From contig CALWVE010000024.1 in NCBI GenBank assembly GCA_944384905.1, positions 11,415 through 75,414 on the forward strand: 64,000 nucleotides of DNA. The letters run 5' to 3'. This document shows positions 1 to 64,000 of this stretch, piece by piece (the first letter of the stretch is position 1; each line of letters starts with the position of its first letter). Position numbers and translations under genes: made by a program. The notes below the pieces were generated by a model. That model ran no database searches. It was not told the DNA's origin and was given only the letters and a program-made list of their open reading frames with translations. This DNA is from an uncultured Clostridia bacterium. GTDB taxonomy: Bacteria; Bacillota; Clostridia; Oscillospirales; Acutalibacteraceae.

Positions 1-2027
1 CGTTGGGTATGTTTGCGGTTGTATTTGAACAGAGCGCTGTATCGAAAATCGGCGATGTAAACCTTGCGCTCATGTACAAAACACAGGTGGATAAATCTGC
101 GCTGCCGGAAGGGACAGAAAAGATCTGGGCGGTTAATCTGAGCAGAATTCCGGATGAATATTCTCTGGCACAGATAGAGATGGATTTCTACGAAAAAATC
201 GATAAGCAGGCCAGCCCTGTTGGCGTAGTGGATGGCAGCAAGGATACCGGTTCCTTTACCGATGACCCGCTTACCATCAATTCCGGCGATGCCGGAGGAC
301 GACTCCATTATCGAATTATGATTGCCGATTATGCGGGCAAAACGGAAATCACAGTTACCGATACGTTACCGGCAGGCGCCGAATTGCTAACCGATTCCGT
401 AACGCTGCGCCGGCATCCCGAGAGCTGGAATACTTTCACCGATGAAACGCAGGATTCCTACTATTTGCAGCAGGTTCATACGCAGAAAAATCCGGATGGT
501 ACCACAACCGTAACCTTCCTTATCGGACATTTAAACGATCTGAACAACGATCCGATCGGAATCTACTACGATGTTTCTATTGAAAATGATCCGGATTTAA
601 CGGAAGGTGGCCAGAAAACCTATGTGAACACGGCTTCTTGGGATGGCAATTCGGATAGCACAACCACAACGGTTGAACGCCGTCTGCCGCATCTGGAAAA
701 GAGTGGTGAACACCTATCGGATGATGATATCCTGCGGTACTATGTGGTGATTAACCCGGAAGGTGATCGTCTGAATCCTTACGACGAGAACCTGACGCTT
801 GAGGATACGCTTACCATTCCGGCGGGCAGTGAAGCAGATTTCCGCCCGAACAGTGTGCAGCTTTTCCAATACGATCCGGATGCTTCGGAAAATCATTTCT
901 GCGGAATCGAAATTGATCCTTCGCAGTACAAAGTTGAATACAACGAGGAAACGCACACCACGATCTTTACGTTGCCGGATGCCACCCCGTGTGTGCTGGT
1001 TTACGAATATGAGCTCTATCGTGGAACAGCGGCCGGAGAGCTTCCCGTATCCAATGTGGCAAAGTTAAGCGGAGAGGGCGAGTATTCTTCCGAAGACGGG
1101 ATGATTATCGAAGAAGAGCAGTCTTCCGCTACGGTCAATAAAGCCACCATTACCATTTATAAATACGAGACCGGCAACCTGACTAAACTGCTGCCCGGCG
1201 CCAGATTTAAATTGCAGCGCTACGAAAAGCAGACAGACGGAAGTTATCTTTGGAATTCTACATCCATTACCAGCCATGAAAACGGCGAGTTTGTTGTGGG
1301 TGAAGACGGTTCCATCGTTTTAAGCTTCCTGACTGAAGAACAGGGCGGCGGATCTATGTATAACACGCTCTATCGTATTCAGGAAGTAGCAGCACCGGCA
1401 GGACATATCAGCACAAGTGAGCTTTATTACTTCGTGTGGATGCAGGAAGGAGAGAACGAAGCGTCTACAATCGATGAGATGACACAATCCGGCGCTTTGG
1501 GGGATGTAAATCCCGAGCAGGTAGAGTTTATTACATTCTCTGCATCCCATGCGCTGTATGTTCCCAATGATCCGGATCAACTTACTGTAACAAAGGTTTG
1601 GCGGAATGATGTTGGCGAGATTTTGCTTAATCCGTCTGTAGACCGTGTTACCGTAACGCTGTATCAATGGACGCAGGACGGGCAAAAAACAGCCTATGGC
1701 GAAGCCGTAGAACTGACTGCGGATAACGACTGGTCTTATACCTGGGAAAGTCTTCCCAAAACAGATCCATCCGGCGGTTCCTACAAATATACGGTAGAAG
1801 AAACGCCCGTTCCCGGATTTGAAACCACGTATTCATCCAATAACGATGAAGGTATACAAATTGGGACTATAGAAATCGCCAATACCCAAACAGGGTATGT
1901 GCTGCCGGAAACCGGCGGAAGAGGAACCTTCCATTTGATGGCTGTGGGGCTTCTTCTGGTAGTTACATTTGGCGTAGGTTACGGATTCCTGCGGCGCAGG
2001 TGCCGAAAGGAGGGAGCGACCCTCTAG
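1..2027 (+). CDS. LPXTG-anchored pilus-associated adhesin (putative tip pilin), 5' end cut by window edge
   Basis: The frame is open from the window start. The C-terminal sorting signal is LPETGG, a hydrophobic helix and an RRRCRK tail. It has a Cna-B-like module (VTKVWRND...YKYTVEETPVPGFET) and a SpaA/prealbumin-like module (TITIYKYETGN...GARFKLQRYE). It is the first gene of a pilin-sortase cluster. Confidence 0.85.
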   Translation, partial: LGMFAVVFEQSAVSKIGDVNLALMYKTQVDKSALPEGTEKIWAVNLSRIPDEYSLAQIEMDFYEKIDKQASPVGVVDGSKDTGSFTDDPLTINSGDAGGRLHYRIMIADYAGKTEITVTDTLPAGAELLTDSVTLRRHPESWNTFTDETQDSYYLQQVHTQKNPDGTTTVTFLIGHLNDLNNDPIGIYYDVSIENDPDLTEGGQKTYVNTASWDGNSDSTTTTVERRLPHLEKSGEHLSDDDILRYYVVINPEGDRLNPYDENLTLEDTLTIPAGSEADFRPNSVQLFQYDPDASENHFCGIEIDPSQYKVEYNEETHTTIFTLPDATPCVLVYEYELYRGTAAGELPVSNVAKLSGEGEYSSEDGMIIEEEQSSATVNKATITIYKYETGNLTKLLPGARFKLQRYEKQTDGSYLWNSTSITSHENGEFVVGEDGSIVLSFLTEEQGGGSMYNTLYRIQEVAAPAGHISTSELYYFVWMQEGENEASTIDEMTQSGALGDVNPEQVEFITFSASHALYVPNDPDQLTVTKVWRNDVGEILLNPSVDRVTVTLYQWTQDGQKTAYGEAVELTADNDWSYTWESLPKTDPSGGSYKYTVEETPVPGFETTYSSNNDEGIQIGTIEIANTQTGYVLPETGGRGTFHLMAVGLLLVVTFGVGYGFLRRRCRKEGATL

Positions 2028-2076
2028 TCTATTACTCTTAAATTCGATCCACATATTTAAAAGGAGGAAATAATCC

Positions 2077-3612
2077 ATGAAGAAACTCAAAACATTGTCG
2101 GCCGTTCTGGTATCGATGGCTATTGTGTTGATGATGGCCGTTCCTGTATGGGCCGCGGGCGGGTATTCAATCTCGATCACCAACGATAAAGAAGGCCATA
2201 CATACGAGGCTTATCAGATTTTTACCGGTGATCTTAATGAGGGTGTGCTCTCCAATGTCCAGTGGGGCAGCGGTGTGAATGGGACTGCGCTTCTTGCGGC
2301 GTTGAAAATTGCCGATGCCGAAAAATACGGGACTTGCAAAACAGCCGCGGATGTATCTCTGGCTTTGGGCGCAGAAGGTGCTTCGGCAACAGATGCAGAG
2401 GCTTTTGCTGAAGTAGCCGCACAGCATCTTACTTCGCCGGCCGGTACTGCCAGTACACCGGTAGAAGGCAAATACACGATTTCCGGTTTGGACGCCGGTT
2501 ACTATCTGGTGAAAGATCAGGACGACAGTCTTGAAGGCCAAGACGATAGCTATACCGGATATATTGTTCAGGTGTTGGATAATGTAGAAATGGCGCCTAA
2601 ATCCGATGTGATTACTTCTGAGAAAAAAGTGAAGGATATCAATGACACGACGGATACGGCGCACGGAGGCTGGGTAGATACAGCCGACCACGACATCGGC
2701 GACTCTATTCCTTTCCAGCTGAAAGCAACGCTGCCCGGTAACTATGCGGATTACGAAAACTATGCTTTGACTTTCCATGATACGGAAAGCACGGGACTTA
2801 CTTTCCAGGAAGGCTCTGTAAAAGTCTACATCGATGGCAAGCTTACCAGCGACGGGTATACGGTTGTTACCGAAGGACTTTCTGATGGCTATACTTTTGA
2901 AGTGCGTTTTGCCGATCTTAAAACCGTAACGGCTGATGATACCACGACCAAAGCCCAAAATGGCAGTGTGATTACGGTGGAATATGAATCCGTCCTCAAT
3001 GAGAGCGCTGTAATCGGAAAGCCGGGCAACCCCAACGAAATGCAGATTACGTTCTCCAACAACCCCAATGGTGAAGGCACCGGTAAAACGCCTGTGGATA
3101 CGGTTATCGTATTTACTTATAAAGTTGTTGTAGATAAGGTCGACCAGGATCAGGCTCCTTTGGCCGGCGCAGAATTTACGCTGGAAAAAGAGATCAAAGG
3201 CGAGCCCAATACTTGGGAAACGGTGAAAGTTCTTGGTACAGAAGGCGGTTTGACCACTTTCTCGTTTGAGGGTTTGGACGACGGTAATTACAGATTGACC
3301 GAAACCAAGACCCCTGCGGGCTATAATACCATCGATCCCATTACCTTTACTGTAACGGCTACACACGATGATGCATCCCTTACCCTTACCAATCTTTCTG
3401 GTAATGCTCAAACCGGTGAGATTACGTTTACGCCTGTTGTAGATGACGGTTTGCTGTCTGCAACGGTTATCAACAATCGAGGCGCTACGCTTCCCGAAAC
3501 CGGCGGCATGGGTACGACGATCTTCTATGTGCTGGGCGGCATGCTGGTGCTCAGCGCAGGTATTCTGCTGGTTGTTAGAATCCGCATGAAAGCCGAAGAT
3601 GCCGGCAAGTAA
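2077..3612 (+). CDS. LPXTG-anchored major (backbone) pilin, isopeptide-forming SpaH/EbpB-like
   Basis: RBS aaaaggagg precedes the start and a signal peptide is present. The N-terminal HTYEAYQIFTGD motif is typical of backbone pilins. It has a pilin-motif-like lysine segment (VEMAPKSD...EKKVKD), an E-box-like YRLTETKTPAGYN, and a C-terminal LPETGG, TM helix and basic tail. Confidence 0.85.
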   Translation: MKKLKTLSAVLVSMAIVLMMAVPVWAAGGYSISITNDKEGHTYEAYQIFTGDLNEGVLSNVQWGSGVNGTALLAALKIADAEKYGTCKTAADVSLALGAEGASATDAEAFAEVAAQHLTSPAGTASTPVEGKYTISGLDAGYYLVKDQDDSLEGQDDSYTGYIVQVLDNVEMAPKSDVITSEKKVKDINDTTDTAHGGWVDTADHDIGDSIPFQLKATLPGNYADYENYALTFHDTESTGLTFQEGSVKVYIDGKLTSDGYTVVTEGLSDGYTFEVRFADLKTVTADDTTTKAQNGSVITVEYESVLNESAVIGKPGNPNEMQITFSNNPNGEGTGKTPVDTVIVFTYKVVVDKVDQDQAPLAGAEFTLEKEIKGEPNTWETVKVLGTEGGLTTFSFEGLDDGNYRLTETKTPAGYNTIDPITFTVTATHDDASLTLTNLSGNAQTGEITFTPVVDDGLLSATVINNRGATLPETGGMGTTIFYVLGGMLVLSAGILLVVRIRMKAEDAGK

Positions 3613-3644
3613 GCGTTCGATGGACTTTTTGCATACTGTTATGG

Positions 3645-3672
3645 CCGGGAGAGGTACTCCCTCTCCCGGTTT
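3645..3672 (+). terminator. Stem-loop between major pilin and sortase C (partial terminator/attenuator)
   Basis: A 10-bp perfect stem (ccgggagagg / cctctcccgg) with a 5-nt loop is followed by ttt. The short T-run suggests a leaky terminator that would give pilin-over-sortase expression. Confidence 0.45.
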
Positions 3673-3693
3673 CAGCGGTAAGGAGAGTCTTGT

Positions 3694-4542
3694 ATGAAGA
3701 ATAAAGCAAAGAAAAGCAATCATAAAATATTTGTCATTTTAATCGTGATCCTTCTTACAGGACTGTCCCTAATGCTGTATCCGATTGTCAGCGAATATTG
3801 GAATTCGCTCCACCAGTCCCGCGTGATCGCAACCTATATGGAAACCGTAGCTGAATTGGATAATGATTCCTACGATGTTTTGTGGAAAGAAGCGCAGGCG
3901 TATAATGATTCGCTGCCAAGAACTCGGGATCGCTTCCAGCCCGATGAAGAAGAAACGGCAATTTATGAGCAAATACTGAATGTGTCGGGGCAAGGAATCA
4001 TGGGGTATGTGGAGATCCCCAGTATTGATGTGATGCTTCCGATTTATCACGGAACCGACGAGGAAATTTTGCAGGTGGCCATTGGCCATATAGAAGGAAG
4101 TTCGCTTCCTGTAGGGGGAGAGAGTACGCATTGTATTATTTCCGGACACCGTGGACTGCCTTCTTCTAAGCTGTTTACCGATTTGGACCAGCTGACAGAG
4201 GGAGATATCTTTATTTTAAAAGTGCTGGATGAAACGTTGACTTACGAGGTCGATCAGATCCGCATCGTTGAGCCGGATGATATTTCTCTTTTAGAGATTG
4301 AAGAAGGAAAAGACCTTTGTACGCTGGTGACCTGTACGCCATATGGCGTGAATTCTCATCGACTGCTGGTGCGGGGGCATCGCGTGGAAAATCAGGAAAG
4401 CATAAACACAACACGGATTACCGCGGATGCTTCCCTGATCAATCCCAAATGGATTGCACCGATTCTCGCAGTTCCGGTTTTACTGGTGATTTTATTGGTA
4501 ACACTGTTTCGATCGCTGAAAAAAGAGAAAGCAAAGAGGTGA
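3694..4542 (+). CDS. Class C (pilin-polymerising) sortase
   Basis: RBS taaggagag. It has an N-terminal TM, the catalytic region HCIISGHRG, the TLVTCTPYGVNSHRLLVRGHRV motif typical of class C, and a C-terminal TM anchor. Confidence 0.9.
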   Translation: MKNKAKKSNHKIFVILIVILLTGLSLMLYPIVSEYWNSLHQSRVIATYMETVAELDNDSYDVLWKEAQAYNDSLPRTRDRFQPDEEETAIYEQILNVSGQGIMGYVEIPSIDVMLPIYHGTDEEILQVAIGHIEGSSLPVGGESTHCIISGHRGLPSSKLFTDLDQLTEGDIFILKVLDETLTYEVDQIRIVEPDDISLLEIEEGKDLCTLVTCTPYGVNSHRLLVRGHRVENQESINTTRITADASLINPKWIAPILAVPVLLVILLVTLFRSLKKEKAKR

Positions 4543-4549
4543 AGAAAGG

Positions 4550-5491
4550 ATGAAAGCCAGAAAAATTTGTAAACGGGCAATGGCTTTACTGCTTTCCGTT
4601 TGGCTGGGCATATCTTGTATGTCTGCGGCCGCTTTTTCGGGCGGAAAAATCGATACCGAACGTGAAGTGTCGATGTCCGTATATTTTGGAGAAGAAGCCG
4701 GCGGCTTTTCGGACGTGAATTTTCATGTCTACTATGTGGCCGAGATGAGTGAATCGGGAGACTTTGCTTTGTCGGGGGATTTTCTGGATTATCCCGTTCG
4801 TTTTGAAAATCTGGATAGCTCCGGCTGGCGTGCCCTTGCACAAACCTTGAGTGCCTATGTGCAGAGAGATGGTTTGCGGCCATTGCGGCAGGGAAAAACC
4901 GATGCCGCCGGGTATGTATCTTTTGAAAAGCTTACGGTAGGCCTGTATCTTGTGGTGGGAGGAACGTATATCAATCAAAATACGGCCTACACGCCTGAAC
5001 CCATGCTGGTATCGTTGCCGAGTATGGGAGAAGGCGGCGAGTGGGTTTATAATACAGAACTTTTCTGTAAATATGACAGTGAAATCGTACCTAACCAAGT
5101 TGTGCGTAAGGTACAAAAAGTATGGGAAGATGACGGAAACGAGAAAAAACGTCCGCAGAATATTTCGGTTCAGCTTCTCGAAAACGGGAAAGTTGTAGAT
5201 ACGGTGGTTCTCAACCGCGATAACAATTGGGAATATACCTGGAAAAATTTAGACGGTGGTTCTGTCTGGCAGGTTGTAGAAGCGGAAACGCCGGAGGGAT
5301 ATACGGTCTCTGTTGTGCGGGAAGGCGCCGTCTTTGTGATGACCAATACGTTTCCTTCGGAAATTCCGCCCGAGCTGCCTCAAACAGGCATGCTGTGGTT
5401 CCCGGTTCCCATTCTGATCTGCGGCGGACTGCTTCTCGTGGTGGTTGGTCTGTTTATACGCCGCAGGCGAGGAAACGCACATGAAGGATAA
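4550..5491 (+). CDS. LPXTG-anchored minor/basal pilin with Cna-B domain
   Basis: It has a signal peptide, a Cna-B-like module (VQKVWEDDGNEKKRPQNISVQLLENGK...WEYTWKNL...EGYTVSV), and a C-terminal LPQTG, hydrophobic helix and RRRRG tail. Confidence 0.8.
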   Translation: MKARKICKRAMALLLSVWLGISCMSAAAFSGGKIDTEREVSMSVYFGEEAGGFSDVNFHVYYVAEMSESGDFALSGDFLDYPVRFENLDSSGWRALAQTLSAYVQRDGLRPLRQGKTDAAGYVSFEKLTVGLYLVVGGTYINQNTAYTPEPMLVSLPSMGEGGEWVYNTELFCKYDSEIVPNQVVRKVQKVWEDDGNEKKRPQNISVQLLENGKVVDTVVLNRDNNWEYTWKNLDGGSVWQVVEAETPEGYTVSVVREGAVFVMTNTFPSEIPPELPQTGMLWFPVPILICGGLLLVVVGLFIRRRRGNAHEG

Positions 5492-6122
5492 AAGACAAAA
5501 AGTTGGAGGAGGATTTATAGCTGTCGGGATTCTGATGCTTGCAGCAGCGGTTTTGCTGGGCGGCTATAATCTGTATGATGAATACAGGGCAGGCAAATCT
5601 GCCGGCGCTGTACTGGAAGAACTTTGGCAGCAAATACCGGCTGTAAAAACGCCTGAAGAAACCTCTGCTCAGGAAGTTTATTTGCCCGATGATTCGCAGC
5701 TTCCCGATTACAGCGTGAATCCGGATATGGAAATGCCCGAAAAAGAGATTGCGGGGGACTATTATATCGGCGTTCTGGAAATTCCTTCTTTGGGAATTTC
5801 TCTGCCGGTGATCGGCGAATGGGATTATGACGCTTTACAGATTGCTCCTTGCCGTTACAGCGGTTCGGCTTATACGGGAAATCTGGTGATTGCCGCGCAT
5901 AATTATCAGACTCATTTTGGACGGATCAAAACGCTTTCGTCGGGAGATCAGATGATTTTTACCGATGTAAAAGGCCGCAGTTTTCTTTATGAAGTGGCTG
6001 CGGTAGAAACGATCCAATCAACGGCTGTGGAAGAAGTGTTGAACGAAGAATGGGATCTAACGCTTTTTACCTGTACAATAGATGGATTTGAACGTGTGGC
6101 TGTCCATTGCTTAAAATCATAA
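5481..6122 (+). CDS. Second sortase-family transpeptidase (class not assigned)
   Basis: The start was chosen at MKDKRQK (ATG 5481), overlapping the pilin gene end. It has an N-terminal TM, the AAHNY histidine region and the LTLFTCT cysteine motif. It lacks the class C TLVTCTPYG signature. Confidence 0.8.
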   Translation: MKDKRQKVGGGFIAVGILMLAAAVLLGGYNLYDEYRAGKSAGAVLEELWQQIPAVKTPEETSAQEVYLPDDSQLPDYSVNPDMEMPEKEIAGDYYIGVLEIPSLGISLPVIGEWDYDALQIAPCRYSGSAYTGNLVIAAHNYQTHFGRIKTLSSGDQMIFTDVKGRSFLYEVAAVETIQSTAVEEVLNEEWDLTLFTCTIDGFERVAVHCLKS

Positions 6123-6126
6123 AGAC

Positions 6127-6177
6127 ACCATTGGAATCTATTCCGAAAGGAACAAGAATCCAATGGTATTTTTTTTT
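6127..6177 (+). terminator. Rho-independent terminator closing the pilus locus
   Basis: Stem accattgg...ccaatggt with extensions, followed by a run of 9 T. Confidence 0.7.
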
Positions 6178-6265
6178 GAAAGACGGATGATTCCTGCCTT
6201 GAAAAACAAATCGTTTTGCTATACTATAAAAAAGCGAAAAAACTCCCAAAGAAAGAGGCTTTCAT

Positions 6266-7657
6266 ATGGCAAATTCAAAAATGAAAATGATTCAGACCGT
6301 TCCCGCTAAAAATATCTTTTTTGCGGAAAAGACCGTGAAAATGGAAAACACCCCGGAAAGCTGCGAAAACGCGGTTATCAATGTTTTTGATGACGTGGTG
6401 TATCAGAGCGTGCTGGGATTCGGCGGCGCATTTACTGAATCGGCCGGCTATAACTATTCCCTGATGGATGAAAAAACCAAGCAGGAATTTATTCAGCTGT
6501 ATTTTGATCCGGAAAAGGGTATCGCCTACAACTTTGGCCGGGCGCATATCAATTCCTGCGATTTTTCGCTGGATATTTACGATTATGTTGAGAAAGGCGA
6601 CAAAACGCTGGAGACATTCTCGATTGAACGCGACAAAAAATATATCATCCCGCTGATCCGCGACGCAATGAAGGCCTGCTCCGACGAGTTGGTGCTGTTT
6701 GCGTCTCCCTGGAGCCCGCCGGCTTATATGAAGGACAACCACAATATGACGGGCGGCGGAAGCCTGCTGGAAGAATACAAGAAAGTCTGGGCGCTCTATT
6801 ACGCCAAGTATATCAAGGCCTACGCACAGGAAGGTATTAAAATTTCCGCGATCAGCATCCAGAACGAGCCGATTGCCAAACAGACCTGGGAAAGCTGTTA
6901 CTATACGCCCGAAGACGAAAAGACGTTCATCCGCGATTATCTGATTCCGGTCCTCGACGAAGAAGGTCTTTCGGATATCAAGCTGATTATCTGGGATCAC
7001 AACAAAGAGCGTGTCTACGATCGCGCCAAACATATTTTGAGCGATGAAACCGTCAACAACCGCGTGTGGGCCGTGGGTCATCACTGGTACAGCGGCGATC
7101 ATTTTGACGGTCTGCGCCTGGTGCATGAGCAGCTGCGTAAGCCGCTGATCTGCACGGAATTCTGCGCCACGCTGGAAACGCTGCTGCCCGAAGATACGAT
7201 TCCGGTTGCCGAGCGGTACGCCGTAGAGATGTGCGAGAACTTCAACAACTATGAAATCGCGTCCTGCGACTGGAATATTTTGCTCAGCCAGAACGGCGGC
7301 CCGTATCATAACCGCACCAAAGCTTCCACCGCCGCAAAAGGTGTTGTGTACGATGTAACCGAGGGCGGCTGCCTCGCACCGATTCTCTATCATCAGGCGG
7401 AAAAGCGGATGGTTGTCACGCCGTTGTATTATTACATCGGGCATTTTTCCAAGTTCGTCCGCAGAGGCGCTAAGCGCATTGCCGTTACTAAATACACCGA
7501 TCAGCTGCATGTTTGTGCTTTTGTGAATCCCGACGGAAGCAAAGTTGTGATCGTGATCAATGTGTCTGATCTGGATTTGCCGGCGGTCATCCGTTATCAT
7601 GGCGGCTGCACGGAAGTGAAGACGAAAGCTCATTCCATTGCTACGCTGATTTTTTAA
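6266..7657 (+). CDS. Glycoside hydrolase family 30 (glucosylceramidase/beta-glycosidase-like), cytoplasmic
   Basis: GFGGAFTESAGYNY N-terminal motif, ISIQNEP acid/base-region motif and a TEFC nucleophile-region motif. No signal peptide. Confidence 0.85.
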   Translation: MANSKMKMIQTVPAKNIFFAEKTVKMENTPESCENAVINVFDDVVYQSVLGFGGAFTESAGYNYSLMDEKTKQEFIQLYFDPEKGIAYNFGRAHINSCDFSLDIYDYVEKGDKTLETFSIERDKKYIIPLIRDAMKACSDELVLFASPWSPPAYMKDNHNMTGGGSLLEEYKKVWALYYAKYIKAYAQEGIKISAISIQNEPIAKQTWESCYYTPEDEKTFIRDYLIPVLDEEGLSDIKLIIWDHNKERVYDRAKHILSDETVNNRVWAVGHHWYSGDHFDGLRLVHEQLRKPLICTEFCATLETLLPEDTIPVAERYAVEMCENFNNYEIASCDWNILLSQNGGPYHNRTKASTAAKGVVYDVTEGGCLAPILYHQAEKRMVVTPLYYYIGHFSKFVRRGAKRIAVTKYTDQLHVCAFVNPDGSKVVIVINVSDLDLPAVIRYHGGCTEVKTKAHSIATLIF

Positions 7658-7770
7658 AAAAATTTTTAAAATAGCAAAACCTTTTTTTCATATGATCCTG
7701 TCTAAGTTATGAAAGCAAGGGAAATGAAGGAAATTCGCCTTGCGATATTTAAAAAGGAAGGGTTCTGGTT

Positions 7771-9786
7771 ATGAAAAAATGTGTTCGATGGATGTCAATT
7801 GTAAGCTGGTTGCTTTCGCTTTGTCTTGTGCTGACAAGCTGTGCGTTACCGTACGATACGGAAACACTGCGTAAAATTTTGGGGAATTTGCAGGGATCAG
7901 GCGAGCAAACGTCCGGTACGACCGATTCAACGCCTGTTTCTATTCCCCAGCAGCAGGAGAACGCGCCCGAAGACAGCTGGGCAATTTACTGGTATCTGTG
8001 CGGCAGCGACTTGGAATCCGAAGGTGGTGCAGCAACGGCAGATCTTCAGGAAATGCTGAAAGTTACGCTGCCCGAAAATGTTCAGGTCGTCGTCCAGACC
8101 GGCGGCGCGGCCGTATGGCAAAACGATGAGGTTAGCGCGAATGCTTTAGGCCGATATGTGTATAACAGCGAAGGCTTTACAAAAGTAGACGAACAGCCGC
8201 TTGCCAATATGGGCAGTAAAGATACGTTGGCAGATTTCCTTCGTTTCTGCTCACAAAACTATCCGGCCGAACATACCGCAGTCATCTTCTGGAACCATGG
8301 CGGCGATTTCTCTACCGTGGCATTTGATGAAATTTATGGGTATGATTCGCTGACTCTCTATGAAATGCAGCAGGCTTTCGGCGAAGTCTATCAGCTTTCG
8401 GCTGAAAACCCGCCGTTTGAAATGGTAGGTTTTGATGCTTGTTTTCTGGGAACCGTTGATGCAGCCCGGGTATTTGCTCCGATTGCGCGCTATATGGTCG
8501 CCAGCGAAGAAACCGAACCAGGATGCGGATGGAATTATACCGGCTGGCTGGGCGAATTGGCAGAAGATCCCGAAATGAATGGCGATGAGCTTGGGGTTGT
8601 TATTTGCGATACCTATCAGCAGGGCTGTGAAGCCTATAATGTTGGAGATGAAATTACACTTTCGGTTGTGGATTTACAGAAGATTTCTCCGTTGCTGAAC
8701 GCTTATGAAAGCTTAGGGCAGGAAGCCTTGTATCAGGCTTGCCAGAATACGCAATTTTTCTCGGTATTTGCTCAAAGGGCAATGGGTTCCGACCGATATG
8801 GTAACTTTGATGAGAGCGGATTTATGATCGATCTGGGCGATCTGGCTGAAAACAGCTCCGACTTGTTTTCGGAAAAATCAAGTCAGCTGATTCAGGCATT
8901 GGATCAGTGTGTTGTTTATAATGTGGCCGGTCCGCTTCATGAAGAATCATCCGGATTGTCCTGCTATTATGCCTATAAGGCAGGTTCCGAATATCTGCAG
9001 ACATATAAGCAGATCTCGGCCAGTGAAGCGTTTGAATATTTTTACACGTATCAGCTTACCGGACAATTGGGGCAGGATGGTCTTGCTTATATTCATTCCT
9101 TAGGCTTCGATGTATCTTCTCAAATCACCATTCAAAATCTGAACGATTTTCCGGTTACTATCGGAGACGATGCGTATGCTTATCTGGAATTGGGTCCGGA
9201 TATTGCCAGCACGTTGCAGGAAGTCTGTTTCGATCTGTTTTATGTTGATCCAACAGGAAAGACGATCATCGAGCTTGGCCGCGACAATAACCTGCATGCA
9301 GATTGGAGCAAAGGCCTTTTCTGGGATAATTTTACCGGATACTGGGGTGCGCTGGACGGCTATTATTGCTATATGATCCTGCAGTACTCCGGGGATGGCT
9401 ATAATGTTTATTCCGTTCCGATCTTGCTCAACGGGGAATTGTATAGCCTGCGTGTGGCCTATTTGTACGATCAGAATGGATATACCATTCTGGGCGCCCG
9501 TAAAATTTTGGATGGCAATATGCTGGATAAAAACCTGATTCAGCTTCAGCCCGGCGATGTTGTTACGACGCTCAGCTATGTGGGAACTTCGGATAATGAT
9601 TTTTACGAACAGCTCACCCAGTGGCAAACATTTACCGTAACGGAAAACACAACCTTTGCGGATAAATATATGGGCGATGGCCGTTATATGATGTGCTTTG
9701 AAATGGTTGATATTTCGGGCAATACCTACTATTCCGAATTTGTAACCTTTGATATCAAAAACGGCAAGATCTATGTCGATAAATAA
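7771..9786 (+). CDS. Clostripain-family (peptidase C11) lipoprotein
   Basis: Lipobox LVLTSC. The C11 His-Gly and Cys dyad contexts are present (IFWNHGG and VGFDACFLG), with a long C-terminal extension. Confidence 0.8.
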   Translation: MKKCVRWMSIVSWLLSLCLVLTSCALPYDTETLRKILGNLQGSGEQTSGTTDSTPVSIPQQQENAPEDSWAIYWYLCGSDLESEGGAATADLQEMLKVTLPENVQVVVQTGGAAVWQNDEVSANALGRYVYNSEGFTKVDEQPLANMGSKDTLADFLRFCSQNYPAEHTAVIFWNHGGDFSTVAFDEIYGYDSLTLYEMQQAFGEVYQLSAENPPFEMVGFDACFLGTVDAARVFAPIARYMVASEETEPGCGWNYTGWLGELAEDPEMNGDELGVVICDTYQQGCEAYNVGDEITLSVVDLQKISPLLNAYESLGQEALYQACQNTQFFSVFAQRAMGSDRYGNFDESGFMIDLGDLAENSSDLFSEKSSQLIQALDQCVVYNVAGPLHEESSGLSCYYAYKAGSEYLQTYKQISASEAFEYFYTYQLTGQLGQDGLAYIHSLGFDVSSQITIQNLNDFPVTIGDDAYAYLELGPDIASTLQEVCFDLFYVDPTGKTIIELGRDNNLHADWSKGLFWDNFTGYWGALDGYYCYMILQYSGDGYNVYSVPILLNGELYSLRVAYLYDQNGYTILGARKILDGNMLDKNLIQLQPGDVVTTLSYVGTSDNDFYEQLTQWQTFTVTENTTFADKYMGDGRYMMCFEMVDISGNTYYSEFVTFDIKNGKIYVDK

Positions 9787-9842
9787 GCTTGAATTATGCT
9801 TTCAGAAATAGAAAGGTAAAAATTTAAGCGCTTGATAAAACG

Positions 9843-9890
9843 AAAGCCTGCTGCGGCCGGATGATTCATCCGCCTGCGGCAGGCTTTTTA
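9843..9890. terminator. Bidirectional terminator between convergent genes
   Basis: Stem aaagcctgctgcgg / ctgcggcaggcttt, flanked by A-run and T-run. Confidence 0.65.
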
Positions 9891-9891
9891 T

Positions 9892-10767
9892 TTAAAATAT
9901 ATTCTTTGCGTCTTGGGGGAGGGTGCGTACATGCTTTAAGAAGCCATAACTGGCATGGGCTTCTTCTGTGTTGTAGCGGTATCCCCATTTTTCGCTCAGT
10001 TCACAAGCTATATCGTCGAATAATTCGCATAAGGCAAAAGCAGAATCCCAGGCTTTTTCGAGATCGGCGCCGATAAAGGTTTCGAGCAAACGGTTCCAAA
10101 CAGTTTCGGGTAGATACCGGTTCAGGTATTTGGAAGCCTTGCCGGTGGAAATACAAAAGCCGTTGTCGTTTCCCGCTTTCCAATCCAACATTTTGATCAG
10201 TTGGGGTTGGCACAACCCGTAAAAAGACTGATGAACAGCAAGCAGCTCTTTCCGCCACAGTGCTTTGGCGAGATTATTCAGACACCACCAGAATTCATTG
10301 CAGCAGGCCCAAAATTCAGGTTCAGAGGGCTTTTGAACCCAGTAATCACGGTCGGTTGGCGCATCGATTGCCGGCAAAATTCCGTCTTTATCCAATAAAA
10401 TGACGCAAAGCTTATCCGAGCGTACGTCGGCTTTTTCGCAGGGAACAACATGCAGATCCATCCGGTTCCCATCTTTAAACTGAATCAGCCAGCCGTAGCA
10501 TGCGTCAAAATCCGTGGGCAGCCCATTCCAGCGATCTACTTCGTCTGGGCATTGCATATACAATCGTTCTCCAAAACGATCGATCCAGCTTTTGTCTTCG
10601 TAAAACGGCTTATTTTGTCGCACGACATAGACGATATCGTAGTCCTGAAAAATATCCTTGGGCGCGTTCGGATTTGTCCGCGAGCCGTTCATGTAGACGG
10701 CACGAATGCGCTCGTCTTTTTCTGCTACGCCGAGGATCAGATCAAACATTTCCTGTTGTGTGCGCAA
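9892..10767 (-). CDS. ant(6): Aminoglycoside 6-nucleotidyltransferase ANT(6) (AadK/streptomycin adenylyltransferase family)
   Basis: It aligns by eye along its length with B. subtilis AadK (MRTQQEMFDLILGVAEKDERIRAVYMNGSRTNPN..FQDYDIVYVV). TTG start at 10767 with RBS aaaggggtga. Confidence 0.9.
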   Translation of the reverse strand: MRTQQEMFDLILGVAEKDERIRAVYMNGSRTNPNAPKDIFQDYDIVYVVRQNKPFYEDKSWIDRFGERLYMQCPDEVDRWNGLPTDFDACYGWLIQFKDGNRMDLHVVPCEKADVRSDKLCVILLDKDGILPAIDAPTDRDYWVQKPSEPEFWACCNEFWWCLNNLAKALWRKELLAVHQSFYGLCQPQLIKMLDWKAGNDNGFCISTGKASKYLNRYLPETVWNRLLETFIGADLEKAWDSAFALCELFDDIACELSEKWGYRYNTEEAHASYGFLKHVRTLPQDAKNIF

Positions 10768-10790
10768 ACGATCACCCCTTTTTGGGTTGC

Positions 10791-12188
10791 TTAAGATTCG
10801 GCAGCAAGATCCGGGTCTTTTGCAGATCTGTTTTCATGTTCATACACTTTGTGTTTGCGAATGTACAGCAAGTTCCAGATGGTAATGATCAACCCGCGAG
10901 CCATGCAGGTGAGCGTTACGGCCCACCAGATGCCGTCCAGTTTCAGGGGAGTAGCCGAAAGCAACAGAGCCAGCGGGACACGCAGCACATTCGATACCAC
11001 GCTCACCGCTGAAGGAATGCGGGTTTCGCCCAAGCCGTTAAAGACACCGGTAGAAGATCCTTCGATACAGGTAAACAGCTGGCATACACCCAAAATCCGT
11101 AGATAGGAAACGCCCATCGGCAAAACTTCCGCTTCTCGGATAAAGATCTGGAAAATAAATTCGGGGAAAACGATCAGCAGCAGCGTACAGATTAATCCCC
11201 AGACCAGCATCAGAATGGTTGCGGTGCGATACCCGGCCTTTACACGCGACATTTTGCCCGCACCGAAGTTCTGGCCGATAAAGGCGTTGACCGCCATGGA
11301 GAAGCCGCTTGCAACCATCCAGGAGATACTTTCCACCTGGCTGCCAACTTTTTGTACGGCAACGGCATTGGCACCCCAAGAAGCAACTATGCTGGAAATC
11401 ACCAGTGAAAGTCCGGACATAAACACGTTCTGCACGCCGATGGGAAGACCCAGTTTCCAAATCTGCTTGAGATGCCCCCAATCCGGCTTTTTAAAGACCG
11501 GAATATGTACAAAAAACCGCCGCTGCTTTTTGGAAATTACCAAAAACGAGAGCGTTACTACACCCTGTGCACCGGCCGTAGCCAGAGCGGCGCCGATCAC
11601 GCCCATCGCGGGGATCGGTCCGATACCGAAAATCAAAACAGGGTCGAAAATCAGGTTCAGAATCAGGCCCAGCGCCGTTGCCAAAAACGGCGTTTTAGAA
11701 TCGCCGATACCCGTGTAAATGCCAGTGAATACCTGGTTGATGGTGCTGAAGAAAATACCCGCCGTGCCGGTAATCAGCAGGTAAGCCACCGCATCACCGT
11801 GGATTTTGGGATCGGTAAATTGGAAAACGCCGACCATCAGCTGATGACCGAATACAACCACGGCTATACACAGCAAAATGATTGCGACACCCATCTGGAA
11901 GGCTCCAGCTGCAAAGCTGCGGGCTTTTTCCGTATCGCCTTCGCCGATCGAATGAGCTACTTTAATCTGGCCGCCCATTTTGGCCACAGAAGTACAGCTA
12001 TCGGCAATCCATAAATAAATGCCTGCCGCGCCTACAGCGGCAACGGCTCCGCTTCCCAGAATGCCGATCCAGATCATGTCGACCAGATTGTATGCCATCT
12101 GCACAAAGGCGGTCATCATGATGGGCATGGCCAGCCGGGTGAGTTTGCCGAAAATACTGCCCTCCAGCAGATTCACTTGCTTGCTCAT
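10791..12188 (-). CDS. MATE family efflux transporter
   Basis: Typical MATE N-terminus (LTRLAMPIMMTAFVQMAYNLVDMIWIG), about 12 predicted TM segments, RBS ggaaaggag. Confidence 0.9.
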   Translation of the reverse strand: MSKQVNLLEGSIFGKLTRLAMPIMMTAFVQMAYNLVDMIWIGILGSGAVAAVGAAGIYLWIADSCTSVAKMGGQIKVAHSIGEGDTEKARSFAAGAFQMGVAIILLCIAVVVFGHQLMVGVFQFTDPKIHGDAVAYLLITGTAGIFFSTINQVFTGIYTGIGDSKTPFLATALGLILNLIFDPVLIFGIGPIPAMGVIGAALATAGAQGVVTLSFLVISKKQRRFFVHIPVFKKPDWGHLKQIWKLGLPIGVQNVFMSGLSLVISSIVASWGANAVAVQKVGSQVESISWMVASGFSMAVNAFIGQNFGAGKMSRVKAGYRTATILMLVWGLICTLLLIVFPEFIFQIFIREAEVLPMGVSYLRILGVCQLFTCIEGSSTGVFNGLGETRIPSAVSVVSNVLRVPLALLLSATPLKLDGIWWAVTLTCMARGLIITIWNLLYIRKHKVYEHENRSAKDPDLAAES

Positions 12189-12427
12189 ACTCGTAGAGCT
12201 CCTTTCCCTTATTTTTGGGCGGACACAAAAAAAGACTCAAAAGCCGCAGTACCCTGCAGCTTTCAAGTCCACCGTCCACCCACTGATTCTTTTGTAATTC
12301 CATTGTATCGGCTGAAAGGGTACTTGTCAAGCGAAAGGCGAAATTTTCATAAATAAGGTTAACTTTTATGACATAGTTTTAAATTGACATAAAATATATT
12401 TATAAAATTAAATAGGACTAAAGGATA

Positions 12428-12456
12428 TGGAAAAGCTTGTGGATTTGTGTTATACT
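12428..12456 (+). promoter_or_regulatory. Putative sigma-A promoter (tggaaa-N17-tatact with TGn extended -10)
   Basis: tggaaa at 12428-12433, a 17-nt spacer ending in tgt, and tatact at 12451-12456. Confidence 0.45.
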
Positions 12457-12480
12457 ATAAACAATCGAATGAACGTTCGT

Positions 12481-12516
12481 AAAAAGTTTGACTGTTTCAG
12501 TCAAACTTTTTATTTT
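12481..12516 (+). terminator. Intrinsic-terminator-like hairpin inside the 5' leader of the 12563 gene
   Basis: 13-bp perfect stem (aaaaagtttgact / agtcaaacttttt), 5-nt loop and T-run. It lies 47 nt upstream of the start codon and about 20 nt downstream of the putative TSS. Confidence 0.6.
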
Positions 12517-12562
12517 AGGGACGTTAATTTTATTGTTAAATTATTAAGGAGGCTATGGATTC

Positions 12563-13240
12563 ATGGAAGAGAATCACGCAAGCAAAATGAGTAAGAAAGA
12601 ATTGGCCAAACGTTATGTATTGTTTATTGTGAGTCTGTTTATTTCGGCGTTGGGTGTGGCGATTACGCAGAAAAGCGCGTTAGGCGTTTCGCCTATCTCG
12701 TCGGTGGCAAATGTTTTGAGCCTTAAAATGACAGCGCTTACACTTGGCAATTGGCTGATTATTTGGAATTGCTTGTTGATTGTCGGACAAATCCTTTTGC
12801 TTCGCCGGAAGTTTCAGTGGGTTCAGCTGCTGCAGATTCCTCTTTCGTTTTTATTCGGCTATTTTACGGATTTCTGGGTTTGGGTGGTACATTTTATTCC
12901 GTTTAACGGTTATCCGGTTCAGCTGACGATGGTCGTGGTAGGAACATTGATTCTGGCGTTTGGTATTTCGCTTTCGGTGGTGGCCAATGTGGTGATGAAT
13001 TCAGGAGAAGCTTTTGTTAAGGCTGTTTCAGATATCACAAAAATGAATTTCGGCAACCTGAAAGTGGCTTTTGATGTTACTTGTATGGTAACCGCTGTGA
13101 TTTTGTCGCTGGTGTTTTTTGAATTACAGATTTACGGAACCCGTGAAGGTACAATTATTGCAGCGCTGTTGACGGGCTTGTTTGTGAAATTGATTTTAAA
13201 GGGTATTCACCAGCCGGTCAGCCGCCTGATTACAGCTTAA
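12563..13240 (+). CDS. Integral membrane protein, YczE/YitT-like (DUF6198-type)
   Basis: RBS aaggagg is 9 nt upstream. It has about 6 TM helices and an N-terminal pattern (RYVLFIVSLFISALGVAI...LGVSPISS) recalled for this family. Confidence 0.65.
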   Translation: MEENHASKMSKKELAKRYVLFIVSLFISALGVAITQKSALGVSPISSVANVLSLKMTALTLGNWLIIWNCLLIVGQILLLRRKFQWVQLLQIPLSFLFGYFTDFWVWVVHFIPFNGYPVQLTMVVVGTLILAFGISLSVVANVVMNSGEAFVKAVSDITKMNFGNLKVAFDVTCMVTAVILSLVFFELQIYGTREGTIIAALLTGLFVKLILKGIHQPVSRLITA

Positions 13241-13246
13241 GTACTT

Positions 13247-13283
13247 AAACCCGTTTGAGTGTTTGAACTCAAACGGGATTTTT
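13247..13283 (+). terminator. Rho-independent terminator
   Basis: Stem aaacccgtttgagt / actcaaacggg followed by attttt. Confidence 0.7.
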
Positions 13284-13362
13284 ACTGTCAAAATATAGTA
13301 GATACGAATTGATTCCATAAATGATGCATGTTATAATTGAGCAAAACTCAAAGGAGAACGAA

Positions 13363-13839
13363 ATGGCGACACTGCATTTGATGGTTGGACTGCCCGGCAG
13401 CGGCAAAACAACGGAAGCTACCCGACTCGCGGAGCAATACCATGCGCTGCGCTTGACGCCGGATGAGTGGCAGTATCACTTGTTTGGTAACGATTTTGTG
13501 CCGGACGGTGACCATGCCGAACACGACAGGCGACATACGCAGATCGAAGAGCTGATGTGGAAAACGGCGCAGGAAGTGCTGCGGCTCGGGGTAGATGTGA
13601 TTTTGGATTACGGCTTTTGGGCGCGGGAAGAGCGCGATGCCCTGCGCGCCGAGGCGAAAAAACTGGGCGTAGGCTTTCAGATTCATTATATGGCCTGTTC
13701 GGAAGAAGAACTGTGGCGACGGTTGCAACTGCGCAACGAACGCGCCGGAAAAACACCGGTTTTCCGTGTCAGTCGGGAAAATCTCAGCGAATGGGCATCC
13801 ATTTTCCAGCCGCCCACGCAAGACGAGCTAGACGGCTGA
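13363..13839 (+). CDS. P-loop kinase/ATP-binding protein (AAA_33-like)
   Basis: Walker A GLPGSGKTT close to the N-terminus. Start chosen at ATG 13363, behind RBS aaaggag. Confidence 0.7.
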   Translation: MATLHLMVGLPGSGKTTEATRLAEQYHALRLTPDEWQYHLFGNDFVPDGDHAEHDRRHTQIEELMWKTAQEVLRLGVDVILDYGFWAREERDALRAEAKKLGVGFQIHYMACSEEELWRRLQLRNERAGKTPVFRVSRENLSEWASIFQPPTQDELDG

Positions 13840-13866
13840 AAATCAATGGAGAGGGAGGAACTTCAG

Positions 13867-14304
13867 ATGGGTACTATTCCAATGGAGGCACAGGAAATTT
13901 TGAAGGAACGCTTCGGGCATGATACGCTGCTTTCTTTGGCCACTGTGGACGGCGATCAGCCGTTTGTCCGTACGGTGAACGCCTATTATGAGGACGGCGC
14001 GTTCTATGTGATTACGCACGGACTTTCCAATAAAATGAAGCAGATTGCAAAAAATCCGCGTGTGGCGGTTTCTGGCGACTGGTTCACGGCACAGGGCGTC
14101 GGGGTCAATCTGGGCTATTTCGGCAAGGCGGAAAACCGGGAATTGGCCGAAACATTGCGCCGGGCTTTTGCTGAATGGATCGATAACGGACACAACGATT
14201 TTTCGAATGAAAACACCTGTATTCTCTGTGTTCGGCTGACGCATGGTGTGCTTTTTTCGCATGGCACGCGCTATGATCTTGATTTCACAGGTGAGGAGGA
14301 ATAA
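13867..14304 (+). CDS. Pyridoxamine 5'-phosphate oxidase-fold (FMN-binding split barrel) family protein
   Basis: LSLATVDGDQPFVRTVNAYYEDGAFYVITH...NPRVAVSG is the typical PNPOx-like/general stress protein 26 pattern. ATG 13867 sits behind gggagg. An in-frame ATG at 13846 is also possible. Confidence 0.7.
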   Translation: MGTIPMEAQEILKERFGHDTLLSLATVDGDQPFVRTVNAYYEDGAFYVITHGLSNKMKQIAKNPRVAVSGDWFTAQGVGVNLGYFGKAENRELAETLRRAFAEWIDNGHNDFSNENTCILCVRLTHGVLFSHGTRYDLDFTGEEE

Positions 14305-14306
14305 AT

Positions 14307-14768
14307 ATGGAACGGATTGAAAAAATTCGGCTTTGTGTGGCGGCGCGTTTTTCGGACTCGATGAGTCCGGAAGTAAAATGCCAAATGACGGAGCATATAT
14401 TGGGCGTCTCGCAGTTTTGCGGTCTTCTCGCGATGAAACGCGGCCAGCCGGTCGAGCTTGCGATGATCGCTGGCCTGCTGCACGATCTCTATACCTGTGT
14501 AACGTTGGAAAGTAAGGAACACGCCGCGAAAGGCGCGTTGATGGCGCGGGAACTATTAAGCGATTTGCAGCTATTTACACAGGCGGAAATCGACACAATT
14601 GCAACGGCGATTGAACACCATAGCTCTAAAGGAGCCAGGCACGACGCTTTTGACGAGGTGCTCAAGGATGCCGATGTTTTGCAGCATAGTTTTCAGCCGC
14701 CGCTGTTTGCAGTAGCCGATCACGAAAAAGAGCGCTATGCTTCGCTGAAAGTGGAGCTGGGTTTATAA
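14307..14768 (+). CDS. HD-domain phosphohydrolase-like protein
   Basis: H...HD signature (GLLHDLYT) with downstream His residues (IEHHSSKG...DADVLQH). RBS gaggagga. Confidence 0.7.
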   Translation: MERIEKIRLCVAARFSDSMSPEVKCQMTEHILGVSQFCGLLAMKRGQPVELAMIAGLLHDLYTCVTLESKEHAAKGALMARELLSDLQLFTQAEIDTIATAIEHHSSKGARHDAFDEVLKDADVLQHSFQPPLFAVADHEKERYASLKVELGL

Positions 14769-14775
14769 TTTATCG

Positions 14776-14806
14776 ATCCCGTCTTTTCAGGAGACGGGAT
14801 TTTTTA
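14776..14806 (+). terminator. Rho-independent terminator
   Basis: Stem atcccgtct / agacgggat followed by ttttt. Confidence 0.75.
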
Positions 14807-14927
14807 TTTGCCGCTCCCTTAAATAGGGAAAATGAAAGACTGGACGGTATCTTTCAAAAATTGTATAATATAATAATAAATATACGGACGCACAATTGAT
14901 TGAATTTTACAAAAGGAGGCTGGCTGC

Positions 14928-16553
14928 ATGAATGAAGCGCTCTTACTGATCGGCGTGGTGATCCTGATCTGTATCCTGATGAATCGATTTTTGGAAAAAA
15001 TTCCGGTACCCTCTCTATTGATTTTCATTGCGCTGGGCATGTGTTTTGGTGAAAACGGCCTGTTTCGGATCGTGTTCAACGACTACGCAGCGGTGAATCT
15101 CATCTGTTCCGCCTGTCTGATTTTTATCATGTTTTACGGCGGATTCGGCACCAATCTGCGGGCGGCCCGGCCTGTGATGGCACAGTCGGTGGTGCTTTCA
15201 ACGTTGGGTGTAGCGGGGACGGCGGGGATCGTGGCGGTTTTTGCACATTTTGCACTGCGCCTTCCGTGGCTGGAAAGCCTGTTGATCGGTTCCGTTATTT
15301 CATCGACGGACGCTGCCTCGGTTTTTAATATTTTGCGTTCCAACAAGCTGGCGCTTAAATACCATACGGACTCGCTGCTCGAGGTTGAATCCGGCTCGAA
15401 CGACCCGATGTCGTATATGCTGACGTCCGTTACACTTTCTTTGATGGCTGGGGAAGGCGTTTCCATCCCGCTTCTTCTGCTTCAGCAGATCAGCCTGGGT
15501 GTTCTGGGCGGCGTTGCTATTGGGTTTGTAGCGGTGTGGCTTCTAAAACGAAATGTTTTGAATTCCCAGCAGGCGCGGACAATTTTTCTGTTTTCGGTGA
15601 TGCTGCTCGCTTATGCGCTGCCTTCGTTTTTTGGCGGCAACGGATATCTGGGCGTTTATCTATGCGGCATTCTGTTGGGAAATGCGAATCTTTCCTCCAA
15701 AACGTACCTTGTCCATTTTTTCGATGTGATGACCAATGTGTCGCAGGTTGTTATTTTCTTTTTACTTGGGCTTTTGGTTACGCCGGTCGATCTTCCGGTT
15801 GTTATCCTGCCCGCGCTGGCCATCATGCTTTTCCTCACCTTTGTGGGGAGGCCGGTGGTAACGGCCATTTTGCTGGCACCGTTTCGGGCACCGTTGCGGC
15901 AGATCGGTATGGTCTCGTGGGCGGGGCTTCGCGGCGTTGCTTCAGTTGTGTTTGCTATTTCAGCCGTTTTAAGCGGCACGCAGATGCGGTATGATCTATA
16001 TAATCTTGTCTTTTGTATTGTTTTGTTCTCGATTTCCGTTCAGGGCGCACTGCTTTCAAAGGTGGCGAAAAAACTTGGCATGATCGATCCCAACGAAGAC
16101 ATTGGTAAAACATTCAACGATTATCAGGAAGAAAGTGATATTCAGTTTATCAAACTGCACCTGAACCCGGGGCATCCCTGGTGTGGGCATACGCTTAGCG
16201 AATTTTCCTTTCCCTCCGATTTGCGCGTGGCTATGATTGCACGCGATCAAATAACGATTGTCCCCGATGGCAACACGCGGCTTAAGGCCGGAGATCTGTT
16301 GGTTTTGGCCGCACGCGCCTTTGAAGATCGAGAAAATCTCTCTTTGCAGGAGTTTGTTGTCGAGCGCAAGGGAAAGTGGGTAAACATGCCGCTGTGCGAT
16401 ATACCGATCCCAAACCGTCGAATGGTTATCTTGATTAAGCGCGGAATGGAAACGGTGATTCCTACGGGGGATACCGTGATTCGGCCGGGGGATGTATTGA
16501 TTCTCGCAGAGTCTGCTCCTGTTTCTCATTCGGAACAAGAATCAAAAAAGTAA
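14928..16553 (+). CDS. K+/H+ (cation/proton) antiporter, CPA1 NhaP2/CvrA-like with C-terminal TrkA-C (RCK_C) domain
   Basis: The N-terminal part has multiple TM segments with the SGSNDPMS motif. The C-terminal soluble region has the RCK_C-like pattern (AGDLLVLAAR...PGDVLILAE). Confidence 0.85.
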   Translation: MNEALLLIGVVILICILMNRFLEKIPVPSLLIFIALGMCFGENGLFRIVFNDYAAVNLICSACLIFIMFYGGFGTNLRAARPVMAQSVVLSTLGVAGTAGIVAVFAHFALRLPWLESLLIGSVISSTDAASVFNILRSNKLALKYHTDSLLEVESGSNDPMSYMLTSVTLSLMAGEGVSIPLLLLQQISLGVLGGVAIGFVAVWLLKRNVLNSQQARTIFLFSVMLLAYALPSFFGGNGYLGVYLCGILLGNANLSSKTYLVHFFDVMTNVSQVVIFFLLGLLVTPVDLPVVILPALAIMLFLTFVGRPVVTAILLAPFRAPLRQIGMVSWAGLRGVASVVFAISAVLSGTQMRYDLYNLVFCIVLFSISVQGALLSKVAKKLGMIDPNEDIGKTFNDYQEESDIQFIKLHLNPGHPWCGHTLSEFSFPSDLRVAMIARDQITIVPDGNTRLKAGDLLVLAARAFEDRENLSLQEFVVERKGKWVNMPLCDIPIPNRRMVILIKRGMETVIPTGDTVIRPGDVLILAESAPVSHSEQESKK

Positions 16554-16562
16554 AATTGGTTG

Positions 16563-16597
16563 CAAAAAATCCTGCCTTTTTGAGGCAGGATTTTTGC
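16563..16597. terminator. Bidirectional terminator between convergent genes
   Basis: Stem aaaaatcctgcc / ggcaggattttt. Confidence 0.75.
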
Positions 16598-16599
16598 AT

Positions 16600-17154
16600 T
16601 TAAGCGTGTTTGATGCCGTATAGTCCGGTGCTGGAATCGCGGAAAAGCGGGATTTTCGGCGGGAAAAACGTGAAAATCATGAAAGCCAGCACGATCACAG
16701 CAAAGAGAACCAGAACGAACATCATGGAAAGGCCGCCGCCGTGCCGGTAAACATGCAGGCCCATCAGTTGACCCAACAGCAAAGAGGCAAACAACAGAGC
16801 AATATCCACCCATAAAAGTTCCACCCCGAACGCCTGCGTATAAAAATAAAAGACCAGCGGAATGGTAAGCAGAGCCGTCATCAGGGATGCCAAAGCGCCG
16901 GTAAACCACGCGTCGGCCTGGATGTTTTGTGTCTGGCCGGGGCCGATGTAATAAAGCGACCACCACAAAATGATAGGCCATACCACCATTTTGCAGTGTT
17001 CCCATACGCTTTCGTTCACGGGCGAAACGAGCCCGACGAGCGGATTTTTCCACAACAGGTCATAGGTGAGGTGCAAAACTGTGCCGATGATAAACAGAAT
17101 GGGGATGCCTTTGAGAATCCATTTTTCCGGGCCGGTAAAAGCGGAACCGATCAT
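16600..17154 (-). CDS. Small integral membrane protein (DUF6512-like)
   Basis: Start taken at MIGSAFTG (ATG 17154-17152), behind RBS aaggagg. It is hydrophobic with 5-6 TM segments. The longer tracked ORF upstream is Arg-rich non-coding-looking sequence. Confidence 0.6.
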   Translation of the reverse strand: MIGSAFTGPEKWILKGIPILFIIGTVLHLTYDLLWKNPLVGLVSPVNESVWEHCKMVVWPIILWWSLYYIGPGQTQNIQADAWFTGALASLMTALLTIPLVFYFYTQAFGVELLWVDIALLFASLLLGQLMGLHVYRHGGGLSMMFVLVLFAVIVLAFMIFTFFPPKIPLFRDSSTGLYGIKHA

Positions 17155-17233
17155 GATGCGCCTCCTTTGCGTTTCTGTAGCCAGTATATGGGAACGCAAA
17201 GCGCGGAATGTGTCGTACGGCGCCGCCGCAGAA

Positions 17234-17268
17234 GAAAATTCCCGCCTGCCGGTTGGCAGACGGGAATT
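17234..17268 (-). terminator. Rho-independent terminator after the isomerase-like gene
   Basis: Stem aattcccgtctgcc / ggcaggcgggaatt (minus strand) followed by ttttcttc. Confidence 0.7.
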
Positions 17269-17282
17269 GATGTTTTTTAAGA

Positions 17283-18776
17283 TTAGGCAAACGGATTTTC
17301 CGTTTTGTAGGGCAGGGACTTCGGCTGGTTGTAAGCGATGTCTTCCACGCCCAGATACTGGAAGATCGTGAACAGCGCCTTGCCGCAGTGGCCAAAAGCA
17401 ACTGCGCCGTGGTGCGGATAGCGCTTGGCGATCAGCACATGGCGATAGAAGCGGCCCATTTCCGGAATGGCGAATACGCCGATGCCGCCGAAGGAACGGG
17501 TTGCCACGGGGAGCACTTCGCCCTGAGCGATGTAAGCATGCAGCGTGGTATCGGCTGCGCTCTGCAGACGGAAGAAGGTGATGTCGCCGGGAGCGATGTC
17601 GCCTTCGAGCGTGCCGCGGGTGAAATCGGGTTCGCTGTCTTTGGGCTCGAGCAGACGGTGCTGGATCAGCTGATATTGAATACCGCAGCCGTCGCACAGG
17701 CGGCAGAACGGAGTGTTGCCGCAGTGGAAGCCCATAAACGTATCGGTGAGGGCATAGGGGGTCTTGCCCTTGATTTCGGCGTCATACATATCCTGCGGGA
17801 CGGAGTTGTTGATGTCGAGCAGGGTAACGGGAGCACCGGTTACGCAGGTGCCGATGTATTCGCTCACAGCGCCGTAAATATCCACTTCGCAGGCCACCGG
17901 AATACCGCGGGAAGCGAGGCGGGAGTTGACATAGCAGGGTTCAAAGCCGAACTGTTCCGGGAAAGCCGGCCAGCACTTATCGGCAAACACCACATAGTCG
18001 CGGGCGCCCTTGTGGGCTTCGGCCCAGTCGAGCAGGGTCAGTTCAAACTGAGCCATACGCTCGAGCAGGTCGGGGTAACGGTTGCCCTTACCCAGTTCGG
18101 CAGCCATATCGGCTACAACTTCGGGGATGCGCTTGTCGCCGGCGTGCTGCTTGTAAGCAACCAGCAGGTCGAGTTCGCTGTTTTCTTCAATTTCGATGCC
18201 CAGGTCATACAGCGCCTTGATAGGAGCGTTGCAGGCGAAGAAGTCCTGCGGACGGGGGCCGAAGGTGATAACTTTCAGGCTGGAAAGACCGATCAGCGTG
18301 CGGGCGACCGGAACAAAGTCTTCGATCATGCCGGCAATGTCTTCGGCGGTGCCCACCGGATATTCCGGGATCACAGCCTGGAGCTTGCGCAGACCGAGGT
18401 TATAGGAACAGTTGAGCATACCGCAGTAAGCATCGCCGCGGCCGTTGATCAGGTCGTTCATGGTTTCTTCGGCGGCAGCGGCATACATAACCGGGCCGTC
18501 AAAGTATTTGGCGATCAGCGTTTCGGGCGTTTCGGGGCCGAAGTTGCCCAGGAAAACAACCAGCGCATTGCAGCCGGCGGCCTTGGCTTCGTCAACTGCT
18601 TTGAGCATGTCTTTTTCATTTTCCACCGTAGTGGTGATTTCGGTGATGTTGATGTTTTTGGCACCGCAGGCGTCCATAATCTTCTTGCGGCGGGATTCCG
18701 AGAGGGAGATCACAAAGCAGTCACGGCTGACGGCGATCAGGCCGAGCTTGACCTCGGGAATATTTTTCATGTCCAA
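17283..18776 (-). CDS. L-fucose/L-arabinose isomerase family protein
   Basis: Size (497 aa) and N-terminal pattern (KLGLIAVSRDCF...ALVVFLGNFGPE) are typical of the FucI-like family as recalled. No paired kinase or aldolase is adjacent. Confidence 0.7.
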   Translation of the reverse strand: MDMKNIPEVKLGLIAVSRDCFVISLSESRRKKIMDACGAKNINITEITTTVENEKDMLKAVDEAKAAGCNALVVFLGNFGPETPETLIAKYFDGPVMYAAAAEETMNDLINGRGDAYCGMLNCSYNLGLRKLQAVIPEYPVGTAEDIAGMIEDFVPVARTLIGLSSLKVITFGPRPQDFFACNAPIKALYDLGIEIEENSELDLLVAYKQHAGDKRIPEVVADMAAELGKGNRYPDLLERMAQFELTLLDWAEAHKGARDYVVFADKCWPAFPEQFGFEPCYVNSRLASRGIPVACEVDIYGAVSEYIGTCVTGAPVTLLDINNSVPQDMYDAEIKGKTPYALTDTFMGFHCGNTPFCRLCDGCGIQYQLIQHRLLEPKDSEPDFTRGTLEGDIAPGDITFFRLQSAADTTLHAYIAQGEVLPVATRSFGGIGVFAIPEMGRFYRHVLIAKRYPHHGAVAFGHCGKALFTIFQYLGVEDIAYNQPKSLPYKTENPFA

Positions 18777-19035
18777 TCCTCCATTATCATTTGTTTCCGA
18801 TTAAAGCTGTACAGACAACTTCTGGTTTGATTATAATCCACCTGCCTGCAAAAAGCAAGCACAAAATCATCGTAACGGCTTTTTTCAGATGTACCCAAAC
18901 GCCTGTTTTGCGATTTGAGAATAAAATACTTTTGATTGACGTGCAATCGGGAGATTGCTATAATAAAAACAAAGAAAAATCCTTTCCGCCAAGCGGAGAA
19001 AGGGAACATATTTCAAATAAAACAGGAGGATGTAC

Positions 19036-20133
19036 ATGTCAAAAGTATTGATCAGCCCCGGTAAATATTTGCAGGGCGCAGGAGAAATGAAAAACATCGG
19101 AACCTATGCCGCGGGTTACGGCAAAAAAGCACTGATCCTGATCAGCAACGGCGGCTATAAGCGCATCGGCGCCGAGATCGAAGAAAGCTTTGCCAAGACG
19201 GACTGCAAGGCTGTGTTTGATTATTTCGGCGGCGAATGCAGCAAGAACGAAATCAACCGTCTGCGCGGCGTGATGGATGAACAGGGCTGCGATCTGGTGA
19301 TCGGCATCGGCGGCGGCAAAATTTTTGATACCGCCAAGGCTGTGGCCTATTACTGCAAGACGCCTGTTGTGATCTGCCCCACAATCGCTTCCACGGACGC
19401 CCCGTGCAGCGCACTTTCGGTTATTTATACGGATGAAGGCGTGTTCGAAGAATACCTGTTCCTCCCGGCCAACCCCAACCTGGTTTTGATGGATACCGAT
19501 ATTATCGCAAAGTCGCCTGTTCGCCTGACGGTTTCCGGTATCGGCGACGCGCTGGCCACTTACTTTGAAGCACGCGCCTGCCAGCGTTCCGATGCAACGA
19601 CCTGTGCCGGCGGCAAAATCACCTGCGCGGCCATGGCGCTGGCTCGTCTGTGCTTCGATACGCTGATGGAAGAAGGACTCAAAGCCAAGCTGGCGCTGGA
19701 GGCCGGCGTCTGCACACCTTCCGTTGAAAAAATCATCGAAGCCAACACCCTACTTTCCGGACTGGGCTTTGAAAGCGGCGGTCTGGCGGGCGCCCATGCT
19801 ATCCACAACGGTCTGACGGTTCTGGAAGAATGCCATCATATGTATCACGGCGAAAAGGTGGCCTTCGGTACGATCACGCAGCTCGTTCTGGAAGATGTTC
19901 CGCTGGAAGAGCTGGAAGAGATCATCGGCTTCTGTGTAGAACTGGGCTTGCCTGTTACGCTGGGCGAACTCGGCGTAAAAGAAGTGACCCGCGAAAAGAT
20001 GATGGCGGTTGCCGAAGCGGCTTGTGCGGAAAATGACACGCTGCACAACATGCCGTTCGAAGTGACGCCCGAAAAAGTATGCGCCGCCCTGCTGGCTGCG
20101 GATGCTTACGGCCGCTACTATCTGAGCGATTGA
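19036..20133 (+). CDS. gldA: Glycerol dehydrogenase
   Basis: Near-colinear similarity to E. coli GldA (SPGKY.QGA, FGGECS.NEI.RLRG, GIGGGK..DTAKA, PTIASTDAPCSALSVIYTDEG, GIGDALATWFEARAC-like, HNGLT, YHGEKVAFGT). ATG 19036 has better spacing to aggagg than ATG 19030. Confidence 0.92.
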   Translation: MSKVLISPGKYLQGAGEMKNIGTYAAGYGKKALILISNGGYKRIGAEIEESFAKTDCKAVFDYFGGECSKNEINRLRGVMDEQGCDLVIGIGGGKIFDTAKAVAYYCKTPVVICPTIASTDAPCSALSVIYTDEGVFEEYLFLPANPNLVLMDTDIIAKSPVRLTVSGIGDALATYFEARACQRSDATTCAGGKITCAAMALARLCFDTLMEEGLKAKLALEAGVCTPSVEKIIEANTLLSGLGFESGGLAGAHAIHNGLTVLEECHHMYHGEKVAFGTITQLVLEDVPLEELEEIIGFCVELGLPVTLGELGVKEVTREKMMAVAEAACAENDTLHNMPFEVTPEKVCAALLAADAYGRYYLSD

Positions 20134-20147
20134 TTCTTTTGAATATG

Positions 20148-20190
20148 AAAAAAGGTTCTCTGCCCGCAGGCGGAGAACCTTTTGTTTTTT
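20148..20190. terminator. Bidirectional terminator between gldA and ddh
   Basis: Stem aaaaggttctc..gcc / ggcggagaacctttt followed by gtttttt. Confidence 0.75.
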
Positions 20191-20195
20191 GTATC

Positions 20196-21173
20196 TTACA
20201 GCAGATGGGCGCGCAGCTCTTCTCCCGAAAGCGGAGAAAGATCAGCCGGAGCCACATCGAATACCGTGCGGCAGCCGGTTTCGCCGCGGCCGAGCATCTT
20301 CATGGCGGCGCGGGCGTAGGCGACCAGTACGCTGGAAGTGAATTCCGGGTTGGAATCAAGCTTCAGGCTGTATTCGATCACGTGCGTGTTTTCTTCGTTC
20401 AGGCCGGTTTTGCCGGTGCGGATCACGGAACCGCCGTGCGGGATACCCTTGTGGTCGCGGTCGAGTTCTTCCTGAGAAATGAAATGCACCGTGGTGTCGT
20501 ATTCATCGAAATACTTGGGCATCGTCTTGATTTCGTTTTCGATGCGGGCAAGATCGGCGCCGGGCTTGGCCACTACATAGCACAGGCGGGTGTGCTTCTG
20601 GCGCGTGGTGAGCACAGGATTTTCACCGCGGCGCACGGCTTCCATCGCTTCCGGAACCGGGCAGGTGTACTGGCGGGCATCCTGCACGCCTTCGATGCGG
20701 CGAATGGCATCGGAATGGCCCTGGCTTACGCCCTTGCCCCAGAAGGTGTAGTCACTGCCCTGCGGCAGAACAGCGTTGGCATACAGGCGGTTGAGCGAGA
20801 ACAGACCCGGATCCCAGCCCACGGAAATCATGGCGATATGGCCGCCGGCTTTGGCGGCTTCGTCTACGCGCTTAAAATGAACCGGAATATCGGCATGGGT
20901 ATCGAAGCTGTCGATGACGTTGAAGTCTTTTGCCAGTTGGGGCGTCATGCCGGGCAGATCGGTGGCGCTGCCGCCGCAGAGGATCAACACATCAATTTCA
21001 TTTTTATAAAGAAGAATATCCTGCGCCGGGTATACTTTCACGCCGGTCAGCGTGTATACCTGTGCAGGATCGCGGCGCGAAAAAACGCCGAACAATTCCA
21101 TATCTGCATTCTGACGAACCGCGCATTCCACGCCGCGCCCCAGGTTGCCATAACCGTAAATAGCTACTTTCAT
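20196..21173 (-). CDS. ddh: meso-Diaminopimelate D-dehydrogenase
   Basis: Strong resemblance to C. glutamicum Ddh (VAIYGYGNLGRGVE, GVFSRR, GWDPG.FS.NR.YA, FWG.G.SQGHSDA.RRI.GV, MPHGG.VI). Start at MKVAIYG (ATG 21173-21171). Confidence 0.9.
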   Translation of the reverse strand: MKVAIYGYGNLGRGVECAVRQNADMELFGVFSRRDPAQVYTLTGVKVYPAQDILLYKNEIDVLILCGGSATDLPGMTPQLAKDFNVIDSFDTHADIPVHFKRVDEAAKAGGHIAMISVGWDPGLFSLNRLYANAVLPQGSDYTFWGKGVSQGHSDAIRRIEGVQDARQYTCPVPEAMEAVRRGENPVLTTRQKHTRLCYVVAKPGADLARIENEIKTMPKYFDEYDTTVHFISQEELDRDHKGIPHGGSVIRTGKTGLNEENTHVIEYSLKLDSNPEFTSSVLVAYARAAMKMLGRGETGCRTVFDVAPADLSPLSGEELRAHLL

Positions 21174-21365
21174 CGTGCAAACATCCTTTCCGAAATGAAC
21201 CGCCGCGTCTTGCGGCCTTGTTTCGGGCAAGCCCGAAATCTCTCATTTTCCATTGCAAAAGCCCCTTATACAGCTGCATCCGGCGGCTTTTACGGGTATT
21301 ATCATACCATATTTTGCAGAAATACACAACTGTTCATGCGTATAAGATCAAAACAAATCCAATTT

Positions 21366-21419
21366 TTTTACAAAAAGAACCGCCGCTGCAATTTGAGGAA
21401 TCGAAAATTGCAGCGGCGG
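21366..21419 (-). terminator. Rho-independent terminator after the TIM-barrel gene
   Basis: 14-bp stem ccgccgctgcaatt / aattgcagcggcgg, followed on the minus strand by ttcttttt. Confidence 0.75.
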
Positions 21420-21458
21420 CATTTATCCGTTTGTTCCGTTAAAAGGGTATGATTTCAA

Positions 21459-22325
21459 TTAGAAGCAATCGGCATAACCGATCTTCTTGAGGTATTCGGC
21501 GGAGATGCGCAGGCTTTCAAATTCATCGCGGCCGTAGGTGTCGTCCTGTTCCACGATCAGATATTTGCTGCCGGCGGCCAGACCAGCCTCGATGATGGCG
21601 GGCCAGTTCAGGTTGCCTTCGCCGATTTCGGCAAACTGCACGCAGTTCGGGAAATAATCCTTGAAGAAGCCCATCATAGCTTCCATACCTTCGCCCTGGA
21701 AAGCTTCGGGGGTGATTTCCTTGATGCGATAATCTTTCAGGTGCAGCAGGTCAAGGTTGCCCTTGCACTTGTTGATGATATCGATCGGATCGCAGCCGCC
21801 GCGCTGTACCCAGTGCACGTCGATTTCGTTGCCCAGATGCGGAGCGTTTTCGCTTACGATTTCGAAAACGGTCTTGCCGTCTTTCTTCTGGTATTCGGCG
21901 TGGTGGTTGTGATAATACAGCTTAATGCCGTGGGGAGCGAGCTTGAGGCAGATGTCTTCGCACAGAGCGGCATAAGCCTTCAGCTTTTCCATGGTGGCAA
22001 ATTCGGTGAACGGCATCATGCCGATACGGATGTATTTGCAACCCAGCTGGTTGCACTGATCGATGAAAACATCCAGGTTGTCAACCAGGTTCGGTTCATT
22101 GGGACCGCGGCTGGCGGTTCCGCCCGAAATGGAGCAAACTTCGATATCGAAATCTTTCTGTGCACGCTTGATTTCTTCGATGCTGGCGGGGCTCATATCA
22201 ACCTGAGAAAGCTCGATGCAATGATAGCCTACTTCGGCCATTTTCTTCAGCGTTTCATAAGGGCCCAGTTCTTTAAACTTGTTTTTGATGGTGGATGCCT
22301 GTACGGCAATTTTAGCTCTGCCCAT
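21459..22325 (-). CDS. Sugar phosphate isomerase/epimerase (xylose isomerase-like TIM barrel)
   Basis: Start at MGRAKIAV (ATG 22325-22323), behind RBS aaggagg. The pattern VGYHCIELSQ...IRIGMMP...YHNHHAEY...LHLKD...EIGEG is typical of AP-endonuclease-2/XI-like TIM barrels. Confidence 0.8.
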   Translation of the reverse strand: MGRAKIAVQASTIKNKFKELGPYETLKKMAEVGYHCIELSQVDMSPASIEEIKRAQKDFDIEVCSISGGTASRGPNEPNLVDNLDVFIDQCNQLGCKYIRIGMMPFTEFATMEKLKAYAALCEDICLKLAPHGIKLYYHNHHAEYQKKDGKTVFEIVSENAPHLGNEIDVHWVQRGGCDPIDIINKCKGNLDLLHLKDYRIKEITPEAFQGEGMEAMMGFFKDYFPNCVQFAEIGEGNLNWPAIIEAGLAAGSKYLIVEQDDTYGRDEFESLRISAEYLKKIGYADCF

Positions 22326-22404
22326 GGGTTTGTTCCTCCTTGATCTATTTTCTGTTGAAAAGGGACTGCGGCTTCCCGCAGCCCCTTTTTGTTTTATTGC
22401 TAGA

Positions 22405-23667
22405 TTAGTCGTTCTTGATGAGGTCGTATTTGCCTTCGGCTGCGATCTGCTTGTTGAGTTCTTCAATGTACAGATCTTCGTCGAAGTCGTAGTCAACCTT
22501 CTTGCCCGTCCAGCCGGAGAGCAGGATTGCGTCGGCCAGAGCCACGCCATTGATGCCGTCGGTACCGGGAGCGATGAGCGGCGTGCCGTCGATCATATGC
22601 AGAGCAAAGTTTTCGAGAACGCCTGCATGCTGGCCGCCCCACTGAGACGGATGTTCGATAACCTGTTCATCATACAGGTCGTTGCCGCCGCCGGCGGTGT
22701 TGCCCATGGTCAGACGATGTACAGCAGCCATATCCATGCTGTTGCTGATTTCGTCTTCGGTCATCTTCAGCTTCTTCACAACTGCGCGCTTGGAGTTGTC
22801 AACAACAACCTTACCCTTGTCGCACAGGATCTCCAGACGGTCGGTACCCAGTACGTCGTGGGTGCAGGTTACGAACACGCCGGTAGCGCCGTTCGGATAC
22901 TCGAACATGGCGGTTACTTCGTTTTCTACGGCGATGTCGCGATGGCAGCCCATCTGGATGTTGGCATAAACCGTCTTCGGCTTGCCGCACAGCCACTGGA
23001 TGAGGTCGAGCTGGTGAGGAGCCTGGTTAACCAGAACGCCGCCGCCTTCAAGACCCCAGGTGGCGCGCCATTCGCTGGAGTTGTAGTAGGACTGCGGACG
23101 CCACCAGGTGGTGATGATCCAGTTGACGCGGCGGATTTCGCCCAGTTCGCCGCTGTCCATGATCGCCTTCAGGTCGCGGTACAGCGGGTTGTTGCGCTGG
23201 TTGAACATGATGGCGAACGGAACTTCCGGATGAGCCTTGGAGAACTCATTGAGCTGACGAACCTGCTTGGTGTAAACACCGGCGGGCTTTTCGCAGATAA
23301 CCGGCATGCCGCGCTTGATGGCTTCGATGCCCATCACAGGATGCAGGTAGTGGGGAACGGTGGTGATAACGGCGTCTACGTTGCCGCTTTCGATCATTTC
23401 GATGTAATCGGTATAGTAAGGAACAGCTTCGTATTTTTCTTTGATGGTGGCAGCCAGTTTATCAACTTCTTCTTCCGGTGTGCCCGCGAACTTCGCCATC
23501 ATTTTGGCGTTGCCGATGATGCGGCCGCAACCCGCCTCATAAGCCTCGCGGCTGATATCGCAAATAGCGCCCAGTTCCATATGCGGAACGAGACCCTGGA
23601 AGATCAAACCGGCGTACGTTGTACCCTGGTTGCCGATACCAATGATACCAAGTCTGATTTTTTTCAT
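22405..23667 (-). CDS. Gfo/Idh/MocA family NAD(P)-dependent oxidoreductase
   Basis: N-terminal Rossmann motif MKKIRLGIIGIGNQG and the EKP motif (VICEKPAG). It is 420 aa, longer than average for the family. Confidence 0.85.
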   Translation of the reverse strand: MKKIRLGIIGIGNQGTTYAGLIFQGLVPHMELGAICDISREAYEAGCGRIIGNAKMMAKFAGTPEEEVDKLAATIKEKYEAVPYYTDYIEMIESGNVDAVITTVPHYLHPVMGIEAIKRGMPVICEKPAGVYTKQVRQLNEFSKAHPEVPFAIMFNQRNNPLYRDLKAIMDSGELGEIRRVNWIITTWWRPQSYYNSSEWRATWGLEGGGVLVNQAPHQLDLIQWLCGKPKTVYANIQMGCHRDIAVENEVTAMFEYPNGATGVFVTCTHDVLGTDRLEILCDKGKVVVDNSKRAVVKKLKMTEDEISNSMDMAAVHRLTMGNTAGGGNDLYDEQVIEHPSQWGGQHAGVLENFALHMIDGTPLIAPGTDGINGVALADAILLSGWTGKKVDYDFDEDLYIEELNKQIAAEGKYDLIKND

Positions 23668-23782
23668 ATACCTTCCTCGTTTCTGTTGAAATTTTTGTAC
23701 TTTTATTATATAGTATAACTATCTGCAAATTCTTCGCGTATATTGCTTGTTTTATTGCAAATCCTGCAAAGGAGGGGCCAAA

Positions 23783-24640
23783 ATGGCGCAGCGGGAACGA
23801 AATCTTCCGTTTGTACATGTCTCGCGGGTGCGTTCGCACCTGCCGTATAATGCCGATTTTCACCTGCATGAAAATTATGAAATCTATCTGCTGATCGACG
23901 GGCAGCTTGATTATTTTGTAGAACATACCTGCTATCGGCTCACGCCGGGCAGCCTGATTTTGTTCGACGACAAAACGATTCATAAATGCAGCAATGCACT
24001 GGATACGGCTTACGAACGGGCAACCGTGCATTTTAATCCGTATATTGCCAGAGGGCTTGGAACCGACAAAACCGATCTCTTGGCGTGTTTTCAAACGATT
24101 GCGCAGCGCACCAATATTGTGCAGCTTACACCTGCCGAAATCGAAGAATATCTCGCTTTGGCCGACCGAATTTTGCGCCTTCGTTTCGACCGCAGAAACG
24201 GCACGGATGTTTTGCAGCGCGCCTGCCTGATGGAACTGCTCGTGTTGGTCAACCGCTGTTTTTCCGCGCGGAAATCGACGGCACAGGCTTCCCAGCCCGC
24301 CAAAGTAACGGTTTCGCGCCTGCGTCCGCTGCTCGATTACATCGATAACCACTTAACGGAAGATCTTTCGCTGGACGCGCTGGCGCAGGGGCTTTCGATG
24401 AGCAAATCAAATATTTCTCATATCTTTAAAGAAGAAACCGGCAGTACGCCCTCGCGTTACATCACCACCCGCCGCATTGCGCTGGCCAAACATCTTTTGC
24501 GCAGCGGCTGTACCGTAACGGAAGCCTGTATGCAGTCGGGGTTTAACGATTACGCCAATTTTATCCGCGTATTCAAAACAGCCACCGGCGTTTCTCCGGG
24601 ACAGTATAAAAAAGACGCACTTTCCGCACAGGAACTATAA
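23783..24640 (+). CDS. AraC family transcriptional regulator (cupin + HTH)
   Basis: ATG 23783 sits behind aaaggagg. It has an N-terminal cupin-like sensor and a C-terminal AraC HTH (LSMSKSNISHIFKEETG..PSRYIT.RRI..AK.LL...GFNDYANFIRVFK...G.SPGQY). It is divergent from the oxidoreductase operon. Confidence 0.85.
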   Translation: MAQRERNLPFVHVSRVRSHLPYNADFHLHENYEIYLLIDGQLDYFVEHTCYRLTPGSLILFDDKTIHKCSNALDTAYERATVHFNPYIARGLGTDKTDLLACFQTIAQRTNIVQLTPAEIEEYLALADRILRLRFDRRNGTDVLQRACLMELLVLVNRCFSARKSTAQASQPAKVTVSRLRPLLDYIDNHLTEDLSLDALAQGLSMSKSNISHIFKEETGSTPSRYITTRRIALAKHLLRSGCTVTEACMQSGFNDYANFIRVFKTATGVSPGQYKKDALSAQEL

Positions 24641-24680
24641 AAAACAGACCTCACGCAAAACGCGGAGGTCTGTTTTTCTT
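24640..24680. terminator. Bidirectional terminator
   Basis: Stem aaacagacctc / gaggtctgttt followed by a T-run. Confidence 0.75.
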
Positions 24681-24685
24681 ATGGA

Positions 24686-26089
24686 TCAAGTTTTAGAATT
24701 GGCTGGGTTTTCATCCGGCAGTTTTAATTCCTTGGCTACGCGCACATAGAGAATCGTTGTAACTGCGAATGTAAACACATCCGAAACGGCCTGCGCCATC
24801 TGCACGCCCAGCAAGTCGAAGATCAGCGGCAGAATCAGCAGCGCGGGGATGAAGAACAAGCCCTGACGAGACGCCGCCAATGTGGAGGCATACAGCGTTT
24901 TGCCCATGGTCTGCATCATCATGTTGTTCATGACGATCCAGCCGCCCAGCGGGAAGGTGATGCACTGCAGGCGCAGTGTGAGCGCGCCGATCTCGATAAC
25001 CTGCGGGTCATCCCGGAAAATACCGATGATCTGTGGCGCAAACGCAAGGCCGGCCGCCGAAAGAACCAGCAGAAGTACGGAGGAAATTTTCACGCAGAAC
25101 CAGAATGCTTCCAGTACGCGGCTGTATTTTTTCGCGCCGTAGTTAAAGCCGCATACAGGCTGGAATCCCTGACCGAAACCGATCAGTGCGGAGTTGGCAA
25201 ACATCACAACGCGGCTGACAACGGACATGGCCGCGATAGCCGCGTCGCCGTAGGGGTTGGCCACAATGTTGAGCGTCATGGTCGCCACGCTGCCCAGACC
25301 CTGGCGGAACAGCGAGGGTAGGCCGCCGCCCGCGATTTCCTTGAGCCGCATCGGTGTAAAGGCTACGCTGCGCAGACGGATCGGAATGCAGCCGGAAACC
25401 CGTGCGCCGACAAACAACAGGATAAAGCTGAGGAACTGGCTGATGATTGTGGCCAGCGCCGCGCCGGAAATGCCCATGTCAAATACAAAAATAAACAGCG
25501 GGTCCAAAAAGATATTCAGCACGCCGCCGGTGGTGATGCCGATCATCGCGAAAAAGGCGTTGCCCTGAAAACGAATCTGGTTATTGAGCACGAGCTGCGC
25601 CGTCATGTAGGGCGCGCCGATCAGGATGATGCTTAAATAGGCTTTGGTGTAGGGCAGGATCGTATCGGTAGAGCCGAGAAGTCTGGAAAGCGGATCGAGA
25701 AAAACAAGTCCCAGAATCATAACGACAAAACCGAGAATCAGCGCCATAAAAAAGCCTGTGGAGGCCAGCTGTTCGGCGGAACGATTGTCCTTGGAGCCGA
25801 GCTTTCGCGAAATGGAGTTGCCCGAACCATGTCCGCAGAAAAAGCCCAGCGCCTGAATAATCGCCATGACGGGGAACACGACGCCTACGGCTGCCGTGGC
25901 GCTGGTGCTGATTTTACCGACGAAAAACGTATCGGCCATGTTGTAAATCGAGGTAATCAGCATGCTGATTACGGTGGGAACCGAAAGACGGCCAATCAGG
26001 CCCGGAATCGGCGATTCCGTCATCATACGAAATTTTTCTTCCTGAGATAAGATCTTAGGCAATGGAAGCACTTCCTCTTTTAGAAACAT
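24686..26089 (-). CDS. MATE family efflux transporter
   Basis: MATE N-terminal pattern (IPGLIGRLSVPTVISMLITSIYNMADTFFVG) and about 12 TM segments. The start is uncertain: ATG 26089 or the internal MMTES. Confidence 0.85.
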   Translation of the reverse strand: MFLKEEVLPLPKILSQEEKFRMMTESPIPGLIGRLSVPTVISMLITSIYNMADTFFVGKISTSATAAVGVVFPVMAIIQALGFFCGHGSGNSISRKLGSKDNRSAEQLASTGFFMALILGFVVMILGLVFLDPLSRLLGSTDTILPYTKAYLSIILIGAPYMTAQLVLNNQIRFQGNAFFAMIGITTGGVLNIFLDPLFIFVFDMGISGAALATIISQFLSFILLFVGARVSGCIPIRLRSVAFTPMRLKEIAGGGLPSLFRQGLGSVATMTLNIVANPYGDAAIAAMSVVSRVVMFANSALIGFGQGFQPVCGFNYGAKKYSRVLEAFWFCVKISSVLLLVLSAAGLAFAPQIIGIFRDDPQVIEIGALTLRLQCITFPLGGWIVMNNMMMQTMGKTLYASTLAASRQGLFFIPALLILPLIFDLLGVQMAQAVSDVFTFAVTTILYVRVAKELKLPDENPANSKT

Positions 26090-26197
26090 TCACCTATTTA
26101 AAATAGCACAAAAACTTTCGTTTTGCAACTAATCTTTTAAAATGAACGGCCCTCGGCCCTTGTAAAAAGGGAAGAGGACCGTTTTGTTTTGTAAAAA

Positions 26198-27316
26198 TCA
26201 ATAGCGGCCGTACTGCTGGATGGCGTACATAACCGCACGCATGCTGGTGAGCAAAGAGCCGTTGTTGATAGAACCGGCCGTGCTCAGGTTCAGACCGCGG
26301 GTACCGGTGGAGCGGATGGCTTCGCAGTCGCGCTTGACTTCGGCAATGATGTCGTCTTCGTTGTTGCGCATAAACGTAAACGGAGCCAGCTGGCCGTCGA
26401 TACGGGTGTTGGGCATATAGCGGCGGATGTCTTCCACTTTTACGGTAGGCCCAAAGTTGCAGCCCGTCAGGTTCAGTCTGCCCAGAATGGGAAGCAGATG
26501 ACCCATGGCGGAGTCGGAATGCTGATAGCGGTTGTCTTCCGGATTCGGTGCGCAAAGCGCAAATACTTCCTTCAAGATCGGATAACCGAACGCTTCATAC
26601 ATTTCGGGCGTGAACAGGTTGCAGTCGTCATCGTAAAAAGCAAATTTATGCGGCGCTGTTTCCATCGTCAGTCCGGCTTCACGGGTGGAAACGCGGATAT
26701 AAGTAAGAATAACGCGGAGAATTGTCTGGCTAAAACGGGTGAACAATTCCGGCTCGTCATAATACAGATAAATCAGATTTTCGGCGCCGAAAATAGAAGA
26801 AGCCAGCGTGACAGGGCCGCGTACACTGCGCCACGGAGCCGGACGGGTGCCGCACAGTTCGAATACACGCTTCTTTTCGGCATACCAGTTATCCGGCAGG
26901 ATGAAGTCTTCCAGGTCCATCTTGTCTACACGGTCGAGTACAGCTTCCAGTTCTTCGGGCGTAGAGCAGGAACCTTTCAGCCAGGTTACGTTGTTATCAA
27001 AAACATACTCACCGCCGAAAACTTCGCCGATTCCGCGGTAAGCGGGCAAAATTTCTTCGTCGCGCGGGAAATCTTCGCGCAGCAGGCGGCGGCCGACAAT
27101 TTTTTCGGCCAGATCGTTGTAGCGCTTGTTCAGCTCAATCCGGCGGTCACGCGGGGTAGTGCCCCACGGGTTGCCCGGCTCGTTCAGCTCGGCAAACACG
27201 CATTCGTCGCTCATGCGGATGCCGAGTGCTACCTGAGGTGCGTCTTTCGAAAAACAATTGTCGCGATGGGCCAGTTCGTCATCGGCCCAGAATCGTTCCA
27301 GATCAACCGGTTTCAT
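26198..27316 (-). CDS. Uroporphyrinogen decarboxylase (URO-D) superfamily protein, MtaA/methyltransferase-like
   Basis: Start at MKPVDLERF (ATG 27316-27314), behind gggagg. Size and overall pattern fit URO-D-family proteins common in anaerobic Clostridia. The specific activity cannot be assigned. Confidence 0.65.
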   Translation of the reverse strand: MKPVDLERFWADDELAHRDNCFSKDAPQVALGIRMSDECVFAELNEPGNPWGTTPRDRRIELNKRYNDLAEKIVGRRLLREDFPRDEEILPAYRGIGEVFGGEYVFDNNVTWLKGSCSTPEELEAVLDRVDKMDLEDFILPDNWYAEKKRVFELCGTRPAPWRSVRGPVTLASSIFGAENLIYLYYDEPELFTRFSQTILRVILTYIRVSTREAGLTMETAPHKFAFYDDDCNLFTPEMYEAFGYPILKEVFALCAPNPEDNRYQHSDSAMGHLLPILGRLNLTGCNFGPTVKVEDIRRYMPNTRIDGQLAPFTFMRNNEDDIIAEVKRDCEAIRSTGTRGLNLSTAGSINNGSLLTSMRAVMYAIQQYGRY

Positions 27317-27466
27317 ACTTTTTCCTCCCAGCGTATGAATTTGCATTTAAACAGATAAATCTTCCGCTTGAAGATTTATTCTGCTATAATTGTAGCAAGA
27401 CTTTGCAGAACTGTCCATAGATAAACCAAATCACATTTGCACAAATTACACTTTTTGGAGGAAACC

Positions 27467-28210
27467 GTGGATCTCTCGATTAAACGTTTCGTACATAAAT
27501 GGTGTTCCCCGCAATGGGAACTGCAGCCCGAACATATCCCGATTTGCGACCTGACTTTCGTACTGGATGGAAGCGTCGTTTATTATTCTCAAAACGGGGT
27601 TCATCTGCTTAAGTCCGGACAGGCTGTTTTTCTGCCGCAGGGTAGTTTCCGCTGCGCCCAGACCAAAGGCATGGAATGCGCCGCGTTTAATTTCTGCGTA
27701 TCCCAGCCGCTTCCCTGGCAGGCGGGGATTCTCGATTGGGAACACGACAAGCTGCTGCTGCGCTATTTTGCCGATTTCGAAACGGCCTGGATCGGCCTGG
27801 ATGAGGGTCGGGATTTATACTGCCAGGGGATGCTGATGCTGATCCTGCATCGATTGCAGGCGCTTTCCAAACAGCGAACCGGCAATCCGCATGTGCCGGT
27901 GATTCGGCGGTATCTTGAAGAACATTATCTGGAACCCATTACCGTAGAGGAAGTTGCGCGCGCCGTGGGACTGCATCCCACCTACTGCGGGGCGCTGTTT
28001 CGCCGCGAAACAGGACGCACCATTTTGCAGACGGTGAATTTATTGCGCATCAACCGCGCCACGGCTTTGCTGGAATACGGCGTATCCGGCATAACGGAAA
28101 CCGCCATGGACTGCGGTTTTTCCGATTTGTTCTATTTCAGCCGCGTGTTTAAGCAGATCACCGGCCTTTCGCCCTCGCAGTTTGCGGCGGAACACCGGCA
28201 AGTTGAGTAA
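27467..28210 (+). CDS. AraC family transcriptional regulator
   Basis: GTG 27467 sits behind ggagga. C-terminal AraC HTH (VARAVGLHPTYCGALFRRETG...GFSDLFYFSRVFKQITGLSPSQF). It is divergent from the URO-D-like gene. Confidence 0.8.
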   Translation: MDLSIKRFVHKWCSPQWELQPEHIPICDLTFVLDGSVVYYSQNGVHLLKSGQAVFLPQGSFRCAQTKGMECAAFNFCVSQPLPWQAGILDWEHDKLLLRYFADFETAWIGLDEGRDLYCQGMLMLILHRLQALSKQRTGNPHVPVIRRYLEEHYLEPITVEEVARAVGLHPTYCGALFRRETGRTILQTVNLLRINRATALLEYGVSGITETAMDCGFSDLFYFSRVFKQITGLSPSQFAAEHRQVE

Positions 28211-28876
28211 TCAGGCGTCTGCGATTTTGAGCAGTTCCAGCGCATCGCCGACGATGTAATCGGCGCCGTTTGCGCGCAGTTCGTCTTCGTCGCGGAATCC
28301 CCACAGCACCCCGGCGGTGACGGCGCCGGCGTTTTTGCCCGTCTGCATGTCCACCTTGGTGTCGCCGACATACAGGCAGTGCGCCGGTTCCACACCCAGT
28401 GTATCTAAAATAGAAAATACGGCGTCGGGCGCGGGTTTCTTCGGTATGCCGTCGAGCTGACCGCGCACCACGGCGAATGTATCGCGCGGGAACAGTCCGT
28501 TTACCACGGCGCGCGTCATGTCGTCCGGCTTGTTGGAAAGGACGGCGCAGGGGATTCCCCGGTTTTTCAGGCCATCAAGCAGCTGCCCAATATGCGGATA
28601 AACCGTGACCAGCCGCAGCGGTTCGGCGGCATAGGCGTCGTCATAGACCGCGCATACCCGGCGGAACAGGTCGCCGTCTTCGGGCTGGCCGAGCGTTTTG
28701 AGCATACGCCGCACCAGGGTATCCCGCCCGTTGCCCACCAGATAACGGTAGGCGTCTGTTTCGATAGCGGGCAAGCCGCAGGCCGCAAGCGCTTCGTTGC
28801 CAAAAGAGGCGATGGAAGTGAGCGTGTTGGCCAGTGTGCCGTCGAGATCAAATAAAACTGCTTGAATGGAACGCAT
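28211..28876 (-). CDS. HAD-superfamily hydrolase (phosphoglycolate phosphatase-like, subfamily IA)
   Basis: DLDGTL motif I near the N-terminus (AVLFDLDGTLANT), SNK motif (AVLSNKP) and GD motif (YVGDTKVDMQTG). Start at MRSIQ, behind aggagg. Confidence 0.85.
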   Translation of the reverse strand: MRSIQAVLFDLDGTLANTLTSIASFGNEALAACGLPAIETDAYRYLVGNGRDTLVRRMLKTLGQPEDGDLFRRVCAVYDDAYAAEPLRLVTVYPHIGQLLDGLKNRGIPCAVLSNKPDDMTRAVVNGLFPRDTFAVVRGQLDGIPKKPAPDAVFSILDTLGVEPAHCLYVGDTKVDMQTGKNAGAVTAGVLWGFRDEDELRANGADYIVGDALELLKIADA

Positions 28877-29070
28877 GGAAAAGACCTCCTGCAAGTGAAT
28901 CTTCCTGTATTATAGGCGTGCAGAAAGGGAAAGTCAAACAGGCGTAGCGGGCAAAATCCGCGCCGGGACTTTACTTTTTTCCCCGCAGGCTTTACAATAG
29001 GAACAGAAAAACGCGATGCCGTCCGCTTTGGCGCAGGCATGGAACGATACAGAAAAGGAGCTTTACATCT

Positions 29071-30240
29071 ATGGATTACGGACCGATTGCATTGGAAAAG
29101 CACGAACAGTGGAAGGGAAAAATCCGCGTGGAAACGGTTTGCCCACTGAACACGCGCGAAGATCTTTCCACCGCTTATACGCCCGGTGTAGCCGCGCCCT
29201 GCCTGGAAATCAGCAAGGACGTAGAAAAATCTTATGTTTATACCCGCCGCGCCAATCTGGTGGCCGTTGTAACGGACGGAACGGCTGTGCTGGGACTGGG
29301 AGACATCGGCCCCGAAGCCGGTATGCCGGTTATGGAAGGCAAATGCGCCCTGTTTAAGGCGTTCGGCGATGTGGATGCGTTCCCGATCTGCATCCGCAGC
29401 AAAGATGTGGACGAAATCGTTCATACGGTTGAGATGATTGCCGGTTCGTTCGGCGGTATCAATCTGGAAGATATTGCGGCTCCCCGCTGCTTTGAAGTAG
29501 AACGCAAGCTGAAAGAGCGCCTGGATATCCCGGTGTTCCACGATGACCAGCACGGCACGGCTGTTGTGGCGCTGGCTTCGATGATCAACGCCCTGAAAGT
29601 GGTGGGCAAAAACCTCACAGAGGTGAGGGCAATTGTCAACGGCGCCGGTTCGGCCGGTATCGCCGTAACCAAGCTGCTGATGGCCGTGGGGCTGAAAAAC
29701 GTGATTCTCTGCGACAAAGTCGGCGCAATTTACCGCGGTATGCCGGGCCTGACCGACGCACAGGCCGAGATGGCTGAAATCACCAACCCCGAAAACAAAC
29801 AGGGCACGCTGGGCGATGTGATCGAAGGCGCGGATGTGTTCCTGGGCTTCTCCGCTCCGGGCTGCCTCAAGCCGGAATTCGTCAAGAAGATGGCCAAAGA
29901 CCCGGTGATCTTTGCCTGCGCCAACCCCACGCCTGAAATTTTCCCCGACGAAGCCATTGCCGCCGGTGCCCGCGTGGTGGGAACGGGACGTTCCGACTAC
30001 CCCAACCAGATCAACAATGTGATGGTGTTCCCGGGTATTTTCCGCGGCGCTTTGGATGTACGTGCCCGTGAAATCAACGACGAAATGAAGATTGCGGCGG
30101 CTTATGCCATTGCCGATCTGGTGGGCGATCAGCTGAGCGAAACGTATATTCTTCCGTCTGCGCTGGATAAAAATGTTGCGCCCGCCGTGGCTAAAGCTGT
30201 AGCCGAAGCGGCCCGCCGTACCGGGGTTGCTCGTCTGTAA
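29071..30240 (+). CDS. NAD(P)-dependent malic enzyme (short, single-module form)
   Basis: [50 protein letters not shown] and NGAG.AG are all hallmark malic-enzyme motifs. Confidence 0.9.
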
Positions 30241-30336
30241 GGAAAATACAGGCAGAATTATGTCTGCTGTCTGTATGGATGTTGCAGACTGGTTACATAA
30301 AAATTAAAAAAATATGAAAAAAAGATGAAAAAACGG

Positions 30337-30365
30337 TTGAAAATCCAAACCGTATGCGCTATAAT
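30337..30365 (+). promoter_or_regulatory. Near-consensus sigma-A promoter P1 (ttgaaa-N17-tataat)
   Basis: ttgaaa at 30337-30342, an exact 17-nt spacer, and tataat at 30360-30365. Confidence 0.7.
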
Positions 30366-30371
30366 AAGGAC

Positions 30372-30481
30372 GAACCAAGAGTTAGTTGGTTTACTTTATT
30401 CTTTTGCGTACAAGTCTTTTCATAAATCTCCTTTTTCAAGCACAAAATCCGTAGGCACCAGCCTGCGGATTTTGTGCTTTC
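30372..30481 (+). ncRNA. Candidate small RNA (~110 nt) bounded by promoter P1 and a 16-bp terminator-like hairpin
   Basis: The inferred TSS is about 7 nt after the -10. There is a 5' hairpin (gaaccaa/ttggttt), a U-rich single-stranded stretch containing UCUCCUUUUU (anti-SD-like), and a 16-bp stem (gcacaaaatccgtagg / cctgcggattttgtgc, 30440-30477) followed by ttt. A second independent promoter for the downstream gene follows. Confidence 0.4.
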
Positions 30482-30502
30482 AGGGGAAGATTTCTCTTAA
30501 GG

Positions 30503-30531
30503 TTGAAAGCAGTACAAAATTCTGTTATACT
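30503..30531 (+). promoter_or_regulatory. Near-consensus sigma-A promoter P2 (ttgaaa-N17-tatact, TGn extended -10) for the GT2 gene
   Basis: ttgaaa at 30503-30508, a 17-nt spacer ending in tgt, and tatact at 30526-30531, 44 nt before the start codon. Confidence 0.65.
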
Positions 30532-30574
30532 TTGTAATCATAAGAAATTGCTTTTCTTAGGAAGGAGCCGCCAC

Positions 30575-31507
30575 ATGGAAAGAAAAGTAGCCGCAATTGT
30601 AGTCACGTATAACAGACAGGCTCTTCTCAAACAGTGTGTACAGCATTTGCTTTCACAAACGGTACCCTGTACAATTCTGCTGGTGGATAATGCTTCTACA
30701 GATGGAACGGCAGATTGGGCGCAGGCGCTTTGTACGCAAAATACGCGTGTTCGCTATCGGAATACGGGTTCCAATCTGGGCGGTGCAGGCGGATTCAGCT
30801 TCGGGATTGAATGGGCTTGCTCGGAAGATTTCGAGTTTTTGTGGCTGATGGATGACGATACGCTGCCCGAACCGGAAGCTTTGGAGAAATTTTTAAATGC
30901 CGACCACCTGCTCGATGGGCAGTATGGCTGGCTTTCGGGCGTCGCGCTTTGGAAAGACGGACACGAATGCCAGATGAACCGCCAGAAAGTGCGCAAGAAT
31001 TTTTATGAATACAGCCAGTTTTTGCGGGAAGGACTGCTTTTGGCGGAACAGGCTACTTTTGTATCTTTATTCCTCAGACGGGATGTTGTTCATCTGGTGG
31101 GGCTTCCCATTCAGGAATTCTTTATCTGGGGCGATGATATTGAATATACGCGGCGCATTGCTGTGCGGTATGGCTTGCCCGGTTTTGTGGCCGGAAAAAG
31201 CCGCGTTGTACACGCCATGGCGAACAATAACGGCAGCAACATCGCCAAAGATGGAACAGAGCGGATTGATCGATATCGCTACGCCTTTCGAAATGAAAAC
31301 TATTTGTATCGTCAGGAAGGCTTTAAGGGCTTTTGCTATTATTTTGCAAAATGCGGAAAAAACCTGCTGTGTATCTGGGCACAGGCGCCGGATCATAAAT
31401 TGAAGCGCAGCGGAATTGTTCTGGGGCAGCTGTTTGCCGGTTTGTTCTTCAACCCGAAGGTGCGGTTCCCTCAGACAGCGGCGAAAGAACCCAAAGAAAA
31501 AGAATAA
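30575..31507 (+). CDS. Family 2 glycosyltransferase (rhamnosyl-/galactofuranosyl-transferase-like)
   Basis: ATG 30575 sits behind gaaggag. N-terminal GT-A signature (VAAIVVTYNRQ..L..C...LL.Q.....ILLVDNASTDGT) and DXD region (LWLMDDDT). Confidence 0.8.
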   Translation: MERKVAAIVVTYNRQALLKQCVQHLLSQTVPCTILLVDNASTDGTADWAQALCTQNTRVRYRNTGSNLGGAGGFSFGIEWACSEDFEFLWLMDDDTLPEPEALEKFLNADHLLDGQYGWLSGVALWKDGHECQMNRQKVRKNFYEYSQFLREGLLLAEQATFVSLFLRRDVVHLVGLPIQEFFIWGDDIEYTRRIAVRYGLPGFVAGKSRVVHAMANNNGSNIAKDGTERIDRYRYAFRNENYLYRQEGFKGFCYYFAKCGKNLLCIWAQAPDHKLKRSGIVLGQLFAGLFFNPKVRFPQTAAKEPKEKE

Positions 31508-31520
31508 ACCATAAGAGTAA

Positions 31521-31590
31521 AAACAACGGTTCATGATCTTCTATACCTGTGTAACAGGCATGAGGAAAGTCATGAACCGTTTTTCTTTAT
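31521..31590. terminator. Bidirectional terminator between the GT2 gene and spoIIID
   Basis: 12-bp outer stem aacggttcatga / tcatgaaccgtt with an inner hairpin cctgt/acagg. T-runs are present on both strands. Confidence 0.6.
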
Positions 31591-31835
31591 TTTCCGCAGT
31601 ACTTCCGTCGTGTGGCCATCCCGCCCCGGATATGACGCTGCGCTTTGTTGTATTCCAAAATTCCGCGTACCTCATGGTACAGCTGTGGATTTACGTTTTT
31701 CAGCCGTTCGGCGACGTCTTTATGTACCGTGCTTTTGCTTACGCCGAATTTGCGCGCTGCACTGCGCACTGTCGCCTTGTTTTCTACAATGTATTCGCCG
31801 AGTTCTACCGCACGGTCTTCAACAATGCCTTTCAA
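31587..31835 (-). CDS. spoIIID: Sporulation transcriptional regulator SpoIIID (mother-cell stage III)
   Basis: The 82-aa protein has the characteristic HTH (ATVRSAARKFGVSKSTVHKDVAERL) and the C-terminal basic RHIRGG motif. It is colinear with B. subtilis SpoIIID. TTG start behind aggggggag. Confidence 0.92.
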   Translation of the reverse strand: MKGIVEDRAVELGEYIVENKATVRSAARKFGVSKSTVHKDVAERLKNVNPQLYHEVRGILEYNKAQRHIRGGMATRRKYCGK

Positions 31836-32238
31836 TGGGCTCCCCCCTGATCTTTTACTTTTTGTATCATGCTTATGAAAACAAACGGCAAGTTATGCAG
31901 ACAGACGCCGCAGCGGGAAGACACAGAAGCCCTCAAAACTTGAAATATTAAATAAAGAGCCTTATTTTACTTTCGATTTTATTTTACAATCGGCCTAAAA
32001 CCGTGTGTAAAATCCTAAAAAGCGGCTCATACTAAAGGCAGGTTAAGTGTTTTAAACAGGCGATTTTTCCAGGAAAATCCTGAATTGTAAAGCGGGGTTT
32101 CCTTGATTTTACAAAGCGAAAAACGATTTTAAATAGATTTAACATAAATAGGATAACGGATTTGATGCTCGGCCGGTATACTTCTGACCGTACCCTGAAA
32201 GAAAAACAGAAACCAAAATCAAAAGGAGCAAAAACACC

Positions 32239-33159
32239 ATGAAAAAAGTTGTAAGTTTGGTAATGGCGGCTCTGCTGTGCATGTCTGCACTGGCAGGTTG
32301 CAGTTCCACCGATGGAACCAGCAGCACAGGCGGTTCTTCCACCACGGGCGGTTCTTCTGCGGCTCAGACTGAAGGAACCGGCATGAGCGGTGCCATCACG
32401 GTTATCTCCCGTGAAGAAGGTTCCGGTACCCGCGGCGCTTTCGTAGAACTGATGGGCGTTGAAACCGATGACGGCGATATGACGACTGAAAATGCTGAAA
32501 TCGCCAACTCCACTTCGCTGGTTCAGAATACAGTTTCCGGAAACAAAAACTCGATCGGCTACATTTCCCTGGGTTCTTACGATTCTTCCGCTGTAAAAGC
32601 TGTGAAGGTTGACGGCGTAGAAGCTACGGTTGAAAACATCAAGGCTGGCAAGTATGCTGTTTCCCGTCCGTTCGTGCTTTGCTACAAGGAAGAAAACCTC
32701 ACCGATCTGGGCAAAGACTTCATCAAGTTTATCCTGAGCGCTGAAGGTCAGGCTATTGTAAGCGAAGAGGGCTACATCACCGTGAACGATGAAGCTGAAA
32801 GCTACACGGCTTCCGGTCTGACCGGTAACCTGAGCCTGAACGGTTCCACTTCTGTTGGCCCGGTTATGGAAGTACTGGCCGAAGCTTATATGGGCCTGAA
32901 CAGCGGCGTAACGATTGACATTCAGCAGACCGGTTCCGGTACGGGTATCACGGCTACGATCGATGGCAGCTGCGAAATCGGTATGAGCTCCAGAGAGATC
33001 AAAGACGAGGAACTCAGCCAGGGTCTGACCGCTGAGAACATCGCTCTGGATGGTATCGCGGTGATCGTAAACCAGGAAAATACCGTTGAAGACCTGACCT
33101 CCGAACAGATTCGCCAGATCTATACCGGCGAAGTGACCGATTGGAGCGAAATCGGCTAA
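32239..33159 (+). CDS. pstS: Phosphate ABC transporter substrate-binding lipoprotein
   Basis: Lipobox LAGCSS, a Ser/Gly/Thr linker, and PstS-type motifs (SREEGSGTRGAF, GSGTGI). It heads the pstSCAB-phoU operon. Confidence 0.9.
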   Translation: MKKVVSLVMAALLCMSALAGCSSTDGTSSTGGSSTTGGSSAAQTEGTGMSGAITVISREEGSGTRGAFVELMGVETDDGDMTTENAEIANSTSLVQNTVSGNKNSIGYISLGSYDSSAVKAVKVDGVEATVENIKAGKYAVSRPFVLCYKEENLTDLGKDFIKFILSAEGQAIVSEEGYITVNDEAESYTASGLTGNLSLNGSTSVGPVMEVLAEAYMGLNSGVTIDIQQTGSGTGITATIDGSCEIGMSSREIKDEELSQGLTAENIALDGIAVIVNQENTVEDLTSEQIRQIYTGEVTDWSEIG

Positions 33160-33175
33160 GCCAAGAATCCTGAAC

Positions 33176-33203
33176 AGAGGGCGGTACCAACCGCCCTCTT
33201 CTT
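33176..33203 (+). terminator. Stem-loop after pstS (likely partial terminator/mRNA stabiliser)
   Basis: 9-bp GC-rich stem agagggcgg / ccgccctct followed by tctt. Confidence 0.4.
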
Positions 33204-33214
33204 ATGTATGGGAT

Positions 33215-34090
33215 TTGCGTGAAATGAGGGATATTGTGAAAAATAAACTGAAAGAAACCGTCATGCACGTTGTCTTTTTCCTGACGGCCTGCGTGTCGAT
33301 TGCAGCGGTACTTATCATTTGTGTCTATCTGCTGGGTAACGGTATTCCCACGATTGCAGAAATCGGACTCGAAAACTTTTTTGGCATCACATGGAAGCCC
33401 AGTAAAGATTTATACGGTATTGTTCCTTTTATTGTAGGTTCTATTTATGTAACGGCAGGAGCCATCGTGGTAGGCGTTCCGATCGGCATTCTCTGCGCCG
33501 TTTATCTGGCTTATTTCTGTCCCAAAAAGCTGTATAAGATTCTCAATCCCGCCGTGCGCCTGATGGCCGGTATTCCTTCCATTGTTTACGGATTCTTCGG
33601 CCTGATGGTGATCGTGCCTGTTATTCAGCAGTTGGCAGGTACTTCGGGCAAAGGACTTCTTACGGCTTCAATTTTGCTGGGTATTATGATTCTGCCCACG
33701 ATTATCGGAACAGCCGAACCCGCCCTGCGTGCCGTACCCGGCAGCTACTATGAGGGCGCGCTTGCTCTGGGCGCCACGCACGAGCGCAGCACGTTTTCGG
33801 TTGTGCTTCCCGCTGCAAAATCCGGCGTTATGTCCGGCGTAATTCTGGGCGTGGGACGTGCAATCGGCGAAACGATGGCGGTTATTATGATTGCCGGCAA
33901 CCAGACTAAAATGCCCGGCGGACTGTTGGACGGCCTGCGCACGATGACTTCCAACATCGTGCTGGAAATGGGTTATTCCACGGGTCTGCATCGCCGCGCA
34001 CTGATCGCCACGGGTGTGGTTCTGTTCGTTTTCATCTTGATTATTAACATTTGTTTTTCGCTCATTAAGCGGGGGGATAAGGCATCATGA
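33215..34090 (+). CDS. pstC: Phosphate ABC transporter permease PstC
   Basis: 6-TM permease with an EAA-type loop (ALGATHERSTFSVVLPAAKSG). The start is uncertain between TTG 33215 and ATG 33224. Confidence 0.88.
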   Translation: MREMRDIVKNKLKETVMHVVFFLTACVSIAAVLIICVYLLGNGIPTIAEIGLENFFGITWKPSKDLYGIVPFIVGSIYVTAGAIVVGVPIGILCAVYLAYFCPKKLYKILNPAVRLMAGIPSIVYGFFGLMVIVPVIQQLAGTSGKGLLTASILLGIMILPTIIGTAEPALRAVPGSYYEGALALGATHERSTFSVVLPAAKSGVMSGVILGVGRAIGETMAVIMIAGNQTKMPGGLLDGLRTMTSNIVLEMGYSTGLHRRALIATGVVLFVFILIINICFSLIKRGDKAS

Positions 34091-35022
34091 AAAAACCCGA
34101 AGCAACACAGGCGGTCAACGTGCTTACGTTTCGGGATCGCTGGCAATCTTATTTGAAACATCCGCTTTCTTTGATGGTTTGGCTTATTGTGCATTTGGCC
34201 GTTATTCTCACGGCGGGTGTGATTATTCTGCTCGTCGGCTACATTCTGGTTACGGGTATTCCCAATCTGAAACCTGAATTGTTTGCCTGGAAATTTACAA
34301 CCGATAACCAGTCGATGATGCCGGCTTTGGTCAACACCGTGTGTATGACAATTTTGTCGCTGCTGATGGCCGTGCCGGTTGGCGTGGGCGCCGCTATTTA
34401 TCTGGCGGAATATGCCGGCCGCGGCAATAAGCTGGTTAAACTGGTTCGACTCACTGCCGAAACCCTTTCCGGTATTCCTTCCATCGTGTACGGCTTGTTC
34501 GGCATGATGTTGTTTAACATTGCTTTCGGTTGGGGCTATTCCATGCTGGCCGGCTGTGTCACACTTGCCATCATGATCCTGCCTCTGGTTATGCGTACCA
34601 CGGAAGAAGCGCTGCTTTCCGTTCCGGATAGCTATCGCGAAGGTTCTTTCGGTCTGGGCGTAGGTAAACTGCGCACGGTATTCCGCATCATTTTGCCTTC
34701 CGCCATGCCGGGTATTTTGGCCGGTATTATCCTGGCTATCGGCAGAATCGTGGGCGAATCGGCAGCATTGATTTTCACATCCGGTTCCGGCAAAGAAAAT
34801 CTTCAGTTTGGCCAGACAGGCAACTTCTTTGCCGATCTGTTCGCGCCGCTGTTCCAGTCCACCCGTACGCTTTCCGTTCACATGTACAACCTGATGAGCG
34901 AAGGCCTTCACACGCAGGAAGCACAGGCTACGGCTGTTGTGCTGCTGATTCTGGTTATTGCTATTAACGCGCTTTCTAGCTTCCTTGCCAAAAAACTTAC
35001 AAAGGGGAACGAAAATGGATAA
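34087..35022 (+). CDS. pstA: Phosphate ABC transporter permease PstA
   Basis: ATGA overlap with pstC. Permease with the motif [27 protein letters not shown]. Confidence 0.9.
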
Positions 35023-35764
35023 GATGACGGTTAAAGACCTGGATTTGTTTTACGGCAATTTTCAGGCTTTGAAAAAAATCAATATTAAAATTCCCGAGCA
35101 TCAGATCTCGGCTTTGATCGGCCCTTCCGGCTGTGGTAAATCGACTTTCCTCAAAACGCTCAACCGTATGAACGATTTGGTTGAGGGATGCCGCATTACG
35201 GGCTCCATTCAGCTGGATAACGAGGAAATCTATGGAAAGATGGACGTAAACCTGCTTCGCCGCCGCGTAGGCATGGTTTTCCAGAAGCCCAATCCGTTCC
35301 CGATGAGCATCTACGATAACATCGCGTTTGGTCCGCGTACCCATGGTATCCATTCCCGCGTAAAGCTGGATGAGATCGTGGAACGTTCGCTGCGCCAGGC
35401 CGCAATTTGGGACGAAGTTAAAGACCGTTTGAAAAAATCCGCGCTGGGGCTTTCCGGCGGCCAGCAGCAGCGTTTGTGTATTGCCCGCGCCTTGGCTGTG
35501 GAGCCGGAAGTGCTTCTGATGGACGAAAGCACCTCTGCTTTGGACCCAATTTCGACCAGCAAAATCGAAGACCTTGCACTCGAGCTGAAAAATAAGTATA
35601 CTATCATCATGGTGACCCACAATATGCAGCAGGCCGCGCGTATTTCCGATAAAACGGCATTTTTCCTGCTGGGGGAAATGATTGAATTTAACGAGACAGA
35701 AAAGATTTTCTCCATGCCCGAAGATAAACGGACAGAAGACTACATCACCGGGAGGTTTGGTTGA
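35015..35764 (+). CDS. pstB: Phosphate ABC transporter ATP-binding protein PstB
   Basis: Start at [14 protein letters not shown]. Walker [10 protein letters not shown], signature [14 protein letters not shown] and Walker B LLMDE. Confidence 0.95.
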
Positions 35765-35765
35765 T

Positions 35766-36422
35766 ATGCGTAATCGATTTGATTCCCAACTGGAACAGCT
35801 GAATACAGAACTGATTAAAATGGGCGCTTTGTGTGAAGAAGCGATTTCCGCAGCTGCCAAGGCTTTTCTGGATAGCGATCGCACTTTGGTAGAAAAGGTA
35901 CGCCGTGTCGATCATGAGATCGATCAGGCTGAACATGACATTGAAACACTTTGCATCAAGCTTTTGCTTCGCCAGCAGCCTGTTGCCACCGATCTGCGTG
36001 TGATTTCTTCCGCGCTGAAGATGATTTCCGATATGGAACGCATCGGCGACCAGGCTTCCGATATTGCCGAAATCACCCGTTTTCTGCCGGCCGAAAGCAG
36101 CAAAAGCGCTTCCCATATCGGCGATATGGCCCGCGCAACCATCAACATGGTTACGGACAGCGTAGAGTCCTTTGTAAAGAAGGATCTGGATCTTGCGCGC
36201 CAGGTTATTGTGAACGATAACAAAGTTGACGACCTGTTTTTGCAGGTGCGGCAGGAATTGATTGCCGGCATTCAGACCCAGGGCGATAAGGGCGCTTATT
36301 GGGTAGACCTGCTGATGATCGCTAAATATATGGAACGTATCGGTGATCATGCCGTGAACATTGCGGAGTGGGTGGAATATTCCATCACCGGTATTCACAA
36401 AAATAATGAGGGGCAGTTATGA
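35766..36422 (+). CDS. phoU: Phosphate signalling complex protein PhoU
   Basis: Start at MRNRFDSQLEQL. Two PhoU repeats with the conserved D..ERIGD motifs (DMERIGDQASDIAE and YMERIGDHAVNIAE). Confidence 0.9.
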   Translation: MRNRFDSQLEQLNTELIKMGALCEEAISAAAKAFLDSDRTLVEKVRRVDHEIDQAEHDIETLCIKLLLRQQPVATDLRVISSALKMISDMERIGDQASDIAEITRFLPAESSKSASHIGDMARATINMVTDSVESFVKKDLDLARQVIVNDNKVDDLFLQVRQELIAGIQTQGDKGAYWVDLLMIAKYMERIGDHAVNIAEWVEYSITGIHKNNEGQL

Positions 36423-37093
36423 TTTATCTTTTGGAAGATGACAGCAGTATCCGCGAGCTGGTGACGTATACGCTCAATAGCGTAGGCCTGGAAGCGACAG
36501 GCTTTGAAACGCCGGCTGATTTTTGGAAGGCGATGGCCAAACAGCGCCCCAACCTTGTTTTGCTGGACATTATGCTGCCGGAAGAAGACGGTATCTCTAT
36601 TCTGAAAAAACTGCGGCGTTCAGCTGCTACAGAAAAAATCCCGGTTATGATGATTACCGCCAAAGGAACCGAGTACGATAAAGTACTGGGACTCGATTCC
36701 GGCGCGGATGATTATTTGGCCAAGCCGTTCGGTATGATGGAAATGCTGGCCCGGGTGCGCGCGCTTCTGCGTCGTTTCCCCGAAGAACAGCAGCCGGTTG
36801 CGTATAACATTCGCGGACTGTATCTGTGCCCGGCCAAACATATCATTCGTGCAGAAGGCAAGGATGTAACGCTTACCTATAAAGAATACGAAATTTTGTG
36901 TCTGCTGGCCGAAAACCGCGGGGTTGTCTTTACCCGTCAGCAGCTGCTCAATAAAATTTGGGGTTATGATTTCGACGGTGAAAACCGCACGGTCGATGTC
37001 CATATCAACACGCTGCGCCAAAAGCTTGGCCCGTGTGCCTCTGTTATTGAGACCGTACGGGGAATCGGCTATAAGATAGGGGAAGAAGAATGA
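36419..37093 (+). CDS. OmpR/PhoB-family response regulator (PhoP/PhoB-like by context)
   Basis: Receiver domain (LLEDD...LVLLDIMLP) and winged-helix output (LTYKEYEILCLL...VDVHINTLRQKL...IETVRGIGY). It overlaps the phoU stop. Confidence 0.9.
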   Translation: MIYLLEDDSSIRELVTYTLNSVGLEATGFETPADFWKAMAKQRPNLVLLDIMLPEEDGISILKKLRRSAATEKIPVMMITAKGTEYDKVLGLDSGADDYLAKPFGMMEMLARVRALLRRFPEEQQPVAYNIRGLYLCPAKHIIRAEGKDVTLTYKEYEILCLLAENRGVVFTRQQLLNKIWGYDFDGENRTVDVHINTLRQKLGPCASVIETVRGIGYKIGEEE

Positions 37094-38739
37094 CAAAACG
37101 AATTTTTCGCGGTATGCTGATTGTTTGCGCCGTCGTGCTGATTGCATCGGTTGCTATGATCGAAGGCATACTTTATGACTATTTTTCCCGCAAAAGCGTG
37201 CAGGAACTGCATTATGAAGCAGCCTACATAGCTGCCGGAATAGAAACTTCCGGGGAAGCTTATCTGGAAAATCTTACGCAGAGCGAATCCCGTATTACCT
37301 GGATCGATACGGACGGCAGTGTTTTGTATGATAGCGAAAAAGATGCCGCTCAAATGGAAAATCATGCCCAGCGTGAAGAGGTGCGCAGTGCTTTTGAAAC
37401 CGGTACGGGCGAAGTTACGCGCCTTTCTTCCACAATGGCCGAGGCGACCACGTATTACGCCATTCGTCTCGATGACGGAACCGTGCTGCGTGTCTCCTTT
37501 ACAAGCTACACACTGGTTACCTTGATTCTGGCTGTTTTGCAGCCGATGATTATCGTTCTTGTGATTTCGCTCATTTTGGCGTTTATCCTGGCTTCGCGCA
37601 TTTCCAAGTCGATTGTCGAGCCGATCAATCGGGTCGATCTGCAAAATCCCGAAGAAGCAGAGGTTTACGAAGAAATCACGCCCCTGCTTTCGAGAATTGC
37701 CAGACAAAATCGGGAAATTAACCGCCAGATGGATGAATTGGAAACGAACCGGCGCGAATTTGAAGAGATCACCGGAAACATGAAGGAAGCGCTGGTTATT
37801 GTTGATCACGAGACACATATTCTTTCGTGCAACAAAAGTGCTCACAAACTTTTTGGCAGCTCCGAAAACGATATCGGTAAGAGCGTGTTTACGCTGAGCC
37901 GCAACGAGCATTTCATGCAGTGTGTAGAAAGCGCCTTGCGCGGCGAAAACTGCGAAAATACGCTGATGCTGGGCGACCGCGTGTATCAGATCATTGCCAG
38001 CCCTGTAACGGGTGTGCAGGAAACGATGGGCGCTATGCTGCTCTTGTTTGATGTGACGGAACAGCAATCCCGCGATCAGCTGCGCCGTGAATTCACCGCC
38101 AACGTTTCCCACGAGCTGAAAACCCCGCTGACCTCCATTTCGGGTTTTGCCGAAATCATCAGCAAGGGCTACGTCAAGGCGGAGGACGTGCCGCGGTTTG
38201 CGGATAACATCTATAAAGAATCTCAGCGCTTGATTACGCTGGTGGAAGACATTATTCGTCTTTCCCGTTTGGATGAAAACGCGGTGAACCTCGAGCGCGA
38301 AAATATCGCGCTGGCCGATATGGCGGAGCATGTTGTAAGCCGTATGCAGTCCACAGCGGCAAAACGCAGTATCGAGATTGAAACCAATTTGCAGCCGGCT
38401 TTTGTAGAGGGCGTGCCGCAGGTTATGGATGAAATGATGTTCAACCTGATTGATAACGCCATCAAGTACAACAAAGAGGGCGGCAAAGTCACGGTAACGG
38501 TCGATGTGGAAGACGGACATCCGGTGTTCCGCGTACAGGATACGGGTATTGGTATCCCGGCTGGGGAACAGGAACGCGTGTTCGAGCGGTTCTATCGCGT
38601 GAACAAGAGCCATTCCAAAACAATCGGCGGAACGGGCCTGGGCCTTTCGATTGTCAAGCATGGTGCGCTGCTGCATCACGCGCGGATTGAACTGAACAGC
38701 GAACTGAACGTCGGCACGACCATTTCGATTATTTTCTAA
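37090..38739 (+). CDS. Sensor histidine kinase (PhoR-like by context)
   Basis: Two TM segments, a PAS-like region, H-box FTANVSHELKTPLTSI, N-box LIDNAIKYN, and G-boxes DTGIGIP and GTGLGLSIVK. Confidence 0.9.
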   Translation: MTKRIFRGMLIVCAVVLIASVAMIEGILYDYFSRKSVQELHYEAAYIAAGIETSGEAYLENLTQSESRITWIDTDGSVLYDSEKDAAQMENHAQREEVRSAFETGTGEVTRLSSTMAEATTYYAIRLDDGTVLRVSFTSYTLVTLILAVLQPMIIVLVISLILAFILASRISKSIVEPINRVDLQNPEEAEVYEEITPLLSRIARQNREINRQMDELETNRREFEEITGNMKEALVIVDHETHILSCNKSAHKLFGSSENDIGKSVFTLSRNEHFMQCVESALRGENCENTLMLGDRVYQIIASPVTGVQETMGAMLLLFDVTEQQSRDQLRREFTANVSHELKTPLTSISGFAEIISKGYVKAEDVPRFADNIYKESQRLITLVEDIIRLSRLDENAVNLERENIALADMAEHVVSRMQSTAAKRSIEIETNLQPAFVEGVPQVMDEMMFNLIDNAIKYNKEGGKVTVTVDVEDGHPVFRVQDTGIGIPAGEQERVFERFYRVNKSHSKTIGGTGLGLSIVKHGALLHHARIELNSELNVGTTISIIF

Positions 38740-38742
38740 AGG

Positions 38743-38780
38743 AAAAGCTCCTGCTTGAAAAAAGCAGGAGCTTTTGTTGT
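38743..38780 (+). terminator. Rho-independent terminator of the pst-pho operon
   Basis: 14-bp stem aaaagctcctgctt / aagcaggagctttt followed by gttgt. Confidence 0.7.
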
Positions 38781-38859
38781 ATTTATAGCCTAAGCCGCGC
38801 GGCAGAAACTCAAATTTTATTGCAGCTTTATTCGCGATTTACGGGCGGAGGTTCTCCGC

Positions 38860-38881
38860 CCCTCGCCGGGGGTTCCCTTTA
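38860..38881 (+). repeat. 22-nt exact repeat, copy 1 (ccctcgccgggggttcccttta)
   Basis: Identical 22-mer, in the same orientation, at 54137-54158. Here it abuts a separate hairpin (gggcgga/tccgccc, 38843-38861). Confidence 0.85.
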
Positions 38882-38968
38882 TAAAGCTTGGTAGTTGTGC
38901 GTATATCGCGTATATTTTTTTAACAAGAGTCCCCGGTTCGTTAAAACCGGGGACTGCTGTTTTATGGA

Positions 38969-39361
38969 TCAGAATGTAATCGTTCTGGGTTCCGATGTAA
39001 AGGATGAGAAAGTCGCCGTGCCGTGCTCCAGCGCAAAAATCTGCGTGTTGCCGTCTCCGGCCTGATACCGGGATTTCAGCGACGGATGCGTATCGAGCAT
39101 GTGCTGCTGAGCTTCCAGCCGGGGATCTTCCACAGCGAGCGCAGAAACGCGCAGCCATTCGCCATCGCTGAACGCACAAATTTCGATTTTGGGATTTTCC
39201 AGCATCTGCTTGGAAACATTCTTGGAACGTCCGGTCTGGATCGTCAGACGGCCGTCGAACAGATCAATGGTGCCAAACGGGCGCACGCGGGGCTGGTCGC
39301 CTTCCACCGTGGCCAAATAGTATGTTTTGCATTTCTTGAGAAAATCGTAAATTTCCTGCAC
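38969..39361 (-). CDS. Pyridoxamine 5'-phosphate oxidase-fold family protein
   Basis: YYLATVEGDQPRVRPFG...NPKIEICAF is the pattern of small PNPOx-like FMN-binding proteins. Confidence 0.72.
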   Translation of the reverse strand: MQEIYDFLKKCKTYYLATVEGDQPRVRPFGTIDLFDGRLTIQTGRSKNVSKQMLENPKIEICAFSDGEWLRVSALAVEDPRLEAQQHMLDTHPSLKSRYQAGDGNTQIFALEHGTATFSSFTSEPRTITF

Positions 39362-39400
39362 AATAACCCATCCTTTCTGTAATCAATCGGGAAAATTTTG

Positions 39401-41002
39401 TCAGCGATCCCATTTCTCGCACAAAGCGCTGATCTGATCGGCGAATTTGGCCAGATCTTTGTTGGCGCCGCCTTTGTTGTGACGGATAACTTCCAGTAAA
39501 CGCTGACCCATCGCCCACAAGCGCTGATAAACGGGCGATTCTTTGGGCGTTTTTTTCTTCTCTTTTTCTTCGATAAACGGTACGCCCGCCTGAACCAATG
39601 CATTGGCCGCCAAATCATAGACTTCCGTGTAATCCGGCGCATGAGCGGCAAACCCGGCTTCGCGCAGGGTTTCGGCAAAGGATACGGTGTTTTGCTCTTC
39701 GCCGTGAACCAGGAAAACATGATCCGGACGCGGCGTGTAGTTGTTGATCCAACGCAGCAGGGCGGTGCGGTCGGCATGGGAAGAAAGGCCGAACAGCTGG
39801 GCGATGCGCGCCCGTACGGCGATTTCTTCGCCGAACAGCTTGACTTCCTTCTTTTCGCCGTCTACCAGAATACGTCCCAAGCTGCCGTAGGCCTGAAAGC
39901 CGACGAAAACGATCGTGCATTCCGGCCGCCAAAGATTGTGTTTGAGGTGATGGCGGATGCGGCCGGCATCGCACATACCGCTGGCCGAAAGAATGACCTT
40001 CGGCGTATGGTCTGTGTTGAGCCATTTGGATTCTTCGAGCGTCTGGGTTACATTCAACCCGGGGAAGGCCAAAATGTTGATGCCTTTTTCGGCCAGATCA
40101 GCCGTTTCGTCGTCTGTGTAGCCGCGCAGATCACCCATGAAAATGCGGGTAGCTTCCCCGGCCAGCGGACTATCCACATACACCGGGAAATCCGGTACGG
40201 ACTGCACCAGCCCGCGTTCCTTGATTTCGCGGATATAATAAAGCAGCTCCTGTGTACGTCCCACGGCAAAGGCCGGGATCACAACGTTGCCGCCCTTGCC
40301 CAGCGTGCTGTCGATAATTTCGGCGAGTTCTTCCGTATAGGCCTGTTCGGGCGGATGATTGCGGTCGGCATAGGTGGTTTCCATCACCACATAATCGGCC
40401 CGCGTTAGATATGAAGGATCGCGGATGATGGGGTGATTCACGTTTCCGATATCGCCCGAAAAAACGATCGTTTTTTCCACGTCGTTTTCTCGCAAATTCA
40501 GCTCAATCATAGCCGAACCGAGCAGATGCCCCGCGTCATAGAATCGAGCGGAAACGCCGGGGAATACATCCACGGTTTCTCCGTAATTGCAGGTCTGCAG
40601 TAATTTCAGTGCAGCTTCAGCATCCGCAATCGTATACAGCGGCTCTACATCTTCGCGTCCGGCGCGGCGGCCTTTCTGGTTTTCCCAGGCGGCGTCGCTT
40701 TCCTGAATATGGGCGCTGTCGCGCAGCATAATGGAGAGCAGCTGCGCCGTGAGACGCGTGGTGAGAATCGGGCCGTGATAACCCTGCTTTACCAGAAGCG
40801 GCAATCGTCCGGAGTGGTCGATGTGTGCGTGCGTGACCAACACGGCGTCGATACTGCCCGGTACAAAGGGCAGGGTGCTGTTGTCTTTGTCTCCGGCTCC
40901 CTGCTGTAAACCGCAGTCAATTAAAATCCGTTTTCCGTTTACTTCTACACAATGACAGCTTCCCGTCACGGTTTTATCGGCTCCGTAAAACGATAACTTC
41001 AT
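39401..41002 (-). CDS. MBL-fold beta-CASP family hydrolase (RNA-metabolising metallo-beta-lactamase)
   Basis: Start at MKLSFYGA (ATG 41002-41000), behind aaaggagg. HAHIDHSG motif and beta-CASP/RMMBL-type C-terminal motifs (SSHAD). The tracked ORF extends 47 codons further upstream without support. Confidence 0.85.
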   Translation of the reverse strand: MKLSFYGADKTVTGSCHCVEVNGKRILIDCGLQQGAGDKDNSTLPFVPGSIDAVLVTHAHIDHSGRLPLLVKQGYHGPILTTRLTAQLLSIMLRDSAHIQESDAAWENQKGRRAGREDVEPLYTIADAEAALKLLQTCNYGETVDVFPGVSARFYDAGHLLGSAMIELNLRENDVEKTIVFSGDIGNVNHPIIRDPSYLTRADYVVMETTYADRNHPPEQAYTEELAEIIDSTLGKGGNVVIPAFAVGRTQELLYYIREIKERGLVQSVPDFPVYVDSPLAGEATRIFMGDLRGYTDDETADLAEKGINILAFPGLNVTQTLEESKWLNTDHTPKVILSASGMCDAGRIRHHLKHNLWRPECTIVFVGFQAYGSLGRILVDGEKKEVKLFGEEIAVRARIAQLFGLSSHADRTALLRWINNYTPRPDHVFLVHGEEQNTVSFAETLREAGFAAHAPDYTEVYDLAANALVQAGVPFIEEKEKKKTPKESPVYQRLWAMGQRLLEVIRHNKGGANKDLAKFADQISALCEKWDR

Positions 41003-41075
41003 GGCAGACCTCCTTTGTCCCGGGACTGCGGGGGTATCCCGCAGAGATGTTCCCCATTTGGAAAACTCAGATTGA

Positions 41076-42671
<1,596 letters not shown>

Positions 42672-42720
42672 TGGTTTGTTTTCCTTCCGTAGAAATCTAA
42701 AAATATAAACGGGAAGAAGC

Positions 42721-43425
42721 TTACAGCGTATAAATCATAAACGAGTTTTCTTCTTCCTCGCACATAGCGGTAAGCGTATGATAGCGAATGCCGTCCAAAA
42801 CGGCTTCGTGGCCGAAATGATAATGTCCCTGTAAAACCATCCGGACATTCCCGGCTTCGTGGATGAGGCGGCGTACTTCGGCAGCGTTTTCCAAAACATG
42901 TTCGCCCGAAATACCGGGATCGAGATTTTGGTGCAGCCCCACCAGGCAGCGCTTGTTTGTGTGCAGCTGCTCTTTGAACCACAGGAATTCTTCCTGCGGC
43001 AAAGCGGTCTGTGTCCAATCTTCAAAATAAGGCGGCCAGGGGGAACCATCGCGCATGGCGTTGGCATCCAGCAGGATCACGCGACTTTCGTCGTCTTCTA
43101 AAACACAGGGAGCCAGCGTAAAGCCGGTTAAGGCGGCAAATTCTTCGCGGGTAAAAGCTTCCGCGTCGTGGTTGCCCATGCAGGTATAAACCGGCACTCC
43201 GGTTTCACGCAGCGGAAGAATAAATTCCCGCAGCCGCTGCGCCATCGTTTCGCGTGTATCCCAGATACTGATCCAGTCGCCCAGGCACACGATGGCGTCT
43301 ACTTGTTCTTTTTGAAAAGCATCCAGCGCTTCTTTGAGTTTACCCATTGAAAGCCGGGGCCGGCGGGTATTTACCAGCCGGTCCGCCAGCGCGTAATGCG
43401 GGTCCGTAAAAATGCCGAGTTTCAC
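42721..43425 (-). CDS. Calcineurin-like metallophosphoesterase
   Basis: Motifs DPH (IFTDPHY), GD (CLGDWI), GNHD (CMGNHD) and a later GH/HxH-type region (LQGHYHFGH). Confidence 0.8.
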
Positions 43426-43436
43426 AGAAAACCTCC

Positions 43437-44768
43437 TCAGGTTGTTTCCTGATAGGGAACGTAATCGATCGGCTGATCTTTCCAGGCGTTTGCCCAGGTT
43501 TGGAATTCATCGAGCACGGCGGCTTCGTCTTCCGGCGTAAACGCGTCGGGATGGCAGCGCCAGCGTGTGCAGCGTTCCACGAGATCGAGGAAGCGATAAT
43601 GGGGGACATCCCGCCGCATATTGGCGGCAATGGCGTTTTTGCTCGAGCAGCTTTTGCCGGTGGCAAAATAATAATCGAGCAGCGCGCGGGCCAGCACAGC
43701 CTGCACTTTCATGCGCAGCGGCCAGGCAAGAGAATCGGATAACTGCCCGCCGGCTGCGGCGCGTTCCCGCTTTTCCCAGGTTTTTACCATGCGGTTGGAT
43801 GCGACGATATCTTCTTTTTGCGGATGATCGATTGCGGCGCGCAAATCTTCGCCGAATACGGTGCGTCCGCCGTCTTTGATGCGCATCACTTCAACGGGAA
43901 GCTCCATATAATCAAGATTTTCCAGCGTTAAATCAAAATCAGTGGGATAGGGGCGGAAAAGATCGCGATAGCGATAGACACAGCGCGCGAGCGGAATGTC
44001 GTTGCCGGTTTCTTCTTCGGTTCGGGCAATCGCATCCAATACCCGCTGACGGCCGTCTTCGGGCGCATCGTCACGCAGAATATGAATCACGTCGATGTCG
44101 CTGCCTGCGTTGCCGGTATAGCTGTCGTCGGCTAAGCTGCCCACCAGCACAACCGAAGCTACAATGCTGCCGCAGCGTGCTTCGAGACAATGCAAATGGT
44201 GCCGCAGCACTTCCTGGGCACGGTCCTTGCTTTTGTGGCAATTTTTCAGCTCAAATTCCATCGGAACGTCGTGTTCGTTCGTTTTTGTAAGCGCCGGATC
44301 GGCTGCATCGTGAAGGTCCATTGCGTGGCAGAAGGCCTGCGTTTCCACGGAAGGATGCGCCGAAAAATACAGTTTTTTGGCGCCCTGACCGGCCGCCCAG
44401 TTGGCAGCGCGGCGGAACAGCATCGCGCCCAGCCCCTGCCCGCGGCAATCGGCCGAAACATACAGATGCGAAAGTTCCAGATACTCGTCGTCATTTCCAA
44501 ACGGTATTCCTTCCACGGCGGCAAAGCCCTTGAGTCCGTCTCCGATGAACGCACCCAATACAATGCCCGTTGCGCAGATGGTTTTCAGGCGGCGGATCAG
44601 TGCGGTGTAGTCAGCCTCTTTCCAGTCTTCAACAGACGGTACGCTGCGAATTACCCATGCACTGTTTTCCAGGCAGCGGCATTCATCTACCCGCTGGCGT
44701 CGGATGAAATCTGCAAATAGATTACGCGAAATTTCTCCTGCGGAAAGCATACGGATTTCCATAAACAT
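43437..44768 (-). CDS. Fusion protein: N-terminal GNAT acetyltransferase + C-terminal nucleotidyltransferase (AadA/ANT-like fold)
   Basis: GNAT motif A (LYVSADCRGQGLGAMLFRRAANWAAGQGAKKLY) is followed by the pol-beta NTase signature (VGSLADDSYTGNAGSDIDVIHIL) and a helical C-terminal region. Confidence 0.7.
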   Translation of the reverse strand: MFMEIRMLSAGEISRNLFADFIRRQRVDECRCLENSAWVIRSVPSVEDWKEADYTALIRRLKTICATGIVLGAFIGDGLKGFAAVEGIPFGNDDEYLELSHLYVSADCRGQGLGAMLFRRAANWAAGQGAKKLYFSAHPSVETQAFCHAMDLHDAADPALTKTNEHDVPMEFELKNCHKSKDRAQEVLRHHLHCLEARCGSIVASVVLVGSLADDSYTGNAGSDIDVIHILRDDAPEDGRQRVLDAIARTEEETGNDIPLARCVYRYRDLFRPYPTDFDLTLENLDYMELPVEVMRIKDGGRTVFGEDLRAAIDHPQKEDIVASNRMVKTWEKRERAAAGGQLSDSLAWPLRMKVQAVLARALLDYYFATGKSCSSKNAIAANMRRDVPHYRFLDLVERCTRWRCHPDAFTPEDEAAVLDEFQTWANAWKDQPIDYVPYQETT

Positions 44769-44872
44769 CCTCCTCTTAAATCAATCGATGCGGTTTCATA
44801 AATCTCTGCCATCCAAGTTGTGGCTATAGCTACATGATAGCATGAATATTCGAAAAAAACCATAGAAAAATA

Positions 44873-44902
44873 GAAAATCCGCACAACTTGCGCGGATTTT
44901 TT
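44873..44902. terminator. Terminator hairpin downstream of the DUF4317-like gene
   Basis: Stem aaaatccgc / gcggatttt with flanking A/T runs. Confidence 0.65.
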
Positions 44903-44998
44903 ACGAATTTTTTATTTTGGATGCCCATCTCACCGAAAAAAACGGCGATACTGGTTTCTTGAAAAGGTTTCTGCTATAATGAATTTCAGAGCAGCCGG

Positions 44999-46126
44999 TC
45001 AGGAAATATGTACGTCGATCCCGTTGACCTGCACGCCTTCGTCCGCGCGAATCAGAATATACCGCGCGCCGTCGATGACACGCGTTTCAACCAGATCGCT
45101 TCTCTCGGGGTTGACCTGAATCGTAACATCGGGCGTTTTGACTTCAAAGCGGCGGGTGTCCATCAGATTTTGGGGAATCAGCGCGCTTTCCGTGCCGAAT
45201 GCTTCGTCGAAGCGTTCTTCAAAATCGGTGACGCGGTCGGTTTCCACGCCGCAGGAAGCCAGCACATTGCGCACCGTGTTGCGCGAAACCGTGAGCGGTT
45301 CGGGGTCTTTTTCAGCTTTGTGTTCTTCGATCAGGCCGTGCAGCTGCTGGTGAACGGCTTGTACCACATCGAGGCTGCAATCATTTTGCAGCGCGTCGCC
45401 CAAAACGGATTCGAATGTTTCCTTCTGCACATCGGCCGGGGCCGGAATTTCTGTTTTAAACAGCACGTCCACCAGTTCAGGGTGATTGTCGGCCGTGCTG
45501 CGGGAATAGTACAAAGCGCCGTACAGGTTGGCGGCACGATCCTCAAACGCGGGGAAAAGGAAGCCCAGTTCCGGCGGGGATACCAGCCAGTCTGTCTGAA
45601 GGCTGCGGAATGTGTTGCCGGGAATATCGTAGCACAGCGCGGGTTTCGTTTCTTTAACCGGGCAGATGCTGCACAGTACATAAGAATAAACGGAAGAGGA
45701 AAGCTCGTCGCGCTCGCCGTCTTTGGTAAAGGCGGGCACGTCATACGGCTCGGTGGCCAGCAAAATCAAATAGCTGCCGTCCATTTGCAGCGTGTCGATA
45801 ATCCGCTGATACAAAGCCTGTGTGAAAACCGGGTCACGCAAAGCCGTATCGCGCAGCGCCATCAGCAGCTGGTGTTCTTCGCTGTTGACCACCTGCTGGG
45901 TGGAAAAAGAAAGATTGATGAGATTTTTTCCAATTGTACCCGAAAGCGTGCGGCGCAGGGTAGCGAGCATTTTTTCGGTTTCTTCGGCGGGCAATTCCAG
46001 AAACGACTGGTCAAACTGAGAGACGATTTCACGCTGGTCATTGACATAACATCCGCAAACATGGGTGATGTTGTTTTTTTCGGGCTTAAAGCGGCGGCGA
46101 ATTTCCGCAATTTCTTTTTCGTTCAT
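44999..46126 (-). CDS. Conserved hypothetical protein (DUF4317-like)
   Basis: The N-terminus MNEKEIAEIRRRFKPEKNNITHVCGCYVN matches my recollection of the DUF4317 family consensus. Function unknown. Confidence 0.65.
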   Translation of the reverse strand: MNEKEIAEIRRRFKPEKNNITHVCGCYVNDQREIVSQFDQSFLELPAEETEKMLATLRRTLSGTIGKNLINLSFSTQQVVNSEEHQLLMALRDTALRDPVFTQALYQRIIDTLQMDGSYLILLATEPYDVPAFTKDGERDELSSSVYSYVLCSICPVKETKPALCYDIPGNTFRSLQTDWLVSPPELGFLFPAFEDRAANLYGALYYSRSTADNHPELVDVLFKTEIPAPADVQKETFESVLGDALQNDCSLDVVQAVHQQLHGLIEEHKAEKDPEPLTVSRNTVRNVLASCGVETDRVTDFEERFDEAFGTESALIPQNLMDTRRFEVKTPDVTIQVNPERSDLVETRVIDGARYILIRADEGVQVNGIDVHIS

Positions 46127-46347
46127 GCTAAACCTCCTGAAACATACGGGGCGCTTTTCTATATATAAAAGATGCGACGCGGGAAATTATTGTAGCACAG
46201 GCGAAAAGAAACTGTCAAACAGGAACCGTCGAAGAAAAAAATAAAAAATTTTTTAAAAAGATGAAAGGATACGCCGCCCTCATTCGTGTTGTATGTGAAA
46301 GGGAAACAAACCCGATAAAAATCAACCGATTTCAGGAGGAAACAACC

Positions 46348-46815
46348 ATGACGATGAAAGCTTTAGCCGTTTCGATGATTTTGTCTTTGCTCACCACAAG
46401 CGGTGCAGCAGCTTACGCGGTGCAGACGCAGGCTCCGGCCGAAGCGGCCGTTCAGCCCACAGCGGTAGAACAGACAGTCGTTTGTCCGAACGATGGCGTC
46501 CCGGCACTGGACGGCACCGGTTATCAGGGCGGCCGCAGCGATGAAGACGGCAACGGTAACGGCAACGGCGGCAATGGCGGCAATGGCGGCAACGGCGTAT
46601 GTGCCAACGGCGGTGTGTGCGTAAATGAAAACTGCCCGAACGGTGGTGTTCCGGCGCAGGATGGCACGGGCTACCAGGGTGGCCGTAACGATGAAAATGG
46701 TAACGGCAACGGAAACGGCGGCAATGGCGGCGTATGCGTAAATGAAAACTGCCCGAACGATGGTGTTACGGCACGCGACGGCACCGGTTATCGCGGAGGC
46801 CGCGGCGGTAAATAA
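46348..46815 (+). CDS. Small secreted Cys/Gly/Asn-rich protein with three C-P-N-x-G-V-x-A-x-D-G-T-G-Y-x-G-G-R repeats
   Basis: ATG 46348 sits behind caggagga. The signal peptide ends AAAYA. Three repeats are separated by (GN)n spacers and VCVNENC motifs. It is 9 nt upstream of an ECF sigma gene. Confidence 0.7.
   Translation: MTMKALAVSMILSLLTTSGAAAYAVQTQAPAEAAVQPTAVEQTVVCPNDGVPALDGTGYQGGRSDEDGNGNGNGGNGGNGGNGVCANGGVCVNENCPNGGVPAQDGTGYQGGRNDENGNGNGNGGNGGVCVNENCPNDGVTARDGTGYRGGRGGK
46483..46812 (+). repeat. In-frame tandem coding repeats (~115-120 nt unit, three copies) with GGCAAYGGC micro-repeats
   Basis: gt(g/a)tgcgtaaatgaaaactgcccgaacg occurs twice nearly identically, and the ggcaacggc/ggcaatggc tracts are repeated. 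Confidence 0.8.
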
Positions 46816-46839
46816 GAAACAAAGATGAGGGAGACGTCC

Positions 46840-47325
46840 ATGCGCAGCGAATGGGAAACAGACCGCGCGATCGAGCAATATGCCGATACGGTACGGAAAA
46901 TTTGTATGCTGCATCTGAAAAATGAAGCCGATACCGAGGATATTTTTCAGACGGTGTTTTTAAAATATGCGATGTACCCCGGCTCGTTTGCCGACAGCGA
47001 GCACGAAAAAGCCTGGCTGATCCGTGTAACGGTGAACGCCTGTAAGGATTTTCTCAAAAGCTTTTTCCGCCGCAATACGGTTCCGATTGAAGAAATTCAG
47101 GAATCGCTGGTGTCGCCGCTGCCGCAGGAGCAAAGCGAAGTGCTTGAAGCCGTGCTTTCCCTGCCCGATAAATACAAGGATGTGATTTATCTGTATTTTT
47201 ACGAGGGCTATTCCGCCGTGGAAATCGGACGTCTGCTTAAGAAAAATGTCAACACAATCTATACATTGCTTTCTCGTGCAAAAGCGATTCTTAAAGAGAA
47301 ACTGGGAGGTGAGGAATTTGCGTAA
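46840..47325 (+). CDS. ECF-type RNA polymerase sigma factor (sigma-70 family, regions 2 and 4)
   Basis: Region 2 (EDIFQTVFLKY...AWLIRVTVNACKDFLK) and region 4 HTH (VIYLYFYEGYSAVEIGRLLKKNVNTIYTLLSRAK). ATG 46840 has the better RBS (gagggag). ATG 46825 is an in-frame alternative. Confidence 0.85.
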   Translation: MRSEWETDRAIEQYADTVRKICMLHLKNEADTEDIFQTVFLKYAMYPGSFADSEHEKAWLIRVTVNACKDFLKSFFRRNTVPIEEIQESLVSPLPQEQSEVLEAVLSLPDKYKDVIYLYFYEGYSAVEIGRLLKKNVNTIYTLLSRAKAILKEKLGGEEFA

Positions 47326-48202
47326 CCGGATTCAAACCGCATTCGATTCCGTTCAGGCGTCGCCCGAACTGAAAAACAAAACCCGCGATTTTCTGGCTCA
47401 CGAGCGGCAGCGCCGTTCTGTGCGTCCGGTCCGGGCGCTGGTTCCCGCGTTGTGCAGTTTGCTGCTGTTGGTTTTGGGCGCTGTGGGCTGGGGCCTGTAT
47501 CAAACGCCTGTTGCGGCCATCAGCGTGGACATCAACCCCTCTCTGGAGCTCACGGTCAACCGTTTTGACCGGGTGATCGGCGTGAAGGGCTTTAACGAAG
47601 ACGGTGAAGCCGCCGCCGCGCAGGTAGACCTCATCAACATGCGCTATGACGAAGCTGTGGAAACGCTGCTTCAAAGCGAAGCCATTTCACCGTATCTTTC
47701 TGAAGATGCTTTTGTCAGCATTGCCGTGGCCTGTGATGAACAGGAAAAAGGCGAAGCCATGCGACAGCAGGTGCAGGCGGGTACCGTCGAATGCCCCGCG
47801 GAAGTTTCCTGCACGGCGGGGAACAGCGAGGACGTAGAACAGGCGCACGAAGCCGGGCTTTCCTTCGGCAAATATCGCGCGTTTGAAGAATTGCAGGCGC
47901 TGGATCCTTCCGTAACGGCCGAAGACGTGCAAGGTATGACCATGCGCGAAATCCGCGACCGGATCAACGAACTGCTGGAAGAAGCGGGTGAAGAGCCCTC
48001 CGGCCAGGGTCAAGGTCAGGGACAGGGTTCGGGCCAAGGTCAGCAGAGTCAGGGCACCGGGCAAGGCTCGGGTCAGGGCCAGCAAGGCCAGGGGAGCGGT
48101 CAAGGCTCCGGCCAGGGTTCCAAGGGAGAAGGCAATTCGAGCGGCAAAAATCAAGGCAGCCAGAACGGGGACGGCAACCAGTACGGCCGAAACCCCGGCT
48201 GA
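47318..48202 (+). CDS. Single-pass anti-sigma factor with RsgI-like juxtamembrane domain and Gln/Gly-rich disordered tail
   Basis: TTG 47318 (or GTG 47309) overlaps the sigma stop, behind gggaggtgagg. It has a short cytoplasmic N-terminus, one TM (LVPALCSLLLLVLGAVGWGLY), the extracytoplasmic SVDINPSLELTVNRFDRVIGVKGFNEDG, which resembles B. subtilis RsgI (TIDINPSVEMALN...LNDEG), and a (GQG/GSG)n tail. Confidence 0.7.
   Translation: MRNRIQTAFDSVQASPELKNKTRDFLAHERQRRSVRPVRALVPALCSLLLLVLGAVGWGLYQTPVAAISVDINPSLELTVNRFDRVIGVKGFNEDGEAAAAQVDLINMRYDEAVETLLQSEAISPYLSEDAFVSIAVACDEQEKGEAMRQQVQAGTVECPAEVSCTAGNSEDVEQAHEAGLSFGKYRAFEELQALDPSVTAEDVQGMTMREIRDRINELLEEAGEEPSGQGQGQGQGSGQGQQSQGTGQGSGQGQQGQGSGQGSGQGSKGEGNSSGKNQGSQNGDGNQYGRNPG
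47995..48199 (+). repeat. Low-complexity GGYCARGGY coding repeats (Gln/Gly/Ser tail of the anti-sigma factor)
   Basis: Translates to PSGQGQGQGQGSGQGQQSQGTGQGSGQGQQGQGSGQGSGQGSKGEGNSSGKNQGSQNGDGNQYG. Confidence 0.8.
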
Positions 48203-48203
48203 T

Positions 48204-48240
48204 AAAAAAGTCCGGAGCATTTCTGCTCCGGACTTAATTT
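48204..48240. terminator. Bidirectional terminator between the anti-sigma gene and the Dlt-like operon
   Basis: 12-bp stem aagtccggagca / tgctccggactt, flanked by aaaaaa and aattt. Confidence 0.75.
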
Positions 48241-48308
48241 ATGAATTGGACAATTACAAAACTAAAAAGTCGATAAAATGCCTCAATGGTAAATGGAGTT
48301 GAGGTTGA

Positions 48309-49262
48309 TTAAGCGTTTTTGACAACGGATTCGTACCGGCTGAGTGAATCGTTCCATTTGGCGTAATCCGCATCGGGGCGGTGATCGGTTAAAAGGCCCG
48401 TTTCGGTAAGGTAATCGCTAAGAAAACGCGTGACTTTGGCGGCGCCGAAATGATTGAGATGGTCGCCTTTGTCTCGGGTGTCTTCTTCCCAATTGATTTT
48501 AAGCTGTTCGTTCATCAAGTTCAGATCGATGTATTCGCATCCAATTTGATCGGCCAGATTCTGAATGCCGTTGTGGCGTTCGTAGTTCCAGTTTACGGTG
48601 CTGGGTGTGCTGAGAAAAACGAGCTTTGCGCCGTTTTCATCGCAGAATTCTTTGATTTCTGCGATGTATTTGATATTCAGTTCCGGAATTTCTGCCTTAG
48701 TTTCCGTTTTTACCATGTGGTCTTTTTTTGTGCTGGCGAGAACCCGGGCGTTATATCGATAACCTTTATAGTCGTCTGTCCAGGTGAACTTGCTTTTTCC
48801 GGTAAAATCGTGCCATCCCAAGGATTTCCAGCGGTCGTGATATTGGAATACCGAAAAGTGATCGGCCAGCTTTGCAATCGCCGCGCTGCTGTCTGAAACC
48901 GGTCGATAAATCGCATTGGTTTCCAGAATCACAATTTTGGGTGATTGCTTTTCAAATGTGCGGTGCAGCAGAACCTGCGAATAATCTAAGCTTTGTGCGG
49001 GAGAACCGCAGACATAAGACGTATATCCCGTATCTTTCCATATTTGCAGCGGGATGATGGAAGAATATGACTCACTGTCACCCAGTACCAAAACATCAAT
49101 GGAATGCTCCTTTTCTCCCAGGATACCATTGGCCGATACTTCTTCCATGCCAAATTCAGACATGTTGTTTTTCGGCTGAAAGACAAAAGACGAGGCAGTA
49201 AGTAGTCCGATCAGTCCGATGATAAACACCAGACAACGGACAATTCTTTTTGCATAAATCAT
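48309..49262 (-). CDS. Membrane-anchored SGNH/GDSL-fold protein (DltD/AlgX-like role)
   Basis: N-terminal TM anchor, block I GDSES (VLVLGDSESY) and block V DHLNH (DKGDHLNHFG). Last gene of the Dlt-like operon. Confidence 0.75.
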   Translation of the reverse strand: MIYAKRIVRCLVFIIGLIGLLTASSFVFQPKNNMSEFGMEEVSANGILGEKEHSIDVLVLGDSESYSSIIPLQIWKDTGYTSYVCGSPAQSLDYSQVLLHRTFEKQSPKIVILETNAIYRPVSDSSAAIAKLADHFSVFQYHDRWKSLGWHDFTGKSKFTWTDDYKGYRYNARVLASTKKDHMVKTETKAEIPELNIKYIAEIKEFCDENGAKLVFLSTPSTVNWNYERHNGIQNLADQIGCEYIDLNLMNEQLKINWEEDTRDKGDHLNHFGAAKVTRFLSDYLTETGLLTDHRPDADYAKWNDSLSRYESVVKNA

Positions 49263-49274
49263 GGCGAATCCTCC

Positions 49275-50876
49275 TTAAAAACCCGCATAGATGGGATCGA
49301 CCGGGATATAGCCTTTCCCATAGGCGCCGAACACCACGATTAACAGGATCAGCGCATAGTATGCGGCAAAGCGGACGACCATATTTTGTTTGGAAATCTG
49401 TTTGCGGACCTGAATATGATGTTCCTGTAAAACGCTGATGATAAACACGATACTCAGGGCAACCAAAACGATCAAACAATCGTAGCGATCGATTCCAAAC
49501 GTAAAAATGGAGCGGTCGTAAACGGTTTGAAGCGAAAAATCAGTGAAGATTTTTTGGAACATGGTAAGCCCGGCACGCAGCCCGTTCGCGCGGAAGAAAA
49601 GTTCGCCGATACATACAAGTATGCTGGTGCGGATCATCTGCATGCAGCGGTAGAAAAAGTTATTGCGGTTGATATGCAGCTTTTTGGTGATCCAGATAAA
49701 CAGCGGGTCGGCAATGTTTCCGAGCAGAATCCATGTGAAGTGATACAGACCGAAAAAGATGTAGTTCCAGCCTGCGCCATGCCACAGGCCGTTGCAGATC
49801 CATACGCAAAACAGCGCGATTGCGCCGGAAATCAGCGGTCCAAAGTGATTCCCCAGGCGTTTGCGGGCGTGGGAAGTCAGCTTTTTAAGTGGCTTCGACA
49901 TGGAGAGCGGATAGAAAATGTAATCTTTAAACCACGTTCCCAGGGTAATGTGCCAGCGTTTCCAGAATTCCGAGATGCTTTTGGAAAAGAACGGACGTTC
50001 AAAATTTTCGGGCATCTTGATTCCGAAAATCTGTCCGGTGCCGATCACGATATCCATCGTTCCCGAAAAATCCATATAGAGCTGAATGGTGTAGCAGACG
50101 GCCGATACGGCGATTACGAAACCGTCGTAGTTTGGATAATCGGAAAAAACTGTTTTAATCAGCAGATTCAGCCGGTCGGCGACGACCATTTTTTTCATCA
50201 TGCCGAAAAGGATACGCTGAGAGCCAAACATGAAGTTTTCGTAGCGGATCCGAGGCGCTTCCCAAAGCTGCTCGGCCGTATCGGAATAGCGGCAGATCGG
50301 GCCTTCCATGATCTGCGGGAAAAAGCTCATGTAAAGCGCCAGGCGTATCAAATTGCGGTCAGCCTGAATTTTACGGCGGTACACATCGAAAATATACGAG
50401 ACAGCCTGTAAGGTATAGAAAGAAATGCCGATCGGCAGAACAAAAGAGGGAATCTCAAACGTAACCGGAATATGAAGCGCGCCGAAGAGCGTGTTGATGT
50501 TTTCCGCAAAAAACGGCGTGTACTTCAAAACCAGCAAAATTCCGATATGTATTATCACCCCAAAGGCGACGACACCGCGCTGCTGCTTGAGGTATTGGGC
50601 TTTGATGGCTTTGCGTTCTTCTTTGGGTGCGGTTTCCAACAGGCGGTCACAGCCCTGCTGGATGCTCGACAGCCACACGCCGATGTGGTGAATCGAAAAA
50701 ACGGAAAACACCAAATAGGCGATCAGCTTTCCGCTGATCGCCCAGAAGAACAGGCAGCTTGAGGACAAGAGTACCCATCTGCGGAGTTTTTGCGGCAATA
50801 TGGCATACAGTCCCACGGATACCGGCAAAAAAAGCAGCAGGTATCCGAGAGAAAAGTAGGAATTGATCGCGAACAT
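49275..50876 (-). CDS. MBOAT family membrane O-acyl/aminoacyl-transferase (DltB/AlgI-like)
   Basis: Hallmark motifs FWKRWHITLGTWFKDYIFYPL and NGLWHGAGWNYIFFGLYH, with multi-pass TM topology. Confidence 0.9.
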   Translation of the reverse strand: MFAINSYFSLGYLLLFLPVSVGLYAILPQKLRRWVLLSSSCLFFWAISGKLIAYLVFSVFSIHHIGVWLSSIQQGCDRLLETAPKEERKAIKAQYLKQQRGVVAFGVIIHIGILLVLKYTPFFAENINTLFGALHIPVTFEIPSFVLPIGISFYTLQAVSYIFDVYRRKIQADRNLIRLALYMSFFPQIMEGPICRYSDTAEQLWEAPRIRYENFMFGSQRILFGMMKKMVVADRLNLLIKTVFSDYPNYDGFVIAVSAVCYTIQLYMDFSGTMDIVIGTGQIFGIKMPENFERPFFSKSISEFWKRWHITLGTWFKDYIFYPLSMSKPLKKLTSHARKRLGNHFGPLISGAIALFCVWICNGLWHGAGWNYIFFGLYHFTWILLGNIADPLFIWITKKLHINRNNFFYRCMQMIRTSILVCIGELFFRANGLRAGLTMFQKIFTDFSLQTVYDRSIFTFGIDRYDCLIVLVALSIVFIISVLQEHHIQVRKQISKQNMVVRFAAYYALILLIVVFGAYGKGYIPVDPIYAGF

Positions 50877-50877
50877 A

Positions 50878-51108
50878 TCAGGATTCCTCCTGCAGGCGGG
50901 TGATCAGTGTCCAGAGGTTTTCCGCGGAATTGAAATTATCCGGAACGATATCGACGGTGGGAATGGTGATGTCGAATTCTTCTTCGAGTTCGGCAACCAG
51001 AGAAATAATCGAGAGGGAATCAAGATAGTGCCCGTCGATCAGATCGGTGCAGGTGGTGTAATCGATTTCCGGCTGGATTTCTTCCAAAATTTCAATCAGT
51101 CTTTCCAT
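50878..51108 (-). CDS. Carrier protein (DltC/ACP-like, phosphopantetheine attachment LDSLS)
   Basis: 76 aa, acidic, with the serine attachment motif GHYLDSLSIISLV. Its stop is 1 nt from the MBOAT start. Confidence 0.85.
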   Translation of the reverse strand: MERLIEILEEIQPEIDYTTCTDLIDGHYLDSLSIISLVAELEEEFDITIPTVDIVPDNFNSAENLWTLITRLQEES

Positions 51109-51132
51109 GGTGTTTCTCCTTTTTGTTTTGTT

Positions 51133-52326
51133 TTATTTTTGGGGACAATTGAAAGGGTTTGTTTGTGTATGCGGCCGAACCGTAACGATTTGCCCGTCAT
51201 CCTGCAAGAGGACGACTTCCGGCAGATCGCGGCTCAGAAAGAGCGAAATGCCTTCCGTTGCGCAGTAAGCGCCTGTGTTTTGAAAAAGCAAAACATCTCC
51301 GATCTGTAAATTGCGCAGCGGCAGTTTTTTGACCAGAATATCGTTGACCGTACACAACGAGCCGCAGATATTCCATTCTTCTTCGGAAGCCTGCACATCG
51401 GAATCCCGATTTTGATCGCTTAATACTTGGATATAAGGGTGTTTCATCGCCATAAACTGGCCGTAATAAGCCAGCTGATGAATGCCGCCGTCGACAATCG
51501 CGTAGTTTTCCGCGTGGTTGTGTTTGGCGTCGACAACCTGGGTAAGGTAGCTGCCGCAGCTGGCAGCAATGCTGCGTCCAAGCTCAAGCGCGATGGTTCC
51601 TTTAAATTTCAGCTCATGAAGCAGGCCGGAAAATTCCCGCAGAAAAACGGCTTCGTCAAAAGAATCTCCCTGAAAATACGAAACAGGGAAGCCCGGGCCG
51701 AATTCAAGTTCTTTGGCTTGATAGCCGAAGCGTTCTTCCAGCGACTCGATAAACTGTTCCAACGTTTCGAGTTCCCGTTTGAGCCGTTTGACCGAGGTTT
51801 TCTGCGTACCGGAAAAATACTGGATGCCGCGGATATCGAGAAAAGACGAGCCGGCATAATCCCGGATGATGCGTTCAATCTCGCTTTCGTCAAAACCGAA
51901 CTGGTTGCCGCTGGTGAGGCGCAACAAAACGGAGATTTGTTTTTGATTTTCCGCCGCGGCGCGATAGAGTGTGTCAAACTGCGATACGGATTCTACCGTA
52001 TAAATGCCGATCGGCGTTTCTTCGGCGATCAGCTGCCGTATCTGTCCGGGCTCTTTGTAAACGCCCGAAAGCACGAATTTTTCGTAAGGTAGCTGTAATC
52101 TTTGGCAGATGGCGAGTTCTCCCGGGGAACAGATTTCCAATCGATCTACCAGTCGGACAACCTCTTCCAGAATAAACGTGTTGGCTTTTACGGCATAGCA
52201 GAGCTTGACATGAGCCGGCAGCGATTCGCGCAGATATTGAATGCGGCGCCGCAGTTCGGGCAGATCATACACGTACAGCGGCGTGCTTTTTTGCTGTAAA
52301 AGCATTTGAGCGGCCATGACGTTCAT
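51133..52326 (-). CDS. Fold-type III PLP-dependent decarboxylase-like enzyme (Orn/DAP/Arg decarboxylase family 2)
   Basis: PLP-lysine motif KLCYAVKANTF, C-terminal beta-barrel motifs WNICGSLCTVNDIL and NTGAY, and size 397 aa. The start overlaps the ligase stop (ATGA). Confidence 0.8.
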   Translation of the reverse strand: MNVMAAQMLLQQKSTPLYVYDLPELRRRIQYLRESLPAHVKLCYAVKANTFILEEVVRLVDRLEICSPGELAICQRLQLPYEKFVLSGVYKEPGQIRQLIAEETPIGIYTVESVSQFDTLYRAAAENQKQISVLLRLTSGNQFGFDESEIERIIRDYAGSSFLDIRGIQYFSGTQKTSVKRLKRELETLEQFIESLEERFGYQAKELEFGPGFPVSYFQGDSFDEAVFLREFSGLLHELKFKGTIALELGRSIAASCGSYLTQVVDAKHNHAENYAIVDGGIHQLAYYGQFMAMKHPYIQVLSDQNRDSDVQASEEEWNICGSLCTVNDILVKKLPLRNLQIGDVLLFQNTGAYCATEGISLFLSRDLPEVVLLQDDGQIVTVRPHTQTNPFNCPQK

Positions 52327-53834
52327 TTTTGCATCCTCCTTTCCAGCAGGACTTTTCGGTCTATTTTGCCGTTTTTGGTCAGCGGAAACGCCGGTATATT
52401 ATAGAGCGCTCCCGGCACCATATAAACGGGCAGCAGATTTCTCAGCCGGCTGTGCAGATCTTTTCGATCTGTTTCGCCGATATAAAAGCCGTAAAGCTTC
52501 GATTTTTGTTCGTCGAATACGCAGCAGCAGCGTTCAACGCCCGGCAGGCCGGAAATGGCCCGTTCAATTTCTTCCAGCTCAATGCGATGCCCCATGTGTT
52601 TGATCTGAAAATCTTTCCGGCCGCAGAAAAGCAGCTCGCCGGTTTCGGTGTATTTCCCAAGATCGCCGGTTCGGTAAATCGTTTCCGGATAGGCTGTGTT
52701 GAGCGGATTTTGCACAAAAGCCTTGGCTGTTTGTTCGGGGGCGCGATAATATCCGAGCGCGAGAGCTACTCCGCGTACGCAGATTTCGCCCACCGAACCC
52801 GGAACGCGGATGCGCCGGTTGTCGGAGTCCAGCAGAAAAACATCTTTGTTTGGGAAGGGGCATCCGATGGGAATCCCCTGGCTGTAATCACGTCTGTTTT
52901 CCAGAATGTGATAGGTACAGTTGCAGGTGATTTCGGTCGGGCCGTAAAGATTGACAAACTGTGCGTTCGGCAGATGCTCCATCCAGGTGCGCAGATGTTT
53001 GAGCGGCATCACTTCGCCGCTGAAAAGAATTTTGCACACGCTTTCGGGGCAGCGATAGTCAAGTCCGTGGAATGTGCTGATTAAGCAGAGCGCAGAAACG
53101 GCCCAGATCATCGTGGTGATTTTGTGATCGCATAACCAATCGAGCAGTTCTTTGGGGCGGGAGAAAAGCGCCTTGGGAATCACAGAAAGCGTGGCGCCTG
53201 TTTTGAGTGCGGAATAAATATCTTTTACGGAAACATCGAAATCGAATGGTGCCTGGTTGCCGATGATGTCGTTTTCCTGAATCTCGAAAAGCTCGGTGAA
53301 CGGATCGATAAACGCCAGAACCGATCGGTGGCTGACCAAAACGCCTTTGGGCACGCCGGTTGAACCGGATGTAAAGATGGCGTACAATGGGTCTGTATCG
53401 ATCATGCGCGAGCGGATGGCTGCGAGCTTTTCCGGTTTAAGCGGAGCTGTTTGAAGCTCTTCCACAAGCAGAACCGAAGCGGAAGGAAACAGCTCACGCG
53501 CGGTATTTTCATGTTCCCGGTCGGTGAGAATAAACCGGGAATTTAAAACCCCGTGCATCTGCCTGAGTCTTGCGGCGGGCAGATCGGGATTGAACATCGT
53601 ATAAAAGCCGCCGGCGTAGACAATCCCTAAAAAAGCGGTGAGTGAAGGAATCCCCTTTTCCATATACACAGCGACGGGATCGCCGATTTCTATTTCATCG
53701 GCGAGTGAAGACCCGACGCGCATACAGAATTCTTGCAAGTGGAGGAAACTGCAAGTCCCGTATTGATCTTCCACAGCTGCTTTTTGCGGAAAAGCAGCCG
53801 CGCTTTTTTCGAGATATTCCAATACATTCTTCAT
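52323..53834 (-). CDS. Amino-acid adenylating enzyme / carrier-protein ligase (DltA-like, ANL superfamily)
   Basis: A-domain core motifs FTSGSTGVPKG, NQAPFDFDVSVKDIY, FSGEVMP, NLYGPTEIT, YRTGDLG, DFQIKHMGHRIELEEIE and NGKIDRK. RBS aaaaaggag. Confidence 0.9.
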   Translation of the reverse strand: MKNVLEYLEKSAAAFPQKAAVEDQYGTCSFLHLQEFCMRVGSSLADEIEIGDPVAVYMEKGIPSLTAFLGIVYAGGFYTMFNPDLPAARLRQMHGVLNSRFILTDREHENTARELFPSASVLLVEELQTAPLKPEKLAAIRSRMIDTDPLYAIFTSGSTGVPKGVLVSHRSVLAFIDPFTELFEIQENDIIGNQAPFDFDVSVKDIYSALKTGATLSVIPKALFSRPKELLDWLCDHKITTMIWAVSALCLISTFHGLDYRCPESVCKILFSGEVMPLKHLRTWMEHLPNAQFVNLYGPTEITCNCTYHILENRRDYSQGIPIGCPFPNKDVFLLDSDNRRIRVPGSVGEICVRGVALALGYYRAPEQTAKAFVQNPLNTAYPETIYRTGDLGKYTETGELLFCGRKDFQIKHMGHRIELEEIERAISGLPGVERCCCVFDEQKSKLYGFYIGETDRKDLHSRLRNLLPVYMVPGALYNIPAFPLTKNGKIDRKVLLERRMQK

Positions 53835-54002
53835 AAAAATCTCCTTTTTCCGGAAGCCCGATGACCTCCTGCCGCGCCGACGGCTTTTGTTACGATAATT
53901 GAATTATAAAACGCCAAGCTTTATACAAGCTTCACCTAACCTTAATGTTTCTAAAGGAAAATCCGGAATGCAGAAAAACGACATAAACGTAAAAGTTTCG
54001 AT

Positions 54003-54154
54003 CAAACCTTTTCAAAGGTTTGCGGTTTCCAAAGGCAGCGTCTTTGGCCGCTCTCCGCAGAGAGCGGAACTCCTTTGCCTTAATAAGCGCAGGAGGGTAG
54101 CCGAAAGCGTCCGGGGGACGGTTTCGGCGTAGGGAACCCTCGCCGGGGGTTCCC
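54003..54154. other. Array of five closely packed GC-rich stem-loops in the 400-nt spacer upstream of the Dlt-like operon
   Basis: H1 54003-54022 (caaacctt/aaggtttg). H2 54029-54047 (ccaaag/ctttgg). H3 54048-54067 (ccgctctc/gagagcgg). H4 54100-54128 (gccgaaa.cgtcc/ggacg.tttcggc). H5 54132-54154 (gggaaccc/gggttccc). None has a T-run. The strand of any RNA is undetermined. Confidence 0.6.
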
Positions 54155-54158
54155 TTTA
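54137..54158 (+). repeat. 22-nt exact repeat, copy 2 (ccctcgccgggggttcccttta)
   Basis: Identical to 38860-38881 and in the same orientation. Here it forms the loop and 3' arm of hairpin H5. Confidence 0.85.
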
Positions 54159-54192
54159 GCAATCTCTTCTGTTGCCTACTACTTATATTTCT

Positions 54193-54232
54193 AAAAATTA
54201 AATCCGGAGCCCAAAACGAGCCCCGGATTTTT
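54193..54232 (-). terminator. Rho-independent terminator after the histidine kinase gene
   Basis: Minus-strand stem aaatccgg.gc / gc.ccggattt followed by aattttt. Confidence 0.65.
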
Positions 54233-54238
54233 GTATGC

Positions 54239-55852
54239 TTATAAATTGTTTTCGATCGGAATCGATAGGCAAAATTCTGTGTGGTAAGGCGCATGGGGAG
54301 GAAGAATCAGCGAGAGTTTCCCGTGATGCATTTCAACAATTCTTTGCGCAATGGAAAGCCCCAGCCCGGTTCCTTTTCCCGTTGTGCGCGCAATATTGCC
54401 CGTAACAAACGGCTGGAACAATGTATGGGCAATCTCTTCCGGAATACCGACGCCGTCATCCGCGAATGTCATGGACACATGATTTTCACGTTCCCGGATG
54501 GAGACAAAAATGGTTGTGCCCTGTGCGTTGTATTTCATGGCGTTGTTCAACAAATTTTCAAGCAAACGGCGCATGAGTTTCCTGTCCAGCGGGAGCAGAA
54601 CGGGCTTGTCATCGATATCGACATGAAGCTCAAATCCGCCGTCGGTGAGTTCCGTATATTTTTCGGCGAAGAAGCTTTTCACAAATTCACTGAAATTCGT
54701 CGTTTCCAAACGAAGCGGATAATCGGGATGTTCGATTTGCGTGAACATAAACAGGTCGTTCACCATATCGGTGGCTTGTCTTGATTTATTGAAGATAGCG
54801 TCCATGTAAGCGCTCTGCTTTTCGGGCGGAACCCGATTTTCCGAAAGCGCTTTTGCGTACCCCTGAATGACGGTAAGCGGCGTTTTCAGATCATGAGAGA
54901 CGTCGGCAATCAGTTTCTGCCTTTCCTGATACAGGTTTTCTTTTTCTTCGCGGGTTTGTTCCAGTTTGCTCAGCAGATTTTTGAAATTCCGCACAACCTC
55001 ATGAAATTCGGAAGGCACATCGTCAGGGGAAATTTCTGCGGTTTTTCCTTTTTCATACGAGACGATGGTTCGGTTGAGCGGGCTGATGCGATGCTTTATT
55101 TTGTAAAAGAATAAGACGGTAAACAAAATAATTGCGAGGAAAACACAAAAAATGCCAATAAACCAGATTCTTCTTACCGATTGGAGAATGGCGTTATATT
55201 GTTCCTGCGTCATGCTGGACGACAAAAAAGCAAGAATTCGCTTTTCGCCATATTCGTTGTAGTAAACGTACTTTTCCAACATGCTGTTGGTGCTGGAAAT
55301 GCCGCTGAGCAGTTCAAACTCCCGCTGGGTAAGAGAAGTACGTTCGGGAAACAATCCGCCTTCCAGAATTCTGTAGTTTTCATCCAAAACACAGTAATCC
55401 ACGGTTTGTGGAACCATTGTTTTGCCGTCCATATCCAAATCTAAATCGTAAACGTTTAAGTAGACATAATATTGGACAAGCCCATCCGGCGTATCGTTTT
55501 GAAATACTTCGAAAAACTGGTCTGAGCCGTAGTCGTTGATCATGTCGAGATCCTGAAAGAATACTTTTTCTCCAATCGTCCGGTTGCTGGCATATTGAAT
55601 TTTACCTTTTTCATCAAAGATAATCATAGCGGAATTCTTGGAATTATTTGCGGGAATTCGCGCGTAATCCTCTTCCACCAGCTCGTCTTCATAGGCCAGT
55701 AAATCATCCATGGTAAACACGGATTCATTCATTTTCTGTCCGGCTAAGCGATTGAAAATCGAATAGATCAATACGATCATCAGGGTAAAACACAAGAAAT
55801 ATACGGCACAGGAGACAATCAGACTTTGTTTGGCTCGTTTAATTTGCTTCAA
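54239..55852 (-). CDS. Sensor histidine kinase with ~200-aa extracytoplasmic domain
   Basis: TM1 (SLIVSCAVYFLCFTLMIVLIY), a periplasm-like domain, TM2 (IWFIGIFCVFLAIILFTVLFFY), H-box ADVSHDLKTPLTVIQGY, N-box LLNNAMKYN, and G-boxes DDGVGIP and GTGLGLSIAQ. Confidence 0.9.
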   Translation of the reverse strand: MKQIKRAKQSLIVSCAVYFLCFTLMIVLIYSIFNRLAGQKMNESVFTMDDLLAYEDELVEEDYARIPANNSKNSAMIIFDEKGKIQYASNRTIGEKVFFQDLDMINDYGSDQFFEVFQNDTPDGLVQYYVYLNVYDLDLDMDGKTMVPQTVDYCVLDENYRILEGGLFPERTSLTQREFELLSGISSTNSMLEKYVYYNEYGEKRILAFLSSSMTQEQYNAILQSVRRIWFIGIFCVFLAIILFTVLFFYKIKHRISPLNRTIVSYEKGKTAEISPDDVPSEFHEVVRNFKNLLSKLEQTREEKENLYQERQKLIADVSHDLKTPLTVIQGYAKALSENRVPPEKQSAYMDAIFNKSRQATDMVNDLFMFTQIEHPDYPLRLETTNFSEFVKSFFAEKYTELTDGGFELHVDIDDKPVLLPLDRKLMRRLLENLLNNAMKYNAQGTTIFVSIRERENHVSMTFADDGVGIPEEIAHTLFQPFVTGNIARTTGKGTGLGLSIAQRIVEMHHGKLSLILPPHAPYHTEFCLSIPIENNL

Positions 55853-56552
55853 TTTTATACCCCAATCCTCTTATAGTTTTGATGTATCGCGGATTCGAAG
55901 GATCGTCCTCTATTTTGGAACGGATATTTGAAATGTGAACCATCATGGTGTTGTCGTCGCTCTCATAAAGCTCTCCGCCGATGCAGGCATACAGCTGCGC
56001 TTTTGTGTAAACGCGGCCTGGGGATTGCATCAGCTTGACGACAATCTTCAGCTCGGTAGGGGTCAGCGGAATCACACGTCCTCTTTTGCGCAAAACAAAT
56101 TTGGGCAGATCCATCTGCAACTCGCCCACCGTAAGGGAAGTTTCGGCAGCCGCAGCTTTATGAGCGGAATCGTTGCCGCCCAATTCATAATAACGCCGCA
56201 GCGCTGATTTGACATAGGCCACGACTTCCAACGGATTAAACGGCTTTGTGAGATAGGCATCCGCGCCCAGATTCAGCCCCAATATTTTGTCGGTATCCAT
56301 TTCCTTGGCAGATAAAATGATAACCGGGAAATTATATTTCTCGCGAATACGCTTTAACACATCATACCCGTTCATTTCCGGCATCATAATATCCAGAATG
56401 GCCATATCTACTTTGGAGGATTCAATTTTTTCAAGCGCTTGAAGGCCATTTTCCGCCGTCAAAACGCTGTATCCTTCTCCGGTTAAATAAAGTGAAAGCA
56501 GTTCTACGATATCCGCGTCGTCCTCTGCGATCAGAATATGCTGATTCGGCAT
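55839..56552 (-). CDS. OmpR-family response regulator
   Basis: Start at MPNQHILIAEDD (ATG 56552-56550), behind agaggtgaggg. It has a receiver domain (DMAILDIMMP) and a winged helix (LTPTELKIVVKLM...VHISNIRSKIE...IKTIRGLGY). It overlaps the kinase start by 14 nt. Confidence 0.9.
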   Translation of the reverse strand: MPNQHILIAEDDADIVELLSLYLTGEGYSVLTAENGLQALEKIESSKVDMAILDIMMPEMNGYDVLKRIREKYNFPVIILSAKEMDTDKILGLNLGADAYLTKPFNPLEVVAYVKSALRRYYELGGNDSAHKAAAAETSLTVGELQMDLPKFVLRKRGRVIPLTPTELKIVVKLMQSPGRVYTKAQLYACIGGELYESDDNTMMVHISNIRSKIEDDPSNPRYIKTIRGLGYKIEAN

Positions 56553-56683
56553 TTCCCTCACCTCTTTCAGTTATACGCATTGTATAAGCCGCTTTTTCGG
56601 CTTATTTCACCCTTATTGTATCCGGAAGACGAATGACCGTCAAGGGAAAATCACCCTCTTGAACAGCACACTGGTAATTGATG

Positions 56684-56722
56684 AAAAAACAACAGACAAA
56701 GCATGATGCTTTGCCTGTGTTG
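56684..56722 (-). terminator. Rho-independent terminator after the DUF6886-like gene
   Basis: Minus-strand stem acaggcaaagcat / atgctttgtctgt followed by tgttttttcat. Confidence 0.65.
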
Positions 56723-56743
56723 GATTAAAATTATGAAGAAGAA

Positions 56744-57292
56744 TTAAAACGAAAACGGGCTTGCTGCCGGGATTATACGGCTTTGGGCATTTTTCATGCG
56801 GCAGAAAGACCAGTTGAGTGTAGAAGCCTGCACGGCATCGGCCAAAGGCCATAAATTTTTCAGCAGGCGAACTTCTACATTCCGGCGAAACAGTTCTTCA
56901 AATAGATCGCGGCAAGGCGTGACGGAAAGCGGAACCTGCGTCTTTTCCGAAACATAATAGCCAGCGATGGGATCTTGAAGTACAAAATCTGCCGAATCAA
57001 AGGCATACAGATAGAGCGTTGTATGTTTCATGGTTTCAAACCAGGCGTTTTCGATGGCGACAACATGAGGAACATCGGGGTTTGAAAAGAAGCGTATGCG
57101 GTCAGCTTCGGTTGTTTGTTCGCCCGCATGATAGGTGACCCGCGGACAATTCCGAGGTGTGAGAAAATTGGGGAGTCGCTTTTCATCCAGCGCCCAGACC
57201 AGCGGGATTTCCGGGTTTAAGTCCGTGCGTGTAGGTGTGCGCGGATGGAAGACCTGGATATTGGCTTCTTCGCTTACATGAAAAAGAATCAT
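56744..57292 (-). CDS. Conserved hypothetical protein (DUF6886-like)
   Basis: Start at MILFHVSEE. This N-terminal pattern matches my recollection of that uncharacterised family. No TM segments and no catalytic motif recognised. Confidence 0.55.
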   Translation of the reverse strand: MILFHVSEEANIQVFHPRTPTRTDLNPEIPLVWALDEKRLPNFLTPRNCPRVTYHAGEQTTEADRIRFFSNPDVPHVVAIENAWFETMKHTTLYLYAFDSADFVLQDPIAGYYVSEKTQVPLSVTPCRDLFEELFRRNVEVRLLKNLWPLADAVQASTLNWSFCRMKNAQSRIIPAASPFSF

Positions 57293-57415
57293 ATCTATCA
57301 CCCCGTTAGCCGTTTGATCACATCTTATTCTAAACATAGGGGATTGTCAAGATACAGAAATATGCCCTCAAAAAGGAAAAAGCCCCGGAAAGAATCCGGG
57401 GCTTTCGTAAATGGC

Positions 57416-57760
57416 TTATTCTGCCGGAGGAACTTGGAGTTTGCCGCAATTGGTGCAGATATCTTCGGCGGAAGCTTCGTTGCAGTTGACGAAGGCATCG
57501 CCCACCGTTGCAGTCGCGCCGAATTCAACCGGAACGGCTACGCAGATATCCTGAGAGATCGTGAAAACACACGAGCCGTTTCTTTCGCCGTCGCAGGTGA
57601 TTTTTCCCGGCGTAACAACAGGAGCGCCGCAGCATTTTGTGAAAGTGGCGCCTGTTTTGGCAAAAGGACTGACGGTTACCGGTACACAAATGGAGGCGGA
57701 CTGATAGCCGACAGTGGGACAAGTCTGATCCTCCAGAAGAGCCATATTATTATCCATCAT
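57416..57760 (-). CDS. Small Cys-rich hypothetical protein (11 Cys in 114 aa, internally duplicated ICV.VPV motif)
   Basis: It is the only long ORF in this interval. Motifs are ICVPVTVSPFAKTGATFTKCCGAPVVTPG and ICVAVPVEFGATATVGDAFVNC. The RBS is weak (gggat) and there is no signal peptide. Confidence 0.5.
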   Translation of the reverse strand: MMDNNMALLEDQTCPTVGYQSASICVPVTVSPFAKTGATFTKCCGAPVVTPGKITCDGERNGSCVFTISQDICVAVPVEFGATATVGDAFVNCNEASAEDICTNCGKLQVPPAE

Positions 57761-57843
57761 GGTTATCCCATTTCAGTTGGAATATTACTTTCTATTCGAA
57801 AGGGAAATTTTGTGTTCCTCATAGACGGAACTTTTGTACTGTC

Positions 57844-59130
57844 TTATTTTCGCTGACCCCAAAACGCGACGATGGTAACCAACGCCATGACTAGCGTTGT
57901 CAAAATGGTTGAAGCCCAAATCAGCAAATCGCCGCCCGAAAGGATCTGTACAATAGACAAAACCGATGCCAGAATGGAAACAATACCGAAAACAGTAATG
58001 ATATTGATAACGGTTTCGCTGCGGGCGCGTTCGTTTTCCTGCTGATGTTCAGCCAGAATATTGACCTTGGTGCTGATATCCTGAATGGCGGTGTTGATAT
58101 CGTTTACTTCGAGCAGATAGGCATAAATCTGCTTCACATTATGCCAGCGCGACAGGTTGGCCGGCGTTACCGTACCGAATGCCTGGAACCGAAGCATCAG
58201 TTTTTTCAGCTCTTTGAGCTGTTTGAGTTGTTCTTTGTCCATGTTGGTGATCAGTTCGGTAAAGCGAAGGCAGGTATATTTTTCATAAAGGGATAAAAGT
58301 ACAACCGGCAGCCCATCTTCGGCCTGAGCGTTTCTTTGAGCCTCAAAATCCTGATCGGCTATAACATAAGAGATTGTTTGGGAACAAACGCAGCAGCCCC
58401 AGCGATAGGAATTGTACACCTGGTGTTTGACCGCATAAACATACCGAATATCTTCTTCTGACAAGTCTTCGATCGGAGCATCTGCCGGCATCATTTTGTG
58501 AAGGTTGAAAGTGATTTTCTGCATCTCTTCCAGCGTGTTGAAGCGTTCCGGCACGACGGCAAACGTATAGGCGTAGGCGTCCAGCAGGAAAGAGGATTCT
58601 CCGTCAAAAAACTTTTGCAGGCCAAGTTCCCCGCAGAAAGCGCCCAGCCAGGTTTCTACAGAAAACGGATGGTCTTTTCCTGTTTCGTCCGTCCAGAAAA
58701 ACACGGCGGTACTGTGCGCAGAACCGGGATTGCAGATAGCCTGAAGTGCCTCCATATGCGCAAAGGAGAGATTCAGGCATAAAAATGCGACCTGCGTTTG
58801 GAAGATATACAGATACGATTGATGCAAAGCAAAATCGTATTTGTCCTCTCCCGTCGAAACGCGGAAAGACTGAGAACAGGCGCTTACGGCTTTCCCGCAA
58901 AGCGGCGCGACAAGGGGTTCGCATTCTACGGTAAAGCAGGCGCCGACGGCTGCTTCGTTCGAGCGGTCAAGCATGGCCTTGATATTTTCGTTGAGGTCCA
59001 TGGTTGTCAAAGGATGATATTCGGCTATTTGTTCAAGCTTTTCCCGAGAAAGCGAATCCGGATCATATTTTAAAGGAATGACCAGGAAACAGCCATATTG
59101 CGGGGCATTTTTTTCGTGGTCGCACGACAT
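57844..59130 (-). CDS. Membrane protein with CorA-like architecture (soluble N-domain, long helix, two C-terminal TMs) lacking the GMN motif
   Basis: Start at MSCDHEK (ATG 59130-59128). The C-terminus is ETVINIITVFGIVSILASVLSIVQILSGGDLLIWASTILTTLVMALVTIVAFWGQRK, that is TM1, a short loop, TM2 and a basic tail. Where CorA has GMN, the loop reads ILSGGD. Confidence 0.55.
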   Translation of the reverse strand: MSCDHEKNAPQYGCFLVIPLKYDPDSLSREKLEQIAEYHPLTTMDLNENIKAMLDRSNEAAVGACFTVECEPLVAPLCGKAVSACSQSFRVSTGEDKYDFALHQSYLYIFQTQVAFLCLNLSFAHMEALQAICNPGSAHSTAVFFWTDETGKDHPFSVETWLGAFCGELGLQKFFDGESSFLLDAYAYTFAVVPERFNTLEEMQKITFNLHKMMPADAPIEDLSEEDIRYVYAVKHQVYNSYRWGCCVCSQTISYVIADQDFEAQRNAQAEDGLPVVLLSLYEKYTCLRFTELITNMDKEQLKQLKELKKLMLRFQAFGTVTPANLSRWHNVKQIYAYLLEVNDINTAIQDISTKVNILAEHQQENERARSETVINIITVFGIVSILASVLSIVQILSGGDLLIWASTILTTLVMALVTIVAFWGQRK

Positions 59131-59230
59131 TTTTAATCCCTTTCTTCCATAGTTTTTTATTTTTATTCTATCAGAAAGCAGGCATTTTGCCAAGAATATT
59201 TACGGCAATTTCAAGTGTTAAAATATTATA

Positions 59231-59276
59231 AAAAACAAAGGTAAGCTTCCGGCTTTCAGCCAGGAAAACTTACCTT
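59231..59276 (-). terminator. Rho-independent terminator after the XDH accessory gene
   Basis: Minus-strand stem aaggtaagttttcc / ggaagcttacctt (imperfect) followed by tgtttttt. Confidence 0.6.
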
Positions 59277-59314
59277 CTGTTATGGAATAGATTTATTTTG
59301 TTTTGGGAACGGCG

Positions 59315-59896
59315 TTATTCGGCAGGCGGAATTTCACCGGGCGTGTCAATATCCTCCAGCTCTTTTTTGGAGCCTGCTTCCACCCAAACACAGGCGTGCT
59401 TCTGTAAAATTGATTTGCCGCCCGAATCGCCCTGAAGGCTTAGCAGTTCCGGTATAAACTTTGCGGAAAACAGCGTGGGATTGCCTGGGCGCTGGTTGAA
59501 GCATACCCTGGCGGTTTCGGCGCCTGTTTTTGCACAGGTGAGCAGACGGCACATCGTGTTTTTCGTCAAGTACGGCTGATCCGCCACAACAAAAAGGACA
59601 AAGTCGTCTTCTTGAATATCGGTCAGCGCCGTTAAGCCGGCCCGGATGGAATAGGAAATGCCCCGTTCGCTTTCGGGACTGTCAACTGCGGGGATTCCCC
59701 GTCGGTCAGCTTCCCGGCGGATCTGTTCATACCGGGAGACAACCACCAAACGGCAGTCTTGCTGCGTTTTTACAACGTCTTCCAGCATTTCGAGCCCCCA
59801 TAGAAACATAGGTTTCCCGTCTATCGGAAAAAGCAGTTTGTTTTCTCCGAACCGGCGGCTGCTTCCGGACGCCAGATACAAGATATACTTAGTCAT
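59315..59896 (-). CDS. MobA/MocA-like nucleotidyltransferase (molybdenum cofactor cytidylyl/guanylyl-transferase)
   Basis: N-terminal LASGSSRRFGENKLL motif. Its start overlaps the stop of the Mo-subunit gene by 8 nt. Confidence 0.8.
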   Translation of the reverse strand: MTKYILYLASGSSRRFGENKLLFPIDGKPMFLWGLEMLEDVVKTQQDCRLVVVSRYEQIRREADRRGIPAVDSPESERGISYSIRAGLTALTDIQEDDFVLFVVADQPYLTKNTMCRLLTCAKTGAETARVCFNQRPGNPTLFSAKFIPELLSLQGDSGGKSILQKHACVWVEAGSKKELEDIDTPGEIPPAE

Positions 59897-62177
59897 CGTT
59901 CTTTTCCATCAGAATCTTTTCGGGTGTAATGGGCAGGCACCGATGCCAAACGCCCGTGGCGCGGAAGATCGCGTGGGCAAGCGCGGGTGCAGACGTGTTG
60001 ATAACCACTTCGCCGATCGATTTGGCGCCGTACGGGCCGGTGGGTTCGTGGCTGTGGGCAAATTCAACATGAAGCGTGCCAATGTCCAGACGGGTGGGAA
60101 TTTTATACTGCATAAAGGAATTCTCGATGACCTGTCCGTCGGGGGTGTAGGTTACGTCTTCCGACAACGCCATGCCGATGCCCTGAACAATACCGCCCTC
60201 GGCCTGGATTCGCGCCAGGTTTTCGGCAATCGGAATACCGCAGTCTACAACCGAGGAGAAATTCAGCACCTGCACAGAACCGGTTTCTTTATCCAGCTCG
60301 ATTTCTGCCATACCGACCATAAACGGCGGCGGGGAAACCGGCGAAGAATGGGAGACGGTAGCCTGAGCCGGAATGCAGTTGTTAGCCATGGAGGCGGTAG
60401 CAATATCGCTGCGCGAAACAAATTCATCGCTGCCCAATTTGTATACGCCGTCGCCTCTGAACTCCAATTCCGAAGCGTCGCATTCCAGGATATTGGCCGC
60501 AATGGCGCACATCTTTTCGCGCAGTTCCATACAGGCTTTTTCGGTGGCTTTACCGGTCAGATAGGTTGTGGAAGAAGCGTAGGAACCGGAATCATAGGGG
60601 GAAGCGTCGGTATCCGCGCCGAAGACAACAATGTCATCGGGACTGCAATCCAGCGTTTCGGCGGCAATCATGGCCAGAATGGTATCGCAGCCGGTACCCA
60701 TATCTGCGGCACCGATGATGAGGTTGTAGAAACCTTCGTCTCCGAGCTTAATGGTGGCCGAGCCGACGTCCACGCCGGAAATGGAAGAGCCCTGCATGCT
60801 CAACGCCATACCGGCCGCGCGCACTTTTCCGTTGCCCATATCCCGAACAGGATATTTGGCATCCCAGTCAAAGATCTCTTTGCATTTGGCGATGCATTGA
60901 TCGAGCGCACAGGCGTTCGCTACTTCGTGATAATAAGCCGGCATAACCATGCCTTCACGGACAATGTTCTTTTCGCGCAGCACGGTGGGGTCCATCTGCA
61001 GGCGGGCCGCCAGTTCATTGACTGCGCTTTCTACGGCAAAAATACCCTGGGTTGCGCCGTAGCCTCGATACGCGCCGGAAGACTGAACATTGGTATAAAC
61101 AACATCATAAGAAAAACGGAAAGCTTCCAGGCCGCCCGTATAAAGCGGGATGGATTTATGCCCGGAAAGACCGACGGTTGTGGGGCCGTGTTCGCCATAA
61201 GCACCCGTATTGGAAAGCGTGTAAACATCCAGCGCGCGAATGGTGCCGTCGTTCATGGCGCCCAGACGGACGGTTACGTCCATGGCGTGACGGGGAGAAG
61301 CGGCGATCTGGCATTCCTGACGGGTGTAGATCATTTTAGCCGCGCGTCCGGTTTTCCAGGTGACAAAGGCGGGATAAACTTCGGCCACGACCGTTTGCTT
61401 AGCGCCGAATCCGCCGCCGATACGCGGCTTTTCTACGTGAATTTTCGATTTTGGAATACCCAGCGCGTTGGCAATAATGCGGCGGCAGTGGAACACGATC
61501 TGGGTAGAGGATACAACATGCAGACGGCCGTAACGGTCGATTTCCGTATAAGTGCGGAACGTTTCCATCATCGCCTGCTGACAGGCTTTGACATGGTAGG
61601 TGTGTTCAATAATCTGGTCACACTCGGCCATAACAGCCTCTACATCACCTTCGCCGCCGCTATCACTGGCGCAAAGATTTCGCTTGTTGTCGGCACCCAC
61701 AGGGCAGGGGGCGTTCCAGCTGTCTTCCGGATGAACCAGAATCGGGTTGTCTTTCGCCTTGCGGAAATCCAGCAAAGGCTCCAGCACCTCGTATTCAACC
61801 TTGATGAGCTTCATGGCTCTGTCTACGGCTTTTTCCGTTTCACCGGCCACAATGGCAACCGCATCGCCTACAAAGCGAAGATGACGGTCCAAAAGAAGTC
61901 TGTCGCGGGGAGAAGGTTCGGGATAGGTCTGGCCCGCCATGGTAAAGCGTTCCTGCGAGGAATCCTCATAGGTGTACACCGCCGCAATGCCGGGAACCAA
62001 CATCGCTTTGGAAGTATCGATTTTTTCAATCATCGCGTTGGCATGAGGACTGCGCAGAACCTTAACCACCAAGGCGTCCTGCGGGACAATGTCGTCCGTA
62101 AAGACAGGTTTGCCCAGAAGAAGCTGCATGGCGTCTTTTTTCCGCATGGATTTTCCGATTACTTTATATTCAGCCAT
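59889..62177 (-). CDS. Xanthine dehydrogenase/aldehyde oxidase family molybdopterin-binding large subunit
   Basis: 762 aa. N-terminal a/b-hammerhead region (GKPVFTDDI...VKVLRSPHANA) and Mo-cofactor motifs (GGGFGAK, GAYRGYGATQG, core GEVVINTSAPALAHAI). Confidence 0.9.
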   Translation of the reverse strand: MAEYKVIGKSMRKKDAMQLLLGKPVFTDDIVPQDALVVKVLRSPHANAMIEKIDTSKAMLVPGIAAVYTYEDSSQERFTMAGQTYPEPSPRDRLLLDRHLRFVGDAVAIVAGETEKAVDRAMKLIKVEYEVLEPLLDFRKAKDNPILVHPEDSWNAPCPVGADNKRNLCASDSGGEGDVEAVMAECDQIIEHTYHVKACQQAMMETFRTYTEIDRYGRLHVVSSTQIVFHCRRIIANALGIPKSKIHVEKPRIGGGFGAKQTVVAEVYPAFVTWKTGRAAKMIYTRQECQIAASPRHAMDVTVRLGAMNDGTIRALDVYTLSNTGAYGEHGPTTVGLSGHKSIPLYTGGLEAFRFSYDVVYTNVQSSGAYRGYGATQGIFAVESAVNELAARLQMDPTVLREKNIVREGMVMPAYYHEVANACALDQCIAKCKEIFDWDAKYPVRDMGNGKVRAAGMALSMQGSSISGVDVGSATIKLGDEGFYNLIIGAADMGTGCDTILAMIAAETLDCSPDDIVVFGADTDASPYDSGSYASSTTYLTGKATEKACMELREKMCAIAANILECDASELEFRGDGVYKLGSDEFVSRSDIATASMANNCIPAQATVSHSSPVSPPPFMVGMAEIELDKETGSVQVLNFSSVVDCGIPIAENLARIQAEGGIVQGIGMALSEDVTYTPDGQVIENSFMQYKIPTRLDIGTLHVEFAHSHEPTGPYGAKSIGEVVINTSAPALAHAIFRATGVWHRCLPITPEKILMEKNDD

Positions 62178-62637
62178 TGTGCGCCTCCTTTTTCCAGTTC
62201 AGATAGTTCCGGATGCCGCGAAGCTGTCCTTCGTAGCCGGAGCAGCGGCAAAGATTGCCCGCCAGATAAGCTTTGATTTCGTCGTCGGTCGGGTCGGGAT
62301 TTTCCCGGAGAAGGGCGATGGTGTTCATTACATAACCCGGATTGCAGAAGCCGCATTGCTCTGCGCCCTGGTCTGCGATGAACCCGATAAATTCATTGGC
62401 TTCTTCCTGAAGCCCCTCGAGCGTTTGGATGCTGTGTCCGTTGGCTCTGGCGGCCAGCACCGAACAGGACAATACGGGAACTCCGTCCATCAAGACGGTG
62501 CACAATCCGCAGTTTGCGGTTTCGCATCCGCGTTTGACGGAAAGGCAGCCGTGATGCCGGACAAAATCGATCAGCAGGGTGTCCGGCTCCACAGAAGCGA
62601 CCATTTTTTTGCCGTTTAGCGTTACTTTGATTTCCAT
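62170..62637 (-). CDS. [2Fe-2S]-binding small subunit of the molybdenum hydroxylase
   Basis: Start at MEIKVTLNGK (ATG 62637-62635). Plant-type cluster motif CETANCGLCTV and second-cluster motif FCNPG...NLCRCSGY. Confidence 0.9.
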   Translation of the reverse strand: MEIKVTLNGKKMVASVEPDTLLIDFVRHHGCLSVKRGCETANCGLCTVLMDGVPVLSCSVLAARANGHSIQTLEGLQEEANEFIGFIADQGAEQCGFCNPGYVMNTIALLRENPDPTDDEIKAYLAGNLCRCSGYEGQLRGIRNYLNWKKEAHNG

Positions 62638-62639
62638 AG

Positions 62640-63431
62640 TCAACCCTCTTTTATCTGCATAAGACACCGGCGAACCAGCACGGCGCAAACCTGTTTGCGA
62701 TAGGCCGCACTGGCGCGCGTATTGCTTCCGAAACTTGCCCGGTTGGCGATCTCTTTTCCAAACGCCTCGGCGCTTTCCTGGGTGATACCGCCGCAAAGCA
62801 AGCCCTGTTCATCCGTAAAGACGACGGCCGCGCCGGGTCTTGCGCCAACGGCGCAGAGGTATTTGCCGTCTGTTTCGGATACGGCGCAGGCCACAACAGG
62901 GAAATCCGTGGCGGTGTTGCGCTGAGAAAGATAACAGACGCGCATGCTGCGCTTGGGCACAATCACCCGCACCAGCAGGTCGCGGGTTGTGCGGGGCAGC
63001 TGCGCAAAATCATTGATTTTCATGATGCCGTGATGATAAAGTTCCACTTCGGCATCGAGCACCTGAAACAGCGTAAGCACATCGGAGAAACCGAATCTGC
63101 CATATAAACTGCCGCCCAGGGTAGCCAGGTTGCGGAACTGTACGCCAACAATGTGTTTCACGGCTTCTGCCATGGCGCCCTGCGTCAGGGCGTTCAGGCC
63201 CGGGTGCATCTCCAGGGCGCGAAGCGAAACCATGGCGCCGATCGAAAAGCAGTCGTCCTGTTCCTCGATTTTATCAAGGCCCAGATCACACAAATCGATA
63301 GCCGTCTGAACGGAACGGTTCTGCATTTTCAGCCACAGCATACCGCCCAAAATCACGTTGGTTCGTTTTTGGGCCAGCGTATAGGCTTCTTCCAGACTTT
63401 TTGCCCGAACATAGTTGGCAATTTTCAGCAT
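62640..63431 (-). CDS. FAD-binding medium subunit of the molybdenum hydroxylase (CoxM/XdhB-like)
   Basis: 263 aa. N-terminal FAD-binding PCMH-type pattern (VILGGMLWL...) and RNLATLGGSL. Confidence 0.85.
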   Translation of the reverse strand: MLKIANYVRAKSLEEAYTLAQKRTNVILGGMLWLKMQNRSVQTAIDLCDLGLDKIEEQDDCFSIGAMVSLRALEMHPGLNALTQGAMAEAVKHIVGVQFRNLATLGGSLYGRFGFSDVLTLFQVLDAEVELYHHGIMKINDFAQLPRTTRDLLVRVIVPKRSMRVCYLSQRNTATDFPVVACAVSETDGKYLCAVGARPGAAVVFTDEQGLLCGGITQESAEAFGKEIANRASFGSNTRASAAYRKQVCAVLVRRCLMQIKEG

Positions 63432-64000
63432 GATTCTCCCTCCTTAGCTTTTTCTTTTTCTTTGGGAAGCAAGAGGTTGAGCACGATAGCAACAAATGCT
63501 GCGGGAACGATGCCGCTGCCGCCGAAGATCAGCGAAACAGCCTGGGGCAGCTGGGCCAAGACGGCGGTGTTTGCGCCAAGGCCGTAGCCCAAGCCGAGCG
63601 CTACCGATACGATGGTCATGTTTCTGCCTGTAAGCGGTTCTTTTGTAATCAGCTGGATACCGCTGATCACGATGGAAGAGAACATGATAACCGCGGCGCC
63701 GCCCAGTACAGACTGAGGCATGATGGAAACGAGCGCAGCCAGTTTCGGCAGCAAACCGCACAGCACCAAAAATACAGCGCCGCAGGCAAGGGCAGAGCGG
63801 TTGACGATCTTGGTCATGGTAACAAGGCCGACGTTCTGGCTGAAAGAAGTGTTGGGGAGCACGCCGAATACGGCGGCAAGCGAAGAACCGATACCGTCGC
63901 ACATAATACCGCCGGAAAGTTCTTTATCGGTAGCTTCACGGCCCATGCCGCCTTCCATACAGCCCGAAATATCGCCCACGGTTTCTACCGCGGTAACAAT
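63425..64000 (-). CDS. Nucleobase:cation symporter-2 (xanthine/uracil permease) family transporter, N-terminal part beyond window end
   Basis: Only the C-terminal half is present. The NCS2 signature region FSQNVGLVTMTKIVNR and multiple TM segments are visible. The frame stays open to the window edge. Confidence 0.85.
   Translation of the reverse strand: MVTAVETVGDISGCMEGGMGREATDKELSGGIMCDGIGSSLAAVFGVLPNTSFSQNVGLVTMTKIVNRSALACGAVFLVLCGLLPKLAALVSIMPQSVLGGAAVIMFSSIVISGIQLITKEPLTGRNMTIVSVALGLGYGLGANTAVLAQLPQAVSLIFGGSGIVPAAFVAIVLNLLLPKEKEKAKEGESC

Follow-up and report, generated by a model that had tools for sequence, protein, structure and literature searches.

What does a small secreted repeat protein do at the head of an ECF sigma operon, next to an anti-sigma factor that resembles RsgI? 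This question is raised by a locus of an uncultured Clostridia bacterium, found in a window of 64,000 nucleotides (by the window we mean the whole stretch of DNA that was analysed). Here, the gene for a small repeat protein is followed by an ECF sigma gene and an anti-sigma gene, all on the forward strand, co-directional and tightly coupled. The locus is a self-contained three-gene switch of gut Clostridia and, judging by gene order and predicted products, the module is conserved across Oscillospirales-type gut Clostridia. We consider it reasonably probable that it represents an autoregulated ECF operon with an RsgI-like sensor, in which the small protein serves as an envelope effector, possibly feeding back on the system. 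No published description of the module was found in the literature on PF27309, PF23750 or the combination of ECF, SEAL and a small secreted protein. The features of the locus are as follows:

46233..46259, + strand: A/T-rich, UP-element-like tract 5′ of the −35 element (AAAAWTTTTTT-type in orthologous loci)
46263..46287, + strand: predicted ECF-type promoter, −35 GAAAGGAT at 46263-46270, 13-nt spacer, −10 TCGT at 46284-46287
46295..46302, + strand: conserved GTGAAAGG box, about 8 nt 3′ of the −10 element
46348..46815, + strand: small gene, 155 aa, predicted signal peptide at about residues 1-24
46483-46545, 46633-46695 and 46750-46812, + strand: three 63-nt repeat units encoding CPNxGVxAxDGTGYxGGR
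46840..47325, + strand: ECF sigma gene, 161 aa from ATG 46840 (166 aa from the alternative ATG 46825)
47318..48202, + strand: single-pass anti-sigma gene, 294 aa, TTG start
47534..47539, + strand: predicted scissile bond Asn73-Pro74 in DIN/PS, by homology to RsgI
48008..48199, + strand: Gly/Gln/Ser-rich disordered tail of the anti-sigma factor (residues 231-294, pLDDT <50), ending in ...GDGNQYGRNPG
48208..48235, no strand assigned: 12-bp GC-rich hairpin, 6 nt 3′ of the anti-sigma stop

The three-gene module of the original prediction is borne out both by the coupling of the co-directional genes and by the same gene order at every orthologous locus examined. The small gene is preceded by a ribosome-binding site (AGGAGG, 46334-46339). 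When read from ATG 46825, the sigma ORF starts 9 nt past the stop of the small gene, and this is the spacing reported initially. Although such a start is possible, ATG 46840 appears to be the likelier one, leaving a gap of 24 nt, since orthologous sigma factors begin with MRSE... and a GAGGGAG ribosome-binding site precedes this codon. The anti-sigma gene starts at a TTG codon with the ribosome-binding site GGGAGGTGAGG in front of it and shares 8 nt with the end of the sigma gene, in agreement with the overlap noticed before; its homologues in databases begin at the same residue. The hairpin downstream was flagged by a scan on the minus strand, with a T-run, and is likely a bidirectional terminator closing the operon.

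The sigma factor itself turned out to be of the ordinary ECF kind, as had been proposed, and not SigI-type. Its Pfam architecture consists of Sigma70_r2 (E 9.6e-9) and Sigma70_r4_2 (E 3.1e-11), it scores 76.4 bits against the sigma70-ECF model TIGR02937 (cut-off 42.9), and all 25 of its listed NCBIfam matches are ECF-type models, with no SigI model among these 25. Like other ECF (group 4) sigma factors, it has regions sigma-2 and sigma-4 only, falls within the length range of about 160-200 aa and comes with a coupled anti-sigma gene and, in silico, an autoregulatory promoter. Orthologous sigma factors are 55-67% identical and their clade is supported at 100/99.

The anti-sigma factor starts with two short cytoplasmic helices, followed by a transmembrane segment (residues ~38-62), a SEAL with a helical subdomain (64-223) and the disordered tail. 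The original prediction of an RsgI-type ectodomain is supported by a match to Pfam RsgI_M (PF23750; E 8e-27, residues 65-190), by a conserved Asn-Pro site and by the predicted SEAL fold. In the AF2 model, pLDDT exceeds 90 over residues ~41-220. The ten best PDB matches of this model in Foldseek are all RsgI SEAL domains (8t9n_A, TM 0.80), and the predicted fold matches 8t9n, 8hep, 8hdj, 8heq, 8her and 8u9o. Within residues 68-95 (SVDINPSLELTVNRFDRVIGVKGFNEDG), D71, N73, P74 and S75 are invariant in 33 anti-sigma homologues. RsgI is cut between N and P of the scissile hairpin (PMC10556640), and in PDB 8hep the first residue of chain B is the Pro aligned with P74. By analogy, the anti-sigma factor may undergo autoproteolysis at N73-P74 and retain its ectodomain. 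At E <= 1, Pfam gave no family above cut-off besides RsgI_M, and no RsgI_N. As no known anti-sigma domain model fits the cytoplasmic segment, sigma binding is suggested by the coupling of the two genes. The tail varies from 26 to 118 residues among homologues, and in the window its coding region contains a period-39 DNA repeat. A candidate site-2 protease, Peptidase_M50 (207 bits, contig C33), is encoded in the genome and might act on the anti-sigma factor. The combination of a SEAL anti-sigma with an ECF-like sigma is not unique even within this genome, where a second such pair (SEAL + PepSY) resides on another contig.

The predicted promoter points to autoregulation of the operon. It can also be read as TGAAAG-N17-CGTG, and its 13-nt spacer has the same length in each of the 11 family loci; the motif is present in most order-level orthologues. 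The A/T-rich tract upstream could function like an UP element. The box GTGAAAGG recurs in orthologues as RTGAAR, always equally far downstream of TCGT, and is likely to span the transcription start or the bases transcribed first. The 5′ leader of the small gene has no significant fold (z = −0.13). In a whole-genome scan with a position weight matrix (PWM), the site of the operon itself scored 35.4 bits and the next best 16.1. The operon's own promoter thus seems to be the only strong match in the genome; however, the PWM was built solely from autoregulatory promoters of orthologous loci and may miss weaker or divergent sites, and a single target should be taken as a lower bound on the regulon. 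In five other genomes the promoter of the operon was likewise recovered at 0-1 mismatch. Two of the four additional one-mismatch hits were checked and rejected as regulon members, as they lie inside an antiporter gene and prfB. A relaxed promoter pattern gave 264 hits in the genome, which we treat as noise, the strict PWM alone being informative.

The small protein is 155 aa long and, as initially described, has a signal peptide and three repeat units. By sequence, its N-terminus (MTMKALAVSMILSLLTTSGAAAYA, followed by VQ after the cut) looks like a signal peptide for Sec export, with cleavage at AxA and no lipobox. The three units (CPNDGVPALDGTGYQGGRSDE, CPNGGVPAQDGTGYQGGRNDE and CPNDGVTARDGTGYRGGRGGK) are 79-81% identical at the DNA level. 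The dN/dS between them is 0.04-0.34, with just 21 codons compared, and such low values indicate probable selection on the peptide. The (GN)n tracts and VCVNENC motifs reported earlier are both present, the latter twice, and TRF detects period-6 and period-9 arrays at 46547-46597. With six cysteines and an AF2 mean pLDDT of 43, the mature protein is predicted to be disordered, secreted, acidic and Gly/Asn/Cys-rich. Searches of Pfam and NCBIfam gave no match above cut-offs (no Pfam hit at E <= 1), and nothing above cut-off was found in a PDB sequence search. Nonetheless, the protein is not a chance product, because it has homologues in 28 clusters of a collection of 5.8 billion proteins and 111 representatives in one of 1.84 billion, and because the three-gene order recurs as described above. 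The number of units among homologues varies from 1 to 4.

How general is the position of the small gene? Among orthologous sigma/anti-sigma pairs, taken as those with sigma factors of at least 54% identity, a small signal-peptide repeat gene lies directly upstream in 33 out of 33, across 13 families of the order, so that synteny is retained throughout. The same arrangement is seen in three metagenomic loci and in 5 of the 7 named genomes. There is no upstream small gene in the sister sigma clade, and the genes flanking the module differ between loci. The first position of the small gene, originally considered unusual, is therefore real but no oddity, being the rule of the whole sigma clade. 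The suggested survey of repeat proteins with this ECF group thus finds co-occurrence in the orthologous loci of the order. Together with the conserved ECF-type promoter in front of the gene, the first-position rule favours one of the roles proposed for the small protein at the outset, a product of the regulon.

Across these orthologues the signal peptide is kept in all, and the mature sequence is almost completely turned over. Most orthologous partner proteins have calcium-type N[YF]VDxDGDGVCDN loops; DxDGDG loops are present in 22 of the 111 profile hits of the window protein. The two kinds are bridged by composite proteins, in which each unit consists of a calcium-type loop (FVDxDGDGVCDN) followed by CPNGGxxPxDGTGxQxGxG. 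Alignment of units revealed that the window unit corresponds to the second half of the composite unit, and the window protein matches a composite protein colinearly (BLASTP E 2e-12), with profile E values down to 1e-12 for composite members. The repeat is hence not the stand-alone novelty that it had been taken for. A direct hhalign comparison of mature window-type (A-type) and pure loop-type profiles was not significant (E 0.39; reversed control 0.67), so their homology is established through the composite intermediates and the operon position.

The window protein has a signal peptide and is encoded directly upstream of the orthologous ECF sigma, as the loop-type proteins are, but it lacks the canonical DxDxDG loop (Asp/Asn at 1, 3 and 5; Gly at 6). 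In this respect it differs from proteins with calcium-binding loops (EF-hand-like, Excalibur, TSP3). The loop position aligns to an Asp-poor GGNGGNGVC, and otherwise only DEDGNG and DENGNG remnants are left. The protein thus appears to be a rare derived form, with three copies of the second half and (GN)n-GVCVNEN remnants in the loop position. In most orthologous partners the repeat is D-x-[DN]-G-D-G-[VI]-C-D-N, which in composite proteins continues into C-P-N, resembling the ...GDxCDNCP... signature of TSP3 repeats. With the loop-type relatives, all matches to the EF-hand_5, Excalibur, TSP_3 and TSP3_bac models were below cut-offs. PF27309 is a precomputed hit on many loop-type homologues and on none of the 28 window-type ones. 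The sigma tree does not settle the monophyly of window-type proteins.

Based on these data, we propose the following scheme. By analogy with RsgI, the SEAL would cleave itself at Asn73/Pro74, the two halves being held together by a common beta-sheet. A pull from the envelope, or a ligand, acting on the disordered tail would part the halves, and the genome's M50 protease of the RseP/RasP type, whose gene lies outside the locus, would then cut the transmembrane stub. The freed sigma factor would transcribe its own operon from TGAAAG-N17-CGT. The small Sec-exported protein would be the output of the system, acting in the cell envelope, since it is the sole non-regulatory product of the operon promoter.

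The same fact, that the one non-regulatory product is made together with sigma and anti-sigma, would also fit a regulatory partner. In that case the secreted protein would bind the SEAL or the tail, or compete for the target of the tail, and damp signalling (negative feedback), for instance in the manner of a multivalent decoy. We regard this as possible but rather unlikely. A motif, [QH][YWFH]x?G[RKH], is positionally conserved within the last 14 residues of the tails (27 of 89 distinct tails versus 0.5 expected from shuffles). Furthermore, the best anti-sigma matches of an HMM built from the window-type unit are the extreme C-termini in the nearest relatives of the window: the tip of P0158 (PQDGSGHQYGKN) reaches 10.1 bits, where decoys reach at most 7.3, and GNQYGRN of the window only 1.6. 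Cognate pairs of tail tip and small-protein C-terminus also outscore non-cognate ones (p = 0.003 with permuted pairs). However, shuffling residues within segments gives 2.39 ± 1.04 compared with the observed 3.42, which 19% of shuffles reach. Shuffles therefore reproduce most of the cognate signal, which must largely reflect shared composition, and we do not take this covariation as evidence for a shared motif. In addition, a six-frame genome scan with the unit HMM scored the small protein only and not its own anti-sigma factor. In an extension of the same idea, which we find improbable, the small protein would act as a multivalent mimic of the tail tip of the sensor. If an envelope partner uses this tip as a handle to pull the auto-cleaved SEAL apart, the induced protein would compete for that partner and thereby reset the mechanosensor. 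The tails end in a conserved motif of the type G-x-[QH]-[YH]-G-[RK]-N, and in the closest relatives of the window the anti-sigma factor ends in PQDGSGHQYGKN, nearly one small-protein unit. If the mimicry were true, regulated intramembrane proteolysis would have a novel type of feedback.

It is quite improbable that the small protein is instead an activating, auto-inducing ligand that pulls or binds the anti-sigma factor in a positive quorum-like loop. A common operon with a putative receptor, predicted secretion, a repetitive and multivalent nature and the fast divergence between lineages that is often seen in signal-receptor pairs would all suit a ligand. Yet a loop with its own ligand as the sole output, no further target promoter having been found, would serve no evident purpose. 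Moreover, the SEAL and helical parts are well conserved while the small protein switches repeat type, which speaks against a folded receptor site that co-evolves tightly with it. We consider it very unlikely that the ORF encodes the precursor of a processed or modified peptide (a Sec-dependent bacteriocin or RiPP-like product) cut after GGR sites. Although units ending in GGR or basic residues, the six cysteines and the variable unit number might suggest this, no gene for a modifying enzyme, a dedicated protease, a transporter or immunity is conserved in the neighbourhood, where the flanks differ between loci. The mature protein, being acidic and Gly/Asn-rich, is also unlike typical cationic bacteriocins, and its leader is a Sec signal peptide rather than a double-glycine one. 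Finally, a non-coding nature of the ORF (a long leader, or an ORF arising by chance in GC-rich repeats), to which the low-complexity sequence and the lack of a curated family match might point, is extremely improbable given the strong ribosome-binding site, a signal peptide that survives near-complete turnover of the mature sequence in every orthologue, a between-unit dN/dS far below 1, the 111 representative homologues and genes called at the same position in independent assemblies.

Several known systems are close to this one. As in SigI-RsgI (RsgI of B. subtilis and RsgI1-9 of Clostridium/Acetivibrio thermocellum), the anti-sigma factor crosses the membrane once and has a juxtamembrane SEAL, a conserved Asn-Pro hairpin, a helical subdomain and a disordered extracytoplasmic tail, and the genome encodes an M50 site-2 protease. 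In contrast to SigI-RsgI, the sigma factor is of the ECF kind and 161 aa long, and on the cytoplasmic side the anti-sigma factor has 35 residues forming two helices, with no RsgI_N match. The tail is not followed by a carbohydrate-binding or any other module, and the first gene of the operon encodes a dedicated secreted repeat protein, seemingly its sole output. The likeness to sigW-rsiW and sigV-rsiV of B. subtilis lies in a sigma with regions 2 and 4 only, a translationally coupled anti-sigma and an autoregulatory promoter, predicted here in silico, with TGAAAG (−35) and CGT (−10) 17 nt apart. In such classical Firmicutes ECF operons, which work through regulated intramembrane proteolysis, promoters are of the TGAAAC-N16/17-CGTA type (Helmann-lab consensus). 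The differences from sigW and sigV are that site-1 cleavage is predicted to be autocatalytic (SEAL) and not carried out by PrsW or signal peptidase, that the sigma gene is second and not first, and that no stress-resistance regulon was detected beyond the small gene. The E. coli sigma-E/RseA/RseB system also has three components, and by comparison an exported third protein might, hypothetically, modulate the anti-sigma ectodomain here; RseB shielding RseA is the parallel for the feedback partner considered above. However, RseB is a folded periplasmic lipid/LPS sensor encoded downstream, whereas the window protein consists of disordered repeats and is encoded upstream, and the two have no sequence or fold relation. 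Another SEAL-bearing class is represented by the SEAL-PepSY anti-sigma factors (Brogan et al. 2023, PMC10556640). The one in this genome adjoins the ECF-like sigma mentioned above, has three PepSY-like repeats with acidic linkers in place of the Gly/Gln tail, and no small secreted gene lies upstream of it.

SEAL anti-sigma factors are a recently described Gram-positive route by which extracellular, probably mechanical, events lead to gene expression. To our knowledge, inputs and outputs of SEAL systems are known only for SigI of B. subtilis and the cellulosome regulators. The module, widespread in human and animal gut Oscillospirales, combines a SEAL sensor with an ordinary ECF sigma. Since its regulon appears to consist of one small secreted disordered protein, it offers a minimal system to ask what exerts the pull on a SEAL sensor equipped with nothing but a disordered tail, and what is gained from secreting a Gly/Asn/Asp/Cys-rich repeat protein in response. 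The window variant, in which calcium-type loops are largely lost and the CPNGGVPxxDGTG half-unit is amplified, is a natural separation-of-function allele and could tell which half of the repeat matters.

The segment 46348-48202 holds three co-directional genes, flanked by a promoter-like element on one side and a hairpin on the other.

Features of the three-gene module and of a second locus in the same genome
46348-46815, + strand: small gene with an AGGAGG ribosome-binding site before its start; 155 aa
46840-47325, + strand: ECF sigma gene, in its likelier extent
47318 (TTG start), + strand: anti-sigma gene with GGGAGGTGAGG as the upstream ribosome-binding site; starts 8 nt within the sigma gene
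48208-48235: GC-rich hairpin of 12 bp, after the anti-sigma stop
G000 (the window's own genome) contig C27:38781-42173, outside the window: locus L065, second anti-sigma with a SEAL domain (the RsgI-type juxtamembrane domain, Pfam RsgI_M); 507 aa

The small gene agrees with what the original prediction had described, namely a secreted protein with three repeat copies, (GN)n tracts and VCVNENC motifs: the reading frame is present, its product begins with a predicted Sec-type signal peptide (MTMKALAVSMILSLLTTSGAAAYA|VQ, without a lipobox), and three CPNxGVxAxDGTGYxGGR units follow, with (GN)n tracts and GVCVNEN motifs between them. The overlap proposed between the sigma stop and the anti-sigma start is likewise found, and the TTG start residue is the same as in database homologues. 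The claimed 9-nt gap before the sigma gene stands only for the reading frame from 46825, its earliest possible start, 9 nt past the small-gene stop; ATG 46840 is the likelier start, because orthologues begin with MRSE and a GAGGGAG ribosome-binding site precedes this ATG.

In each of the family's 11 orthologous loci, an A/T tract, GAAAGGAT, a spacer of exactly 13 nt and TCGT(A/G)TT lie about 60 nt 5' of the small gene, and the motif is also present in most order-level loci. It can alternatively be read as TGAAAG-N17-CGT, which is how classical ECF promoters of Firmicutes are arranged. With a weight matrix built from the 11 orthologous sites, which are autoregulatory, so that weaker targets could be missed, the window's site scored 35.4 bits and the next best in the whole 2.19-Mb genome 16.1 bits. 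A strict pattern recovered the operon's own promoter in five other carrier genomes with 0-1 mismatch. The regulon predicted from these searches is the operon itself. If this is the case, the small secreted protein would be its sole non-regulatory output. Extra one-mismatch matches in carrier genomes were considered as targets, and both that were checked fall inside coding genes. The leader showed no significant fold (z = -0.13). An RTGAAR(GG) box at 46295-46302, about 8 nt past the -10 TCGT and at the same position in related loci (L009-L018, L038-L063), resembles the -35 core, both boxes reading TGCAAG in L014; it could be a transcription start mark or a second binding site.

As for the surroundings, a near-consensus sigma-70 promoter on the minus strand (46189-46218; TTGACA-18-TACAAT with a TG extension, 11 of 12 positions) points at a divergent DUF4317 gene (44999-46126, minus strand), and together with the ECF promoter the intergenic region thus has two back-to-back promoters. 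Right behind the probable terminator hairpin lies a convergent Dlt-like operon (48309-53834, minus strand; DltD-like, MBOAT and carrier protein). Its adjacency is probably not functional, since no ECF promoter match was found upstream of it and the closest syntenic contig (L074) has different genes downstream of the module.

Orthologues of the sigma (at least 54% identity) occur in 11 of 201 family genomes and 30 of 401 order genomes, spanning 13 of 30 families. At 33 of 33 orthologous loci the sigma gene is immediately preceded by a small repeat gene with a signal peptide and immediately followed by an RsgI_M anti-sigma, so the synteny of the small gene with the sigma/anti-sigma pair extends to other genomes. 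Four of the 33 copies are incomplete: two run off contig ends, L040 has an in-frame stop and L043 is 5'-truncated by an IS element. At L043 (G495:C1, ~372398-375880) the insertion, with a transposase fragment that is IS30-like by eye, cuts the 5' end of the small gene, whose promoter and signal peptide are lost; sigma and anti-sigma are intact. Three metagenomic contigs with the closest relatives of the window's anti-sigma have the same gene order and small proteins of the window type, that is, with CPNxGVxAxDGTGYxGGR units, and their flanking genes differ. A decayed module was observed in Candidatus Limousia pullorum (L089, DVNG01000118.1): the window-type small gene is intact, and directly behind it only the C-terminal half of the anti-sigma remains. 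Deletion has removed the sigma gene and the N-terminal part of the SEAL domain. In the sigma tree, the small-gene-bearing clade has support of 100/99, and the branching order inside it is not resolved. A sister clade comprises seven sigmas (47-54% identity; loci L060 (G304:C1), L019, L058, L059, L061, L062 and L064) with RsgI_M-type partners whose tails are longer and Ser/Asn/Lys-rich; none of the seven has the small gene upstream. At L060 a promoter of the small gene's type (GCAAGGAT-N13-TCGT) lies 63 nt in front of the sigma itself.

The assignment of the regulators, a short ECF sigma not of the SigI type and an anti-sigma with an RsgI-like ectodomain, was upheld in both parts. The only Pfam domains of the sigma are Sigma70_r2 and Sigma70_r4_2; it scores 76.4 bits against the ECF superfamily model (cut-off 42.9), with no SigI model among its matches. 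Residues 65-190 of the anti-sigma match RsgI_M (8e-27). RsgI is cut between Asn and Pro of a hairpin in this domain (PMC10556640), and the corresponding position here reads DIN|PS. The aligned Pro is the first residue of PDB 8hep chain B, which is the C-terminal fragment of cleaved C. thermocellum RsgI1; an alignment of 33 homologues shows no variation at D71, N73, P74 and S75. The AlphaFold2 model built on this alignment has pLDDT >90 for about residues 41-220 and <50 from residue 231 onwards. When it was compared with the PDB by Foldseek, RsgI SEAL domains took all of the ten top places (8t9n_A: TM 0.80, rmsd 2.1 Å). The cytoplasmic part consists of just two short helices and matched none of the anti-sigma models.

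SEAL domains are found mostly within RsgI-like anti-sigmas, some with extra domains (Brogan et al., PMC10556640); neither ECF partners nor a secreted protein encoded upstream is a topic of that study, and we found no paper describing the three-gene module. The anti-sigma of L065 belongs to the SEAL-PepSY kind of the same authors: an N-terminal segment and a TM helix are followed by RsgI_M (105.6 bits) and three PepSY-like repeats with very acidic linkers between them. Translational coupling links it to an ECF-like sigma of 199 aa, and no small secreted gene lies upstream of the pair. Given this second pair in the same genome, it is not in itself exceptional for an ECF-type sigma to have a partner with a SEAL domain.

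By analogy with RsgI, the anti-sigma would be constitutively autoproteolysed at N73|P74, its ectodomain being held on through the shared sheet until a pull or ligand on the Gly/Gln/Ser tail frees it. An M50 protease would then cleave within the membrane (the genome carries an RseP/RasP-type gene, 207 bits), and the freed sigma would transcribe its own operon, the output being a secreted disordered protein. We take this protein to be an envelope-acting effector. The main alternative is a feedback role on the system, possibly through the tip of the anti-sigma tail. A tip motif, [QH][YWFH]x?G[RKH], recurs at a conserved position in 27 of 89 tails (0.5 expected from shuffles), and the anti-sigma matches on which a unit HMM scores highest lie at the very C-terminal ends of the proteins most closely related to the window's (among them PQDGSGHQYGKN, 10.1 bits; decoy maximum 7.3). 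However, the window's own tip scores just 1.6 bits, a genome-wide scan with the unit HMM fails to single it out, and the signal in cognate tail-tip/small-protein pairs (p = 0.003) is mostly reproduced by composition alone. We therefore keep the tail tip as a lead only, and an improbable one.

The putative effector itself matched nothing in Pfam or NCBIfam and has no relative in the PDB; AlphaFold2 predicts disorder (mean pLDDT 43). At the DNA level its three 63-nt units share 79-81% identity, with mostly synonymous differences (unit-to-unit dN/dS of 0.04, 0.27 and 0.34 over 21 codons). Short-period DNA repeats underlie both its (GN)n tracts (46547-46597, periods 6 and 9) and the (GQ/GS)n tracts of the anti-sigma tail (48005-48117, periods 6 and 39). 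Tract length varies among close homologues (anti-sigmas of 281-294 aa; small proteins with different spacers), which, together with these repeats, fits replication slippage.

Proteins of the window type are rare: they form 28 clusters in a set of 5.8 billion proteins, and the 7 species-representative genomes that encode them are without exception Oscillospiraceae or Ruminococcaceae-type MAGs, including Ca. Ruminococcus gallistercoris and Ca. Limousia pullorum. Most orthologous operons instead encode small proteins in which N[YF]VDx[DN]GDG[VI]CDN loops recur (>1,300 clusters, many with a precomputed PF27309 match). The loops resemble DxDxDG calcium sites, but on the loop-type proteins none of the EF-hand, Excalibur and TSP3 models reached its cut-off. 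Profiles of mature window-type and pure loop-type proteins gave no significant alignment. The two are linked by composites: the window-type profile retrieved 111 proteins from 1.84 billion representatives, 22 of them also with loops, in which the unit is FVDxDGDGVCDN-CPNGGxRPxDGTGxQxGxG. The window unit aligns with the second half of this unit, and the (GN)n-GVCVNEN stretch with its loop, Gly or Asn taking the place of Asp; BLASTP with one composite is colinear across three units (E 2e-12). Of 120 loop-type proteins, 9 likewise end with the P-x-DG[ST]G core, with 0.3 expected from shuffles. The small gene of L040 (G435:C3:1-2837) alternates half-units and loops (CPADGTGFQYG... FIDQNEDGVCDN... 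RPSDGSGNQYG...); its in-frame TAA means that the gene is a pseudogene or that the assembly is wrong at this point. The unit alignment, the composite intermediates and the BLASTP colinearity indicate, at the level of sequence, that the window protein is a derived family member, which retained one half-unit and multiplied it while its calcium-type loop decayed. Because only DE[DN]GNG remnants of the loop are left, it is uncertain whether this variant binds cations. What the window contributes is a derived half-unit variant, along with the composite intermediates that tie its type to the main family.

Follow-up and report, generated by a model that had tools for sequence, protein, structure and literature searches.

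A conserved five-gene operon in Bacillota that joins a PLP decarboxylase to a Dlt-like set of ligase, carrier, MBOAT and SGNH proteins

What is a PLP decarboxylase doing in an operon whose other four genes follow the logic of the Dlt system for D-alanylation of teichoic acids? This question is raised by five genes within the window analysed here (the whole stretch of DNA, 64,000 nt), an arrangement for which we found no earlier description in the literature. The explanation that we favor, and that we hold taken as a whole to be somewhat better supported than not, is that the operon encodes, from a transcription unit of its own, a self-contained module for acylation of the envelope.

Layout, conservation and promoter of the operon

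The locus, including the two-component system upstream of it, comprises the following features:

48208-48235, minus strand: terminator-like hairpin at the operon end (12 bp stem and T-run)
48309-49262, minus strand: membrane-anchored extracytoplasmic SGNH-fold protein, predicted transferase (317 aa)
49275-50876, minus strand: MBOAT acyltransferase (533 aa)
49278-49295, minus strand: C-terminal hexapeptide PIYAGF of the MBOAT, a fused tyrosine acyl-shuttle motif of the FxYxxF type (Tyr530 at -4; homolog alignment)
50878-51108, minus strand: carrier protein (76 aa)
51133-52326, minus strand: fold-type-III PLP decarboxylase, BtrK/SbnH-like (397 aa)
52323-53834, minus strand: stand-alone amino-acid adenylating ligase (503 aa)
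53903-53908, minus strand: TATAAT -10 box of the operon promoter (read from the sequence)
53916-53945, minus strand: three 11-bp-phased direct repeats, TTAAGGTT, TGAAGCTT and TAAAGCTT, overlapping the -35 region
54200-54230, minus strand: terminator-like hairpin ending the two-component-system unit (14 bp stem)
54239-55852, minus strand: sensor histidine kinase (HisKA and HATPase_c; two TM segments with a ~190-aa extracytoplasmic loop)
55839-56561, minus strand: OmpR/VanR-family response regulator (Pfam Response_reg and Trans_reg_C)

The five-gene set of the preliminary description was recovered in full: all ORFs, at exactly these coordinates, their junctions and the quoted motifs are present in the sequence and translations. 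The genes are co-directional and tightly packed. The ligase stop and the decarboxylase start share an ATGA overlap, the later spacers measure 24 nt (decarboxylase/carrier), 1 nt (carrier/MBOAT) and 12 nt (MBOAT/SGNH), and a GGAG(G)-type Shine-Dalgarno sequence precedes each of the five start codons. No acceptor-polymer genes were found in the 64,000-nt window, and no accessory genes that would hint at the substrate were seen.

We evaluated the conservation of this arrangement in 35 genome loci that were collected using the decarboxylase alone as the query. The complete set of five occurred with its gene order kept at 27 of these loci and rearranged at two (L019 and L033), while three were interrupted by contig ends (L012, L021 and L035) and the remaining three lacked one or two members. 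The latter show that the module is not absolutely indivisible: L025 carries only the ligase, decarboxylase and carrier genes, and the SGNH gene is not nearby in L023 and L030. The ~29 loci with the cassette belong to Oscillospiraceae, Lachnospiraceae, Ruminococcus, Mageeibacillus, [Eubacterium] hominis and one Streptococcus suis isolate, and the genes flanking the cassette are unrelated between lineages. The arrangement is far beyond chance, and its recurrence in the same order with variable flanks in diverse Bacillota argues that the decarboxylase is an integral member of the cassette, as had been proposed earlier, and not a mere neighbor. In close relatives, the translational coupling of ligase and decarboxylase is kept as well.

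Upstream of the operon, the kinase and response-regulator genes overlap by 14 nt and form a separate transcription unit. VanS/WalK are the closest matches to the kinase core, with scores below the cut-offs, and the best NCBIfam match of the response regulator is the VanR family (234 bits, below cut-off). A regulator of 59-85% identity to this one also precedes the cassette in L001-L003, L024 and L013, with looser conservation in L010 and L011. The triple repeat, which is unique in the window and had no match in 100 shuffles, is conserved at the orthologous promoter in L001, L002, L003 and L024, and columns T338, A339 and T343 of the promoter alignment, within the TATAAT hexamer, are invariant. 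From its sequence and position, the triple repeat is a candidate binding site of the response regulator, and the operon is probably switched on by the VanRS-like two-component system next to it.

Family assignments and catalytic residues

The ligase matched the Pfam AMP-binding model at 8.9e-63 and the NCBIfam amino-acid adenylation domain TIGR01733 at 335.9 bits, above the cut-off of 317.4; the DltA model scored 272.6 versus a cut-off of 559.85. Its scaffold is DltA-like, as seen in the segments NQAPF.FD.SV.DIY and LF.GEV.P and in an A4-motif segment whose best PDB matches are DltA enzymes, yet in HMMER alignments with B. cereus DltA, six of the nine comparable pocket positions are changed, among them M to K at 239 and Cys269 to Ser. 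These changes bear out the earlier suggestion of a non-D-Ala ligase. The specificity code, D-V-K-S-L-S-L-C-N-K, is invariant in 34 homologs (50-75% identity) except for L/M/I at 299 and one L-to-V change at 322. Since Asp235 and Lys517 are kept, the substrate should be an amino acid. A-domains for acidic amino acids (Glu, beta-MeAsp and gamma-Glu codes) carry a basic residue at position 239, and Lys239 in the remodelled pocket by analogy suggests an acidic substrate; no acidic residue is available in the pocket for a distal amine (S, L, S, L, C, N). The sequence does not discriminate between activation of the alpha-carboxyl and of the side-chain carboxyl.

For the decarboxylase, the Pfam models Orn_DAP_Arg_deC and Orn_Arg_deC_N both matched at ~1e-16, and the lysA model gave 171.7 bits, below its cut-off. 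The nearest PDB entries by sequence were SbnH (155 bits) and BtrK (154 bits), followed by a DAPDC at 149 bits, and the top structural match in Foldseek was BtrK (7RU7; TM 0.86). BtrK and SbnH are thus marginally closer than the nearest DAPDC, with near-identical Foldseek scores, and the precedent of BtrK that was invoked from the start has proved apt. Among homologs, the PLP-binding Lys47, ExGR, Cys325 and GAY are invariant. The RPAMY (RPxxY) and CES motifs of LysA are replaced, the Glu of CESGD being a Thr in the "LCT" form that the decarboxylase has in common with BtrK and SbnH. Near the cofactor, the protein is unusual in having Gln and Phe for the His residues of LysA GIHMHIGS and GPG for the LysA GGG. 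A conserved loop at residues 287-297 is poorly modelled, with pLDDT <50 at residues 289-291.

The carrier matched Pfam PP-binding at 1.2e-5 and scored 17.1 with the DltC model (cut-off 52.35); its predicted phosphopantetheine site, Ser31 in LDSLS, is invariant in 33 homologs. The MBOAT matched Pfam MBOAT at 2.7e-12, while the DltB model aligned to residues 101-428 only, at 159.5 versus a cut-off of 375. R307-W308-H309 is invariant among its homologs, and the protein carries two extra C-terminal TM helices (hydrophobic segments 465-483 and 499-526) that are followed by the fused shuttle motif, whose Tyr is invariant in 32 homologs and whose form in L019 and L033 is the canonical FIYNQF and FVYMQF, respectively. 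FxYxxF-type acyl-shuttle motifs have been defined, and the shuttle mechanism demonstrated, for DltX and PatA (PMC12148441). We looked for a DltX micro-ORF at the operon, and none was present. The preliminary description had cast four of the proteins as equivalents of DltA, DltC, DltB and DltD: the Dlt-like logic and the non-canonical character of the operon stand, but the MBOAT, with its fused Tyr motif and no DltX, is not equivalent to DltB in architecture.

The SGNH protein had no Pfam, NCBIfam or sequence-level PDB match and belongs to an orphan family of 8,653 representative clusters for which there is no Pfam model. Its AlphaFold2 model (pLDDT 93.7) displays an N-terminal TM helix at residues 2-28 and an SGNH fold, for which Foldseek returned TesA (1.9e-6), many SGNH esterases and DltD (6PFX; 1.5e-5). 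G61-D62-S63-E64, D264, D267 and H268 are invariant in its homologs, and the predicted topology places the SGNH domain on the outside, after the N-terminal anchor. The protein is a fold relative of DltD and not a member of the DltD family.

A proposed pathway and its alternatives

Our reading, to which we give slightly more than even credence, is that an amino acid is loaded onto the carrier, decarboxylated there, and relayed via the MBOAT Tyr and the SGNH Ser to an envelope polymer. In a first step, the ligase would adenylate a dicarboxylic amino acid, most likely L-aspartate attached via its side-chain carboxyl, and thioesterify the Ser31-phosphopantetheine of the carrier. The PLP decarboxylase would then strip the free alpha-carboxyl on the carrier, by analogy with BtrK and VinO/FlvO, yielding an omega-aminoacyl-S-carrier. 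From the architecture of the MBOAT, this protein would receive the acyl group from the carrier on the cytoplasmic side and pass it from His309 to Tyr530 at the outer face, where Ser63 of the SGNH protein may pick it up and esterify a cell-surface polymer, for which the teichoic acid suggested earlier is a putative candidate. For the product of the second step we favor beta-alanyl, with gamma-aminobutyryl or lysyl as alternatives: gamma-aminobutyryl thioesters cyclise, and no protecting enzyme is present at the operon, which makes beta-alanyl the preferred group over GABA. Butirosin biosynthesis, which faces such a thioester, depends on gamma-glutamyl protection (ref. 30 in PMC11284099). If the proposed pathway is true, the surface would gain a primary amine, and thus a positive charge, in an ester linkage free of the labile alpha-amino-ester chemistry of D-alanyl esters, and Gram-positive surfaces in the gut would be decorated with a group other than the classical D-alanine.

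Alternatively, the decarboxylase could feed the ligase by converting a free amino acid (for example, with beta-alanine made from Asp, GABA from Glu or lysine from DAP), or it could be a racemase that supplies a D-amino acid. We regard this reading, in either form, as unlikely. Most members of the decarboxylase fold do act on free substrates, Ala_racemase_N matches the protein at 1.1e-10 (Pfam), and NCBI names several of its homologs "alanine racemase." However, the invariant Lys239 of the ligase argues, by analogy, that the loaded substrate retains a second carboxylate, as this residue would make no sense if that group had already been lost before loading. The closest relatives, SbnH and BtrK, use conjugated or tethered substrates, and the coupling to the ligase in close relatives likewise speaks against a free substrate. 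A racemase is contradicted by the sequence and structural neighbors, which are all decarboxylases (no racemase was among the best 50 structural matches), and by the 16 bits of the alr model.

The same pathway logic could also operate on meso- or LL-diaminopimelate, with thioesterification of one end to the carrier and decarboxylation of the other, such that a lysyl (possibly D-lysyl) carrier leads to envelope lysylation with two positive charges per group. The decarboxylase falls in a DAPDC-related clade, as its lysA score and the nearly equal scores of DAPDCs and BtrK indicate; with the distal carboxyl engaged in a thioester, one would expect the Arg/Tyr carboxylate clamp of LysA to be lost, and Lys239 of the ligase could bind a distal carboxylate. 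The Glu of LysA CES, which binds the distal amino group of DAP, is a Thr here; BtrK and SbnH, which act on substrates without such an amine, have the same Thr. In the ligase pocket, an acidic partner for the distal ammonium is missing. Direct loading of lysine would moreover be simpler. The DAP-to-lysyl conversion proposed at the outset has therefore become improbable. The ddh gene cited in its favor is real (~20196-21230; TIGR01921, 436.8 bits) and lets the organism make meso-DAP, but it has no demonstrated link to the operon and is irrelevant as evidence for it.

With regard to the acceptor, the MBOAT and SGNH proteins might instead act on a lipid or soluble molecule, so that a membrane lipid or glycolipid is aminoacylated or a small molecule is secreted. 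This would fit the orphan SGNH family and the finding that the flanks of the cassette contain no teichoic-acid or polysaccharide genes in any lineage examined, but we consider it doubtful in view of the outward-facing orientation predicted for the SGNH domain and of the characterised bacterial MBOAT and SGNH pairs with an FxYxxF shuttle, all of which acylate extracytoplasmic polymers (PMC12148441). Finally, an ordinary dlt D-alanylation operon with a chance lysA-like gene is hardly credible: although DltA, DltB and DltC rank with the better NCBIfam matches and the A4-motif segment points to DltA, all three equivalog scores lie far below their cut-offs, the SGNH protein has no DltD Pfam match, there is no DltX and the shuttle motif is a fused one, the ligase pocket is altered, and the decarboxylase, with its sub-cut-off lysA score and lost DAP-binding residues, is conserved in the cassette across families.

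Comparison with known systems

The Dlt system (DltA, DltC, DltB, DltX and DltD) and the operon described here have in common a ligase, a small carrier, an MBOAT and an anchored SGNH protein, and envelope-stress control is plausible for both. They differ in gene order, in the translationally coupled PLP decarboxylase that is added here, and in the Tyr motif, which Dlt provides through the DltX microprotein and the present operon through its longer MBOAT. In the AlmE/AlmF/AlmG system, which attaches glycine to Vibrio lipid A, a DltA-like ligase and a carrier also bring an aminoacyl group other than D-Ala to the envelope, while the transferase is a lipid A acyltransferase instead of an MBOAT-SGNH pair and a decarboxylase is absent.

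The exosortase-A (EpsH1)-associated families TIGR03098 and TIGR03099, like the operon, combine an ANL ligase with a DAPDC-like PLP decarboxylase in a surface-polymer locus. They had been mentioned in the preliminary description, and they do exist and match the operon proteins, but with scores far below the cut-offs (188.6 versus 592 for TIGR03098 and 174.6 versus 478 for TIGR03099). Both are families of proteobacteria with a tie to PEP-CTERM/exosortase, a system absent from the present locus.

PatA/PatB, AlgI/AlgJ/AlgX and WssH/WssI, which are O-acetyltransferases that depend on acetyl-CoA, resemble the operon in the two extra C-terminal TM helices, the FxYxxF-type Tyr and the separate extracytoplasmic SGNH partner (PMC12148441). 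These systems use acyl-CoA and no carrier, as MBOAT/SGNH pathways other than Dlt do without a carrier protein (PMC12148441), whereas here the carrier, ligase and decarboxylase lie directly upstream of the MBOAT. In Subdoligranulum, we also observed a stand-alone MBOAT-SGNH relative (L037; C-terminus FIYFQF) that has neither the ligase nor the decarboxylase or carrier.

Parallels to the proposed carrier chemistry come from biosynthetic pathways. In BtrI/BtrJ/BtrK, which make the butirosin side chain, the fold-type-III PLP enzyme BtrK acts on an amino acid that is thioesterified to the carrier via its side-chain carboxyl; the differences are that the ATP-grasp enzyme BtrJ, not an ANL ligase, does the loading, that the product feeds into an aminoglycoside and has to be protected by a gamma-glutamyl group, and that the sequence identity is ~23%. 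VinN/VinL/VinO and FlvN/FlvL/FlvO, which provide beta-amino-acid starter units for macrolactams, belong to actinobacterial secondary metabolism and proceed through alanyl protection to a polyketide synthase, not to an MBOAT. They are likened here by description and not by sequence: an ANL enzyme, whose conserved A-domain Asp binds the beta-amino group in VinN/FlvN, loads (3-methyl)aspartate on a stand-alone ACP via the beta-carboxyl, after which PLP-dependent decarboxylation on the ACP yields a beta-aminoacyl-ACP (PMC11284099).

Gene layout and control region of the cassette

The preliminary description had proposed a Dlt-like envelope aminoacylation operon with an embedded PLP decarboxylase, made up of five minus-strand genes. 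All five open reading frames are present where they had been placed, and every motif that had been quoted for them was found in the translations. The features of the region are as follows, in the direction of transcription:

54230-54200: terminator-like hairpin, just after the kinase gene
53916-53945: three intergenic 11-bp-phased repeats, TTAAGGTT, TGAAGCTT and TAAAGCTT
53903-53908: TATAAT box, after the repeats
52323-53834, minus strand: ligase
51133-52326, minus strand: decarboxylase
50878-51108, minus strand: carrier (76 aa)
49275-50876, minus strand: MBOAT (533 aa)
48309-49262, minus strand: membrane-anchored SGNH-fold protein, here called P5 (317 aa)
48235-48208: terminator-like hairpin, just after the SGNH gene

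The ligase, decarboxylase and carrier genes form a contiguous triad. The junction between the first two is an ATGA stop/start overlap, the later spacers of the cassette measure 24, 1 and 12 nt, and a GGAG(G) Shine-Dalgarno sequence stands before every start codon. The hairpins at both ends argue that the five genes form a transcription unit of their own. Upstream of it lie the genes of a response regulator and a kinase, which match the VanR and VanS families best, both below cut-off. The triple-repeat pattern is unique within the window, does not occur in shuffled sequence, and is kept in the orthologous promoters of four relatives. It has the look expected of an OmpR/VanR-family site and is a candidate binding site, and we infer that the cassette is regulated by the adjacent two-component system. 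No paralogs of the cassette genes were found within the 64-kb window. The exact window proteins have unnamed entries in NCBI.

Elsewhere in the window, a sortase-type pilus locus (3-5491, plus strand) encodes a Cna_B-domain protein and a Gram-positive pilin backbone subunit that combines GramPos_pilinBB and SpaA domains; two further ORFs of the locus, of about 280-310 aa, may be sortases. Such a locus fits a monoderm, Gram-positive envelope. No teichoic-acid or polysaccharide genes were found in the window. A 184-aa putative secreted protein without a Pfam match (46261-46815, plus strand) carries three Cys/Gly-rich repeats (approximately CPN(D/G)GVPA.DGTGYQGGR) that are spaced by NGNGNGGNGG runs. 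Directly downstream of its gene come those of an ECF sigma factor and of an RsgI-like anti-sigma factor (neighbour at 46825-48202, plus strand), the latter with a long GQGQGSGQG low-complexity tail as its C-terminus. This group of genes and the cassette are transcribed towards each other, and the adjacency is not conserved elsewhere. Lastly, a 114-aa Cys-rich ORF with 12 Cys (57416-57760, minus strand) is flanked by a DUF6886 gene (56744-57337) and by a 449-aa ORF without a Pfam match (57844-59193).

Recurrence of the cassette across genomes

A survey of one genome per species, with the decarboxylase as sole query, returned 35 loci, to which we applied tblastn with all five proteins and then ORF clustering. 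The five genes stood in the window's order in 27 of the 35 loci and were all present but rearranged in two others (L019 and L033). Contig ends interrupted the cassette in three loci, and one or two members were absent in the remaining three, namely the SGNH gene in L023 and L030 and the MBOAT and SGNH genes in L025. The hosts comprise Oscillospiraceae (Faecousia, Heritagella, Onthovicinus), Lachnospiraceae, Ruminococcus, Mageeibacillus, [Eubacterium] hominis and one Streptococcus suis isolate. Across the 35 loci, the flanks of the cassette were unrelated from lineage to lineage, with the two-component system as the only recurrent neighbour, and no accessory genes that could hint at substrate or acceptor (racemases, mutases, teichoic-acid genes) recurred in them. 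A conserved gene set within unrelated flanks marks the cassette as a self-contained module that includes the decarboxylase as a core member. The scenario that had been named as able to overturn the proposal, a chance insertion of the decarboxylase, fails.

Several individual loci showed features of their own. In two Lachnospiraceae/Bacillota MAGs, the product of an extra gene between decarboxylase and MBOAT (L019, 9175-10215; L021, 8150-9163) is anchored in the membrane and combines a bacterial Ig-like domain with a transglutaminase-like core, and in L019 the carrier gene is displaced downstream, on the opposite strand. In S. suis SSHP-D (L011; JAKTNI010000001.1, 4300-14368), a P-type ATPase adjoins the cassette with its two-component system. 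The GC content of this cassette (0.30) is in line with that of its local flanks (0.32-0.33), the 17-kb stretch lies at 30-33% GC, and the GC comparison revealed no sharp island boundary around the cassette within these 17 kb. We take the usual GC content of S. suis to be ~41%, above that of the stretch; the region may have been acquired, or the isolate may be atypical. An uncultured Clostridia MAG, L010, is the nearest nucleotide relative (69% over 7.7 kb).

No close plasmid copy of the cassette was found, and its "phage" matches are UNVERIFIED faecal scaffolds. Among the latter, MT836540.1 ("UNVERIFIED: Bacteriophage sp.", human faeces; L038) contains at 7699-15261 the full five-gene cassette with a response regulator and a kinase upstream, and is probably bacterial DNA in a virome preparation. 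P5 matches six further "Bacteriophage sp." faecal scaffolds.

Family assignment of the five proteins

In profile searches, the ligase matched AMP-binding and AMP-binding_C and exceeded the cut-off of TIGR01733 (335.9 bits; cut-off 317.4), and it stayed below those of the DltA models (TIGR01734, 272.6 bits vs 559.85; NF003417, 279 vs 476). Its scaffold is nevertheless DltA-like: short ligase fragments have DltA enzymes as their best PDB matches, and HMMER searches of the PDB with two fragments of about 68 aa paired DltA NQAPFSFDLSVMDIY with ligase NQAPFDFDVSVKDIY, and DltA TFLFC269GEVLP...MNTYGPTEATVAVT with ligase KILFSGEVMP...VNLYGPTEITCNCT. Relative to the pocket of B. cereus DltA, the ligase differs at 236, 239, 301 (Cys269 to Ser), 322, 330 and 331. 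Cys269, which we take to be the D-Ala stereoselectivity residue of DltA, is thus Ser in the ligase, and position 239, a Met in DltA, is Lys.

The ten specificity positions, located by way of the conserved motifs A4, A5 and A10 and numbered after the GrsA code, read D-V-K-S-L-S-L-C-N-K. Across 34 homologs of only 50-75% overall identity, this string is all but invariant, a constancy that speaks for strong selection for one substrate, and the retention of Asp235 and Lys517 argues that this substrate is an amino acid. A basic residue at 239 is known from A-domains for acidic amino acids, e.g., Glu (DAKDLGVVDK), and from two microcystin synthetase domains that activate a side chain, those for beta-MeAsp and gamma-Glu. 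By analogy with such acidic-substrate A-domains, Lys at 239 points to a substrate whose second carboxylate would still be in place at loading.

The decarboxylase matched both Orn/DAP/Arg decarboxylase domains in profile searches. Invariant in its family are K47 (CYAVKAN, the PLP lysine), E248-G250-R251 (ExGR), Cys325 (CGSLC) and G352-A353-Y354. With its catalytic residues intact, this fold-type-III PLP decarboxylase shares its locus with genes for a stand-alone carrier and for an enzyme to load it, as expected of the carrier-tethered type. Its nearest characterised relatives, as judged by sequence, are SbnH and BtrK: these were the nearest solved proteins in a single-sequence search (SbnH as 6KNH; PMC7139808), and a search with the family profile scored SbnH at 155.1 and BtrK at 153.9 vs 148.9 for the nearest DAPDC. 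With the structural model as query, Foldseek returned BtrK 7RU7 as the best match (TM 0.86) and decarboxylases throughout the top 50. An "LCT" form is common to the window's enzyme, BtrK (LCTPED) and SbnH (LCTPKD). Both characterised enzymes decarboxylate amino acids with a conjugated side chain, in the form of a carrier-protein thioester for BtrK and of a citryl amide for SbnH.

Two other identities for this enzyme were rejected. A housekeeping LysA would be expected to reach the cut-off of TIGR01048 (171.7 vs 297.9) and to keep the residues that bind the distal end of DAP, which are replaced here: in alignment with E. coli LysA, RPAMY becomes YYGQF and CESGD becomes CTVND, and the LysA residues in question presumably grip the carboxylate and the ammonium at the far end of DAP. 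Near the cofactor, the enzyme carries unusual substitutions (GIQYFSGTQ vs GIHMHIGSG in LysA; GPG vs GGG). The loop that replaces the RPAMY segment (287-297, YYGQFMAMKHP) is almost invariant in the family (Y287, G289, Q290, M292, M294, P297), and nowhere but at its residues 289-291 does the AlphaFold model fall below a pLDDT of 50. It may be a carrier- or substrate-recognition element and, more speculatively, might become ordered only upon carrier binding. An alanine racemase likewise lacks support, with 16.4 bits against TIGR00492 (cut-off 168) and no racemase either among 42 PDB profile matches at E <= 1e-10 or among the top 50 Foldseek matches. NCBI calls the homologs P0034, P0051, P0081 and P0106 (56-59% identity) "alanine racemase", a label that probably reflects systematic misannotation arising from the Ala_racemase_N match in Pfam.

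We also considered a lysA gene beside ddh, but the 420-aa ORF there (22405-23667) is a Gfo/Idh-type oxidoreductase instead. The relevance to the cassette of ddh itself, which had been cited as a sign that the organism handles free meso-DAP, needs correction.

The carrier, whose Ser31 is invariant, is a PP-binding protein of the generic kind and scored below the cut-offs of the DltC models (NF003464, 32.9 vs 68; TIGR01688, 17.1 vs 52.35). A spacer of 1 nt lies between its gene and the MBOAT start, with ligase and decarboxylase upstream, an arrangement kept in about 29 loci. The MBOAT itself contains the Pfam MBOAT domain (2.7e-12) with R307-W308-H309 invariant in 32 homologs, and its match to the DltB model TIGR04091 (159.5; cut-off 375) aligned only to residues 101-428 of 533; a DltB measures about 400 aa and has no shuttle motif fused to it. 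Beyond the DltB-aligned part, hydrophobic segments at 465-483 and 499-526 constitute an extra C-terminal TM helix pair, after which the protein carries the C-terminal FxYxxF acyl-shuttle motif of the PatAB/AlgIJ class. The family C-terminus reads ...FGAYGxGYxPVDP(I/M)YAxF (...PVDPIYAGF in the window), and the Tyr at -4 and a terminal aromatic residue are conserved in 32 of 32 homologs. The first motif position is Pro, not Phe, in most members; the two most divergent ones, in L019 and L033, end in the canonical FIYNQF and FVYMQF, respectively. As to a separate DltX, the operon strand between 48000 and 54400 contains no micro-ORF ending in Y..F besides the MBOAT itself.

P5 has no Pfam or NCBIfam match, does not qualify as a DltD-family member, and its family profile found no sequence match among DltD structures. 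In its AlphaFold2 model (38 homologs, pLDDT 93.7), a TM helix at the N-terminus leads into an SGNH fold, for which Foldseek returned TesA, many SGNH esterases and DltD 6PFX (E 1.5e-5, TMq 0.40, a likeness at the level of the fold only). GDSE (Ser63), D264/D267 and H268 are invariant in the family and supply the Ser-His-Asp triad of an SGNH partner, and the positive-inside rule suggests that the SGNH domain faces outward. The earlier equation of MBOAT and SGNH protein with DltB and DltD was not upheld, given the fused shuttle motif of the one and the fold-level likeness of the other. NCBI labels the SGNH homologs "hypothetical protein". The marker family comprises 1,805 clusters at the 90% identity level. 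Searched exhaustively against 1.84 billion representatives, its profile gave 8,653 matches with E <= 1e-3 and 1,510 with the stricter E <= 1e-30; a large SGNH family without a Pfam model is hereby defined, with thousands of more distant relatives. One homolog of 924 aa (P0304), with a P5-type SGNH domain and two matched stretches listed, may be a fusion or tandem form.

Proposed mechanism and comparison with known systems

In the mechanism that we propose, the ligase would load a dicarboxylic amino acid onto the Ser31-Ppant of the carrier, and the PLP enzyme would strip the free alpha-carboxyl from the carrier-bound substrate. MBOAT His309 would then shift the omega-aminoacyl group to the enzyme's own Tyr530 at the outer face, from where SGNH Ser63 would hand the group to a surface polymer. 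We lean slightly towards this general load-decarboxylate-relay mechanism. The core of the preliminary description, a non-canonical, decarboxylase-dependent envelope aminoacylation with a residue that is probably not D-Ala, is supported by the ligase pocket, the scores against the Dlt models and the conservation of the decarboxylase.

For the substrate, aspartate is favoured, with a beta-alanyl group delivered, because a PLP alpha-decarboxylase requires a free alpha-amino acid end; this choice follows from arguments rather than tests, and we would still call it rather unlikely to be exactly right. A GABA unit is disfavoured, because gamma-aminobutyryl thioesters cyclise and no protecting enzyme is found here. 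In butirosin biosynthesis, such protection comes from a gamma-glutamyl group (ref. 30 cited in PMC11284099). DAP, which had also been named as a candidate, became less likely, since the pocket offers a cation and no anion for its distal group and the Glu of LysA is lost.

Placed on aspartate or not, the load-decarboxylate-relay mechanism leads to a wider picture that is possible, with the balance of probability somewhat against it: gut Clostridia, and occasionally streptococci, would decorate a surface polymer with a hitherto unknown omega-aminoacyl ester (beta-alanyl, GABA or lysyl), formed by decarboxylation of an acidic amino acid on the carrier, via the first carrier-dependent MBOAT with a built-in Tyr shuttle, induced by a dedicated envelope-sensing two-component system. 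D-alanylation by Dlt is the standard means by which Gram-positive bacteria tune surface charge, autolysis, cation binding and host-defence-peptide resistance, and Dlt is a drug target. If true, the wider picture would add a second type of aminoacylation, with a non-alpha amino ester of other lability and charge geometry, and in parallel to D-alanylation a chemically more stable route to charge remodelling and cationic antimicrobial peptide resistance. The cassette is widespread in gut Firmicutes and occurs in Oscillospiraceae and Lachnospiraceae, which are abundant in animal guts but have been little studied. To our knowledge, carrier-tethered PLP decarboxylation is known solely from antibiotic biosynthesis; the cassette would unite it with an MBOAT-Tyr-SGNH acyl relay, two hitherto separate lines of research.

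Compared with known systems, the cassette departs from the canonical Dlt operon in every component, with scores far below cut-off for the DltA, DltB and DltC models, no DltD match and no DltX micro-ORF on the operon strand. It likewise falls short of the exosortase-A-associated pair on both sides (TIGR03098, 188.6 vs 592.35; TIGR03099, 174.6 vs 478.45). For the loading and decarboxylation steps, a precedent with ANL enzymes exists in VinN/VinL/VinO and FlvN/L/O, where (3-methyl)aspartate is attached via its beta-carboxyl and has to sit on the ACP before decarboxylation, and where a conserved A-domain Asp of VinN/FlvN binds the beta-amino group (PMC11284099). For the relay steps, the FxYxxF "acyl shuttle" resides on the microprotein DltX in Dlt, whereas PatA, AlgI and others carry it within the MBOAT itself, fused to a further pair of C-terminal helices; in DltX and fused-motif systems alike, the Tyr is acylated and the acyl group then passed to an SGNH partner, and the MBOATs of the PatA and AlgI class are acetyl-CoA-dependent and serve non-Dlt pathways without a carrier protein (PMC12148441). 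The cassette shares the fused-motif MBOAT and the SGNH partner with the PatAB/AlgIJ class, whereas that class draws on an acyl-CoA donor without a carrier and the cassette encodes a predicted carrier, ligase and decarboxylase.

A lone MBOAT-SGNH pair was observed in Subdoligranulum variabile (OY725857.1, 6191-9434; L037), where a distant MBOAT of 581 aa (32% identity) that ends in FIYFQF precedes a P5-like protein of 492 aa (24% identity), and where neither ligase nor decarboxylase nor carrier was seen within 8 kb. The pair is probably an acyl-CoA-dependent relative, and its existence suggests that the cassette was assembled by joining a PatA/AlgI-type relay and a ligase-decarboxylase-carrier triad. 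Full-text searches, in a literature that was partially covered, returned no earlier description of the cassette; the component superfamilies and both half-mechanisms are already known, and the combination is unreported. With a fused-motif MBOAT that yet adjoins a carrier gene, the cassette breaks the dichotomy between carrier and fused motif, and would contradict the current generalisation that DltB alone uses a carrier and that fused-motif MBOATs use acyl-CoA.
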